Shown piece after piece: positions 1-64,000 of a stretch of DNA of 64,000 nt (positions are counted from its first letter, which is position 1; each line of letters opens with the position of its first letter). This DNA is from Ranitomeya imitator (Eukaryota), in the NCBI RefSeq assembly GCF_032444005.1, contig NW_027193546.1, positions 496,001 through 560,000 on the forward strand, written 5' to 3'. Under the pieces are notes generated by a model, which ran no database searches, was not told the DNA's origin, and saw only the letters and a list, made by a program, of their open reading frames with translations. A program made the translations under genes and the position numbers.

Positions 1-3000
1 TACAGCTCTGCGGGGAGGAGGTGGTGGTACTGATCATACAGCTGTGCGGGGAGGAGGTGATTTCTCTGATCATACAGCTCTGCAGGGAAGAGGTGGTGGC
101 TCTGATCATACAGCTCTGCGGGGAGGAGGAGGTGGCACTGATCATCCAGCTCTGCGGGGAGGAGGTGGTGGCACTGATCATACAGCTCTGCGGGGAGGAG
201 GTGGTGGCACTGATCATACAGCTCTGCGGGGAGGAGGTGGTGGCACTGATCATACAGCTCTGCGGGGAGGAGGAGGTGGCACTGATCATACAGCTCTGCG
301 GGGAGGAGGTGGTGGCACTGATCATACAGCTCTGCGGGGAGGAGGTGATTTCTCTGATCATACAGCTCTGCAGGGAGGAGGTGGTGGTACTGATCATACA
401 GCTGTGCGGGGAGGAGGTGATTTCTCTGATCATACAGCTCTGCAGGGAGAAGGTGGTGGCACTGATCATACAGCTCTGCGGGGAGGAGGTGGTGGCACTG
501 ATCATACAGCTCTGCGGGGAGGAGGTGGTGGCACTGATCATACAGCTCTGCGGGGAGGAGGTGGTGGCACTGATCATACAGCTCTGCGGGGAGGAGGGGA
601 TTTCTCTGATCATACAGCTCTGCAGGGAGGAGGTCGTGGCTCTGATCATACATCTCTGCGGGGAGGAGGTGGTGGCACTGATTATACAGCTCTGCGGGGA
701 GAGGGTGGTGGCTCTGATCATACAGCTCTGCGGGGAGGAGGTGGTGGCTCTGATCATACAGCTCTGCGGGGTGGAGGTGATTTCTCTGATCATACAGCTC
801 TGCAGGGAGGAGTAGGTGGTGGCACTGATGATACAGCTCTGCGGGGAGGAGGTGGTGGCACTGATCATACAGCTCTGCGGGGTGGAGGTGATTTCTCTGA
901 TCATACAGCTCTGCAGGGAGGAGTAGGTGGTGGCACTGATGATACAGCTCTGCGGGGAGGAGGTGGTGGCACTGATCATACAGCTCTGCGGGGAGGAGGT
1001 GGTGGCTCTGATCATACAGCTCTGCGGGGGAGAAGGTGGTGGCACTGATCATACAGCTCTGCGGGGTGGAGGTGATTTCTCTGATCATACAGCTCTGCAG
1101 AGAGGAGTAGGTGGTGGCACTGATGATACAGCTCTGCGGGGAGGAGGTGGTGGCACTGATCATACAGCTCTGCGGGGTGGAGGTGATTTCTCTGATCATA
1201 CAGCTCTGCAGGGAGGAGTAGGTGGTGGCACTGATGATACAGCTCTGCGGGGAGGAGGTGGTGGCACTGATCATACAGCTCTGCGGGGAGGAGGTGGTGG
1301 CTCTGATCATACAGCTCTGCGGGGAGGAGGTGGTGGCTCTGATCATGCAGCTCTGCGGGGAGGAGGTGGTGGCACTGATCATACAGCTCTGCGGGGAGGA
1401 GGTGGTGGCTCTGATCATACAGCTCTGCGGGGAGGAGGTGGTGGTACTGATCATACAGCTGTGCGGGGAGGAGGTGATTTCTCTGATCATACAGCTCTGC
1501 AGGGAGGAGGTGGTGGCTCTGATCATACAGCTCTGCGGGGAGGAGGAGGTGGCACTGATCATACAGCTCTGCGGGGAGGAGGTGGTGGCACTGATCATAC
1601 AGCTCTGCGGGGAGGAGGTGGTGGCACTGATCATACAGCTCTGCGGGGAGGAGGTGGTGGCACTGATCATACAGCTCTGCGGGGAGGAGGAGGTTGCACT
1701 GATCATACAGCTCTGCGGGGAGGAGGTGGTGGCACTGATCATACAGCTCTGCGGGGAGGAGGTGGTGGCACTGATCATACAGCTCTGCGGGGAGGAGGTG
1801 GTGGCACTGATCATACAGCTCTGCGGGGAGGAGGTGGTGGCACTGATCATACAGCTCTGCGGGGAGGAGGAGGTGGCACTGATCATACAGCTCTGCGGGG
1901 AGGAGGTGGTGGCACTGATCATACAGCTCTGCGGGGAGGAGGTGGTGGCACTGATCATACAGCTCTGCGGGGAGGAGGTGGTGGCACTGATCATACAGCT
2001 CTGCGGGGAGGAGGTGGTGGCACTGATCGTACAGCTCTGCGGGGAGGAGGTGGTGGCACTGATCATACAGCTCTGCAGGGAGGAGGTGGTGGCACTGATC
2101 ATACAGCTCTGCGGGGAGAAGGTGTTGGCACTGATCATACAGCTCTCCGGGGAGGAGGTGATTTCTCTGATCATACAGCTCTGCAGGGAGGAGGAGGTTA
2201 TGGCTCTGATCATACAGGTCTGAGGGGAGTAGGTGGTGGCTCTGATCATACAGCTCTGCGGGGAGAGGGTGGTGGCACTGATCATACAGCTCTGCGGGGA
2301 GGAGGTGATGGCTCTGATCCTACAGCTCTGCGGGGAGAATGTGGTGGCTCTGATCATACAGCTCTGCGGGGAGAAGGTGGTGGCACTGATAATACGGCTC
2401 TCCGGGGAGGAGGTGATTTCTCTGATCATACAGCTCTGCAGGGAGGAGGTGGTGGCTCTGATCATACAGCTCTGCGGGGAGGAGGTGGTGGCTCTGATCA
2501 TGCAGCTCTGCGGGGAGGAGGTGGTGGCACTGATCATACAGCTGTGCGGGGAGGAGGTGGTGGCACTGATCATACAGCTCTGCGGGGAGGAGGTGGTGGC
2601 ACTGATCATACAGCTGTGCGGGGAGGAGGTGATTTCTCTGATCATACAGCTCTGCAGGGAGGAGGTGGTGGCTCTGATCATACAGCTCTGCGGGGAGGAG
2701 GTGGTGGCACTGATCATACAGCTCTGCGGGGGAGAAGGTGGTGGCACTGATCATACAGCTCTGCAGGGAGGAGGTGGTGGCACTGATCATACAGCTCTGC
2801 GGGGAGAAGGTGTTGGCACTGATCATACAGCTCTCCGGGGAGGAGGTGATTTCTCTGATCATACAGCTCTGCAGGGAGGAGGAGGTTATGGCTCTGATCA
2901 TACAGGTCTGAGGGGAGTAGGTGGTGGCTCTGATCATACAGCTCTGCGGGGAGAGGGTGGTGGCACTGATCATACAGCTCTGCGGGGAGGAGGTGATGGC

Positions 3001-3715
3001 TCTCATCCTACAGCTCTGCGAGGAGAATGTGGTGGCTCTGATCATACAGCTCTGCGGGGAGAAGGTGGTGGCACTGATCATACGGCTCTCCGGGGAGGAG
3101 GTGATTTCTCTGATCATACAGCTCTGCAGGGAGGAGGTGGTGGCTCTGATCATACAGCTCTGCGGAGAGGAGGTGGTGGCTCTGATCATGCAGCTCTGCG
3201 GGGAGGAGGTGGTGGCACTGATCATACAGCTCTGCGGGGAGGAGGTGGTGGCACTGATCATACAGCTCTGCGGGGAGGAGGTGGTGGCACTTATCGTACA
3301 GCTCTGCGGGGAGGAGGTGGTGGCACTGATCATACAGCTCTGCAGGGAGGAGGTGGTGGCACTGATCATACAGCTCTGCGGGGAGAAGGTGTTGGCACTG
3401 ATCATACAGCTCTCCGGGGAGGAGGTGATTTCTCTGATCATACAGCTCTGCAGGGAGGAGGAGGTTATGGCTCTGATCATACAGGTCTGAGGGGAGTAGG
3501 TGGTGGCTCTGATCATACAGCTCTGCGGGGAGAGGGTGGTGGCACTGATCATACAGCTCTGCGGGGAGGAGGTGATGGCTCTGATCCTACAGCTCTGCGG
3601 GGAGAATGTGGTGGCTCTGATCATACAGCTCTGCGGGGAGAAGGTGGTGGCACTGATCATACGGCTCTCCGGGGAGGAGGTGATTTCTCTGATCATACAG
3701 CTCTGCAGGGAGGAG

Positions 3716-4810
3716 GTAACATAGTAACATAGTAACATAGTTAGTAAGGCCGAAAAAAGACATTTGTCCATCCAGTTCAGCCTATATTCCATCATAATAA
3801 ATACCCAGATCTACGTCCTTCTACAGAACCTAATAATTGTATGATACAATATTGTTCTGCTCCAGGAAGACATCCAGGCCTCTCTTGAACCCCTCGACTG
3901 AGTTCGCCATCACCACCTCCTCAGGGAAGCAATTCCAGATTCTCACTGCCCTAACAGTAAAGAATCCTCTTCTATGTTGGTGGAAAAACCTTCTCTCCTC
4001 CAGACGCAAAGAATGCCCCCTTGTGCCCGTCACCTTCCTTGGTATAAACAGATCCTCAGCGAGATATTTGTATTGTCCCCTTATATACTTATACATGGTT
4101 ATTAGATCGCCCCTCAGTCGTCTTTTTTCTAGACTAAATAATCCTAATTTCGCTAATCTATCTGGGTATTGTAGTTCTCCCATCCCCTTTATTAATTTTG
4201 TTGCCCTCCTTTGTACTCTCTCTAGTTCCATTATATCCTTCCTGAGCACCGGTGCCCAAAACTGGACACAGTACTCCATGTGCGGTCTAACTAGGGATTT
4301 GTAAAGAGGCAGTATAATGCTCTCATCATGTATATCCAGACCTCTTTTAATGCACCCCATGATCCTGTTTGCCTTGGCAGCTGCTGCCTGGCACTGGCTG
4401 CTCCAGGTAAGTTTATCATTAACTAGGATCCCCAAGTCCTTCTCCCTGTCAGATTTACCCAGTGGTTTCCCGTTCAGTGTGTAATGGTGATATTGATTCC
4501 CTCTTCCCATGTGTATAACCTTACATTTATCATTGTTAAACCTCATCTGCCACCTTTCAGCCCACGTTTCCAACTTATCCAGATCCATCTGTAGCAGAAT
4601 ACTATCTTCTCTTGTATTAACTGCTTTACATAGTTTTGTATCATCTGCAAATATCGATATTTTACTGTGTAAACCTTTTACCAGATCATTAATGAATATG
4701 TTGAAGAGAACAGGTCCCAATACTGACCCCTGCGGTACCCCACTGGTCACAGCGACCCAGTTAGAGACTATACCATTTATAACCACCCTCTGCTTTCTAT
4801 CACTAAGCCA
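3716..4810 (-). mobile_element. 5'-truncated CR1-clade LINE (about 1.1 kb, RT C-terminus and 3' UTR)
   Basis: GVPQGSVLGP and FADD RT motifs in frame; (CTATGTTA)n 3' tail seen as GTAACATA repeats at 3716; near-identical to 10240-13270. Confidence 0.97.
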
Positions 4811-7019
4811 CCAGAGGTGGTGGCTCTGATCATACAGCTCTGCGGGGAGGAGGTGGTGGCTCTGATCATGCAGCTCTGCGGGGAGGAGGTGGTGGCACTG
4901 ATCATACAGCTGAGCGGGGAGGAGGTGGTGGCACTGATCATACAGCTCTGCGGGGAGGAGGTGGTGGCACTGATCATACAGCTGTGCGGGGAGGAGGTGA
5001 TTTCTCTGATCATACAGCTCTGCAGGGAGGAGGTGGTGGCTCTGATCATACAGCTCTGCGGGGAGGAGGTGGTGGCACTGATCATACAGCTCTGCGGGGG
5101 AGAAGGTGGTGGCACTGATCATACAGCTCTGCGGGGTGAAGGTGATTTCTCTGATCAGACAGCTCTGCAGGGAGGAGTAGGTGGTGGCACTGATGATACA
5201 GCTCTGCGGGGAGGAGGTGGTGGCACTGATCATACAGCTCTGCGGGGAGGAGGAGGTGGCACTGATCATACAGCTCTGCGGGGAGGAGGAGGTGGCACTG
5301 ATCATACAGCTCTGCGGGGAGGAGGTGGTGGCACTGATCATACAGCTCTGCAGGGAGGAGGTGGTGGCACTGATCATACAGCTCTGCGGGGAGAAGGTGT
5401 TGGCACTGATCATACAGCTCTCCGGGGAGGAGGTGATTTCTCTGATCATACAGCTCTGCAGGGAGGAGGAGGTTATGGCTCTGATCATACAGGTCTGAGG
5501 GGAGTAGGTGGTGGCTCTAATCCTACAGCTCTGCGAGGAGAATGTGGTGGCTCTGATCATACAGCTCTGCGGGGAGAAGGTGGTGGCACTGATCATACGG
5601 CTCTCCGGGGAGGAGGTGATTTCTCTGATCATACAGCTCTGCAGGGAGGAGGTGGTGGCTCTTATCATACAGCTCTGCGGAGAGGAGGTGGTGGCTCTGA
5701 TCATGCAGCTCTGCGGGGAGGAGGTGGTGGCACTGATCATACAGCTGTGCGGGGAGGAGGTGGTGGCACTGATCATACAGCTCTGCGGGGAGGAGGTGGT
5801 GGTACTGATCATACAGCTGTGCGGGGAGGAGGTGATTTCTCTGATCATACAGCTCTGCAGGGAGGAGGTGGTGGCTCTGATCATACAGCTCTGCGGGGAG
5901 GTTGAGGTGGCACTGATCATACAGCTCTGCGGGGAGGAGGTGATGGCACTGATCATACAGCTCTGCGGGGAGGAGGTGGTGGCACTGATCATACAGCTCT
6001 GCGGGGAGGAGGTGGTGGCACTGATCATGCAGCTCTGCGGGGAGGAGGAGGTGGCACTGATCATACAGCTCTGCGGGGAGGAGGTGGTGGCACTGATCAT
6101 ACAGCTCTGCGGGGAGGAGGTGGTGGCACTGATCATACAGCTCTGCGGGGAGGAGGTGGTGGCACTGATCATACAGCTCTGCGGGGAGGAGGTGGTGGCA
6201 CTGATCATACAGCTCTGCGGGGAGGAGGTGATTTCTCTGATCATACAGCTCTGCAGGGAGGAGGTGGTGGCTCTGATCATACAGCTCTGCGGGGAGGAGG
6301 TGGTGGCTCTGATCATAGAGCTCTGCGGGGAGGAGGTGGTGGTACTGATCATACAGCTGTGCGGGGAGGAGGTGATTTCTCTGATCATACAGCTCTGCAG
6401 GGAGGAGGTGGTGGCTCTGATCATACAGCTCTGCGGGGAGGAGGTGGTGGCTCTGATCATACAGCTCTGCGGGGAGGAGGAGGTGGCACTGATCATACAG
6501 CTCTGCGGGGAGGAGGTGGTGGCACTGATCATACAGCTCTGCGGGGAGGAGGTGGTGGCACTGATCATACAGCTCTGCGGGGAGGAGGTGGTGGCACTGA
6601 TCATACAGCTCTGCGGGGAGGAGGAGGTGGCTCTGATCATACAGCTCTGCGGGGAGGAGGTGGTGGCTCTGATCATACAGCTCTGCGGGGAGGAGGTGGT
6701 GGCTCTGATCATACAGCTCTGCGGGGAGGAGGTGGTGGTACTGATCATACAGCTGTGCGGGGAGGATGTGATTTCTCTGATCATACAGCTCTGCAGGGAG
6801 GAGGTGGTGGCTCTGATCATACAGCTCTTCGGGGAGGAGGAGGTGGCACTGATCATACAGCTCTGCGGGGAGGAGGTGGTGGCACTGATCATACAGCTCT
6901 GCGGGGAGGAGGTGGTGGCACTGATCATACAGCTCTGCGGGGAGGAGGTGGTGGCACTGATCATACAGCTCTGCGGGGAGGAGGAGGTGGCACTGATCAT
7001 ACAGCTCTGCGGGGAGGAG

Positions 7020-8166
7020 GTAACATAGTAACATAGTAACATAGTTAGTAAGGCCGAAAAAAGACATTTGTCCATCCAGTTCAGCCTATATTCCATCATA
7101 ATAAATACCCAGATCTACGTCCTTCTACAGAACCTAATAATTGTATGATACAATATTGTTCTGCTCCAGGAAGACATCCAGGCCTCTCTTGAACCCCTCG
7201 ACTGAGTTCGCCATCACCACCTCCTCAGGCAAGCAATTCCAGATTCTCACTGCCCTAACAGTAAAGAATCCTCTTCTATGTTGGTGGAAAAACCTTCTCT
7301 CCTCCAGACGCAAAGAATGCCCCCTTGTGCCCGTCACCTTCCTTGGTATAAACAGATCCTCAGCGAGATATTTGTATTGTCCCCTTATATACTTATACAT
7401 GGTTATTAGATCGCCCCTCAGTCGTCTTTTTTCTAGACTAAATAATCCTAATTTCGCTAATCTATCTGGGTATTGTAGTTCTCCCATCCCCTTTATTAAT
7501 TTTGTTGCCCTCCTTTGTACTCTCTCTAGTTCCATTATATCCTTCCTGAGCACCGGTGCCCAAAACTGGACACAGTACTCCATGTGCGGTCTAACTAGGG
7601 ATTTGTACAGAGGCAGTATAATGCTCTCATCATGTGTATCCAGACCTCTTTTAATGCACCCCATGATCCTGTTTGCCTTGGCAGCTGCTGCCTGGCACTG
7701 GCTGCTCCAGGTAAGTTTATCATTAACTAGGATCCCCAAGTCCTTCTCCCTGTCAGATTTACCCAGTGGTTTCCCGTTCAGTGTGTAATGGTGATATTGA
7801 TTCCCTCTTCCCATGTGTATAACCTTACATTTATCATTGTTAAACCTCATCTGCCACCTTTCAGCCCAAGTTTCCAACTTATCCAGATCCATCTGTAGCA
7901 GAATACTATCTTCTCTTGTATTAACTGCTTTACATAGTTTTGTATCATCTGCAAATATCGATATTTTACTGTGTAAACCTTCTACCAGATCATTAATGAA
8001 TATGTTGAAGAGAACAGGTCCCAATACTGACCCCTGCGGTACCCCACTGGTCACAGCGACCCAGTTAGAGACTATACCATTTATAACCACCCTCTGCTTT
8101 CTATCACTAAGCCAGTTACTAACCCATTTACACACATTTTCCCCCAGACCAAGCATTCTCATTTTG
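7020..8166 (-). mobile_element. 5'-truncated CR1-clade LINE (about 1.15 kb)
   Basis: ORF 7134-8213 matches the C-terminus of the long copy; same 8-bp tail; scrambled satellite-derived filler at the 5' junction (8167-8225). Confidence 0.97.
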
Positions 8167-10239
8167 GTGGCACTGATCATACAGCTGATTCTGATTCTGA
8201 TCATACTGATCATTCTCAGGTGGTGGCACTGATCATAAAGCTCTGCGGGGAGGAGGTGGTGGCACTGATCATACAGCTCTGCGGGGAGGAGGTGGTGGCA
8301 CTGATCATACAGCTCTGCGGGGAGGAGGTGGTGGCACTGATCGTACAGCTCTGCGGGGAGGAGGTGGTGGCACTGATCCTACAGCTCTGCGGGGAGAATG
8401 TGGTGGCTCTGATCATACAGCTCTGCGGGGAGAAGGTGGTGGCACTGATCATACGGCTCTCCGGAGAGGAGGTGATTTCTCTGATCATACAGCTCTGCAG
8501 GGAGGAGGTGGTGGCTCTGATCATACAGCTCTGCGGGGAGGAGGTGGTGGCTCTGATCATGCAGCTCTGCGGGGAGGAGGTGGTGGCACTGATCATACAG
8601 CTGTGCGGGGAGGAGGTGGTGGCACTGATCATACAGCTGTGCGGGGAGGAGGTGGTGGCACTGATCATACAGCTGTGCGGGGAGGAGGTGGTGGCACTGA
8701 TCATACAGCTCTGCGGGGAGGAGGTGGTGGTACTGATCATACAGCTGTGCGGGGAGGAGGTGATTTCTCTGATCATACAGCTCTGCAGGGAGGAGGTGGT
8801 GGTACTTATCATACAGCTGTGCGGGGAGGAGGTGATTTCTCTGATCATACAGCTCTGCAGGGAGGAGGTGGTGGCACTGATCATACAGCTCTGCGGGGAG
8901 GAGATGGTGGCACTGATCATACAGCTCTGCGGGGAGGAGGTGGTGGCACTGATCATACAGCTCTGCGGGGAGGAGGTGGTGGCACTGATCATACAGCTCT
9001 GCGGGGAGGAGGTGATTTCTCTGATCATACAGCTCTGCAGGGAGGAGGTGGTGGCTCTGATCATACAGCTCTGCGGGGAGGAGGTGGTGGCTCTGATCAT
9101 ACAGCTCTGCGGGGAGGAGGTGGTGGTACTGATCATACAGCTCTGCGGGGAGGAGGTGGTGGCACTGATCATACAGCTCTGCGGGGAGGAGGTGGTGGCA
9201 CTGATCATACAGCTCTGCGGGGAGGAGGTGGTGGCACTGATCATACAGCTCTGCGGGGAGGAGGTGGTGGCACTGATCATACAGCTCTGCGGGGAGGAGG
9301 TGGTGGCACTGATCATACAGCTCTGCGGGGAGGAGGAGGTGGCTCTGATCATACAGCTCTGCGGGGAGGAGGAGGTGGCACTGATCATACAGCTCTGCGG
9401 GGAGGAGGTGGTGGCACTGATCATACAGCTCTGCGGGGAGGAGGTGGTGGCACTGATCATACAGCTCTGCGGGGAGGAGGTGGTGGCACTGATTACACAG
9501 CTCTGCGGGGAGAGGGTGGTGGCTCTGATCATACAGCTCTGCGGGGAGGAGGTGGTGGCTCTGATCATACAGCTCTGCGGGGTGGAGGTGATTTCTCTGA
9601 TCATACAGCTCTGCGGGGTGGAGGTGGTGGCACTGATTATACAGCTCTGCGGGGAGGAAGTGGTGGCTCTGATCATACAGCTCTGCGGGGGAGAAGGTGG
9701 TGGCACTGATCATACAGCTCTGCGGGGTGGAGGTGATTTCTCTGATCATACAGCTCTGCAGGGAGGAGTAGGTGGTGGCACTGATGATACAGCTCTGCGG
9801 GGAGGAGGTGGTGGCACTGATCATACAGCTCTGCGGGGTGGAGGTGATTTCTCTGATCATACAGCTCTGCGGGGAGGAGGAGGTGGCACTGATCATACAG
9901 CTCTGCGGGGAGGAGGTGGTGGCACTGATCATACAGCTCTGCGGGGAAGAGGTGGTGGCTCTGATCATACAGCTCTGCGGGGAGGAGGTGGTGGTACTGA
10001 TCATACAGCTGTGCGGGGAGGAGGTGATTTCTCTGATCATACAGCTCTGCAGGGAGGAGGTGGTGGCTCTGATCATACAGCTCTGCGGGGAGGAGGTGGT
10101 GGCTCTGATCATACAGCTCTGCGGGGAGGAGGAGGTGGCACTGATCATACAGCTCTGCGGGGAGGAGGTGGTGGCACTGATCATACAGCTCTGCGGGGAG
10201 GAGGTGGTGGCACTGATCATACAGCTCTGCGGGGAGGAG

Positions 10240-13200
10240 GTAACATAGTAACATAGTAACATAGTTAGTAAGGCCAAAAAAAGACATTTGTCCATCCAGT
10301 TCAGCCTATATTCCATCATAATACATACCCAGATCTACGTCCTTCTACAGAACCTAATAATTGTATGATACAATATTGTTCTGCTCCAGGAAGACATCCA
10401 GGCCTCTCTTGAACCCCTCGACTGTGTTCGCCATCACCACCTCCTCAGGCAAGCAATTCCAGATTCTCACTGCCCTAACAGTAAAGAATCCTCTTCTATG
10501 TTGGTGGAAAAACCTTCTCTCCTCCAGACGCAAATAATGCCCCCTTGTGCCCGTCACCTTCCTTGGTATAAACAGATCCTCAGCGAGATATTTGTATTGT
10601 CCCCTTATATACTTATACATGGTTATTAGATCACCCCTCAGTCGTCTTTTTTCTAGACTAAATAATCCTAATTTCGCTAATCTATCTGGGTATTGTAGTT
10701 CTCCCATCCCCTTTATTAATTTTGTTGCCCTCCTTTGTACTCTCTCTAGTTCCATTATATCCTTCCTGAGCACCGGTGCCCAAAACTGGACACAGTACTC
10801 CATGTGCGGTCTAACTAGGGATTTGTACAGAGGCAGTATAATGCTCTCATCATGTGTATCCAGACCTCTTTTAATGCACCCCATGATCCTGTTTGCCTTG
10901 GCAGCTGCTGCCTGGCACTGGCTGCTCCAGGTAAGTTTATCATTAACTAGGATCCCCAAGTCCTTCTCCCTGTCAGATTTACCCAGTGGTTTCCCGTTCA
11001 GTGTGTAATGGTGATATTGATTCCCTCTTCCCATGTGTATAACCTTACATTTATCATTGTTAAACCTCATCTGCCACCTTTCAGCCCAAGTTTCCAACTT
11101 ATCCAGATCCATCTGTAGCAGAATACTATCTTCTCTTGTATTAACTGCTTTACATAGTTTTGTATCATCTGCAAATATCGATATTTTACTGTGTAAACCT
11201 TCTACCAGATCATTAATGAATATGTTGAAGAGAACAGGTCCCAATACTGACCCCTGCGGTACCCCACTGGTCACAGCGACCCAGTTAGAGACTATACCAT
11301 TTATAACCACCCTCTGCTTTCTATCACTAAGCCAGTTACTAACCCATTTACACACATTTTCCCCCAGACCAAGCATTCTCATTTTGTGTACCAACCTCTT
11401 GTGCGGCACGGTATCAAACGCTTTGGAAAAATCGAGATATACCACGTCCAATGACTCACCGTGGTCCAGTCTATAGCTTACCTCTTCATAAAAACTGATT
11501 AGATTGGTTTGACAGGAGCGAGTTCTCATAAACCCATGCTGATATGGAGTTAAACAGTTATTCTCATTGAGATAATCCAGAATAACATCCCTCAGAAACC
11601 CTTCAAATATTTTACCAACAATAGAGGTTAGACTTACTGGCCTATAATTTCCAGGTTCACTTTTAGAGCCCTTTTTGAATATTGGCACCACATTTGCTAT
11701 GCGCCAGTCCTGCGGAACAGACCCTGTCGCTATAGAGTCACTAAAAATAAGAAATAATGGTTTATCTATTACATTACTTAGTTCTCTTAGTACTCGTGGG
11801 TGTATGCCATCCGGACCTGGAGATTTATCTATTTTAATCTTATTTAGCCGGTTTCGCACCTCTTCTTGGGTTAGATTGGTGACTCTTAATATAGGGTTTT
11901 CATTGTTTCTTGGGATTTCACCTAGCATTTCATTTTCCACCGTGAATACCGTGGAGAAGAAGGTGTTTAATATGTTAGCTTTTTCCTCGTCATCTACAAC
12001 CATTCTTTCCTCACTATTTTTTAAGGGGCCTACATTTTCAGTTTTTATTCTTTTACTATTGATATAGTTGAAGAACAGTTTGGGATTAGTTTTACTCTCC
12101 TTAGCAATGTGCTTCTCTGTTTCCTTTTTGGCAGCTTTAATTAGTTTTTTAGATAAAGTATTTTTCTCCCTATAGTTTTGTAGAGCTTCAATGGTGCCAT
12201 CCTGCTTTAGTAGTGCAAATGCTTTCTTTTTACTGTTAATTGCCTGTCTTACTTCTTTGTTTAGCCACATTGGGTTTTTCCTATTTCTAGTCCTTTTATT
12301 CCCACAAGGTATAAACCGCTTACACTGCCTATTTAGGATGTTCTTAAACATTTCCCATTTATTATCTGTATTCTCATTTCTGAGGATATTGTCCCAGTCT
12401 ACCAGATTAAGGGCATCTCTAAGCTGTTCAAACTTTGCCTTCCTAAAGTTCAGTGTTTTTGTGACTCCCTGACAAGTCCCCCTAGTGAAAGACAGGTGAA
12501 ACTGCACAATATTGTGGTCGCTATTTCCTAAATGCCCAACCACCTGCAGATTTGTTATTCTGTCAGGTCTATTAGATAGTATTAGGTCTAAAAGTGCTGC
12601 TCCTCTGGTTGGATTCTGCACCAATTTTGAAAGATAATTTTTCTTGGTTATTAGCAGAAACCTGTTGCCTTTATGGGTTTCACAGGTTTCTGTTTCCCAG
12701 TTAATATCTGGGTAGTTAAAGTCCCCCATAACCAGGACCTCATTATGGGTTGCAGCTTCATCTATTTGCTTTAGAAGTAGACTTTCCATGGTTTCTGTTA
12801 TATTTGGGGGTTTGTAACAGACCCCAATGAGAATTTTGTTACCATTTTTCCCTCCATGAATTTCGACCCATATGGACTCGACATCCTCATTCCCTTCGCT
12901 AATATCCTCCCTTAAAGTGGACTTTAGACAAGACTTTACATAGAGACAAACCCCTCCTCCTCTCCGATTTTTACGATCCTTTCTAAACAGACTGTAACCC
13001 TGTAAGTTAACTGCCCAGTCATAGCTTTCATCTAACCATGTCTCGGTTATTCCCACTATGTCAAAGTTACCTGTAGATATTTCTGCTTCTAGTTCTTCCA
13101 TCTTGTTTGTCAGGCTTCTGGCGTTTGCGAGCATGCAGTTTAGAGGATTTTGTTTTGTTCCAATCTCCTCACTGTGGATTGTTTTAGAAATGTTCTTACC

Positions 13201-13270
13201 TCCCTTCTGAGTATGTTTTCCTGGGTCGTCTTTGTTCGAGTCTAATGTTTTTCTTCCCGTCCCCTCTTCT
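10240..13270 (-). mobile_element. CR1-clade LINE, about 3.0 kb, with complete ORF2 but lacking most or all of ORF1 and the 5' UTR
   Basis: Uninterrupted endonuclease + RT frame; 3' UTR and (CTATGTTA)3 tail; abrupt junction to satellite at 13270. Confidence 0.98.
10354..13134 (-). CDS. CR1 ORF2: APE-type endonuclease + reverse transcriptase, 926 aa from the first element-encoded Met (MLANARS); frame stays open to the 13270 junction
   Basis: NARSL, GITETW, GDFN and SDH endonuclease motifs; YLDFSKAFD, GVPQGSVLGP and FADD RT motifs; the tracked start at 13281 lies in satellite. Confidence 0.92.
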   Translation of the reverse strand: MLANARSLTNKMEELEAEISTGNFDIVGITETWLDESYDWAVNLQGYSLFRKDRKNRRGGGVCLYVKSCLKSTLREDISEGNEDVESIWVEIHGGKNGNKILIGVCYKPPNITETMESLLLKQIDEAATHNEVLVMGDFNYPDINWETETCETHKGNRFLLITKKNYLSKLVQNPTRGAALLDLILSNRPDRITNLQVVGHLGNSDHNIVQFHLSFTRGTCQGVTKTLNFRKAKFEQLRDALNLVDWDNILRNENTDNKWEMFKNILNRQCKRFIPCGNKRTRNRKNPMWLNKEVRQAINSKKKAFALLKQDGTIEALQNYREKNTLSKKLIKAAKKETEKHIAKESKTNPKLFFNYINSKRIKTENVGPLKNSEERMVVDDEEKANILNTFFSTVFTVENEMLGEIPRNNENPILRVTNLTQEEVRNRLNKIKIDKSPGPDGIHPRVLRELSNVIDKPLFLIFSDSIATGSVPQDWRIANVVPIFKKGSKSEPGNYRPVSLTSIVGKIFEGFLRDVILDYLNENNCLTPYQHGFMRTRSCQTNLISFYEEVSYRLDHGESLDVVYLDFSKAFDTVPHKRLVHKMRMLGLGENVCKWVSNWLSDRKQRVVINGIVSNWVAVTSGVPQGSVLGPVLFNIFINDLVEGLHSKISIFADDTKLCKAVNTREDSILLQMDLDKLETWAERWQMRFNNDKCKVIHMGRGNQYHHYTLNGKPLGKSDREKDLGILVNDKLTWSSQCQAAAAKANRIMGCIKRGLDTHDESIILPLYKSLVRPHMEYCVQFWAPVLRKDIMELERVQRRATKLIKGMGELQYPDRLAKLGLFSLEKRRLRGDLITMYKYIRGQYKYLAEDLFIPRKVTGTRGHYLRLEERRFFHQHRRGFFTVRAVRIWNCLPEEVVMANTVEGFKRGLDVFLEQNNIVSYNY

Positions 13271-16200
13271 GGTGGTGGCACTGATCATACAGCTCTGCGG
13301 GGAGGAGGAGGTGGCTCTGATCATACAGCTCTGCGGGGAGGAGGAGGTGGCACTGATCATACAGCTCTGCGGGGAGGAGGTGGTGGCACTGATCATACAG
13401 CTCTGCGGGGAGGAGGTGGTGGCACTGATCATACAGCTCTGCGGGGAGGAGGTGGTGGCACTGATTATACAGCTCTGCGGGGAGAGGGTGGTGGCTCTGA
13501 TCATACAGCTCTGCGGGGAGGAGGTGGTGGCTCTGATCATACAGCTCTGCGGGGTGGAGGTGGTGGCACTGATTATACAGCTCTGCGGGGAGGAAGTGGT
13601 GGCTCTGATCATACAGCTCTGCGGGGGAGAAGGTGGTGGCACTGATCATACAGCTCTGCGGGGTGGAGGTGATTTCTCTGATCATACAGCTCTGCAGGGA
13701 GGAGTAGGTGGTGGCACTGATGATACAGCTCTGCGGGGAGGAGGTGGTGGCACTGATCATACAGCTCTGCGGGGTGGAGGTGATTTCTCTGATCATACAA
13801 CTCTGCGGGGAGGAGGAGGTGGCACTGATCATACAGCTCTGCGGGGAGGAGGTGTTGGCACTGATCATACAGCTCTGCGGGGAGGAGGTGGTGGCACTGT
13901 TCATACAGCTCTGCGGGGAGGAGGTGGTGGCACTGATTATACAGCTCTGCGGGGAGAGGGTGGTGGCTCTGATCATACAGCTCTGCGGGGAGGAGGTGGT
14001 GGCTCTGATCATACAGCTCTGCGGGGTGGAGGTGATTTCTCTGATCATACAGCTCTGCGGGGTGGAGGTGGTGGCACTGATTATACAGCTCTGCGGGGAG
14101 GAAGTGGTGGCTCTGATCATACAGCTCTGCGGGGGAGAAGGTGGTGGCACTGATCATACAGCTCTGCGGGGTGGAGGTGATTTCTCTGATCATACAGCTC
14201 TGCAGGGAGGAGTAGGTGGTGGCACTGATGATACAGCTCTGCGGGGAGGAGGTGGTGGCACTGATCATACAGCTCTGCGGGGAGGAGGTGGTGGCTCTGA
14301 TCATACAGCTCTGCGGGGAGGAGGTGGTGGCTCTGATCATGCAGCTCTGCGGGGAGGAGGTGGTGGCACTGATCATACAGCTCTGCGGGGAGGAGGTGGT
14401 GGCACTGATCATACAGCTCTGCGGGGAGGAGGAGGTGGCACTGATCATACAGCTCTGCGGGGAGGAGGTGGTGGCACTGATCATACAGCTCTGCGGGGAG
14501 GAGGTGGTGGCACTGATCATACAGCTCTGCGGGGAGGAGGAGGTGGCACTGATCATACAGCTCTGCGGGGAGGAAGTGGTGGCACTGATCATACAGCTCT
14601 GCGGGGAGGAGGTGGTGGCACTGATCATACAGCTCTGCGGGGAGAAGGTGTTGGCACTGATCATACAGCTCTCCGGGGAGGAGGTGATTTCTCTGATCAT
14701 ACAGCTCTGCAGGGAGGAGGAGGTTATGGCTCTGATCATACAGGTCTGAGGGGAGTCGGTGGTGGCTCTGATCATACAGCTCTGCGGGGAGGAGGTGGTG
14801 GCTCTGATCATACAGCTCTGCGGGGAGGAGGTGGTGGTACCGATCATACAGCTGTGCGGGGAGGAGGTGATTTCTCTGATCATACAGCTCTGCAGGGAGG
14901 AGGTGGTGTCTCTGATCATACAGCTCTGCGGGGAGGAGGTGGTGGCTCTGATCATACAGCTCTGCGGGGAGGAGGAGGTGGCACTGATCATACAGCTCTG
15001 CGGGGAGGAGGTGGTGGCACTGATCATACAGCTCTGCGGGGAGGAGGTGGTGGCACTGATCATACAGCTCTGCGGGGAGGAGGAGGTGGCTCTGATCATA
15101 CAGCTCTGCGGGGAGGAGGAGGTGGCACTGATCATACAGCTCTGCGGGGAGGAGGTGGTGGCACTGATCATACAGCTCTGCGGGGAGGAGGTGGTGGCAC
15201 TGATCATACAGCTCTGCGGGGAGGAGGTGGTGGCACTGATTATACAGCTCTGCGGGGAGAGGGTGGTGGCTCTGATCATACAGCTCTGCGGGGAGGAGGA
15301 GGTGGCACTGATCATACAGCTCTGCGGGGAGGAGGTGGTGGCACTGATCATACAGCTCTGCGGGGAGGAGGTGGTGGCACTGATCATACAGCTCTGCGGG
15401 GAGGAGGAGGTGGCTCTGATCATACAGCTCTGCGGGGAGGAGGAGGTGGCACTGATCATACAGCTCTGCGGGGAGGAGGTGGTGGCACTGATCATACAGC
15501 TCTGCGGGGAGGAGGTGGTGGCACTGATCATACAGCTCTGCGGGGAGGAGGTGGTGGCACTGATTATACAGCTCTGCGGGGAGAGGGTGGTGGCTCTGAT
15601 CATACAGCTCTGCGGGGAGGAGGTGGTGGCTCTGATCATACAGCTCTGCGGGGTGGAGGTGATTTCTCTGATCATACAGCTCTGCGGGGTGGAGGTGGTG
15701 GCACTGATTATACAGCTCTGCGGGGAGGAATTGGTGGCTCTGATCATACAGCTCTGCGGGGGAGAAGGTGGTGGCACTGATCATACAGCTCTGCGGGGTG
15801 GAGGTGATTTCTCTGATCATACAGCTCTGCAGGGAGGAGAAGGTGGTGGCACTGATGATACAGCTCTGCGGGGAGGAGGTGGTGGCACTGATCATACAGC
15901 TCTGCGGGGTGGAGGTGATTTCTCTGATCATACAGCTCTGCAGGGAGGAGTAGGTGGTGGCACTGATGATACAGCTCTGCGGGGAGGAGGTGGTGGCACT
16001 GATCATACAGCTCTGCGGGGAGGAGGTGGTGGCTCTGATCATACAGCTCTGCGGGGAGGAGGTGGTGGCTCTGATCATGCAGCTCTGCGGGGAGGAGTTG
16101 GTGGCACTGATCATACAGCTGTGCGGGGAGGAGGTGGTGGCACTGATCATACAGCTCTGCGGGGAGGAGGTGGTGGCTCTGATCATACAGCTCTGCGGGG

Positions 16201-19200
16201 AGGAGGTGGTGGTACTGATCATACAGCTGTGCGGGGAGGAGGTGATTTCTCTGATCATACAGCTCTGCAGGGAAGAGGTGGTGGCTCTGATCATACAGCT
16301 CTGCGGGGAGGAGGAGGTGGCACTGATCATACAGCTCTGCGGGGAGGAGGTGGTGGCACTGATCATACAGCTCTGCGGGGAGGAGGTGGTGGCACTGATC
16401 ATACAGCTCTGCGGGGAGGAGGTGGTGGCACTGATCATACAGCTCTGCGGGGAGGAGGTGGTGGCACTGATCATACAGCTCTGCGGGGAGGAGGTGATTT
16501 CTCTGATCATACAGCTCTGCAGGGAGGAGGTGGTGGTACTGATCATACAGCTCTGCGGGGAGGAGGTGGTGGCACTGATCATACAGCTCTGCGGGGAGGA
16601 GGTGGTGGCACTGATCATACAGCTCTGCGGGGAGGAGGAGGTGGCTCTGATCATACAGCTCTGCGGGGAGGAGGAGGTGGCACTGATCATACAGCTCTGC
16701 GGGGAGGAGGTGGTGGCACTGATCATACAGCTCTGCGGGGAGGAGGTGGTGGCACTGATCATACAGCTCTGCGGGGAGGAGGTGGTGGCACTGATTATAC
16801 AGCTCTGCGGGGAGAGGGTGGTGGCTCTGATCATACAGCTCTGCGGGGAGGAGGTGGTGGCTCTGATCATACAGCTCTGCGGGGTGGAGGTGATTTCTCT
16901 GATCATACAGCTCTGCGGGGTGGAGGTGGTGGCACTGATTATACAGCTCTGCGGGGAGGAAGTGGTGGCTCTGATCATACAGCTCTGCGGGGGAGAAGGT
17001 GGTGGCACTGATCATACAGCTCTGCGGGGTGGAGGTGATTTCTCTGATCATACAGCTCTGCAGGGAGGAGAAGGTGGTGGCACTGATGATACAGAGGTGC
17101 AGGGAGGAGGTGGTGGCTCTGATCATACAGCTCTGCGGGGAGGAGGTGGTGGTACTGATCATACAGCTGTGCGGGGAGGAGGTGATTTCTCTGATCATAC
17201 AGCTCTGCAGGGAAGAGGTGGTGGCTCTGATCATACAGCTCTGCGGGGAGGAGGAGGTGGCACTGATCATACAGCTCTGCGGGGAGGAGGTGGTGGCACT
17301 GATCATACAGCTCTGCGGGGAGGAGGTGGTGGCACTGATCATACAGCTCTGCGGGGAGGAGGTGGTGGCACTGATCATACAGCTCTGCGGGGAGGAGGTG
17401 GTGGCACTGATCATACAGCTCTGCGGGGAGGAGGTGATTTCTCTGATCATACAGCTCTGCAGGGAGGAGGTGGTGGTACTGATCATACAGCTCTGCGGAG
17501 AGGAGGTGATTTCTCTGATCATACAGCTCTGCAGGGAGGAGGTGGTGGCTCTGATCATACAGCTCTGCGGGGAGGAGGTGGTGGCTCTGATCATACAGCT
17601 CTGCGGGGAGGAGGTGGTGGTACTGATCATACAGCTGTGCGGGGAGGAGGTGATTTCTCTGATCATACAGCTCTGCAGGGAGGAGGTGGTGGCTCTGATC
17701 ATACAGCTCTGCGGGGAGGAGGTGATTTCTCTGATCATACAGCTCTGCAGGGAGGAGTAGGTGGTGGCACTGATGATACAGCTCTGCGGGGAGGAGGTGG
17801 TGGCACTGATCATACAGCTCTGCGGGGAGAATGTGGTGGCTCTGATCATACAGCTCTGCAGGGAGGAGGTGGTGGCACTGATCATACAGCTCTGCGGGGA
17901 GGAGGTGGTGGCACTGATCATACAGCTCTGCGGGGAGGAGGTGGTGGCACTGATCATACAGCTCTGCGGGGAGGAGGTGGTGGCACTGATCATACAGCTC
18001 TGCGGAGAGGAGGTGATTTCTCTGATCATACAGCTCTGCAGGGAGGAGGTGGTGGCTCTGATCATACAGCTCTGCGGGGAGGAGGTGGTGGCTCTGATCA
18101 TACAGCTCTGCGGGGAGGAGGTGGTGGTACTGATCATACAGCTGTGCGGGGAGGAGGTGATTTCTCTGATCATACAGCTCTGCAGGGAGGAGGTGGTGGC
18201 TCTGATCATACAGCTCTGCGGGGAGGAGGTGGTGGCTCTGATCATACAGCTCTGCGGGGAGGAGGAGGTGGCACTGATCATACAGCTCTGCGGGGAGGAG
18301 GTGGTGGCACTGATCATACAGCTCTGCGGGGAGGAGGTGGTGGCACTGATCATACAGCTCTGCGGGGAGGAGGTGGTGGCACTGATCATACAGCTCTGCG
18401 GGGAGGAGGAGGTGGCTCTGATCATACAGCTCTGCGGGGAGGAGGAGGTGGCACTGATCATACAGCTCTGCGGGGAGGAGGTGGTGGCACTGATCATACA
18501 GCTCTGCGGGGAGGAGGTGGTGGCTCTGATCATACAGCTCTGCGGGGTGGAGGTGATTTCTCTGATCATACAGCTCTGCGGGGTGGAGGTGGTGGCACTG
18601 ATTATACAGCTCTGCGGGGAGGAAGTGGTGGCTCTGATCATACAGCTCTGCGGGGGAGAAGGTGGTGGCACTGATCATACAGCTCTGCGGGGTGGAGGTG
18701 ATTTCTCTGATCATACAGCTCTGCAGGGAGGAGTAGGTGGTGGCACTGATGATACAGCTCTGCGGGGAGGAGGTGGTGGCACTGATCATACAGCTCTGCG
18801 GGGTGGAGGTGATTTCTCTGATCATACAGCTCTGCGGGGAGGAGGAGGTGGCACTGATCATACAGCTCTGCGGGGAGGAGGTGGTGGCACTGATCATACA
18901 GCTCTGCGGGGAGGAGGTGGTGGCACTGATCATACAGCTCTGCGGGGAGGAGGTGGTGGCTCTGATCATGCTGCTCTGCGGGGAGGAGGTGGTGGTACTG
19001 ATCATACAGCTGTGCGGGGAGGAGGTGATTTCTCTGATCATACAGCTCTGCAGGGAGGAGTAGGTGGTGGCACTGATGATACAGCTCTGCGGGGAGGAGG
19101 TGGTGGCACTGATCATACAGCTCTGCGGGGTGGAGGTGATTTCTCTGATCATACAGCTCTGCAGGGAGGAGTAGGTGGTGGCACTGATGATACAGCTCTG

Positions 19201-22200
19201 CGGGGAGGAGGTGGTGGCACTGATCATACAGCTCTGCGGGGTGGAGGTGATTTCTCTGATCATACAGCTCTGCGGGGAGGAGGAGGTGGCACTGATCATA
19301 CAGCTCTGCGGGGAGGAGGTGGTGGCACTGATCATACAGCTCTGCGGGGAGGAGGTGGTGGCTCTGATCATGCTGCTCTGCGGGGAGGAGGTGGTGGTAC
19401 TGATCATACAGCTGTGCGGGGAGGAGGTGATTTCTCTGATCATACAGCTCTGCAGGGAGGAGGTGGTGGCTCTGATCATACAGCTCTGCGGGGAGGAGGT
19501 GATGGCACTGATCATACAGCTCTGCGGGGAGGAGGTGGTGGCACTGATGATACAGCTCTGCGGGGAGGAGGTGGTGGCTCTGATCATACAGCTCTGCGGG
19601 GTGGAGGTGATTTCTCTGATCATACAGCTCTGCGGGGTGGAGGTGGTGGCACTGATTATACAGCTCTGCGGGGAGGAAGTGGTGGCTCTGATCATACAGC
19701 TCTGCGGGGGAGAAGGTGGTGGCACTGATCATACAGCTCTGCGGGGTGGAGGTGATTTCTCTGATCATACAGCTCTGCAGGGAGGAGTAGGTGGTGGCAC
19801 TGATGATACAGCTCTGCGGGGAGGAGGTGGTGGCACTGATCATACAGCTCTGCGGGGTGGAGGTGATTTCTCTGATCATACAGCTCTGCGGGGAGGAGGA
19901 GGTGGCACTGATCATACAGCTCTGCGGGGAGGAGGTGGTGGCACTGATCATACAGCTCTGCGGGGAGGAGGTGGTGGCACTGATCATACAGCTCTGCGGG
20001 GTGGAGGTGATTTCTCTGATCATACAGCTCTGCAGGGAGGAGTAGGTGGTGGCACTGATGATACAGCTCTGCGGGGAGGAGGTGGTGGCACTGATCATAC
20101 AGCTCTGCGGGGTGGAGGTGATTTCTCTGATCATACAGCTCTGCGGGGAGGAGGAGGTGGCACTGATCATACAGCTCTGCGGGGAGGAGGTGGTGGCACT
20201 GATCATACAGCTCTGCGGGGAGGAGGTGGTGGCTCTGATCATGCTGCTCTGCGGGGAGGAGGTGGTGGTACTGATCATACAGCTGTGCGGGGAGGAGGTG
20301 ATTTCTCTGATCATACAGCTCTGCAGGGAGGAGGTGGTGGCTCTGATCATACAGCTCTGCGGGGAGGAGGTGATGGCACTGATCATACAGCTCTGCGGGG
20401 AGGAGGTGGTGGCACTGATGATACAGCTCTGCGGGGAGGAGGTGGTGGCTCTGATCATACAGCTCTGCGGGGTGGAGGTGATTTCTCTGATCATACAGCT
20501 CTGCAGGGAGGAGTAGGTGGTGGCACTGATGATACAGCTCTGCGGGGAGGAGGTGGTGGCACTGATCATACAGCTCTGCGGGGTGGAGGTGATTTCTCTG
20601 ATCATACAGCTCTGCGGGGAGGAGGAGGTGGCACTGATCATACAGCTCTGCGGGGAGGAGGTGGTGGCACTGATCATACAGCTCTGCGGGGAGGAGGTGG
20701 TGGCTCTGATCATGCTGCTCTGCGGGGAGGAGGTGGTGGTACTGATCATACAGCTGTGCGGGGAGGAGGTGATTTCTCTGATCATACAGCTCTGCAGGGA
20801 GGAGGTGGTGGCTCTGATCATACAGCTCTGCGGGGAGGAGGTGATGGCACTGATCATACAGCTCTGCGGGGAGGAGGTGGTGGCACTGATGATACAGCTC
20901 TGCGGGGAGGAGGTGGTGGCTCTGATCATACAGCTCTGCGGGGTGGAGGTGATTTCTCTGATCATACAGCTCTGCGGGGTGGAGTTGGTGGCACTGATTA
21001 TACAGCTCTGCGGGGAGGAAGTGGTGGCTCTGATCATACAGCTCTGCGGGGGAGAAGGTGGTGGCACTGATCATACAGCTCTGCGGGGTGGAGGTGATTT
21101 CTCTGATCATACAGCTCTGCAGGGAGGAGTAGGTGGTGGCACTGATGATACAGCTCTGCGGGGAGGAGGTGGTGGCACTGATCATACAGCTCTGCGGGGT
21201 GGAGGTGATTTCTCTGATCATACAGCTCTGAGGGGAGGAGGAGGTGGCACTGATCATACAGCTCTGCGGGGAGGAGGTGGTGGCACTGAGCATACAGCTC
21301 TGCGGGGAGGAGGTGGTGGCACTGATCATACAGCTCTGCGGGGAGGAGGTGCTGGCACTGATTATACAGCTCTGCGGGGAGAGGGTGGTGGCTCTGATCA
21401 TACAGCTCTGCGGGGAGGAGGTGGTGGCTCTGATCATACAGCTCTGCGGGGTGGAGGTGATTTCTCTGATCATACAGCTCTGCGGGGTGGAGGTGGTGGC
21501 ACTGATTATACAGCTCTGCGGGGAGGAAGTGGTGGCTCTGATCATACAGCTCTGCGGGGGAGAAGGTGGTGGCACTGATCATACAGCTCTGCGGGGTGGA
21601 GGTGGTGGCACTGATCATACAGCTCTGCGGGGAGGAGGTGATTTCTCTGATCATACAGCTCTGCAGGGAGGAGTAGGTGGTGGCACTGATGATACAGCTC
21701 TGCGGGGAGGAGGTGGTGGCACTGATCATACAGCTCTGCGGGGTGGAGGTGATTTCTCTGATCATACAGCTCTGCAGGGAGGAGTAGGTGGTGGCACTGA
21801 TGATACAGCTCTGCGGGGAGGAGGTGGTGGCACTGATCATACAGCTCTGCGGGGAGGAGGTGGTGGCACTGATCATACAGCTCTGCGGGGAGGAGGAGGT
21901 GGCACTGATCATACAGCTCTGCGGGGAGGAGGTGGTGGCACTGATCATACAGCTGTGCGGGGAGGAGGTGATTTCTCTGATCATACAGCTCTGCAGGGAG
22001 GAGGTGGTGGCACTGATCATACAGCTCTGCGGGGAGGAGGTGGTGGCACTGATCATACAACTCTGCGGGGAGGAGGTGGTGGCACTGATCATACAGCTCT
22101 GCGGGGAGGAGGTGGTGGCACTGATCATACAGCTCTGCGGGGAGGAGGAGGTGGCTCTGATCATACAGCTCTGCGGGGAGGAGGAGGTGGCACTGATCAT

Positions 22201-25200
22201 ACAGCTCTGCGGGGAGGAGGTGGTGGCACTGATCATACAGCTCTGCGGGGAGGAGGTGGTGGCACTGATCATACAGCTCTGAGGGGAGGAGGAGGTGGCA
22301 CTGATCATACAGCTCTGCGGGGAGGAGGTGGTGGCACTGATCATACAGCTCTGCGGGGAGGAGGTGGTGGCACTGATCATACAGCTCTGCGGGGAGGAGG
22401 AGGTGGCACTGATCATACAGCTCTGCGGGGAGGAGGTGGTGGCACTGATCATACAGCTCTGCGGGGAGGAGGTGGTGGCACTGATCATACAGCTCTGCGG
22501 GGAGGAGGTGGTGGCACTGATCATACAGCTCTGCGGGGAGGAGGTGGTGGCACTGATCGTACAGCTCTGCGGGGAGGAGGTGGTGGCACTGATCATACAG
22601 CTCTGCAGGGAGGAGGTGGTGGCACTGATCATACAGCTCTGCGGGGAGAAGGTGTTGGCACTGATCATACAGCTCTCCGGGGAGGAGGTGATTTCTCTGA
22701 TCATACAGCTCTGCAGGGAGGAGGAGGTTATGGCTCTGATCATACAGGTCTGAGGGGAGTAGGTGGTGGCTCTGATCATACAGCTCTGCGGGGAGAGGGT
22801 GGTGGCACTGATCATACAGCTCTGCGGGGAGGAGGTGATGGCCCTGATCCTACAGCTCTGCGGGGAGAATGTGGTGGTACTGATCATACGGCTCTCCGGG
22901 GAGGAGGTGATTTCTCTGATCATACAGCTCTGCAGGGAGGAGGTGGTGGCTCTGATCATACAGCTCTGCGGAGAGGAGGTGGTGGCTCTGATCATGCAGC
23001 TCTGCGGGGAGGAGGTGGTGGCACTGATCATACAGCTGTGCGGGGAGGAGGTGGTGGCACTGATCATACAGCTCTGCGGGGAGGAGGTGGTGGTACTGAT
23101 CATACAGCTGTGCGGGGAGGAGGTGATTTCTCTGATCATACAGCTCTGCAGGGAGGAGGTGGTGGTACTGATCATACAGCTGTGCGGGGAGGAGGTGATT
23201 TCTCTGATCATACAGCTCTGCAGGGAGGAGGTGGTGGCACTGATCATACAGCTCTGCGGGGAGGAGGTGGTGGCACTGATCATACAGCTCTGCGGGGAGG
23301 AGGTGGTGGCACTGATCATACAGCTCTGCGGGGGAGAAGGTGGTGGCACTGATCATACAGCTCTGCGGGGTGGAGGTGATTTCTCTGATCATACAGCTCT
23401 GCAGGGAGGAGTAGGTGGTGGCACTGATGATACAGCTCTGCGGGGAGGAGGTGGTGGCACTGATCATACAGCTCTGCGGGATGGAGATGATTTCTCTGAT
23501 CATACAGCTCTGCGGGGAGGAGGAGGTGGCACTGATCATACAGCTCTGCGGGGAGGAGGTGGTGGCACTGATCATACAGCTCTGCGGGGAGGAGGTGGTG
23601 GCTCTGATCATACAGCTCTGCGGGGGAGAAGGTGGTGGCACTGATCATACAGCTCTGCGGGGTGGAGGTGATTTCTCTGATCATACAGCTCTGCAGGGAG
23701 GAGTAGGTGGTGGCACTGATGATACAGCTCTGCGGGGAGGAGGTGGTGGCACTGATCATACAGCTCTGCGGGGTGGAGGTGATTTCTCTGATCATACAGC
23801 TCTGCAGGGAGGAGTAGGTGGTGGCACTGATGATACAGCTCTGCGGGGAGGAGGTGGTGGCACTGATCATACAGCTCTGCGGGGAGGAGGTGGTGGCTCT
23901 GATCATACAGCTCTGCGGGGAGGAGGTGGTGGCTCTGATCATGCAGCTCTGAGGGGAGGAGGTGGTGGCACTGATCATACAGCTGTGCGGGGAGGAGGTG
24001 GTGGCACTGATCATACAGCTCTGCGGGGAGGAGGTGGTGGCTCTGATCATACAGCTCTGCAGGGAGGAGGTGGTGGCTCTGATCATACACCTCTGCGGGG
24101 AGGAGGAGGTGGCACTGATCATACAGCTCTGCGGGGAGGAGGTGGTGGCACTGATCATACAGCTCTGCGGGGAGGAGGTGGTGGCACTGATCGTACAGCT
24201 CTGCGGGGAGGAGGTGGTGGCACTGATCATACAGCTCTGCAGGGAGGAGGTGGTGGCACTGATCATACAGCTCTGCGGGGAGAAGGTGTTGGCACTGATC
24301 ATACAGCTCTCCGGGGAGGAGGTGATTTCTCTGATCATACAGCTCTGCAGGGAGGAGGAGGTTATGGCTCTGATCATACAGGTCTGAGGGGAGTAGGTGG
24401 TGGCTCTGATCATACAGCTCTGCGGGGAGAGGGTGGTGGCACTGATTATACAGCTCTTCGGGGAGGAGGTGATGGCTCTGATCCTACAGCTCTGCGGGGA
24501 GAATGTGGTGGCTCTGATCATACAGCTCTGCGGGGAGGAGGTGGTGGCACTGATCATACAGCTGTGCGGGGAGGAGGTGATTTCTCTGATCATACAGCTC
24601 TGCAGGGAGGAGGTGGTGGCTCTGATCATACAGCTCTGCGGGGAGGAGGTGGTGGCACTGATCATACAGCTCTGCGGGGGAGAAGGTGGTGGCACTGATC
24701 ATACAGCTCTGCGGGGAGGAGGAGGTGGCACTGATCATACAGCTCTGCGGGGAGGAGGTGGTGGCACTGATCATACAGCTCTGCGGGGAGGAAGTGGTGG
24801 CACTGATCATACAGCTCTGCGGGGAGGAGGTGGTGGCACTGATCGTACAGCTCTGCGGGGAGGAGGTGGTGGCACTGATCATACAGCTCTGCAGGGAGGA
24901 GGTGGTGGCACTGATCATACAGCTCTGCGGGGAGGAGGTGGTGGTACTGATCATACAGCTCTCCGGGGAGGAGGTGATTTCTCTGATCATACAGCTCTGC
25001 AGGGAGGAGGAGGTTATGGCTCTGATCATACAGGTCTGAGGGGAGTAGGTGGTGGCACTGATCATACAGCTCTGCGGGGAGGAGGTGATGGCACTGATCA
25101 TACAGCTCTGCGGGGAGGAGGTGGTGGCACTGATCATACAGCTCTGCGGGGAGGAGGTGGTGGCACTGATCATACAGCTCTGCGGGGAGGAGGTGGTGGT

Positions 25201-28200
25201 ACTGATCATACAGCTGTGCGGGGAGGAGGTGATTTCTCTGATCATACAGCTCTGCAGGGAGGAGGTGGTGGTACTGATCATACAGCTGTGCGGGGAGGAG
25301 GTGATTTCTCTGATCATACAGCTCTGCAGGGAGGAGGTGGTGACACTGATCATACAGCTCTGCGGGGAGGAGGTGGTGGCACTGATCATACAGCTCTGCG
25401 GGGAGGAGTTGGTGGCACTGATCATACAGCTCTGCGGGGAGGAGGTGGTGGCACTGATCATACAGCTCTGCGGGGAGGAGGTGATTTCTCTGATCATACA
25501 GCTCTGCAGGGAGGAGGTGGTGGCTCTGATCATACAGCTCTGCGGGGAGGAGGTGGTGGCTCTGATCATACAGCTCTGCGGGGAGGAGGTGGTGGTACTG
25601 ATCATACAGCTGTGCGGGGAGGAGGTGATTTCTCTGATCATACAGCTCTGCGGGGAGGAGGTGGTGGCTCTGATCATACAGCTCTGCGGGGAGGAGGTGG
25701 TGGCTCTGATCATACAGCTCTGCGGGGTGGAGGTGATTTCTCTGATCATACAGCTCTGCGGGGTGGAGGTGGTGGCACTGATTATACAGCTCTGCGGGGA
25801 GGAAGTGGTGGCTCTGATCATACAGCTCTGCGGGGGAGAAGGTGGTGGCACTGATCATACAGCTCTGCGGGGTGGAGGTGATTTCTCTGATCATACAGCT
25901 CTGCAGGGAGGAGTAGGTGGTGGCACTGATGATACAGCTCTGCGGGGAGGAGGTGGTGGCACTGATCATACAGCTCTGCGGGGTGGAGGTGATTTCTCTG
26001 ATCATACAGCTCTGCAGGGAGGAGTAGGTGGTGGCACTGATGATACAGCTCTGCGGGGAGGAGGTGGTGGCACTGATCATACAGCTCTGCGGGGAGGAGG
26101 TGGTGGCTCTGATCATACAGCTCTGCGGGGAGGAGGTGATTTCTCTGATCATACAGCTCTGCAGGGAGGAGGTGGTGGCTCTGATCATACATCTCTGCGG
26201 GGAGGAGGTGGTGGCACTGATCATACAGCTCTGCGGGGAGGAGGTGATGGCACTGATCATACAGCTCTGCGGGGAGGAGGAGGTGGCTCTGATCATACAG
26301 CTCTGCGGGGAGGAGGAGGTGGCACTGATCATACAGCTCTGCGGGGAGGAGGTGGTGGCACTGATCATACAGCTCTGCGGGGAGGAGGTGGTGGCACTGA
26401 TCATACAGCTCTGCGGGGAGGAGTTGGTGGCACTGATTATACAGCTCTGCGGGGAGAGGGTGGTGGCTCTGATCATACAGCTCTGCGGGGAGGAGGTGGT
26501 GGCTCTGATCATACAGCTCTGCGGGGTGGAGGTGATTTCTCTGATCATACAGCTCTGCGGGGTGGAGGCACTGATTATACAGCTCTGCGGGGAGGAAGTG
26601 GTGGCTCTGATCATACAGCTCTGCGGGGGAGAAGGTGGTGGCACTGATCATACAGCTCTGCGGGGTGGAGGTGATTTCTCTGATCATACAGCTCTGCAGG
26701 GAGGAGTAGGTGGTGGCACTGATGATATAGCTCTGCGGGGAGGAGGTGGTGGCACTGATCATACAGCTCTGCGGGGTGGAGGTGATTTCTCTGATCATAC
26801 AGCTCTGCAAGGAGGAGTAGGTGGTGGCACTGATGATACAGCTCTGCGGGGAGGAGGTGGTGGCACTGATCATACAGCTCTGCGGGGAGGAGGTGGTGGC
26901 TCTGATCATACAGCTCTGCGGGGAGGAGGTGGTGGCTCTGATCATGCAGCTCTGCGGGGAGGAGGTGGTGGCACTGATCATACAGCTGTGCGGGGAGGAG
27001 GTGGTGGCACTGATCATACAGCTCTGCGGGGAGGAGGTGGTGGCTCTGATCATACAGCTCTGCGGGGAGGAGGTGGTGGTACTGATCATACAGCTGTGCG
27101 GGGAGGAGGTGATTTCTCTGATCATACAGCTCTGCAGGGAGGAGGTGGTGGCTCTGATCATACAGCTCTGCGGGGAGGAGGAGGTGGCACTGATCATACA
27201 GCTCTGCGGGGAGGAGGTGGTGGCACTGATCATACAGCTCTGCGGGGAGGAGGTGGTGGCACTGATCATACAGCTCTGCGGGGAGGAGGTGGTGGCACTG
27301 ATCATACAGCTCTGCGGGGAGGAGGAGGTGGCACTGATCATACAGCTCTGCGGGGAGGAGGTGGTGGCACTGATCATACAGCTCTGCGGGGAGGAGGTGG
27401 TGGCACTGATCATACAGCTCTGCGGGGAGGAGGAGGTGGCACTGATCATACAGCTCTGCGGGGAGGAGGTGGTGGCACTGATCATACAGCTCTGCGGGGA
27501 GGAGGTGGTGGCACTGATCATACAGCTCTGCGGGGAGGAGGTGGTGGCACTGATCGTACAGCTCTGCGGGGAGGAGGTGGTGGCACTGATCATACAGCTC
27601 TGCAGGGAGGAGGTGGTGGCACTGATCATACAGCTCTGCGGGGAGAAGGTGTTGGCACTGATCATACAGGTCTCCGGGGAGGAGGTGATTTCTCTGATCA
27701 TACAGCTCTGCAGGGAGGAGGAGGTTATGGCTCTGATCATACAGGTCTGAGGGGAGTAGGTGGTGGCTCTGATCATACAGCTCTGCGGGGAGAGGGTGGT
27801 GGCACTGATCATACAGCTCTGCGGGGAGGAGGTGATGGCTCTGATCCTACAGCTCTGCGGGGAGAATGTGGTGGCTCTGATCATACAGCTCTGCGGGGAG
27901 AAGGTGGTGGCACTGATCATACGGCTCTCCGGGGAGGAGGTGATTTCTCTGATCATACAGCTCTGCGGGGAGGAGGTGGTGGCTCTGATCATACAGCTCT
28001 GCAGGGAGGAGGTGGTGGCTCTGATCATACAGCTCTGCGGAGAGGAGGTGGTGGCTCTGATCATGCAGCTCTGCGGGGAGGAGGTGGTGGCACTGATCAT
28101 ACAGCTCTGCGGGGAGGAGGTGGTGGCACTGATTATACAGCTCTGCGGGGAGGAGGTGGTGGCACTGATTATACAGCTCTGCGGGGAGGAGGTGGTGGCA

Positions 28201-29856
28201 CTGATTATACAGCTCTGCGGGGAGAGGGTGGTGGCTCTGATCATACAGCTCTGCGGGGAGGAGGTGGTGGCTCTGATCATACAGCTCTGCGGGGTGGAGG
28301 TGATTTCTCTGATCATACAGCTCTGCGGGGTGGAGGTGGTGGCACTGATTATACAGCTCTGCGGGGAGGAAGTGGTGGCTCTGATCATACAGCTCTGCGG
28401 GGGAGAAGGTGGTGGCACTGATCATACAGCTCTGCGGGGTGGAGGTGATTTCTCTGATCATACAGCTCTGCAGGGAGGAGTAGGTGGTGGCACTGATGAT
28501 ACAGCTCTGCGGGGAGGAGGTGGTGGCACTGATCATACAGCTCTGCGGGGAGGAGGTGGTGGCTCTGATCATACAGCTCTGCGGGGAGGAGGTGGTGGCT
28601 CTGATCATGCAGCTCTGCGGGGAGGAGTTGGTGGCACTGATCATACAGCTGTGCGGGGAGGAGGTGGTGGCACTGATCATACAGCTCTGCGGGTAGGAGG
28701 TGGTGGCTCTGATCATACAGCTCTGCGGGGAGGAGGTGGTGGCTCTGATCATACAGCTCTGCGGGGAGGAGGTGGTGGTACTGATCATACAGCTGTGCGG
28801 GGAGGAGGTGATTTCTCTGATCATACAGCTCTGCAGGGAAGAGGTGGTGGCTCTGATCATACAGCTCTGCGGGGAGGAGGAGGTGGCACTGATCATACAG
28901 CTCTGCGGGGAGGAGGTGGTGGCACTGATCATACAGCTCTGCGGGGAGGAGGTGGTGGCACTGATCATACAGCTCTGCGGGGAGGAGGTGGTGGCACTGA
29001 TCATACAGCTCTGCGGGGAGGAGGAGGTGGCACTGATCATACAGCTCTGCGGGGAGGAGGTGGTGGCACTGATCATACAGCTCTGCGGGGAGGAGGTGGT
29101 GGCACTGATCATACAGCTCTGCGGGGAGGAGGTGGTGGCACTGATCATACAGCTCTGCGGGGAGGAGGTGATTTCTCTGATCATACAGCTCTGCAGGGAG
29201 GAGGTGGTGGTACTGATCATACAGCTGTGCGGGGAGGAGGTGATTTCTCTGATCATACAGCTCTGCAGGGAGGAGGTGGTGGCACTGATCATACAGCTCT
29301 GCGGGGAGGAGGTGGTGGCACTGATCATACAGCTCTGCGGGGAGGAGGTGGTGGCTCTGATCATACAGCTCTGCGGGGAGGAGGAGGTGGCACTGATCAT
29401 ACAGCTCTGCGGGGAGGAGATGGTGGCTCTGATCATACAGCTCTGCGGGGAGGAGGTGGTGGCTCTGATCATACAGCTCTGCGGGGAGGAGGAGGTGGCA
29501 CTGATCATACAGCTCTGCGGGAAGGAGGTGGTGGCACTGATGATACAGCTCTGCGGGGAGGAAGTGATGGCACTGATCATACAGCTCTGCGGGGAGGAGA
29601 TGGTGGCTCTGATCATACAGCTCTGTGGGGAGGAGGTGGTGGCTCTGATCATACAGCTCTGCGGGGAGGAAGTGATGGCACTGATCATACAGCTCTGCGG
29701 GGAGGAGGTGGTGGCACTGACGATACAGCTCTGCGGGGAGGAAGTGGTGGCACTGATCATACAGCTCTGCGGGGAGGAGGTGGTGGCACTGATCATACAG
29801 CTCTGCGGGGAGGAGGTGGTGGCACTGATCATACAGCTCTGCGGGGAGGAGGTGGT

Positions 29857-29872
29857 GGCTCTTATAAGAGCC
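29857..29872 (-). terminator. H1 3' stem-loop (GGCTCT-TATA-AGAGCC), followed on the minus strand by ACCAC and HDE AGAGCTGTA (first satellite unit)
   Basis: Canonical 6-bp stem with AAA 5' flank, 28 nt past the H1 stop; it is an RNA processing signal rather than a true terminator. Confidence 0.96.
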
Positions 29873-29900
29873 TTTGTGGTAACAGAACAGGGGCTGCAGC

Positions 29901-30539
29901 TTATTTCTTAGCCGCGGGCTTCTTGGCTTTCGCAGCCTTCTTAGCCGGACTCTTGGCGGGTTTGGCCGCCTTCTTAGCCGGACTCTTCGTCACCTTCTTG
30001 GGCTTGGGAGCGGCTTTCGGCTTCTTGGGGCTCTTGGCCGCTTTCTTGGCCGCTGCGGGCTTCTTGGCCTTTTTCGGGCTCTTCTTGGCCGCAGTCGGAG
30101 CCTTCTTGGGCTTCTTCGGAGATTTGGCGGCTTTCTTGGCAGCAGCGGGTTTCTTAGGTTTGGCCGCAGCTGCTGGCTTCGTCTTGGCCACTTTGTCCTT
30201 CGTCTCCTGCTTCTTGTTCAGCTTGAAGGACCCGGAGGCGCCGCTGCCTTTCACCTGGAGGAGGGCGCCCTTGGTGACCAGAGCCTTGACGGCCAGCTTC
30301 AGGCGGCTGTTGTTCTTCTCTACATCGTATCCTCCAGCAGACAGAGCCTTCTTCAGGGCGGCCAGAGACACCCCGCTGCGCTCCTTGGAGGCGGACACGG
30401 CTTTCACGATCAGCTCGGAGACGCTGGGGCCGGAGGGTTTATTGCTCTTCTTGGCAGCAGATTTCTTCGGCTGCTTCTTGGATTTGGCGGCCGGTTCTGC
30501 GGGAGGGGGAGCGGCGGCTGGCGCGGTCTCTGCCATCAT
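29901..30539 (-). CDS. H1: Linker histone H1, somatic replication-dependent type, 212 aa (true start may be the second Met)
   Basis: Globular domain [30 protein letters not shown]...[11 protein letters not shown]; K/A/P-rich tail; intronless; stem-loop. Confidence 0.99.
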
Positions 30540-30610
30540 GTGCTGCTGAAGCTAAATGAAAATATTTCCTGATAGGAAGGAAAACACTGAGGCCGGAGCT
30601 GGAGGCGCCT

Positions 30611-30745
30611 GTTATATGTGCAGGCTTACTGCGCACTGATTGGCTGCTGAGCAGCACCGTCCTGAGCTTCTATTGGCTGACACTGGACACAGGCCCCGCC
30701 CCCTCCCAGCTGAGTCCGAGTGAAGCTCCGCTCTCCCCTTGTGCT
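30611..30745 (-). promoter_or_regulatory. H1 promoter: TATA (CATATAA), two CCAAT boxes (30639, 30672), GC box (about 30694), degenerate H1 AC-box (AAGCACA)
   Basis: Motif order and spacing upstream of the H1 ATG. Confidence 0.8.
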
Positions 30746-31540
30746 TCCCTGCCCGGGATAAAAGCCCTTTACCGGCTAACACCGGACAGCAGAGCGCGAT
30801 TCCTCCGTCGCCTCCCCTTCTCCAACATCTCCACCGGCCATTTGTAGCCGTCACTAGCAGAGATGCCGGGAAAGAGCGGAGAGGAAATCCCGGGATCATC
30901 GCCGCCGTCCTCCCGATCTGCACCTCACTGTGTATCCGGGGAGATAAATCTGCTGCGGGAGCTCGTTCCTCCTATTCCCGGCTCCTGTCACCATCACAGG
31001 GATCTTTACTCCTATGTCTATCGCACAGGAAGCTGATTGTACGATGTGGGGACGAGCTGGAGCTGCTGACAACCCAGAAGGGTAACACAGGCGACGGCCT
31101 CCGCTGACTGCCACCTCCCTGACCTGTGGTGTCACTGTACCCCGTATGTGCATAGGATTGGGGGGACACGTGTTCCACATCAGTAGATGATCCACATCGG
31201 TGGCTGATTGCAATCACCTGCCTGATATCGTGTCTTACCCAGTGTGAAGCTGTGACCGCTGCGGCCTGTCATGGTGCGAAGAGCTCTGATGAGGCGACAG
31301 CTGCACACTGCGACTCCCCAACCAAACACATAAACATCTCCGGGGAGAAAACTGAAATATTAATGGATTTATGTGACCCCCACTATTGTGTAAAAGGGGA
31401 ATATTGGGAGAAAAGCGGAGACACAAAATCCAGCGTCTACACAGAGAACACAGCTGTACATAGTATATATAGTGCACAACATCACATCTGCACAGCCCAG
31501 ATCAGCAGTGTAATAAGTGTCACTGATACTAGAGGAGAGG

Positions 31541-31748
31541 GTACAGTATATACAGCAGAGTGTACAGTATATACAGCAGAGTACACAGTATATAGAGCAG
31601 AGTGTACAGTATATACAGCAGTGTGCACAGTATATAGAGCCAGTGTGTACAGTACATACAGCAGTGTGTACAGTATATAGAGCAGTGTGTAAAGTATATA
31701 CAGCAGTGTGTACAATTTATAGACCAGAGTGTACAGTATATAGAGCAG
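31541..31748. repeat. 21-bp minisatellite, about 10 copies (GTACAGTATATACAGCAGAGT)
   Basis: Direct periodicity; 7-aa repeat VQYIQQS in the ORF track. Confidence 0.93.
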
Positions 31749-32124
31749 TCTCCCCTCTCTTCTTCTTTCTCTCTCTCTCCCTCTTTCTTAATCTCTATTT
31801 CTCTCTCCTCTCTTTCATTATTTCCTTCTCTCCTTTCTCTCTTCGCTCTCCTCTCTTTCTTTCTCTCTTCTTTTTTCTCTAAATCTTTCTCTCACTCTTA
31901 CTCTTTCTCCCTTTCTATTTCTCTCTCTCCCTCTCTTTCCCTTGCTTTCTCTTTTTCTTACTTTATATCTATCTCTCTCCTTCTCTCTTTCTTTATCTCT
32001 CTTCTCTCTACTTCTCCCTCTCTCTCTTTATGTCTCTTTGTCTCTCTCTTTCTCCCTTTCTTTCTCTCTATCTCCTTCTTTCTCATTCTCTCTCTTTCAC
32101 TTTATCTCTCTCTTTCTCTCTCTC
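31749..32124. repeat. Polypyrimidine (TC-rich) low-complexity tract
   Basis: About 375 bp of almost only C/T. Confidence 0.95.
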
Positions 32125-32429
32125 AGGGAGAGATTATCAATCCTTCATGTCAGCAGTGCACCTCTCCAAAATGAGGCAGATGTACAAGATTTTCTAGGCA
32201 CCGCCATCTGCACGTGGGGTGCTGCTGTAATCCCTGTCATCATCCTCGTTTTTCCTCTCCACGTTTCCATATCCAGCCAAGTGATCGCTGGGCCCAGTAT
32301 TCTCATCAGCATTGCCGATACTTCGAGCTGTAGCAAAGGAGAAGGCACAAGTGATGATAACCCGCCTCTATGTGCCCTCAAGTGTCTCCGCTGTGGTGCG
32401 GGATGATATGCTATGGAAGGTTAATAATC

Positions 32430-33128
32430 AATAATTGTGTCCTTCCTACAGGCTCTGGTGCCCCATGGAATGAAAGGTTTCCCCAGGAGGGCGGTGGTAA
32501 AGATGTTTAATGACTTGCTAAGGAATGGTCGCATGCAAAAACTCCAAGACTCGGACACCGTGCTGTCCCAGATTTTGGAGATGACGTGCAGTGACTTGGA
32601 TTGGGAGGTGAAGGTGAACGCATTGGACCTGGCACATTCCTATATGTCCCAAACATTGGAGATGGGACCGTCCCTAACGTGCCCTTACACTATAGGGCTG
32701 CCATCTAGCAGAAGCTCAGGTTCCATCTCCGACGCTCTGGTTACATGTGAATGAGTCGGGCTTTTTCCGGCCTTATTGACTTGTCTGTGTGACTGTGACC
32801 GGTCAGTGGCATCAAAGGCGTGTGAAATCCTGCTCGCTGTGAAGCCCAAACTGTGCAATGGGGACACTGATCCCTCCGAAGAGTATGGAAGAGACTGGCT
32901 GGAGCACACGATAAAAGAGAAGCAAATGGCAGGCGGGGACGGTGCTGGGGCCGGCAGGGTCGCCCACCAGATTGGGCCACTGGTGTCATACAGAAGATGG
33001 ATTTGGATAACATAAAATGTCCCCTTCCGAAAAACAGCGATCATGTACACGAAACTCCCCGGTCACTGCTGCAGGACGTCAAAGCAACCTTATGGGGGGA
33101 AGAAATGCACGATGCAGATTGCTACTGA
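32430..33128 (+). pseudogene. BRAT1: BRAT1 C-terminal fragment, copy A (in-frame TGA at 32752-32754, frameshift near 32950)
   Basis: GFPRRAV, DLDWEVK, CPYTIGLP, CDCDRPVASKAC, SLLQD and terminal DADCY* match my recollection of the BRAT1 C-terminus (EGFPRRAV...DLDWEVR...DCDRPVAQKSC...SLLQD...EADCY). Confidence 0.88.
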
Positions 33129-33305
33129 TGCGGAAGTTTATGGTACTTTTCTGCTGCAGATTTCACTGCGGAAATGCCTTTTGTGCTGTAATTTGTAGTG
33201 GATCCAACCTGTGTTTTTCTTTTTTTACTACAGTGCCCTACTGGGACCCAGAAGCCCTCCTGGCCATCCAACTGCTACTCAGGCGCCAATTTCTAAGAAA
33301 GATTT

Positions 33306-33614
33306 ATCTCCTCTCTTTCTTTCTCTTTCTCTAAATCTTTCTCTCACTCTTACCCTTTTCCCCTTTCTATTTCTCTCTCACCCTCTCTTTCTCTTGCTTT
33401 CTCTTTCTCTTTTTTCTCACTTTATCTCTATCTTTCTCTCTCCTTGTCTCTTTCTTCATCTCTATTTCTTCTCTCTCTACTTATCNNNNNNNNNNNNNNN
33501 NNNNNNNNNNNNNNNNNNNNNNNNNNNNNNNNNNNNNNNNNNNNNNNNNNNNNNNNNNNNNNNNNNNNNNNNNNNNNNNNNNNNNNNNNNNNNNNNNNNN
33601 NNNNNNNNNNNNNN
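33306..33614. repeat. Second TC-rich tract, partly N-masked (33486-33614)
   Basis: C/T only; the equivalent 57496-57802 is fully resolved. Confidence 0.9.
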
Positions 33615-33922
33615 CCCAGGGAGAGATGATCAATCCTTCATGTCAGCAGTGCACCTCTCCAAAATGAGGCAGATGTACTAGATTTTCCAGGCACCGCCAT
33701 CTGTACGTGCGGTGCTGCTGTAATCCCTGTCATCATCCTCGTTTTTCCTCTCCACGTTTCCATATCCAGCCAAGTGATCGCTGGGCCCAGTATTCTCATC
33801 AGCATTGCCGATACTTCGAGCTATAGCTAAGGAGAAGGCACAAGTGATGATAACCCGCCTCTATGTGCCCTCAAGTGTCTCCGCTGTGGTGCGGGATGAT
33901 ATGCTATGGAAGGTTAATAATC

Positions 33923-34622
33923 AATAATTGTGTCCTTCCTACAGGCTCTGATGCCCCATGTAATGAAAGGTTTCCCCAGGAGGGCGGTGGTAAAGGTGTT
34001 TACTAACTTGCTAAGGAATGGTCGCATGCAAAAACTCCAAGACTCGGACACCGTGCTGTCCCAGATTTTGGAGATGACGTGCAGTGACTTGGATTGGGAG
34101 GTGAAGGTGAACGCATTGGACCTGGCACATTCCTATATGTCCCAAACATTGGAGATGGGACCGTCCCTAACGTGCCCTTACACTATAGGGCTGCCATCTA
34201 GCAGAAGTTCAGGTTCCATCTCCGACGCTCTGGTTACATGTGAATGAGTCGGGCTTTTTCCGGCCTTATTGACTTGTCTGTGTGACTGTGACCGGCCAGT
34301 GGCATCAAAGGCGTGTGAAATACTTCTCGCTGTGAAGCCCAATCTGTGCAATGGGGACACTGATCCCTCCGAAGAGTATGGAAGAGACTGGCTGGAGCAC
34401 ACGATAAAAGAGAAGCAAATGGCAGGCGGGGACGGTGCTGGGGACCGGCAGGGTCGCCCACCAGAATGGGCCACTGGGGTCATAAAGAAGATGGATTTGG
34501 ATAACATAAAATGTTCCCTGCCGAAATACAGCGATTATGTACACGAGACTCCCCGGTCACTGCTGCAGGACGTCAAAGCCACCTTATGGGGGGAAGAAAT
34601 GCACGATGCAGATTGCTACTGA
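33923..34622 (+). pseudogene. BRAT1: BRAT1 C-terminal fragment, copy B (single in-frame TGA at 34245-34247, otherwise open to DADCY*)
   Basis: ORFs 33930-34247 and 34269-34622 are in the same frame; 1,493-bp tandem duplicate of copy A. Confidence 0.88.
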
Positions 34623-35261
34623 TGCGGAAGTTTAAGGGACTTTTCTGCTGCAGATCTCATTGCGGAAATGCCTTTTGTGCTGTGATTTGTAGTGGATCCA
34701 ACCTGTTTTTTTCCTACAGTGTCCTACTGGGACCCAGAAGCCCTCCTGGCCATCCGACAGCTACTCAGGCCCCAATTTCGAAGAAGCACGTCCTGGTTAT
34801 AAGAAAGCAAATGCCTTTGGCACTATAGAGGGTGATGTAGTAGGGATTATTTTTCTATTTTGGTTTGCTTCCAGTACAGTTTTCACATTAAATCAGAACA
34901 ATTAAAGAAAACAAACAAAAAAAAAACACGGCACATTCCTGTAATTTTGAATTAAAGCATAACATTTTATATAAACAATGCATAAAAATGTGTCTTTCTG
35001 GGTTGTGATTGGTACATGAGGTAATGGCATAAATTAACATTCAATCACCTGATGTTGATATGATGAAAAATCTCTCCTAATTTCACTTGCTGCTTTCAAC
35101 CGTGTATTGGGATTAACTGTGGGGGCATCATACATTGTGGAGAGTATGATCCACTCTGATCTGGCATGGTCATGACAATAGTCGGGATACCTGCCGCTAC
35201 AGGGAAGGAAATTGTATATAATAAAGAAGCTGGAAAAATAATTGCAGAAACTGTACAATGG

Positions 35262-35400
35262 GCGGGAAATTCAAACTTCCCAACAGTTCTGTGTTCAGCC
35301 AATCAGCAGAGTAAGGGAGGAGCTAATGATTCTGTAAGCCCCGCCCCGGATAGCGTCATCTCTCCAGTTCTCTCTCTGGTCCATTCTTCCTCCATATAAA
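35262..35400 (+). promoter_or_regulatory. H4 promoter: GCGGGAAATTCAAA (E2F/CHR-like), CCAAT (35299), GC box, GGTCC, TATAAA (35395)
   Basis: Motifs read directly; GGTCC before TATA is typical of H4 promoters. Confidence 0.85.
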
Positions 35401-35442
35401 GGAGCAGTCCCTGAGGCTCAGGAATCAGTTTTTGCTCATTGA

Positions 35443-35763
<321 letters not shown>

Positions 35764-35793
35764 TTGTGTTCTCTTCTGTCCTCACAACCCAAA

Positions 35794-35809
35794 GGCTCTT
35801 TTCAGAGCC
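35794..35809 (+). terminator. H4 3' stem-loop GGCTCTTTTCAGAGCC + ACCCA; HDE-like GAGGGCTG downstream
   Basis: Exact canonical stem-loop. Confidence 0.97.
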
Positions 35810-36590
35810 ACCCACATCTTCTAAGTGAGGGCTGCACCTGACTGCTAGGATCTGATTTCTCTGCTTTGGTGATGTCGCTGTAATGTTAGAACACTCATCG
35901 GTGCCAACGTTACGCTCCGAATACTGAATAGTCCCAAGGATATCCTGACGTGGAAAGACTAAACGGCTTACCCGAAGCAGATCCCTCTACAGCTCTAATC
36001 AGGGGGGTGTTCAGGGCGGTTTCCAAATGTAGGTTAATATTCTGTCTAGACATTTAATATCCTGTTCTTATTGGGCGCTGATTAGTAGATTTATGGGGGA
36101 TATATATCCGCACTGGGCCGCAGTGATAATTTCCTGATCAGATCCGTGTACAGGGAATGTGGCTGTAGGAGGCAGCTGGATAGATGGACGCCCTGTGTGT
36201 CATCACATAGGGTACGGAGACTCCTATGTGATGACCACGTCCTGGACACTAATGTTTCGGGTGGATGGCGCCTCTGAAGACTATTATAACCTCCTCAGAA
36301 TAATGATGGGCTGTTTGAGGTCTGATAGCCACGGCTGCGCGTTTTGAGGTCCTGTCATGTATTTATATATATCCGGTGTGTGCAGTGTATGGGGGGACAC
36401 AGGTGTTGGTTCTGTTCCCTACAGCTCCTGTCCTGTATATGTATATACAAAGCGTATACATTGTGTGCAGTGTATGGGGGACACAGCGCTGCCGGGGCCT
36501 GGGGTGAAGGTGCCGCATCTGTGGATACTCTGGTAAAGAAAAGATCAGCTGGAAAACGGCACGTAAGGAGTTAAACGGGAGAGGAAAGAC

Positions 36591-37066
36591 GGGCAACAAA
36601 ATTAATAAAGGGGATGGGAGAACTACAATACCCAGATAGATTAGCGAAATTAGGATTATTTAGTCTAGAAAAAAGACGACTGAGGGGCGATCTAATAACC
36701 ATGTATAAGTATATAAGGGGACAATACAAATATCTCGCTGAGGATCTGTTTATACCAAGGAAGGTGACGGCACAAGGGGGCATTCTTTGCGTCTGGAGGA
36801 GAGAAGGTTTTTCCACCAACATAGAAGAGGATTCTTTACTGTTAGGGCAGTGAGAATCTGGAATTGCTTGCCTGAGGAGGTGGTGATGGCGAACTCAGTC
36901 GAGGGGTTCAAGAGAGGCCTGGATGTCTTCCTGGAGCAGAACAATATTGTATCATACAATTAGGTTCTGTAGAGGGACGTAGATCTGGGGATTTGTTGTG
37001 ATGGAGTGTGGGCTGAACTGGATGGACAAATGTCTTTTTTCGGCCTTACTAACTATGTTACTATGT
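36591..37066 (+). mobile_element. Short 5'-truncated CR1 fragment with a frameshift
   Basis: Matches the 3' 480 bp of the satellite CR1s; tail CTATGTTACTATGT. Confidence 0.95.
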
Positions 37067-37459
37067 ACATCACTGAAGGCTGAGCGTTACCAAGGTTTCT
37101 CGCTCATTGTCTGATCACAGAATCCGTTGGGGAATTTGAATTCCCCGCTCATAATCTCCGGAGGATTGTTACAGGTCACTGATAGCGACAACCATCCCCC
37201 ACCCCCTTACTGCGGGACCTGCTAACTACATGTAGACCTCACCGCGGAGTATCAGACACTAAGGAGGGGACATTTCCTGCGAGCTTGGCAGACGACACTC
37301 CACCTGAGGGTCTGAGACTTCATGTGGGATTGACCCATTCATCTCCTGTTATTCTGTGGATATGTGCACCAACAATGGCGGCAATGGTGTATGAACTATC
37401 AGCCTCATGCGAGGACCCCCGAGATAGGCGGCGCCGGCTCTTGTGGTGACGGTGTGGGT

Positions 37460-37475
37460 GGCTCTTAGAAGAGCC
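37460..37475 (-). terminator. H2A 3' stem-loop GGCTCTTCTAAGAGCC + ACCCA; HDE-like CAAGAGCCG
   Basis: 29 nt past the H2A stop. Confidence 0.96.
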
Positions 37476-37504
37476 TTTGGTTTTGTAGAGATTGGCGGCA
37501 GCGC

Positions 37505-37897
37505 TCACTTGCTCTTGCTCGCCTTGCTGCTCTCGGTCTTCTTGGGCAGCAGCACGGCCTGGATGTTGGGCAGGACGCCCCCCTGGGCAATGGTCACCCC
37601 ACCCAGCAGCCTGTTCAGCTCCTCGTCATTGCGCACCGCCAGCTGCAGGTGACGGGGGATGATGCGGGTCTTCTTGTTGTCCCGGGCAGCATTGCCGGCC
37701 AATTCCAGGATCTCAGCGGTCAGATACTCCAGCACAGCGGCCAGATAGACCGGAGCGCCGGCGCCGACTCTCTCAGCGTAGTTGCCCTTGCGGAGAAGCC
37801 TGTGCACACGGCCGACTGGGAACTGCAGTCCTGCCCGGGATGAGCGGGTCTTGGCCTTAGCACGGACCTTTCCTCCTTGTTTGCCGCGTCCAGACAT
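37505..37897 (-). CDS. H2A: Histone H2A, canonical type, 130 aa
   Basis: [14 protein letters not shown]...[17 protein letters not shown]; no SQ(E/D)Y tail, so not H2A.X. Confidence 0.99.
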
Positions 37898-37953
37898 GAT
37901 GCCGATAACTAATGACGGAAAATCGTGTAGAGAAGAGTCTGTGCTGTGTCGCC

Positions 37954-38098
37954 TTATATAGTCCGTTGCTCCGCCCTCCTCTCCTGTCGTTGGACGGATC
38001 TGAAGATGAAAATGGAGAAGAGTATTGGAGATCCACCAATGAGCTACAGAGGGCGGAGCTTATTATTGCTCCTTTCTCAAATGAGTTTCTCACCCAAT
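37954..38098 (-). promoter_or_regulatory. H2A promoter: TATATAA (about 37954-37960), GC boxes, CCAAT motifs
   Basis: Motifs upstream of the ATG on the minus strand. Confidence 0.75.
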
Positions 38099-38688
38099 AG
38101 AAAACGTTCGCTTTGGACAGAATAGATAAGGGGTGAAAACAGATATCTGTCCTGGAGCAGAAGGAAATGCAGAAATATTCTGTTGACTTGTTGTTTGCAC
38201 TTGTTGGACTTGTGTCTTCTATCAGCCATATATTGCACTGACAGTCTGGCGGGTGAGGGGTTAATTCCTGTCAGGAGGAGGCTCCTCACTCACCCGCTTA
38301 TTATCCTGTGCAGATCCCCTGTGGTGTCCGCGCTTATACTATCACAGCCTGACTGAGACAAGTCTCCTATGTTCTGCCCGGAGCCTGATGTGACGCTGCC
38401 GGGTCTCGGGTGGGGGAAGTCGCCGCTTCTGTAAAGCGAGTGTGTAGTGGGGGGTCAGCACACACGGACACTGAGGAGTTAAATGGAGGCGGATATTCCT
38501 GTATCTGGGATTGGTCGGCGCCTGCGGATGTCTCTCGCTCATTGGCTGATTACAGATCCGTTGCTGGTTTTGAATTCCCCGCTCAGTTTCTGCTCTTTGT
38601 CCGTCGGGTTTATTACCGGCCCCTTTGCTGGAGCGGCGATCGCTGATAATACCGGGTCCTGTCATCCCAGCTGTCTGCCCCCAAACAC

Positions 38689-39581
38689 CTCCGTGTCCTT
38701 GACCTGAGTGCACACCATTATCCTTGTTCATGTGATTTTTTGCTTGGTGTAGCACCGGTTTACCAGATGACGTCTGACATCTTCGCATACGACGACGCAA
38801 CCAGTTCCAGCATCTTATCGCAAGTTTCAAACTCAAGTGAATTCTTGAAAACCCCTCCCCATGAGTTGAGGACGAGGGACTACGAGAATTAGCGACGAAA
38901 ATTAATCTCATATGATTTACACTGCATAACTTTGGCAGAACATCATAAACAGGGCAAGATCCCGAGAGGTCTTAGGTGCAACCTGCGCCCAACACTTTTT
39001 TCTGAAGATCCCGATTACTGTGACAAATACAAGAGAATACTAAATAAATGTTCTTTAGACATCATTATTCTGACCATTGAATTTCTACAAAAGGCTATTA
39101 CGGAAACAAAGGACAGTATTAGAGCAATTGAAACACAACTATCTTCTACATTGGCATCCACAGACTCTTACTTTTCGCTGCTCCGGACAGTATTCCCTTC
39201 ATCGCCTCTGGTTGCCTTGTAAATATTGTACATATTATATTTTATATTTTGGTGTATGTTTATTATTTTGTCTTTTTTGTTCTTATTCGTTTTCTATTAC
39301 ATATAATGTTATGTCACATACAGTTACTTATACTGTTTATTTGCTTTCCTAGTAACCCCATGAATAAGACCCGGGAGGGTCGAAACGTCGGGTTTCTATC
39401 TACGAATTATCACAGTGGCAATTGTTGACTTGTTTTCGTGAATAAATCTGGCATATACCTTTTGCATCATACCAGTTTCGAGTGTGCGGTATTTTTTCTT
39501 CTACTATTAACTTGACCACACGGTCTGTTTTACCAGCACCTCCGTGTCCTTGACCTGAGTGCACACCATTATCCTTGTTCA
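38689..39581 (+). mobile_element. Internally deleted Penelope-like retroelement (893 bp) with 13-bp TSD TGCCCCCAAACAC and 47-bp terminal direct repeat
   Basis: TSD at 38676-38688 and 39582-39594; empty site seen in the paralogous block near 43976-43992; ORF remnant LHCITLAEHHKQGKIPRGLRCNLRPTLF; hammerhead-like motif at 39354-39395. Family assignment is from recalled motifs. Confidence 0.75.
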
Positions 39582-40097
39582 TGCCCCCAAACACGGGCGG
39601 GGATCGGTCGCCATTATTACTCTGGGGAGGTTATAATAACCTTCATAGGCGCCATCCATCCGAAACATTAGTGTCCGGGACGTGGTCATCACATAGGAGT
39701 CTCCGTACCCGGTACACAGGGCGTCCATCTATCCAGCTGCCTCAGACAGCCACATTCCCTGTGAATATTCGCTGCCCTATTCACCCCACACGGATCTGAT
39801 CAGGAGAATATTACTGTACAGCCCATTTCCCTGTAATTCCGTGTTCTATTTATTTTATATATCAATAAGAAGAAACCGCATTTGTGCTGTGATGGGAGTC
39901 ACCAGTACTTGGGGCATCTTACAGTCAGACTTGTGATCGGATCTCTCTGCACTGCAGTGGTTTTATCTCACGTCATATTAACCCTATGAGATCTATGGCA
40001 TTCGTTTTACATTATTACATCTAGTGCTAGAGGATCCTATCCTGCAATTGTATTGGGATATTTCTCCCATGATTCGTTGTTCCCCTCCACATTCTCG

Positions 40098-41017
40098 GAA
40101 CTTCTACATGTGGGCAAAACAGAATTCATTGTCTTTCCCACATCACACGCAACCCCCCAACGAACCTATCCATTACAGGAAACGGCTGCCCACTCTCCTC
40201 AGTCCAAGTTCGCTGCCTCGGGGTAATCCTTGACACTCATCTCTCCTTCAAACCTCATATCCAAGCCCTTTCCACTTCCTGCCGCCTTCAACTCAAAATA
40301 TTTCAAGGATCTGTAGATTTCTAAACCAAGAATCTGCAAAAACCCTAGTCTATGCCCTCATCATCTCCCGCCTGGACTACTGTAACCTCCTGCTCTGTGG
40401 CCTCCCCTCTAACACTCTCGCACCCCTCCTATCTATTCTAAACTCTCCTGCCCGACTAACCAACCTGTCCCCCGCTATTCCCCGGCCTCTCCCCTCTGTC
40501 AATCCCTTCACTGGCTCCCCATTACCCAGAGACTCCAGTACAAAAGCCTAACCATGACATACAAAGCCATCCACAAAATGTCTCCTTTATACATCTGTGA
40601 CCTCCTCTCCCGGTACTTTCCTGCAACCTCCGATCCTCACAAGATCTCCTTCTCTACTCCCCTTCCCACAATCGCATACAAGATTTCTCTTGCGCATCAC
40701 CCCTACTCTGGAACCCTCTACCACAACACATCAGACTCTCACCTACCATGGAAACCTTCAAAAAGAGCCTAAAGACCCACCTCTTCCGACAAGCCTACAA
40801 CCTGCAGTAACCACCACTGATCGACCAGCTCTACCTTCACCTACTGTATCCTCATCCATCCATTGTAGATTGCGAGCCCTCGTGGGCAGGGTCCTCTCTC
40901 CTCCTGTACCAGTTATGACTTGTATTGTTCAAGATCATTGTACCTGTTATTATGTATACCCCTCCTCACATGTAAAGCGCCATGGAATAAATGGCGCTAT
41001 AATAATAAATAATAATA
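40098..41017 (+). mobile_element. Decayed L2-clade LINE 3' fragment
   Basis: GKTEFIVF, CLGVILD, LIISRLDYCN, LHWLPI and FKK.LKTHLF remnants; 3' end TGTAAAGCGCCATGGAATAAATGGCGCTATAATAATAAATAAT. Confidence 0.9.
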
Positions 41018-42045
41018 TTGCCCGAGAGCCGCCAGTCCTGACACTAGATGAAGCGGGGGAAGAAAAGTGATAGAACAGAAGGACGATCAGTAACTGAGCA
41101 GGGATCCTGTGAGGAGGATGTGACGGCCGATAATGTAACTGCCTGACCTGTGAGATCCTGACACCACAGGGTAATGTTCTGAGCAGGGACACTCCGCAAT
41201 CTTCTACACATGATCCTACATTTCCCATCACAGACCTCCTGCCTGCAGCCGTAGGACTGATCTGTAATGGGGAGACATGGTGGGATCTGCTGGGAAGGGC
41301 AGAATTGGTCTTCCCTGAAATGTCTCTTGTAGGATATGTCCCTGACCAGTATATCGTCTCAACAATACGGATTGTGACGGGAAAGGGACGATCTGATCGT
41401 CTCCAGGTCAGACACACGGGAACATCACAGCATGTGGAGAACACGAATCATTCTCTATATCCATGAGAGGAAACCGGAGCGGATACAGCGCCGCTAACCT
41501 GGAAATCTGCAGATTCCTGTGTGGGATGTAAGAGACCAATGATCGCTCAACACAAGCAGATTTCCCGATATCGGTCCTGGGACCAGGTGTTATATGAAGA
41601 CAAAAGACGGAAAAAAGCGGGAACCGTAAACGTGTTACCATTGGAAACATTAGCTCCTCCCTCTGCTGATTGGCTGAACACAGGACGGTTGGGGGTTTGA
41701 ATTTCCCGCCGCTTCTAAATGTAATGACGTCACTTACACTGTAAAAAGAATCCAGATTAGGCTCTAGATCAACTCCACCACAAATGGCTCCTGTTACCTG
41801 AGAAACGAGAGTAATGAACTAATAAACGAGACCCCAGAATGCCGAGATCTGTGCAGCAAGGAGTTAAATAAGAAGTCCCTGAATACACATCAACTCGCTG
41901 AGCAATGCCCAGATTATTCCTGAGATTTTCTCACCATCTCCCTCGTCACCAGGCGCAGAGCCCCGGGCGGAGCGAGCAGACACCTCGGGGAGACGGGAGA
42001 GGACACCGGAGCAGTGTGGGTGGCTCTTATAGTGAGGGTGTGGGT

Positions 42046-42061
42046 GGCTCTTAGAAGAGCC
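42046..42061 (-). terminator. H2B 3' stem-loop GGCTCTTCTAAGAGCC + ACCCA
   Basis: Canonical stem, correct distance from the predicted stop. Confidence 0.95.
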
Positions 42062-42091
42062 TTTGGGGTGAGGAGCGGAGCACGGANNNNN

Positions 42092-42490
<399 letters not shown>

Positions 42491-42538
42491 TCAGTACAAG
42501 TAAGAAGAATAATGATCCTGCGCCTCCAAGAGCGGCGG

Positions 42539-42660
42539 AATTTATAGCCCGGCCATGCAGATGAGCACTGCTGTCAGACCGCCGTTCTATTGGGTGATGA
42601 AGTCATGTGACCAACGAGAACGTTAGACCACTGCAGCTGATTGGTGGTTTCCCAAATCAT
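42539..42660 (-). promoter_or_regulatory. H2B promoter: TATAAAT (about 42540-42546), variant octamer ATCTGCAT (42555-42562), CCAAT boxes
   Basis: CTCATCTGCAT sits where vertebrate H2B promoters have CTCATTTGCAT. Confidence 0.8.
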
Positions 42661-43274
42661 TGCTTCATCTTTGCAGCGGGGATGCTGTATAGCGATGTAA
42701 AACCCTGTATAATGCTCTATACATCTAAATAGTGCTGTGAAGCTCCATATACCGCAGTGCACCCTCATATAGCGCTGTATGTGTTCATGTTCTATTTACC
42801 CTTCATAGTGCTGTTATTCATCTGAATAGTGCAGAGTACCCCCATATACTGCAACCTACTGACAAATGACTGTGCCACATTATGCAGGCAGTTACAGTAC
42901 AGCGCCCGACATGTTACACTCCGTATAGTGCAGTAATATCTCCAGATGGTGCTGGAAACCCCAGCTAGTCAGCTGTGCCAGGACTGCAAACCCTGTGAAT
43001 TCAGTGAGATGTTTCGGTAGTAGCCGCACCCAGTTTTCTAGGAAGAGCCGGCTTCCCTCAGGAGCTGTGTCCCCTGTATAAACTGCACTTATCCCTCCTG
43101 TGTGTGATCTCAGTAACATGAAGCCGGATCAGTCACTTCAGCCACGAATCTCTGCTCTGTGGTGACCGCAGTACAGTGGAGCACGGATCGTGTATAGTGA
43201 CCTCTATATACCGCCTGGTGCAGTGTGAACCATCAGTGTGATCAGCGGTGCGGCTCTTAGGAGGAGGATGTGGG

Positions 43275-43290
43275 GGCTCTTAGAAGAGCC
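43275..43290 (-). terminator. Orphan histone stem-loop AAA-GGCTCTTCTAAGAGCC-CCCAC with HDE-like TAAGAGCCG; no histone CDS upstream
   Basis: Stem-loop identical to the H2A/H2B one; shares CTCCGCTCCTC with the H2B 3' UTR. Confidence 0.85.
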
Positions 43291-44899
43291 TTTGAGTGTG
43301 TGGACAGATGTGGAGGAGCGGAGTTTACAGTCCTGGCACAGCAGACTAGCCGCTTCCTGGATCTACGAGGAAACGGCCATTATCTGTCCCAATCACTGCA
43401 CAAAGTCCTCCTTCAATAAGGGCTAATTTCCAGCTATCTGCAGATTATTCCGAGGCTGAGTTCTGCGAGCGACACTCAATTTGCACTGACAGTCTGGCGG
43501 GTGAGGGGTCAATCCCTGTCAGTGTTTCTCCTCCGCTCCATCTGCACAGGAGGCGGCTCCTCACTCACCCGCGTATTATCCTGTGCAGATCCCCTGTGGT
43601 GTCCGCGCTGATCCTATCACAGCCTGACTGAGACAAGTCTCCTATGTTCTGCCCGGAGCCTGATGTGACGCTGCCGGGTCTCGGGTGGGGGAAGTCGCCG
43701 CTTCTATAAAGCGAGTGAGTAGTGGGGGTCAGCACACACGGACACTAAGGAGTTAATGGGGGCGGATGTTCCTGTATCTGGGATTGGTCGGCGCCTGTGG
43801 ATGTATCTCGCTCATTGGCTGATTACAGATCCGTTGCTGGTTTTGAATTTCCCGCTCAATCGCTTTTCTTTGTCCGTCGGATTATTACCGGCCCCTCTGC
43901 TGGAGCGGCGATCGCTGTGTATACCGGTGGGAGCAGCTCTACCCCGCTGATAATACCGGGTCCTGTCCTCCCAACTGTCTGCCCCCAAACACGGGGATCA
44001 GTCGCCATTATTATTCTGAGGAGGTTATAATAGTCTTCAGAGGCGACATCCATCCGACACATTAGTGTCCAGGACTTGGTCATCACACAGGAGCCTCCGT
44101 ACCCGGTACACAGGGCGTCCATCTATCCAGCTGCCTCTTACAGCCACATTCCCTGTACACGGATCTGATCAGGAAATTATCACTGCGGCCCAGTGCGGAT
44201 ATATATCCCCCATGAATCCATGTTATCTTTGTAGGTCAATGAGAAGAAACCGCATCACCCGAAGTCCGCGGTGAAAGACGGGGGAGCAGACACGGCCCCA
44301 GTATGTCAGGACCCGGGAGCATACAACTAGCACGTCCCAGGCTGAGGCCGGTACTACAGGCAGCCGCACAGGGGATATTTTGCCCTGCAGAGACGCTGAG
44401 CCGGATACTAATCAATCAGCGCCCAATAAGAACAGGATCTTAAATGTCTAGACAGAATATTAACCTACATTTGGAAACCGCCCGGAACACCCCCTGATTA
44501 GAGCTGTAGAGAGATCTGCTTCCAATAAGCCTTTCCACGTCAGGATATCCTTCGGAAACTGAATGTGTGGGAATATGGTTAAAGAGACCCTACTCCCAGA
44601 TCATACACACACGGAATCCGTCGGGTACAAAACAGGATTTGCAAATAGGTCTCACAACCAAAAGCAGCGACAGAACCATCCGCCCAAAAACGGCATCAGA
44701 GGACGTTACCGAACTGCGGATCAGGGTCAGAATTACCATTCCCCACAATTATTTGGCCGATGGAAGTTTTCGACTATTCAGTATTCGGAGCGTAAATTCG
44801 GCACCGATGAGTGTTCTACTAACATTACAGCGACATCACCACAGCAGAGAAATGAGATCCTAGCAGTCAGGTGCAGCCTCTCACTTAGAAGATGTGGGT

Positions 44900-44915
44900 G
44901 GCTCTGAAAAGAGCC
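44900..44915 (-). terminator. H4 3' stem-loop
   Basis: Reverse complement of GGCTCTTTTCAGAGCC. Confidence 0.97.
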
Positions 44916-44945
44916 TTTGGGTTGTGAAGACAGAAGAGAACACAA

Positions 44946-45266
<321 letters not shown>

Positions 45267-45308
45267 TTAATGAGCAAAAACTGATTCCTGAGCCTCAGGG
45301 ACTGCACC

Positions 45309-45451
45309 TTTATATGGAGGGAGAATGGACCAGAGAGAGAACTGCAGAGATGACGCACTTCCGGGACGGGGCTTACAGAATCTACATTAGCTCCTCCCTT
45401 TCTCTGCTGATTGGCTAAATACTAAACTGTAGGGAAGTTTGATTTTCCCGC
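45309..45451 (-). promoter_or_regulatory. Promoter of the second H4: TATAAA, GGTCC, GC box, CCAAT, E2F/CHR-like module
   Basis: Reverse-complement homologue of 35262-35400. Confidence 0.82.
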
Positions 45452-45778
45452 TCATTGCTCAGTTTCTGCAATTATCTTTCCAGCTTCTATTATGTGTAAT
45501 TTCCTTCCCTTATGATTGAGGGTATCCTAAATATTGTCATTACTGTTCCAGATCATGGTGGATCATATCTTCCACAACAGATGATGCCCCCAGTTACCCT
45601 CCACACAGTATGATGCCTCCTACACAGTAAGATACCCACACAGCAGGATGTCCCCACAGTTACTGTGTGGGGGTATAATACCCCCAGTAACTCCCCAAAC
45701 AGTATGATGCCCTAAGTCCCCCCCACACACACACACACACACACACTTTGATGCACCCACAGTTATCCCCTATACAAT

Positions 45779-46293
45779 GTAACATAGTAACATAGTTAGT
45801 AAGGCCGAAAAAATACATTTGTCCTTCCAGTTCAGCCTATATTCCATCATAATAAATCCCCAGATCTACGTCCTTCTACAGAACCTAATAATTGTATGAT
45901 ACAATATTGTTCTGCTCCAGGAAGACATCCAGGCCTCTCTTGAACCCCTCGACTGAGTTCGCCATCACCACCTCCTCAGGCAAGCAATTCCAGATTCTCA
46001 CTGCCCTAACAGTAAAGAATCCTCTTCTATGTTGGTGGAAAAACCTTCTCTCTTCCAGACGCAAAGAATGCCCCCTTGTGCCCGTCACCTTCCTTGGTAT
46101 AAACAGATCCTCAGCGAGATATTTGTATTGTCCCCTTATATACTTATACATGGTTATTAGATCGCCCCGTCTTTTTTCTAGACTAAATAATCCTAATTTC
46201 GCTAACCTATCTGGGTATTGTAGTTCTCCCATTCCCTTTATTAATTTTGTTGGCCTCCTTTGTACTCTCTCTAGTTCCATTATATCCTTCCTG
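45779..46293 (-). mobile_element. Short 5'-truncated CR1 fragment
   Basis: Same family; small in-frame deletion in LEKRRLRGD; GTAACATA tail. Confidence 0.95.
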
Positions 46294-46719
46294 TGGATGT
46301 GATACCCCCAGAGCGTCCCAACCTCAGCGTAATGCAATGATAGACATTTGTTCATTTTCTGATGAAGAACTTCCATAAATGGAAATTTGGAAGGACGAAA
46401 GAAGCAAGTGAAATTAGAAGAGATTTCCCATCACTTAATCACCAGATGATGGTACTTCATTTATGCCGTTACCTCATGTACCAATTACAACCCAGAAAGA
46501 CATTTTTATGCATTTTTTTTTATATAAAATATCATGCTTTAATGCAAAATTACAGGAACCTGCTCATAATTGTAAAGTACAAATTAGTTTGTTGGTGTTT
46601 TTTTTTAATTCATTGCTTTAATGTAAAAACTGTACAGGCAGCAAGAGGGTTAAACACCAGTGTAACTGAAAAATAATCCTTACTACATCGCCCTCTATAG
46701 TGCCAGAGGCATTTACCTT

Positions 46720-47130
46720 ATACATTCGAGTATAATCTGAGATTTGCAGCCATTTTTTTTAGGCTGAAAGTGCCCCTCTCGTCTTATACTGGAGTCATTG
46801 TACCAGGGGGTCGGCGGCTGGCACATCATACTCACCTCATACTGGCGCGGTCTCTGCTTCTCAGATAGTCTCTGGCGCCTGCATCTCTTCCTGTAATGAG
46901 TGGTACCACGTGACCACTAAACAAAGTAATGAATACATACGTGGCTCCACTCCCACAGGCGTGGAGCGCATATTCATTACTTTAATGAGCGGTACCATGA
47001 CGAACACAGGAACAAGTTGCCGGCACCAGAGACCATCGGAGAAGCAGGGACTTGCAGAGACGCTGCCAGGAGGGTGAGTATGACGGGGGAGGGTGAGCCA
47101 TGCATATTCACCTGTTCCGACGCGTATCCG
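46720..47130. mobile_element. Probable non-autonomous DNA transposon/MITE relic (Tc1/mariner-Tigger-like end)
   Basis: TACATTCGAGTATAATCTGAGATTT...CTTATACTGGAG resembles a TATACTCGAGTATAAG-type end; internal hairpin AAAGTAATGAATA...GCTCCAC/GTGGAGC...TATTCATTACTTT. Confidence 0.55.
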
Positions 47131-47875
47131 GGGGAGATTGCTAGTAGAAATTTTGCAATTAGCTCCTATCTCCTCCCTTTCGTCTGATTGGTTGAGCACA
47201 GAACGGTTGGAGATTTTGAATTTTCCACTTATTGTGCTCTTCTTTTCCCGCTTCTCTATTCTTCTCATCTCAGCGTCGCTTAGATCTGTTGGTTATTTTG
47301 ATTTTTACTTCCATTGTAGTTTCGGTTGTTATTTTCCAGCTTGTTATAAAGTAGAATAAAAAATACATTTTAAGGACACTGATCTACAGATAACTCATCT
47401 GATCCCCGGCAGTCACTCATCATTACACGTGGTGCCCGACTGGTGGCCATTACCGGTCACTGCAGAGCAGGGAGCTGTATGTAACCAGACCCCCGGCGGC
47501 ACCAGCCACAGATAAGATGAGAAAACTCAAATATATGATAATTACAACCTAAAGCCGCAAGACTGCAGAGGCGGCACTAGGACCCCATTTACGTCTGCGC
47601 TGTACAGAAACCGCGCCTCCACCACCAAAGACCCGGGCTGTGCACAGCGCACACTTTACCCTGTCCTTATAAAACGTCAGTCATGTAATTGATGTCGCAC
47701 TTTTGGACTTGGTGAGAATAAAGGATGCGCGGAGCGGTAACTGGAATATCGCGGATCACCTACAATATCGGACACAGCAGCCGGCTATTACCTTTCCTGA
47801 CCGCGCTCCGTATATGGAGAATACGCGCAGAAGAGAGACCGTTCAGGACTCGGCTCATTTGTGGGAGGATTTGGT

Positions 47876-47891
47876 GGCTCTGAAAAGAGCC
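47876..47891 (-). terminator. H3 3' stem-loop + ACCAA; HDE-like AATGAGCCG
   Basis: Canonical stem-loop. Confidence 0.97.
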
Positions 47892-47920
47892 TTTGTGTTG
47901 TGGTCGCAGCCGGGGCAGAT

Positions 47921-48545
<625 letters not shown>

Positions 48546-48734
48546 TCTTCCGTGATGCGTCTGTCCTCAGATCACTCATTTGCCGCTGCTGGAGCAGCTG
48601 ATGTATCTGCGTTGAAATGTCCCCGTGTATAGCGCTGTACAGTGCAGCTCCCGCATTATCGTCAGATCACACCAACCCCCCATCCTGAGACTGCGCCCAG
48701 CATCAGTTATATTAAAAACATTACAAGTAGGAAA

Positions 48735-51700
48735 ACTGATCATACAGCTCTGCGGGGAGGAGGTGGTGGCACTGATCATACAGCTCTGCGGGGGAGAAGG
48801 TGGTGGCACTGATCATACAGCTCTGCGGGGTGGAGGTGATTTCTCTGATCATACAGCTCTGCAGGGAGGAGTAGGTGGTGGCACTGATGATACAGCTCTG
48901 CGGGGAGGAGGTGGTGGCACTGATCATACAGCTCTGCGGGGAGGAGGAGGTGGCACTGATCATACAGCTCTGCGGGGAGGAGGTGGTGGCACTGATCATA
49001 CAGCTCTGCGGGGAGGAGGTGGTGGCACTGATCATACAGCTCTGCGGGGAGGAGGTGGTGGCACTGATCGTACAGCTCTGCGGGGAGGAGGTGGTGGCAC
49101 TGATCATACAGCTCTGCAGGGAGGAGGTGGTGGCACTGATCATACAGCTCTGCGGGGAGAAGGTGTTGGCACTGATCATACAGCTCTCCGGGGAGGAGGT
49201 GATTTCTCTGATCATACAGCTCTGCAGGGAGGAGGAGGTTATGGCTCTGATCATACAGGTCTGAGGGGAGTAGGTGGTGGCTCTGATCATACAGCTCTGC
49301 GGGGAGAGGGTGGTGGCACTGATCATACAGCTCTGCGGGGAGGAGGTGATGGCTCTGATCCTACAGCTCTGCGGGGAGAATGTGGTGGCTCTGATCATAC
49401 AGCTCTGCAGGGAGGAGGTGGTGGCACTGATCATACAGCTCTGCGGGGAGGAGGTGGTGGCACTGATCATACAGCTCTGCGGGGAGGAGGTGGTGGCACT
49501 GATCATACAGCTCTGCGGGGAGGAGGTGGTGGCACTGATCATACAGCTCTGCGGGGAGGAGGTGATTTCTCTGATCATACAGCTCTGCAGGGAGGAGGTG
49601 GTGGCTCTGATCATACAGCTCTGCGGGGAGGAGGTGGTGGCTCTGATCATACAGCTCTGCGGGGAGGAGGTGGTGGTACTGATCATACAGCTGTGCGGGG
49701 AGGAGGTGATTTCTCTGATCATACAGCTCTGCAGGGAGGAGGTGGTGGCTCTGATCATACAGCTCTGCGGGGAGGAGGTGGTGGCTCTGATCATACAGCT
49801 CTGCGGGGAGGAGGAGGTGGCACTGATCATACAGCTCTGCGGGGAGGAGGTGGTGGCACTGATCATACAGCTCTGCGGGGAGGAGGTGGTGGCACTGATC
49901 ATACAGCTCTGCGGGGAGGAGGTGGTGGCACTGATCATACAGCTCTGCGGGGAGGAGGAGCTGGCTCTGATCATACAGCTCTGCGGGGTGGAGGTGATTT
50001 CTCTGATCATACAGCTCTGCAGGGAGGAGGTGGTGGCTCTGATCATACAGCTCTGCGGGGAGGAGGTGGTGGCTCTGATCATACAGCTCTGCGGGGAGGA
50101 GGAGGTGGCACTGATCATACAGCTCTGCGGGGAGGAGGTGGTGGCACTGATCATACAGCTCTGCGGGGAGGAGGTGGTGGCACTGATCATACAGCTCTGC
50201 GGGGAGGAGGAGGTGGCACTGATCATACAGCTCTGCGGGGAGGAGGTGGTGGCACTGATCATACAGCTCTGCGGGGAGGAGGTGGTGGCACTGATCATAC
50301 AGCTCTGCGGGGAGGAGGTGGTGGCACTGATCATACAGCTCTGCGGGGAGGAGGAGGTGGCACTGATCATACAGCTCTGCGGGGAGGAGGTGGTGGCACT
50401 GATCATACAGCTCTGCGGGGAGGAGGTGGTGGCTCTGATCATGCTGCTCTGCGGGGAGGAGGTGGTGGTACTGATCATACAGCTGTGCGGGGAGGAGGTG
50501 ATTTCTCTGATCATACAGCTCTGCAGGGAGGAGGTGGTGGCTCTGATCATACAGCTCTGCGGGGAGGAGGTGGTGGCACTGATCATACAGCTCTGCGGGG
50601 AGGAGGTGGTGGCACTGATCATACAGCTCTGCGGGGAGGAGGTGGTGGCACTGATTATACAGCTCTGCGGGGAGAGGGTGGTGGCTCTGATCATACAGCT
50701 CTGCGGGGAGGAGGTGGTGGCTCTGATCATACAGCTCTGCGGGGTGGAGGTGATTTCTCTGATCATACAGCTCTGCGGGGTGGAGGTGGTGGCACTGATT
50801 ATACAGCTCTGCGGGGAGGAAGTGGTGGCTCTGATCATACAGCTCTGCGGGGGAGAAGGTGGTGGCACTGATCATACAGCTCTGCGGGGTGGAGGTGATT
50901 TCTCTGATCATACAGCTCTGCAGGGAGGAGTAGGTGGTGGCACTGATGATACAGCTCTGCGGGGAGGAGGTGGTGGCACTGATCATACAGCTCTGCGGGG
51001 TGGAGGTGATTTCTCTGATCATACAGCTCTGCGGGGAGGAGGAGGTGGCACTGATCATACAGCTCTGCGGGGAGGAGGTGGTGGCACTGATCATACAGCT
51101 CTGCGGGGAGGAGGTGGTGGCACTGATCATACAGCTCTGCGGGGAGGAGGTGGTGGCACTGATTATACAGCTCTGCGGGGAGAGGGTGGTGGCTCTGGTC
51201 ATACAGCTCTGCGGGGAGGAGGTGGTGGCTCTGATCATACAGCTCTGCGGGGTGGAGGTGATTTCTCTGATCATACAGCTCTGCGGGGTGGAGGTGGTGG
51301 CACTGATTATACAGCTCTGCGGGGAGGAAGTGGTGGCTCTGATCATACAGCTCTGCGGGGGAGAAGGTGGTGGCACTGATCATACAGCTCTGCGGGGTGG
51401 AGGTGGTGGCACTGATCATACAGCTCTGCGGGGAGGAGGTGATTTCTCTGATCATACAGCTCTGCAGGGAGGAGTAGGTGGTGGCACTGATGATACAGCT
51501 CTGCGGGGAGGAGGTGGTGGCACTGATCATACAGCTCTGCGGGGAGGAGGAGGTGGCACTGATCATACAGCTCTGCGGGGAGGAGGTGGTGGCACTGATC
51601 ATACAGCTCTGCAGGGAGGAGGTGGTGGCACTGATCATACAGCTCTGCGGGGAGAAGGTGTTGGCACTGATCATACAGCTCTCCGGGGAGGAGGTGATTT

Positions 51701-54050
51701 CTCTGATCATACAGCTCTGCAGGGAGGAGGAGGTTATGGCTCTGATCATACAGGTCTGAGGGGAGTAGGTGGTGGCTCTGATCATACAGCTCTGCGGGGA
51801 GAGGGTGGTGGCACTGATCATACAGCTCTGCGGGGAGGAGGTGATGGCTCTGATCCTACAACTCTGCGGGGAGAATGTGGTGGCTCTGATCATACAGCTC
51901 TGCGGGGAGAAGGTGGTGGCACTGATCATACGGCTCTCCGGGGAGGAGGTGATTTCTCTGATCATACAGCTCTGCAGGGAGGAGGTGGTGGCTCTGATCA
52001 TACAGCTCTGCGGAGAGGAGGTGGTGGCTCTGATCATGCAGCTCTGCGGGGAGGAGGTGGTGGCACTGATCATACAGCTCTGCGGGGAGGAGGTGGTGGT
52101 ACTGATCATACAGCTCTGCGGGGAGGAGGTGGTGGCTCTGATCATACAGCTCTGCGGGGAGGAGGTGGTGGTACTGATCATACAGCTGTGCGGGGAGGAG
52201 GTGATTTCTCTGATCATACAGCTCTGCAGGGAGGAGGTGGTGTCTCTGATCATACAGCTCTGCGGGGAGGAGGTGGTGGCTCTGATCATACAGCTCTGCG
52301 GGGAGGAGGAGGTGGCACTGATCATACAGCTCTGCGGGGAGGAGGTGGTGGTACTGATCATACAGCTGTGCGGGGAGGAGGTGATTTCTCTGATCATACA
52401 GCTCTGCAGGGAGGAGGTGGTGTCTCTGATCATACAGCTCTGCGGGGAGGAGGTGGTGGCTCTGATCATACAGCTCTGCGGGGAGGAGGAGGTGGCACTG
52501 ATCATACAGCTCTGCGGGGAGGAGGTGGTGGCACTGATCATACAGCTCTGCGGGGAGGAGGAGGTGGCTCTGATCATACAGCTCTGCGGGGAGGAGGTGG
52601 TGGCACTGATCATACAGCTCTGCGGGGAGGAGGTGGTGGCACTGATCATACAGCTCTGCAGGGAGGAGGTGGTGGCACTGATCATACAGCTCTGCGGGGA
52701 GAAGGTGTTGGCACTGATCATACAGCTCTCCGGGGAGGAGGTGATTTCTCTGATCATACAGCTCTGCAGGGAGGAGGAGGTTATGGCTCTGATCATACAG
52801 GTCTGAGGGGAGTAGGTGGTGGCTCTGATCATACAGCTCTGCGGGGAGAGGGTGGTGGCACTGATCATACAGCTCTGCGGGGAGGAGGTGATGGCTCTGA
52901 TCCTACAGCTCTGCGGGGAGAATGTGGTGGCTCTGATCATACAGCTCTGCGGGGAGAAGGTGGTGGCACTGATCATACGGCTCTCCGGGGAGGAGGTGAT
53001 TTCTCTGATCATACAGCTCTGCAGGGAGGAGGTGGTGGCTCTGATCATACAGCTCTGCGGAGAGGAGGTGGTGGCTCTGATCATGCAGCTCTGCGGGGAG
53101 GAGGTGGTGGCACTGATCATACAGCTCTGCGGGGAGGAGGTGGTGGTACTGATCATACAGCTCTGCGGGGAGGAGGTGGTGGCTCTGATCATACAGCTCT
53201 GCGGGGAGGAGGTGGTGGTACTGATCATACAGCTGTGCGGGGAGGAGGTGATTTCTCTGATCATACAGCTCTGCGGGGAGGAGGAGGTGGCACTGATCAT
53301 ACAGCTCTGCGGGGAGGAGGTGGTGGCACTGATCATACAGCTCTGCGGGGAGGAGGTGGTGGCACTGATCATACAGCTCTGCGGGGAGGAGGTGGTGGCA
53401 CTGATCATACAGCTCTGCGGGGAGGAGGAGGTGGCACTGATCATACAGCTCTGCGGGGAGGAGGTGGTGGCACTGATCATACAGCTCTGCGGGGAGGAGG
53501 TGGTGGCACTGATCATACAGCTCTGCGGGGAGTGGGTGATGGCACTGATCATACAGCTCTGCGGGGAGGAGGTGGTGGCACTGATCATACAGCTCTGCGG
53601 GGAGGAGGTGGTGGCACTGATCATACAGCTCTGCGGGGAGGAGGTGGTGGCACTGATCATACAGCTCTGCGGGGAGGAGGTGGTGGCACTGATCATACAG
53701 CTCTGCGGGGAGAGGGTGGTGGCACTGATCATACAGCTCTGCGGGGAGGAAGTGGTGGCACTGATCATACAGCTCTGCGGGGAGGAGGTAGTGGCACTGA
53801 TCATACAGCTCTGCGGGGAGGAGGTGGTGGCACTGATCATACAGCTCTGCGGGGAGGAGGTGGTGGCACTGATCATACAGCTCTGCGGGGAGGAGTTGGT
53901 GGCACTGATCATACAGCTCTGCGGGGAGGAGGTGGTGGCACTGATCATACAGCTCTGCGGGGAGGAGGTGGTGGCACTGATCATACAGCTCTGCGGGGAG
54001 GAGGTAGTGGCACTGATCATACAGCTCTGCGGGGAGGAGGTGGTGGCTCT
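48735..54050. repeat. 36-bp satellite array 2, about 148 units, complete, between the H1 stem-loop and the H3 promoter
   Basis: Same monomer and variant cassettes as array 1; both ends visible. Confidence 0.99.
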
Positions 54051-54060
54051 TATAAGAGCC
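54045..54060 (-). terminator. H1 3' stem-loop, unit 2
   Basis: GGCTCTTATAAGAGCC. Confidence 0.96.
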
Positions 54061-54088
54061 TTTGTGGTAACAGAACAGGGGCTGCAGC

Positions 54089-54727
54089 TTATTTCTTAGC
54101 CGCGGGCTTCTTGGCTTTCGCAGCCTTCTTAGCCGGACTCTTGGCGGGTTTGGCCGCCTTCTTAGCCGGACTCTTCGTCACCTTCTTGGGCTTGGGAGCG
54201 GCTTTCGGCTTCTTGGGGCTCTTGGCCGCTTTCTTGGCCGCTGCGGGCTTCTTGGCCTTTTTCGGGCTCTTCTTGGCCGCAGTCGGAGCCTTCTTGGGCT
54301 TCTTCGGAGATTTGGCGGCTTTCTTGGCAGCAGCGGGTTTCTTAGGTTTGGCCGCAGCTGCTGGCTTCGTCTTGGCCACTTTGTCCTTCGTCTCCTGCTT
54401 CTTGTTCAGCTTGAAGGACCCGGAGGCGCCGCTGCCTTTCACCTGGAGGAGGGCGCCCTTGGTGACCAGAGCCTTGACGGCCAGCTTCAGGCGGCTGTTG
54501 TTCTTCTCTACATCGTATCCTCCAGCAGACAGAGCCTTCTTCAGGGCGGCCAGAGACACCCCGCTGCGCTCCTTGGAGGCGGACACGGCTTTCACGATCA
54601 GCTCGGAGACGCTGGGGCCGGAGGGTTTATTGCTCTTCTTGGCAGCAGATTTCTTCGGCTGCTTCTTGGATTTGGCGGCCGGTTCTGCGGGAGGGGGAGC
54701 GGCGGCTGGCGCGGTCTCTGCCATCAT
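54089..54727 (-). CDS. H1: Linker histone H1, unit 2 (the tracked extension to 54775 is 5' UTR)
   Basis: Protein identical to 29901-30539. Confidence 0.99.
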
Positions 54728-55728
54728 GTGCTGCTGACGCAAAATGAAAATATTTCCTGATAGGAAGGAAAACACTGAGGCCGGAGCTGGAGGCGCCTGT
54801 TATATGTACAGGCTTACTGCGCACTGATTGGCTGCTGAGCAGCACCGTCCTGAGCTTCTATTGGCTGACACTGGACACAGGCCCCGCCCCCTCCCAGCTG
54901 AGTCCGAGTGAAGCTCCGCTCTCCCCTTGTGCTTCCCTGCCCGGGATAAAAGCCCTTTACCGGCTAACACCGGACAGCAGAGCGCGATTCCTCCGTCGCC
55001 TCCCCTTCTCCAACATCTCCACCGGCCATTTGTAGCCGTCACTAGCAGAGATGCCGGGAAAGAGCGGAGAGGAAATCCCGGGATCATCGCCGCCGTCCTC
55101 CCGATCTGCACCTCACTGTGTATCCGGGGAGATAAATCTGCTGCGGGAGCTCGTTCCTCCTATTCCCGGCTCCTGTCACCATCACAGGGATCTTTACTCC
55201 TATGTCTATCGCACAGGAAGCTGATTGTACGATGTGGGGACGAGCTGGAGCTGCTGAGAACCCAGAAGGGTAACACAGGCGACGGCCTCCGCTGACTGCC
55301 ACCTCCCTGACCTGTGGTGTCACTGTACCCCGTATGTGCAGAGGATTGGGGGGACACGTGTTCCACACCAGTAGATGATCCACATCGGTGGCTGATTGCA
55401 ATCACCTGCCTGATATCGTGTCTTACCCAGTGTGAAGCTGTGACCGCTGCGGCCTGTCATGGTGCGAAGAGCTCTGATGAGGCGACAGCTGCACACTGCG
55501 ACTCCCCAACCAAACACATAAACATCTCCGGGGAGAAAACTGAAATATTAATGGATTTATGTGACCCCCACTATTGTGTAAAAGGGGAATATTGGGAGAA
55601 AAGCGGAGACACAAAATCCAGCGTCTACACAGAGAACACAGCTGTACATAGTTTATATAGTGCACAACATTACATCTGCACAGCCCAGATCAGCAGTGTA
55701 ATAAGTGTCACTGATACTAGAGGAGAGG

Positions 55729-55936
55729 GTACAGTATATACAGCAGAGTGTACAGTATATACAGCAGAGTACACAGTATATAGAGCAGAGTGTACAGTAT
55801 ATACAGCAGTGTGCACAGTATATAGAGCCAGTGTGTACAGTACATACAGCAGTGTGTACAGTATATAGAGCAGTGTGTAAAGTATATACAGCAGTGTGTA
55901 CAATTTATAGACCAGAGTGTACAGTATATAGAGCAG
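55729..55936. repeat. 21-bp minisatellite, unit 2; followed by a TC tract to about 56314
   Basis: Copy of 31541-31748. Confidence 0.93.
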
Positions 55937-56619
55937 TCTCCCCTCTCTTCTTCTTTCTCTCTCTCTCTCCCTCTTTCTTAATCTCTATTTCTCTCTCCTC
56001 TCTTTCATTATTTCCTTCTCTCCTTTCTCTCTTCGCTCTCCTCTCTTTCTTTCTCTCTTCTTTTTTCTCTAAATATTTCTCTCACTCTTACTCTTTCTTC
56101 CTTTCTATTTCTCTCTCTCCCTCTCTTTCCCTTGCTTTCTCTTTTTCTTACTTTATATCTATCTCTCTCCTTCTCTCTTTCTTTATCTCTCTTCTCTCTA
56201 CTTCTCTCTCTCTCTCTTTATGTCTCTTTGTCTCTCTCTTTCTCCCTTTCTTTCTCTCTATCTCCTTCTTTCTCATTCTCTCTCTTTCACTTTATCTCTC
56301 TCTTTCTCTCTCTCAGGGAGAGATTATCAATCCTTCATGTCAGCAGTGCACCTCTCCAAAATGAGGCAGATGTACTAGATTTTCTAGGCACCGCCATCTG
56401 CACGTGGGGTGCTGCTGTAATCCCTGTCATCATCCTCGTTTTTCCTCTCCACGTTTCCATATCCAGCCAAGTGATCGCTGGGCCCAGTATTCTCATCAGC
56501 ATTGCCGATACTTCGAGCTGTAGCAAAGGAGAAGGCACAAGTGATGATAACCCGCCTCTATGTGCCCTCAAGTGTCTCCGCTGTGGTGCGGGATGATATG
56601 CTATGGAAGGTTAATAATC

Positions 56620-57318
56620 AATAATTGTGTCCTTCCTACAGGCTCTGGTGCCCCATGGAATGAAAGGTTTCCCCAGGAGGGCGGTGGTAAAGATGTTTAA
56701 TGACTTGCTAAGGAATGGTCGCATGCAAAAACTCCAAGACTCGGACACCGTGCTGTCCCAGATTTTGGAGATGACGTGCAGTGACTTGGATTGGGAGGTG
56801 AAGGTGAACGCATTGGACCTGGCACATTCCTATATGTCCCAAACATTGGAGATGGGACCGTCCCTAACGTGCCCTTACACTATAGGGCTGCCATCTAGCA
56901 GAAGCTCAGGTTCCATCTCCGACGCTCTGGTTACATGTGAATGAGTCGGGCTTTTTCCGGCCTTATTGACTTGTCTGTGTGACTGTGACCGGTCAGTGGC
57001 ATCAAAGGCGTGTGAAATCCTGCTCGCTGTGAAGCCCAAACTGTGCAATGGGGACACTGATCCCTCCGAAGAGTATGGAAGAGACTGGCTGGAGCACACG
57101 ATAAAAGAGAAGCAAATGGCAGGCGGGGACGGTGCTGGGGCCGGCAGGGTCGCCCACCAGATTGGGCCACTGGTGTCATACAGAAGATGGATTTGGATAA
57201 CATAAAATGTCCCCTTCCGAAAAACAGCGATCATGTACACGAAACTCCCCGGTCACTGCTGCAGGACGTCAAAGCAACCTTATGGGGGGAAGAAATGCAC
57301 GATGCAGATTGCTACTGA
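56620..57318 (+). pseudogene. BRAT1: BRAT1 C-terminal fragment, copy A, unit 2
   Basis: Same translation and lesions as 32430-33128. Confidence 0.88.
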
Positions 57319-58110
57319 TGCGGAAGTTTATGGTACTTTTCTGCTGCAGATTTCACTGCGGAAATGCCTTTTGTGCTGTAATTTGTAGTGGATCCAACCT
57401 GTGTTTTTCTTTTTTTACTACAGTGCCCTACTGGGACCCAGAAGCCCTCCTGGCCATCCAACTGCTACTCAGGCGCCAATTTCTAAGAAAGATTTATCTC
57501 CTCTCTTTCTTTCTCTTTCTCTAAATCTTTCTCTCACTCTTACCCTTTTCCCCTTTCTATTTCTCTCTCACCCTCTCTTTCTCTTGCTTTCTCTTTCTCT
57601 TTTTTCTCACTTTATCTCTATCTTTCTCTCTCCTTGTCTCTTTCTTCATCTCTATTTCTTCTCTCTCTACTTATCTCCCTCTTTCTTTCTCTTTGTCTTT
57701 ATCTCTCTTTCTTTCTCCTTTGCTTTCTCTCTCTCTCTCTCCTTCTTTCTCATTCTCTCTCGTTCACTCTCTCTCTCTTTGTCTTTATCTCTCCTTCTCT
57801 CTCCCAGGGAGAGATGATCAATCCTTCATGTCAGCAGTGCACCTCTCCAAAATGAGGCAGATGTACTAGATTTTCCAGGCACCGCCATCTGTACGTGCGG
57901 TGCTGCTGTAATCCCTGTCATCATCCTCGTTTTTCCTCTCCACGTTTCCATATCCAGCCAAGTGATCGCTGGGCCCAGTATTCTCATCAGCATTGCCGAT
58001 ACTTCGAGCTATAGCTAAGGAGAAGGCACAAGTGATGATAACCCGCCTCTATGTGCCCTCAAGTGTCTCCGCTGTGGTGCGGGATGATATGCTATGGAAG
58101 GTTAATAATC

Positions 58111-58810
58111 AATAATTGTGTCCTTCCTACAGGCTCTGATGCCCCATGTAATGAAAGGTTTCCCCAGGAGGGCGGTGGTAAAGGTGTTTACTAACTTGCT
58201 AAGGAATGGTCGCATGCAAAAACTCCAAGACTCGGACACCGTGCTGTCCCAGATTTTGGAGATGACGTGCAGTGACTTGGATTGGGAGGTGAAGGTGAAC
58301 GCATTGGACCTGGCACATTCCTATATGTCCCAAACATTGGAGATGGGACCGTCCCTAACGTGCCCTTACACTATAGGGCTGCCATCTAGCAGAAGTTCAG
58401 GTTCCATCTCCGACGCTCTGGTTACATGTGAATGAGTCGGGCTTTTTCCGGCCTTATTGACTTGTCTGTGTGACTGTGACCGGCCAGTGGCATCAAAGGC
58501 GTGTGAAATACTTCTCGCTGTGAAGCCCAATCTGTGCAATGGGGACACTGATCCCTCCGAAGAGTATGGAAGAGACTGGCTGGAGCACACGATAAAAGAG
58601 AAGCAAATGGCAGGCGGGGACGGTGCTGGGGACCGGCAGGGTCGCCCACCAGAATGGGCCACTGGGGTCATAAAGAAGATGGATTTGGATAACATAAAAT
58701 GTTCCCTGCCGAAATACAGCGATTATGTACACGAGACTCCCCGGTCACTGCTGCAGGACGTCAAAGCCACCTTATGGGGGGAAGAAATGCACGATGCAGA
58801 TTGCTACTGA
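58111..58810 (+). pseudogene. BRAT1: BRAT1 C-terminal fragment, copy B, unit 2
   Basis: Same translation as 33923-34622. Confidence 0.88.
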
Positions 58811-59630
58811 TGCGGAAGTTTAAGGGACTTTTCTGCTGCAGATCTCATTGCGGAAATGCCTTTTGTGCTGTGATTTGTAGTGGATCCAACCTGTTTTTTT
58901 CCTACAGTGTCCTACTGGGACCCAGAAGCCCTCCTGGCCATCCGACAGCTACTCAGGCCCCAATTTCGAAGAAGCACGTCCTGGTTATAAGAAAGCAAAT
59001 GCCTTTGGCACTATAGAGGGTGATGTAGTAGGGATTATTTTTCTATTTTGGTTTGCTTCCAGTACAGTTTTCACATTAAATCAGAACAATTAAAGAAAAC
59101 AAACAAAAAAAAAACACGGCACATTCCTGTAATTTTGAATTAAAGCATAACATTTTATATAAACAATGCATAAAAATGTGTCTTTCTGGGTTGTGATTGG
59201 TACATGAGGTAATGGCATAAATTAACATTCAATCACCTGATGTTGATATGATGAAAAATCTCTCCTAATTTCACTTGCTGCTTTCAACCGTGTATTGGGA
59301 TTAACTGTGGGGGCATCATACATTGTGGAGAGTATGATCCACTCTGATCTGGCATGGTCATGACAATAGTCGGGATACCTGCCGCTACAGGGAAGGAAAT
59401 TGTATATAATAAAGAAGCTGGAAAAATAATTGCAGAAACTGTACAATGGGCGGGAAATTCAAACTTCCCAACAGTTCTGTGTTCAGCCAATCAGCAGAGT
59501 AAGGGAGGAGCTAATGATTCTGTAAGCCCCGCCCCGGATAGCGTCATCTCTCCAGTTCTCTCTCTGGTCCATTCTTCCTCCATATAAAGGAGCAGTCCCT
59601 GAGGCTCAGGAATCAGTTTTTGCTCATTGA

Positions 59631-59951
<321 letters not shown>

Positions 59952-60789
59952 TTGTGTTCTCTTCTGTCCTCACAACCCAAAGGCTCTTTTCAGAGCCACC
60001 CACATCTTCTAAGTGAGGGCTGCACCTGACTGCTAGGATCTGATTTCTCTGCTTTGGTGATGTCGCTGTAATGTTAGAACACTCATCGGTGCCAACGTTA
60101 CGCTCCGAATACTGAATAGTCCCAAGGATATCCTGACGTGGAAAGACTAAACGGCTTACCCGAAGCAGATCCCTCTACAGCTCTAATCAGGGGGGTGTTC
60201 AGGGCGGTTTCCAAATGTAGGTTAATATTCTGTCTAGACATTTAATATCCTGTTCTTATTGGGCGCTGATTAGTAGATTTATGGGGGATATATATCCGCA
60301 CTGGGCCGCAGTGATAATTTCCTGATCAGATCCGTGTACAGGGAATGTGGCTGTAGGAGGCAGCTGGATAGATGGACGCCCTGTGTGTCATCACATAGGG
60401 TACGGAGACTCCTATGTGATGACCACGTGATGACCACGTCCTGGACACTAATGTTTCGGGTGGATGGCGCCTCTGAAGACTATTATAACCTCCTCAGAAT
60501 AATGATGGGCTGTTTGAGGTCTGATAGCCACGGCTGCGCGTTTTGAGGTCCTGTCATGTATTTATATATATCCGGTGTGTGCAGTGTATGGGGGGACACA
60601 GGTGTTGGTTCTGTTCCCTACAGCTCCTGTCCTGTATATGTATATACAAAGCGTATACATTGTGTGCAGTGTATGGGGGACACAGCGCTGCCGGGGCCTG
60701 GGGTGAAGGTGCCGCATCTGTGGATACTCTGGTAAAGAAAAGATCAGCTGGAAAACGGCACGTAAGGAGTTAAACGGGAGAGGAAAGAC

Positions 60790-61265
60790 GTGCAACAAAA
60801 TTAATAAAGGGGATGGGAGAACTACAATACCCAGATAGATTAGCGAAATTAGGATTATTTAGTCTAGAAAAAAGACGACTGAGGGGCGATCTAATAACCA
60901 TGTATAAGTATATAAGGGGACAATACAAATATCTCGCTGAGGATCTGTTTATACCAAGGAAGGTGACGGCACAAGGGGGCATTCTTTGCGTCTGGAGGAG
61001 AGAAGGTTTTTCCACCAACATAGAAGAGGATTCTTTACTGTTAGGGCAGTGAGAATCTGGAATTGCTTGCCTGAGGAGGTGGTGATGGCGAACTCAGTCG
61101 AGGGGTTCAAGAGAGGCCTGGATGTCTTCCTGGAGCAGAACAATATTGTATCATACAATTAGGTTCTGTAGAGGGACGTAGATCTGGGGATTTGTTGTGA
61201 TGGAGTGTGGGCTGAACTGGATGGACAAATGTCTTTTTTCGGCCTTACTAACTATGTTACTATGT
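60790..61265 (+). mobile_element. CR1 fragment, unit 2 copy of 36591-37066
   Basis: Same sequence and frameshift. Confidence 0.95.
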
Positions 61266-61703
61266 ACATCACTGAAGGCTGAGCGTTACCAAGGTTTCTC
61301 GCTCATTGTCTGATCACAGAATCCGTTGGGGAATTTGAATTCCCCGCTCATAATCTCCGGAGGATTGTTACAGGTCACTGATAGCGACAACCATCCCCCA
61401 CCCCCTTACTGCGGGACCTGCTAACTACATGTAGACCTCAGCGCGGAGTATCAGACACTAAGGAGGGGACATTTCCTGCGAGCTTGGCAGACGACACTCC
61501 ACCTGAGGGTCTGAGACTTCATGTGGGATTGACCCATTCATCTCCTGTTATTCTGTGGATATGTGCACCAACAATGGCGGCAATGGTGTATGAACTATCA
61601 GCCTCATGCGAGGACCCCCGAGATAGGCGGCGCCGGCTCTTGTGGTGACGGTGTGGGTGGCTCTTAGAAGAGCCTTTGGTTTTGTAGAGATTGGCGGCAG
61701 CGC

Positions 61704-62096
61704 TCACTTGCTCTTGCTCGCCTTGCTGCTCTCGGTCTTCTTGGGCAGCAGCACGGCCTGGATGTTGGGCAGGACGCCCCCCTGGGCAATGGTCACCCCA
61801 CCCAGCAGCCTGTTCAGCTCCTCGTCATTGCGCACCGCCAGCTGCAGGTGACGGGGGATGATGCGGGTCTTCTTGTTGTCCCGGGCAGCATTGCCGGCCA
61901 ATTCCAGGATCTCAGCGGTCAGATACTCCAGCACAGCGGCCAGATAGACCGGAGCGCCGGCGCCGACTCTCTCAGCGTAGTTGCCCTTGCGGAGAAGCCT
62001 GTGCACACGGCCGACTGGGAACTGCAGTCCTGCCCGGGATGAGCGGGTCTTGGCCTTAGCACGGACCTTTCCTCCTTGTTTGCCGCGTCCAGACAT
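61704..62096 (-). CDS. H2A: Histone H2A, unit 2 (stem-loop 61659-61674)
   Basis: Protein identical to 37505-37897. Confidence 0.99.
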
Positions 62097-62887
62097 GATG
62101 CCGATAACTAATGACGGAAAATCGTGTAGAGAAGAGTCTGTGCTGTGTCGCCTTATATAGTCCGTTGCTCCGCCCTCCTCTCCTGTCGTTGGACGGATCT
62201 GAAGATGAAAATGGAGAAGAGTATTGGAGATCCACCAATGAGCTACAGAGGGCGGAGCTTATTATTGCTCCTTTCTCAAATGAGTTTCTCACCCAATAGA
62301 AAACGTTCGCTTTGGACAGAATAGATAAGGGGTGAAAACAGATATCTGTCCTGGAGCAGAAGGAAATGCAGAAATATTCTGTTGACTTGTTGTTTGCACT
62401 TGTTGGACTTGTGTCTTCTATCAGCCATATATTGCACTGACAGTCTGGCGGGTGAGGGGTTAATTCCTGTCAGGAGGAGGCTCCTCACTCACCCGCTTAT
62501 TATCCTGTGCAGATCCCCTGTGGTGTCCGCGCTTATACTATCACAGCCTGACTGAGACAAGTCTCCTATGTTCTGCCCGGAGCCTGATGTGACGCTGCCG
62601 GGTCTCGGGTGGGGGAAGTCGCCGCTTCTGTAAAGCGAGTGTGTAGTGGGGGGTCAGCACACACGGACACTGAGGAGTTAAATGGAGGCGGATATTCCTG
62701 TATCTGGGATTGGTCGGCGCCTGCGGATGTCTCTCGCTCATTGGCTGATTACAGATCCGTTGCTGGTTTTGAATTCCCCGCTCAGTTTCTGCTCTTTGTC
62801 CGTCGGGTTTATTACCGGCCCCTTTGCTGGAGCGGCGATCGCTGATAATACCGGGTCCTGTCATCCCAGCTGTCTGCCCCCAAACAC

Positions 62888-63780
62888 CTCCGTGTCCTTG
62901 ACCTGAGTGCACACCATTATCCTTGTTCATGTGATTTTTTGCTTGGTGTAGCACCGGTTTACCAGATGACGTCTGACATCTTCGCATACGACGACGCAAC
63001 CAGTTCCAGCATCTTATCGCAAGTTTCAAACTCAAGTGAATTCTTGAAAACCCCTCCCCATGAGTTGAGGACGAGGGACTACGAGAATTAGCGACGAAAA
63101 TTAATCTCATATGATTTACACTGCATAACTTTGGCAGAACATCATAAACAGGGCAAGATCCCGAGAGGTCTTAGGTGCAACCTGCGCCCAACACTTTTTT
63201 CTGAAGATCCCGATTACTGTGACAAATACAAGAGAATACTAAATAAATGTTCTTTAGACATCATTATTCTGACCATTGAATTTCTACAAAAGGCTATTAC
63301 GGAAACAAAGGACAGTATTAGAGCAATTGAAACACAACTATCTTCTACATTGGCATCCACAGACTCTTACTTTTCGCTGCTCCGGACAGTATTCCCTTCA
63401 TCGCCTCTGGTTGCCTTGTAAATATTGTACATATTATATTTTATATTTTGGTGTATGTTTATTATTTTGTCTTTTTTGTTCTTATTCGTTTTCTATTACA
63501 TATAATGTTATGTCACATACAGTTACTTATACTGTTTATTTGCTTTCCTAGTAACCCCATGAATAAGACCCGGGAGGGTCGAAACGTCGGGTTTCTATCT
63601 ACGAATTATCACAGTGGCAATTGTTGACTTGTTTTCGTGAATAAATCTGGCATATACCTTTTGCATCATACCAGTTTCGAGTGTGCGGTATTTTTTCTTC
63701 TACTATTAACTTGACCACACGGTCTGTTTTACCAGCACCTCCGTGTCCTTGACCTGAGTGCACACCATTATCCTTGTTCA
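62888..63780 (+). mobile_element. Penelope-like element, unit 2 copy
   Basis: Same TSD, terminal repeats and ORF remnant as 38689-39581. Confidence 0.75.
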
Positions 63781-64000
63781 TGCCCCCAAACACGGGCGGG
63801 GATCGGTCGCCATTATTACTCTGGGGAGGTTATAATAACCTTCATAGGCGCCATCCATCCGAAACATTAGTGTCCGGGACGTGGTCATCACATAGGAGTC
63901 TCCGTACCCGGTACACAGGGCGTCCATCTATCCAGCTGCCTCAGACAGCCACATTCCCTGTGAATATTCGCTGCCCTATTCACCCCACACGGATCTGATC

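Follow-up and report, generated by a model that had tools for sequence, protein, structure and literature searches.

Satellites derived from genes exist in frogs, an example being PcP190, in which part of a tandem multigene family, the 5S rDNA, has been amplified into a satellite of its own that persists across related species. In the newt Notophthalmus, work from the Gall laboratory reportedly found long tracts of satellite between histone clusters, into which transcription reads through on lampbrush loops. The monomer of that satellite is much longer, and it is not known to descend from a histone processing signal. Amphibian oocyte histone loci also carry U7-rich bodies, now named histone locus bodies. 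Read-through and satellite transcription on lampbrush chromosomes are mentioned in two reports (PMC12046345, PMC2114352), in agreement with an earlier note on the DNA analysed here, which had stated that amphibian oocyte histone loci read through into flanking satellite.

The canonical histone 3′ signal comprises a stem-loop, the motif ACCCA and a histone downstream element (HDE) that pairs with the 5′ end of U7. Human and mouse U7 begin (C/A)AGUGUUACAGCUCUUUUAG and contain UACAGCUCU (PMC7026596). SLBP-independent processing has been obtained with duplexes of 15–16 bp, whereas a substrate with 9 uninterrupted bp showed <5% cleavage in vitro although its stem-loop was present, and endogenous U7 in mammalian extract did not cleave the same substrate made without a stem-loop (PMC7026596). 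Human LTR12/HERV1 repeats and lincRNAs contain 15-nt HDE-like motifs that are complementary to U7 nt 2–16; U7 represses LTR12 through them, and overexpression of the lincRNAs did not sponge U7 (PMC11417402).

Here we describe a 36-bp satellite that adjoins the histone H1 genes of the dendrobatid poison frog Ranitomeya imitator, in a stretch of 64 kb analysed as a whole (hereafter the window). As in the newt, a satellite lies between tandem amphibian histone clusters, and read-through from a promoter is the expected source of satellite RNA. The likeness to PcP190 lies in the amplification of part of a tandem multigene family; here, however, what was amplified would be 36 bp of cis-acting signal for RNA processing from a protein-coding gene, H1, to which the array is still attached in register. 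With LTR12/HERV1 the satellite shares the character of a repeat family in which U7-complementary sites are numerous; in the human case, U7 acts on the transcripts outside histone mRNA processing. The LTR12 motif, however, is 15 nt long, dispersed in retroviral LTRs and not histone-derived, whereas the frog site is 9 nt long, tandem and probably descended from a real HDE. Under the definition used for LTR12-type motifs (15-nt complementarity to U7 nt 2–16 with at most 2 mismatches; PMC11417402), the frog satellite falls short, with only 9 contiguous nt. A search of the literature found no account of this monomer, nor of any satellite that descends from the 3′ processing signal of a histone gene, and a satellite born from the H1 3′ signal seems to be undescribed.

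Organization of the histone cluster

The histone cluster is repeated in tandem every ~24.2 kb, and about 1.4 such units fit in the window; the gene order in each unit is H1(-), H4(+), H2A(-), H2B(-), H4(-), H3(-). The protein encoded by the first H1 copy is 96–99% identical to Ranitomeya H1 proteins carrying PF00538, and its exact sequence corresponds to five records on one contig of a single assembly. H1 homologues exist in Ranitomeya, Phyllobates, Anomaloglossus and others, and no satellite-derived peptides were found in the protein models of these relatives. The H1 contig of Pristimantis stops inside the gene. An Rfam scan of the window at the gathering cut-off placed Histone3 stem-loops 3′ of H4, H2B and H3.

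Within the 24.2-kb unit, the satellite fills the spacer from the H1 3′ end to the H3 promoter (Table 1). The single AATAAA on the H1 strand in the stretch that follows lies ~225 nt beyond the array end and could be there by chance; a scan of both arrays found none inside them.

Table 1. Positions of the features discussed, in window coordinates
Feature	Position	Strand	Remarks
Satellite array 1, 36 bp, 678 parsed units	1..29862	-	Runs off window start; interrupted by three copies of one CR1 insertion
Shorter CR1 copies in array 1	7022-8164 and 3718-4813		Same insertion point as the 10242..13270 copy
CR1-type LINE, 5′-truncated, in array 1	10242..13270	-	3′ tail of 8-bp repeats at 10242
Array unit 0	29827..29862	-	True 3′ arm AGAGCC, ACCAC, spacer, HDE AGAGCTGTA, TGATC
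HDE AGAGCTGTA of unit 0	29840-29832	-
ACCAC of unit 0	29856-29852	-	Followed by spacer CTCCTCCCCGC
H1 3′ stem-loop GGCTCTTATAAGAGCC	29857..29872	-	6-bp stem, UAUA loop; Rfam Histone3; folds as hairpin
Histone H1 CDS, first copy, 212 aa	29901..30539	-	ORF; PF00538
Histone H3 gene	47921..48331	-	Next gene on the path of H1 read-through, same strand
H3 CCAAT/TATA promoter	48340-48480	-
AATAAA	48505..48510	-	Sole one on the H1 strand between array end and H3
Satellite array 2, 36 bp, 147 units	48735..54050	-	Between second H1 and H3 promoter
Junction of second H1 with array 2	54060-54015	-	Identical to that of the first copy
Second H1 stem-loop	54045..54060	-	Same register with its array
Histone H1 CDS, second copy	54089..54727	-	ORF; cluster repeat at ~24.2 kb

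The H1 3′ end and its junction with the array

On the minus strand, the H1 ORF is followed by AAA, a stem-loop, ACCAC, a spacer, an HDE and TGATC. Against the Rfam Histone3 model the first H1 stem-loop scored 29.9 bits in a local search (E 9e-7), under the gathering score of 34, owing to its UAUA loop and ACCAC. The same combination of loop and motif occurs in natural invertebrate H3 and H4 genes, which came from a metagenome scan with the H1 stem-loop pattern; that scan returned invertebrate histone genes only. The spacer between ACCAC and AGAGCTGTA is an 11-nt pyrimidine stretch, placing the start of the HDE 16 nt after the stem arm. Unit 0 is, in its parts, a normal canonical signal, and it is presumably the working H1 processing signal. 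A contig of an independent sequencing run, X4, spans it at 29830-30092 with 0 mismatches.

Both arrays open inside the 3′ arm of the H1 stem-loop, in the same register. The unit that follows unit 0 reads AGTGCC-ACCAC-..., in exact register with it, and the repeated unit consists of an arm remnant, ACCAC, spacer, AGAGCTGTA and TGATC. At its distal end, array 2 closes with ...TGATCAG|TTTTCCTAC, and the sequence is unique thereafter. An AG is thus found at both array ends, opening unit 0 and closing array 2.

Composition of the array units

Tandem Repeats Finder (TRF) reported period 36 at 1-29859 (score 27210; 824 copies) and at 48735-54047 (147 copies, 91% matches); the unit counts in Table 1 come from a fuzzy parse and include unit 0. 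Variants were counted over the 755 units of exactly 36 nt. Among these the arm reads AGTGCC in 403 (53%), AGAGCC, which restores the true arm, in 186 (25%) and AGAGAA in 123 (16%). ACCAC directly follows the stem position in 517 units (68%), with ATCAC in 139 and ACCTC in 70, so that the array units retain a cleavage motif of the ACCCA/ACCA kind where a histone gene has it. Exact AGAGCTGTA is present in 654 units (87%), and the core is broken in the other 13%. There are 96 distinct 36-mers, and they recur in blocks.

The 5′ arm GGCTCT does not occur in the 25.6 kb of array, and neither does a complete stem-loop. The array units therefore have no stem-loop, and since they lack the 5′ arm and loop, SLBP cannot bind them; the 16-nt stem-loop that SLBP requires is present at unit 0 only. 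What the units share with the canonical signal is its post-stem half, namely ACCA(C), an 11-nt spacer and a purine-led core complementary to U7 UACAGCUCU; they differ from it in having no 5′ arm or loop and in forming hundreds of tandem copies where a gene has one. The earlier note had described arm, cleavage site, spacer and downstream element as repeated in register in both arrays, which both junctions bear out. Its estimates of about 680 and 148 units agree with the parse, and the common variant that it saw restoring AGAGCC and the stem-loop-less state of the units were likewise found.

Pairing potential with U7

The Rfam scan of the 64-kb window at the gathering cut-off returned no match to a U7 gene, and the 5′ end of human and mouse U7 served as a proxy, from which the frog's own U7 may differ. 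With this proxy, AGAGCUGUA forms 9 contiguous Watson-Crick pairs at -14.0 kcal/mol (RNAduplex), at a site 11 nt past ACCAC; the pairing is that with human/mouse U7 and perhaps not that with the frog's. The other HDEs in the window are also compatible with a GCUCUU core. U7 is presumed to be conserved in this frog. In the same calculation the H2B element gave -13.2 kcal/mol, the two H4 copies -13.0 and -11.5, H2A -11.6 and H3 -6.8. A perfect complement gave -27.1 kcal/mol, so that the monomer site has about half of the maximal strength. Only 0.45% of shuffled monomers paired with U7 as well as the real one.

Two expectations of the earlier note bear on these values. The match to U7 was expected to be better than that of the H2A, H3 or H4 HDEs; it is indeed the best here (-14.0 against -6.8 to -13.2), but by a small margin. 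The note had further held that strong HDE pairing leaves little dependence on SLBP. This does not carry over to the satellite, since it was demonstrated only for 15–16 bp duplexes and 9 bp without a stem-loop went uncleaved (PMC7026596). The 9 pairs of the published substrate do not involve the purine core, whereas AGAG is part of the frog site; the transfer of that result is therefore imperfect, but the argument from a strong HDE is still weakened. The multimer and the read-through RNA have no special fold (z=0.04).

Turnover of the arrays

Compared outward from H1, the two arrays do not run colinearly; each is pieced together from blocks of 9–13 units that also occur in the other. Array 1 contains three copies of a CR1 element, 98.5–99.5% identical, lying 3.2–3.3 kb apart and sharing the junction GGGGAGGAG|GTAACATA. 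The identical junction implies one insertion followed by segmental duplications of 3.2–3.3 kb, and the copies show kilobase-scale unequal exchange and a tolerance of interruption. Both the length of the arrays and the order of their units are highly unstable. A satellite or minisatellite is defined by a short monomer in long head-to-tail arrays, with variant blocks and an unstable copy number, and all of these are seen here.

When common variants are counted, variability is lowest in the HDE core (1.6%), followed by TGATC (2.5%), the spacer (3.9%) and ACCAC (6.4%), with the arm the most degenerate (13.3%); these figures count amplified variants, not mutation events. We also compared private or rare substitutions with the nearest common unit, which yielded 70 events and hence low power. 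The HDE core held 13 private substitutions where 17.5 were expected (p=0.27), which is no depletion, and no segment departed from uniformity. Neutrality is argued here from a lack of evidence for selection, and these data lean toward a by-product with fast turnover.

H1 and satellite sequence in RNA-like runs

We placed contigs from four sequencing runs, guessed to be RNA, on 29640-30620. They cover the H1 transcribed region and end at or before ~30563, and the promoter stretch 30564-30620 has depth 0 in all four, so the runs fit RNA better than DNA. Run X4 contains a 263-nt contig without mismatches that links the CDS and the stem-loop with the first 22 nt beyond the expected cleavage site, together with a 66-nt contig of the consensus unit; its satellite depth is ~1–2 times its H1 depth, far under the genomic ratio. 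X19, which carries a second organism label, covers H1 to a depth in the thousands and the satellite to ~1–2% of that. In X27, under a third organism label, a contig extends across the junction as far as 29836, and the satellite is ~10 times as deep as H1.

Contigs in the RNA-like runs thus reach 16–22 nt beyond the cleavage site, and satellite contigs are found as well. As these contigs span the cleavage site, transcripts would include the first HDE at least, a requirement for any histone pre-mRNA. The contigs give neither strand nor ends, and trace genomic DNA of a high-copy satellite could explain the satellite signal of at least X4. The depth profile over the first units was dropped as positional evidence, collapsed satellite contigs landing on consensus units only. 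The satellite and the H1 junction are present under the two other organism labels, where the H1 CDS differs at many sites; the satellite is therefore not ephemeral. One Logan contig, for which an organism label is absent, has an ordinary single-copy H1 3′ signal.

Origin of the satellite

It is well supported by motif content and spacing that the monomer is the post-loop processing cassette of H1 (3′ arm, ACCAC, spacer and HDE), which would have been amplified in register. The earlier note had proposed just such an origin, and canonical motifs at canonical spacing, the shared register and the AG at the array ends all speak for it. The universal AGAGCC and ACCAC, together with a vertebrate-type HDE within one unit, argue for descent from histone gene to satellite, and that direction follows from the stem-loops being ancestral to all histone genes. 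The AG on both sides of the duplicated segment is a signature of microhomology-mediated tandem duplication.

We propose that a 36-bp piece of the H1 3′ flank, from the 3′ arm of the stem-loop to the U7-complementary element, was tandemly duplicated between two AG, and that unequal exchange and slippage may then have lengthened and shortened the array, within a histone cluster that was itself tandem beforehand. Unit 0 would have kept the true arm and stayed a working H1 processing signal; the units downstream would have no stem-loop but would retain ACCA(C) and the 9-nt U7-complementary core at canonical spacing. With ACCA(C) and this core in its units, H1 read-through RNA would show many moderate-affinity U7 sites. 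Such valency would most likely be an incidental by-product, giving at most weak, unselected U7 recruitment or back-up cleavage and amounting to no adaptation.

A direct repeat between arm and HDE (AGAGC...AGAGC) was also considered as the slippage substrate at H1 and rejected, for it would give a 22-bp unit and not one of 36 bp. It does fit a 24-bp repeat at H2B. The H2B 3′ flank in this window contains a 16/16-nt repeat of loop end, arm and ACCCACAC with a 24-nt period, and the H2A flank is identical to it at 21 of 24 positions up to the second AAGAGCC. From the H1 and H2B repeats, histone hairpin flanks seem prone to seed repeats in this lineage.

Alternative explanations

The opposite history, in which a pre-existing 36-bp satellite landed by H1 or spread there by conversion and overwrote the original 3′ flank, has in its favour that the majority arm is AGTGCC and not AGAGCC. 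We regard it as very improbable, along with its variant in which the resemblance to a processing signal is in part chance, or in which a satellite motif was taken over by the gene as its HDE. Chance would have to supply three separate hallmarks of histone genes, correctly ordered and spaced: AGAGCC, found in 25% of units, then ACCAC, then an HDE of the vertebrate consensus, with a match to U7 that shuffling rarely equals (0.45%). A captured satellite would also have had to adjoin an H1-type 3′ end in the same register in both arrays of the window. An independent 24-bp repeat was likewise seeded from the H2B hairpin. Least probable of all is that the arrays, or their lengths, were misassembled from a much shorter repeat. 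Long near-identical arrays are hard to assemble and array 1 runs off the window edge, but the independent X4 contig crosses CDS, stem-loop and first unit with 0 mismatches and is accompanied by the 66-nt contig of the consensus unit. The same junction, moreover, appears in runs of other organism labels, the order of variants is structured and non-random, and a datable LINE insertion is present.

A more serious contender, although one that we still consider unlikely, is a selected, functional array of U7 sites on H1 read-through RNA. It could give CPSF73 a fail-safe point of entry and terminate transcription before the H3 promoter, seed or enlarge the histone locus body ('sphere'), buffer free U7, or do several of these. 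Nine contiguous U7 pairs and ACCA at canonical spacing in 87% of units would suit such roles, as would a position exactly between the H1 3′ end and a same-strand H3 promoter. The HDE core is the least variable segment, yet rare variants are not depleted in it, and a LINE insertion was tolerated and duplicated. Satellite words and cleavage-site-spanning contigs occur in RNA-like runs under three organism labels, and the ~10-fold excess of satellite over H1 depth in X27 sits poorly with a by-product; against this, the contigs are strandless, and DNA carry-over could explain the satellite words in at least X4. U7-rich bodies at amphibian oocyte histone loci and documented lampbrush read-through into satellites provide a setting, and human LTR12 repeats with U7-complementary motifs are under U7 regulation, but lincRNAs with 15-nt sites did not sponge U7 (PMC11417402), and in mammalian extract 9 bp gave no cleavage without a stem-loop and <5% with one (PMC7026596). 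That the H1 and H2B repeats were both seeded from the 3′ half of a hairpin could stem from selection for additional signals as well as from mutation bias. Taken furthest, multivalent nascent H1-sense RNA would recruit U7, FLASH and CPSF73, seeding or enlarging the histone locus body in oocytes and early embryos or terminating the polymerase before the H3 promoter, and hairpins would repeatedly spawn arrays (36 bp at H1, 24 bp at H2B) since extra signals are favoured; this we hold to be doubtful in the extreme form stated, with perhaps a slim chance of being right. A function of the U7 array is possible but so far unsupported, and the evidence leans toward a fast-changing repeat.

Our preferred reading, which we hold with moderate confidence, is thus a gene-derived satellite that expands and contracts and whose U7 valency is most likely an incidental by-product.

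Implications

If the U7 sites are a by-product, the locus offers a clean, datable case in which a cis-acting RNA-processing signal gave rise to a satellite that still adjoins its parent gene. It would illustrate the way in which satellites arise from tandem gene clusters, and the reason for the mis-modelling of H1 by gene predictors in these genomes. If instead the arrays are used, they would give a histone locus a naturally occurring RNA that binds U7 multivalently, and two long-standing questions, the nucleation and scaling of the histone locus body and the termination of histone transcription, would become testable directly in an animal.

A natural hairpin variant and a slippage-prone histone 3′ flank

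The hairpin of the H1 genes, with its 6-bp stem, UAUA loop and trailing ACCAC, is not confined to this locus. A pattern scan with the H1 stem-loop matched metagenome contigs L001–L007, in which this unusual combination of UAUA loop and following ACCAC recurs unchanged in invertebrate histone genes, H3 and H4 among them; the H1 variant is thus a natural, working form. Downstream elements in these invertebrate genes are single-copy and of the sea-urchin type, AAAGAG.

Within the window, the 3′ flank of H2B repeats TAAGAGCCACCCACAC with a 24-nt period and 16 of 16 nt matching, which makes the HDE-like AAGAGCC in this flank a duplicate of the stem 3′ arm region. Up to a second AAGAGCC, the H2A flank matches that of H2B at 21 of 24 positions. 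The direct repeat of arm and HDE is a ready-made substrate for slippage. Most of the H2B coding sequence itself is lost to the second of two N runs.

Features of the histone unit and its satellite (window coordinates)
Feature	Position	Strand	Basis or remark
H2B 3′ flank repeat and similar H2A 3′ flank	42014-42053, with 37430-37475	(-)	direct repeat and flank identity
N runs, two	33486-33614 and 42087-42371
Tandem-duplicated segment, near-identical ORFs (MSFLQAL...)	32437-33334 + 33930-34828; again 56627-57524 + 58118-59016
AATAAA	48505-48510	(-)	sole one on H1 strand from array 2 to H3 promoter
5′-truncated CR1-type LINE in satellite, three copies	3718-4813, 7022-8164, 10242-13270		junction and identity
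LINE-like ORF	45885-46376	(-)	between H4(-) and H3(-)

Insertions and duplications in the array and histone unit

The LINE copies in the satellite, whose 3′ tail consists of 8-bp GTAACATA repeats, share the same junction and are 98.5–99.5% identical, which argues for one LINE insertion and then segmental duplication, with internal deletions, of a 3.2–3.3 kb block of the array. The ORF between H4(-) and H3(-), related in sequence to the start of the satellite-inserted copies, looks like the C-terminal portion of a reverse transcriptase from a CR1-type LINE. Each histone unit also contains a tandem pair of the MSFLQAL... ORF segment (~0.9–1.5 kb), bordered by microsatellites rich in CT and by a 21-bp repeat (31536-32124, 33318-33463); this segment may be a gene fragment or a repeat family.

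Possible read-through, and hints on array length among dendrobatoid frogs

The AATAAA lies ~225 nt beyond the end of array 2, where it could direct polyadenylation of read-through transcripts or could be a chance occurrence. Polyadenylation at this site might account for the abundance of satellite sequence in poly(A)-type libraries.

In the Phyllobates terribilis gene models, a same-strand, H3-sized histone gene follows an H1 gene after only ~1.04 kb, compared with 5.8 kb in the window. One Ranitomeya variabilis H1 model extends over 13.6 kb, and an R. imitator model fuses H1 with H3. The models from these three dendrobatoid species hint at array-caused annotation errors, and likewise at a variable spacer or array length.
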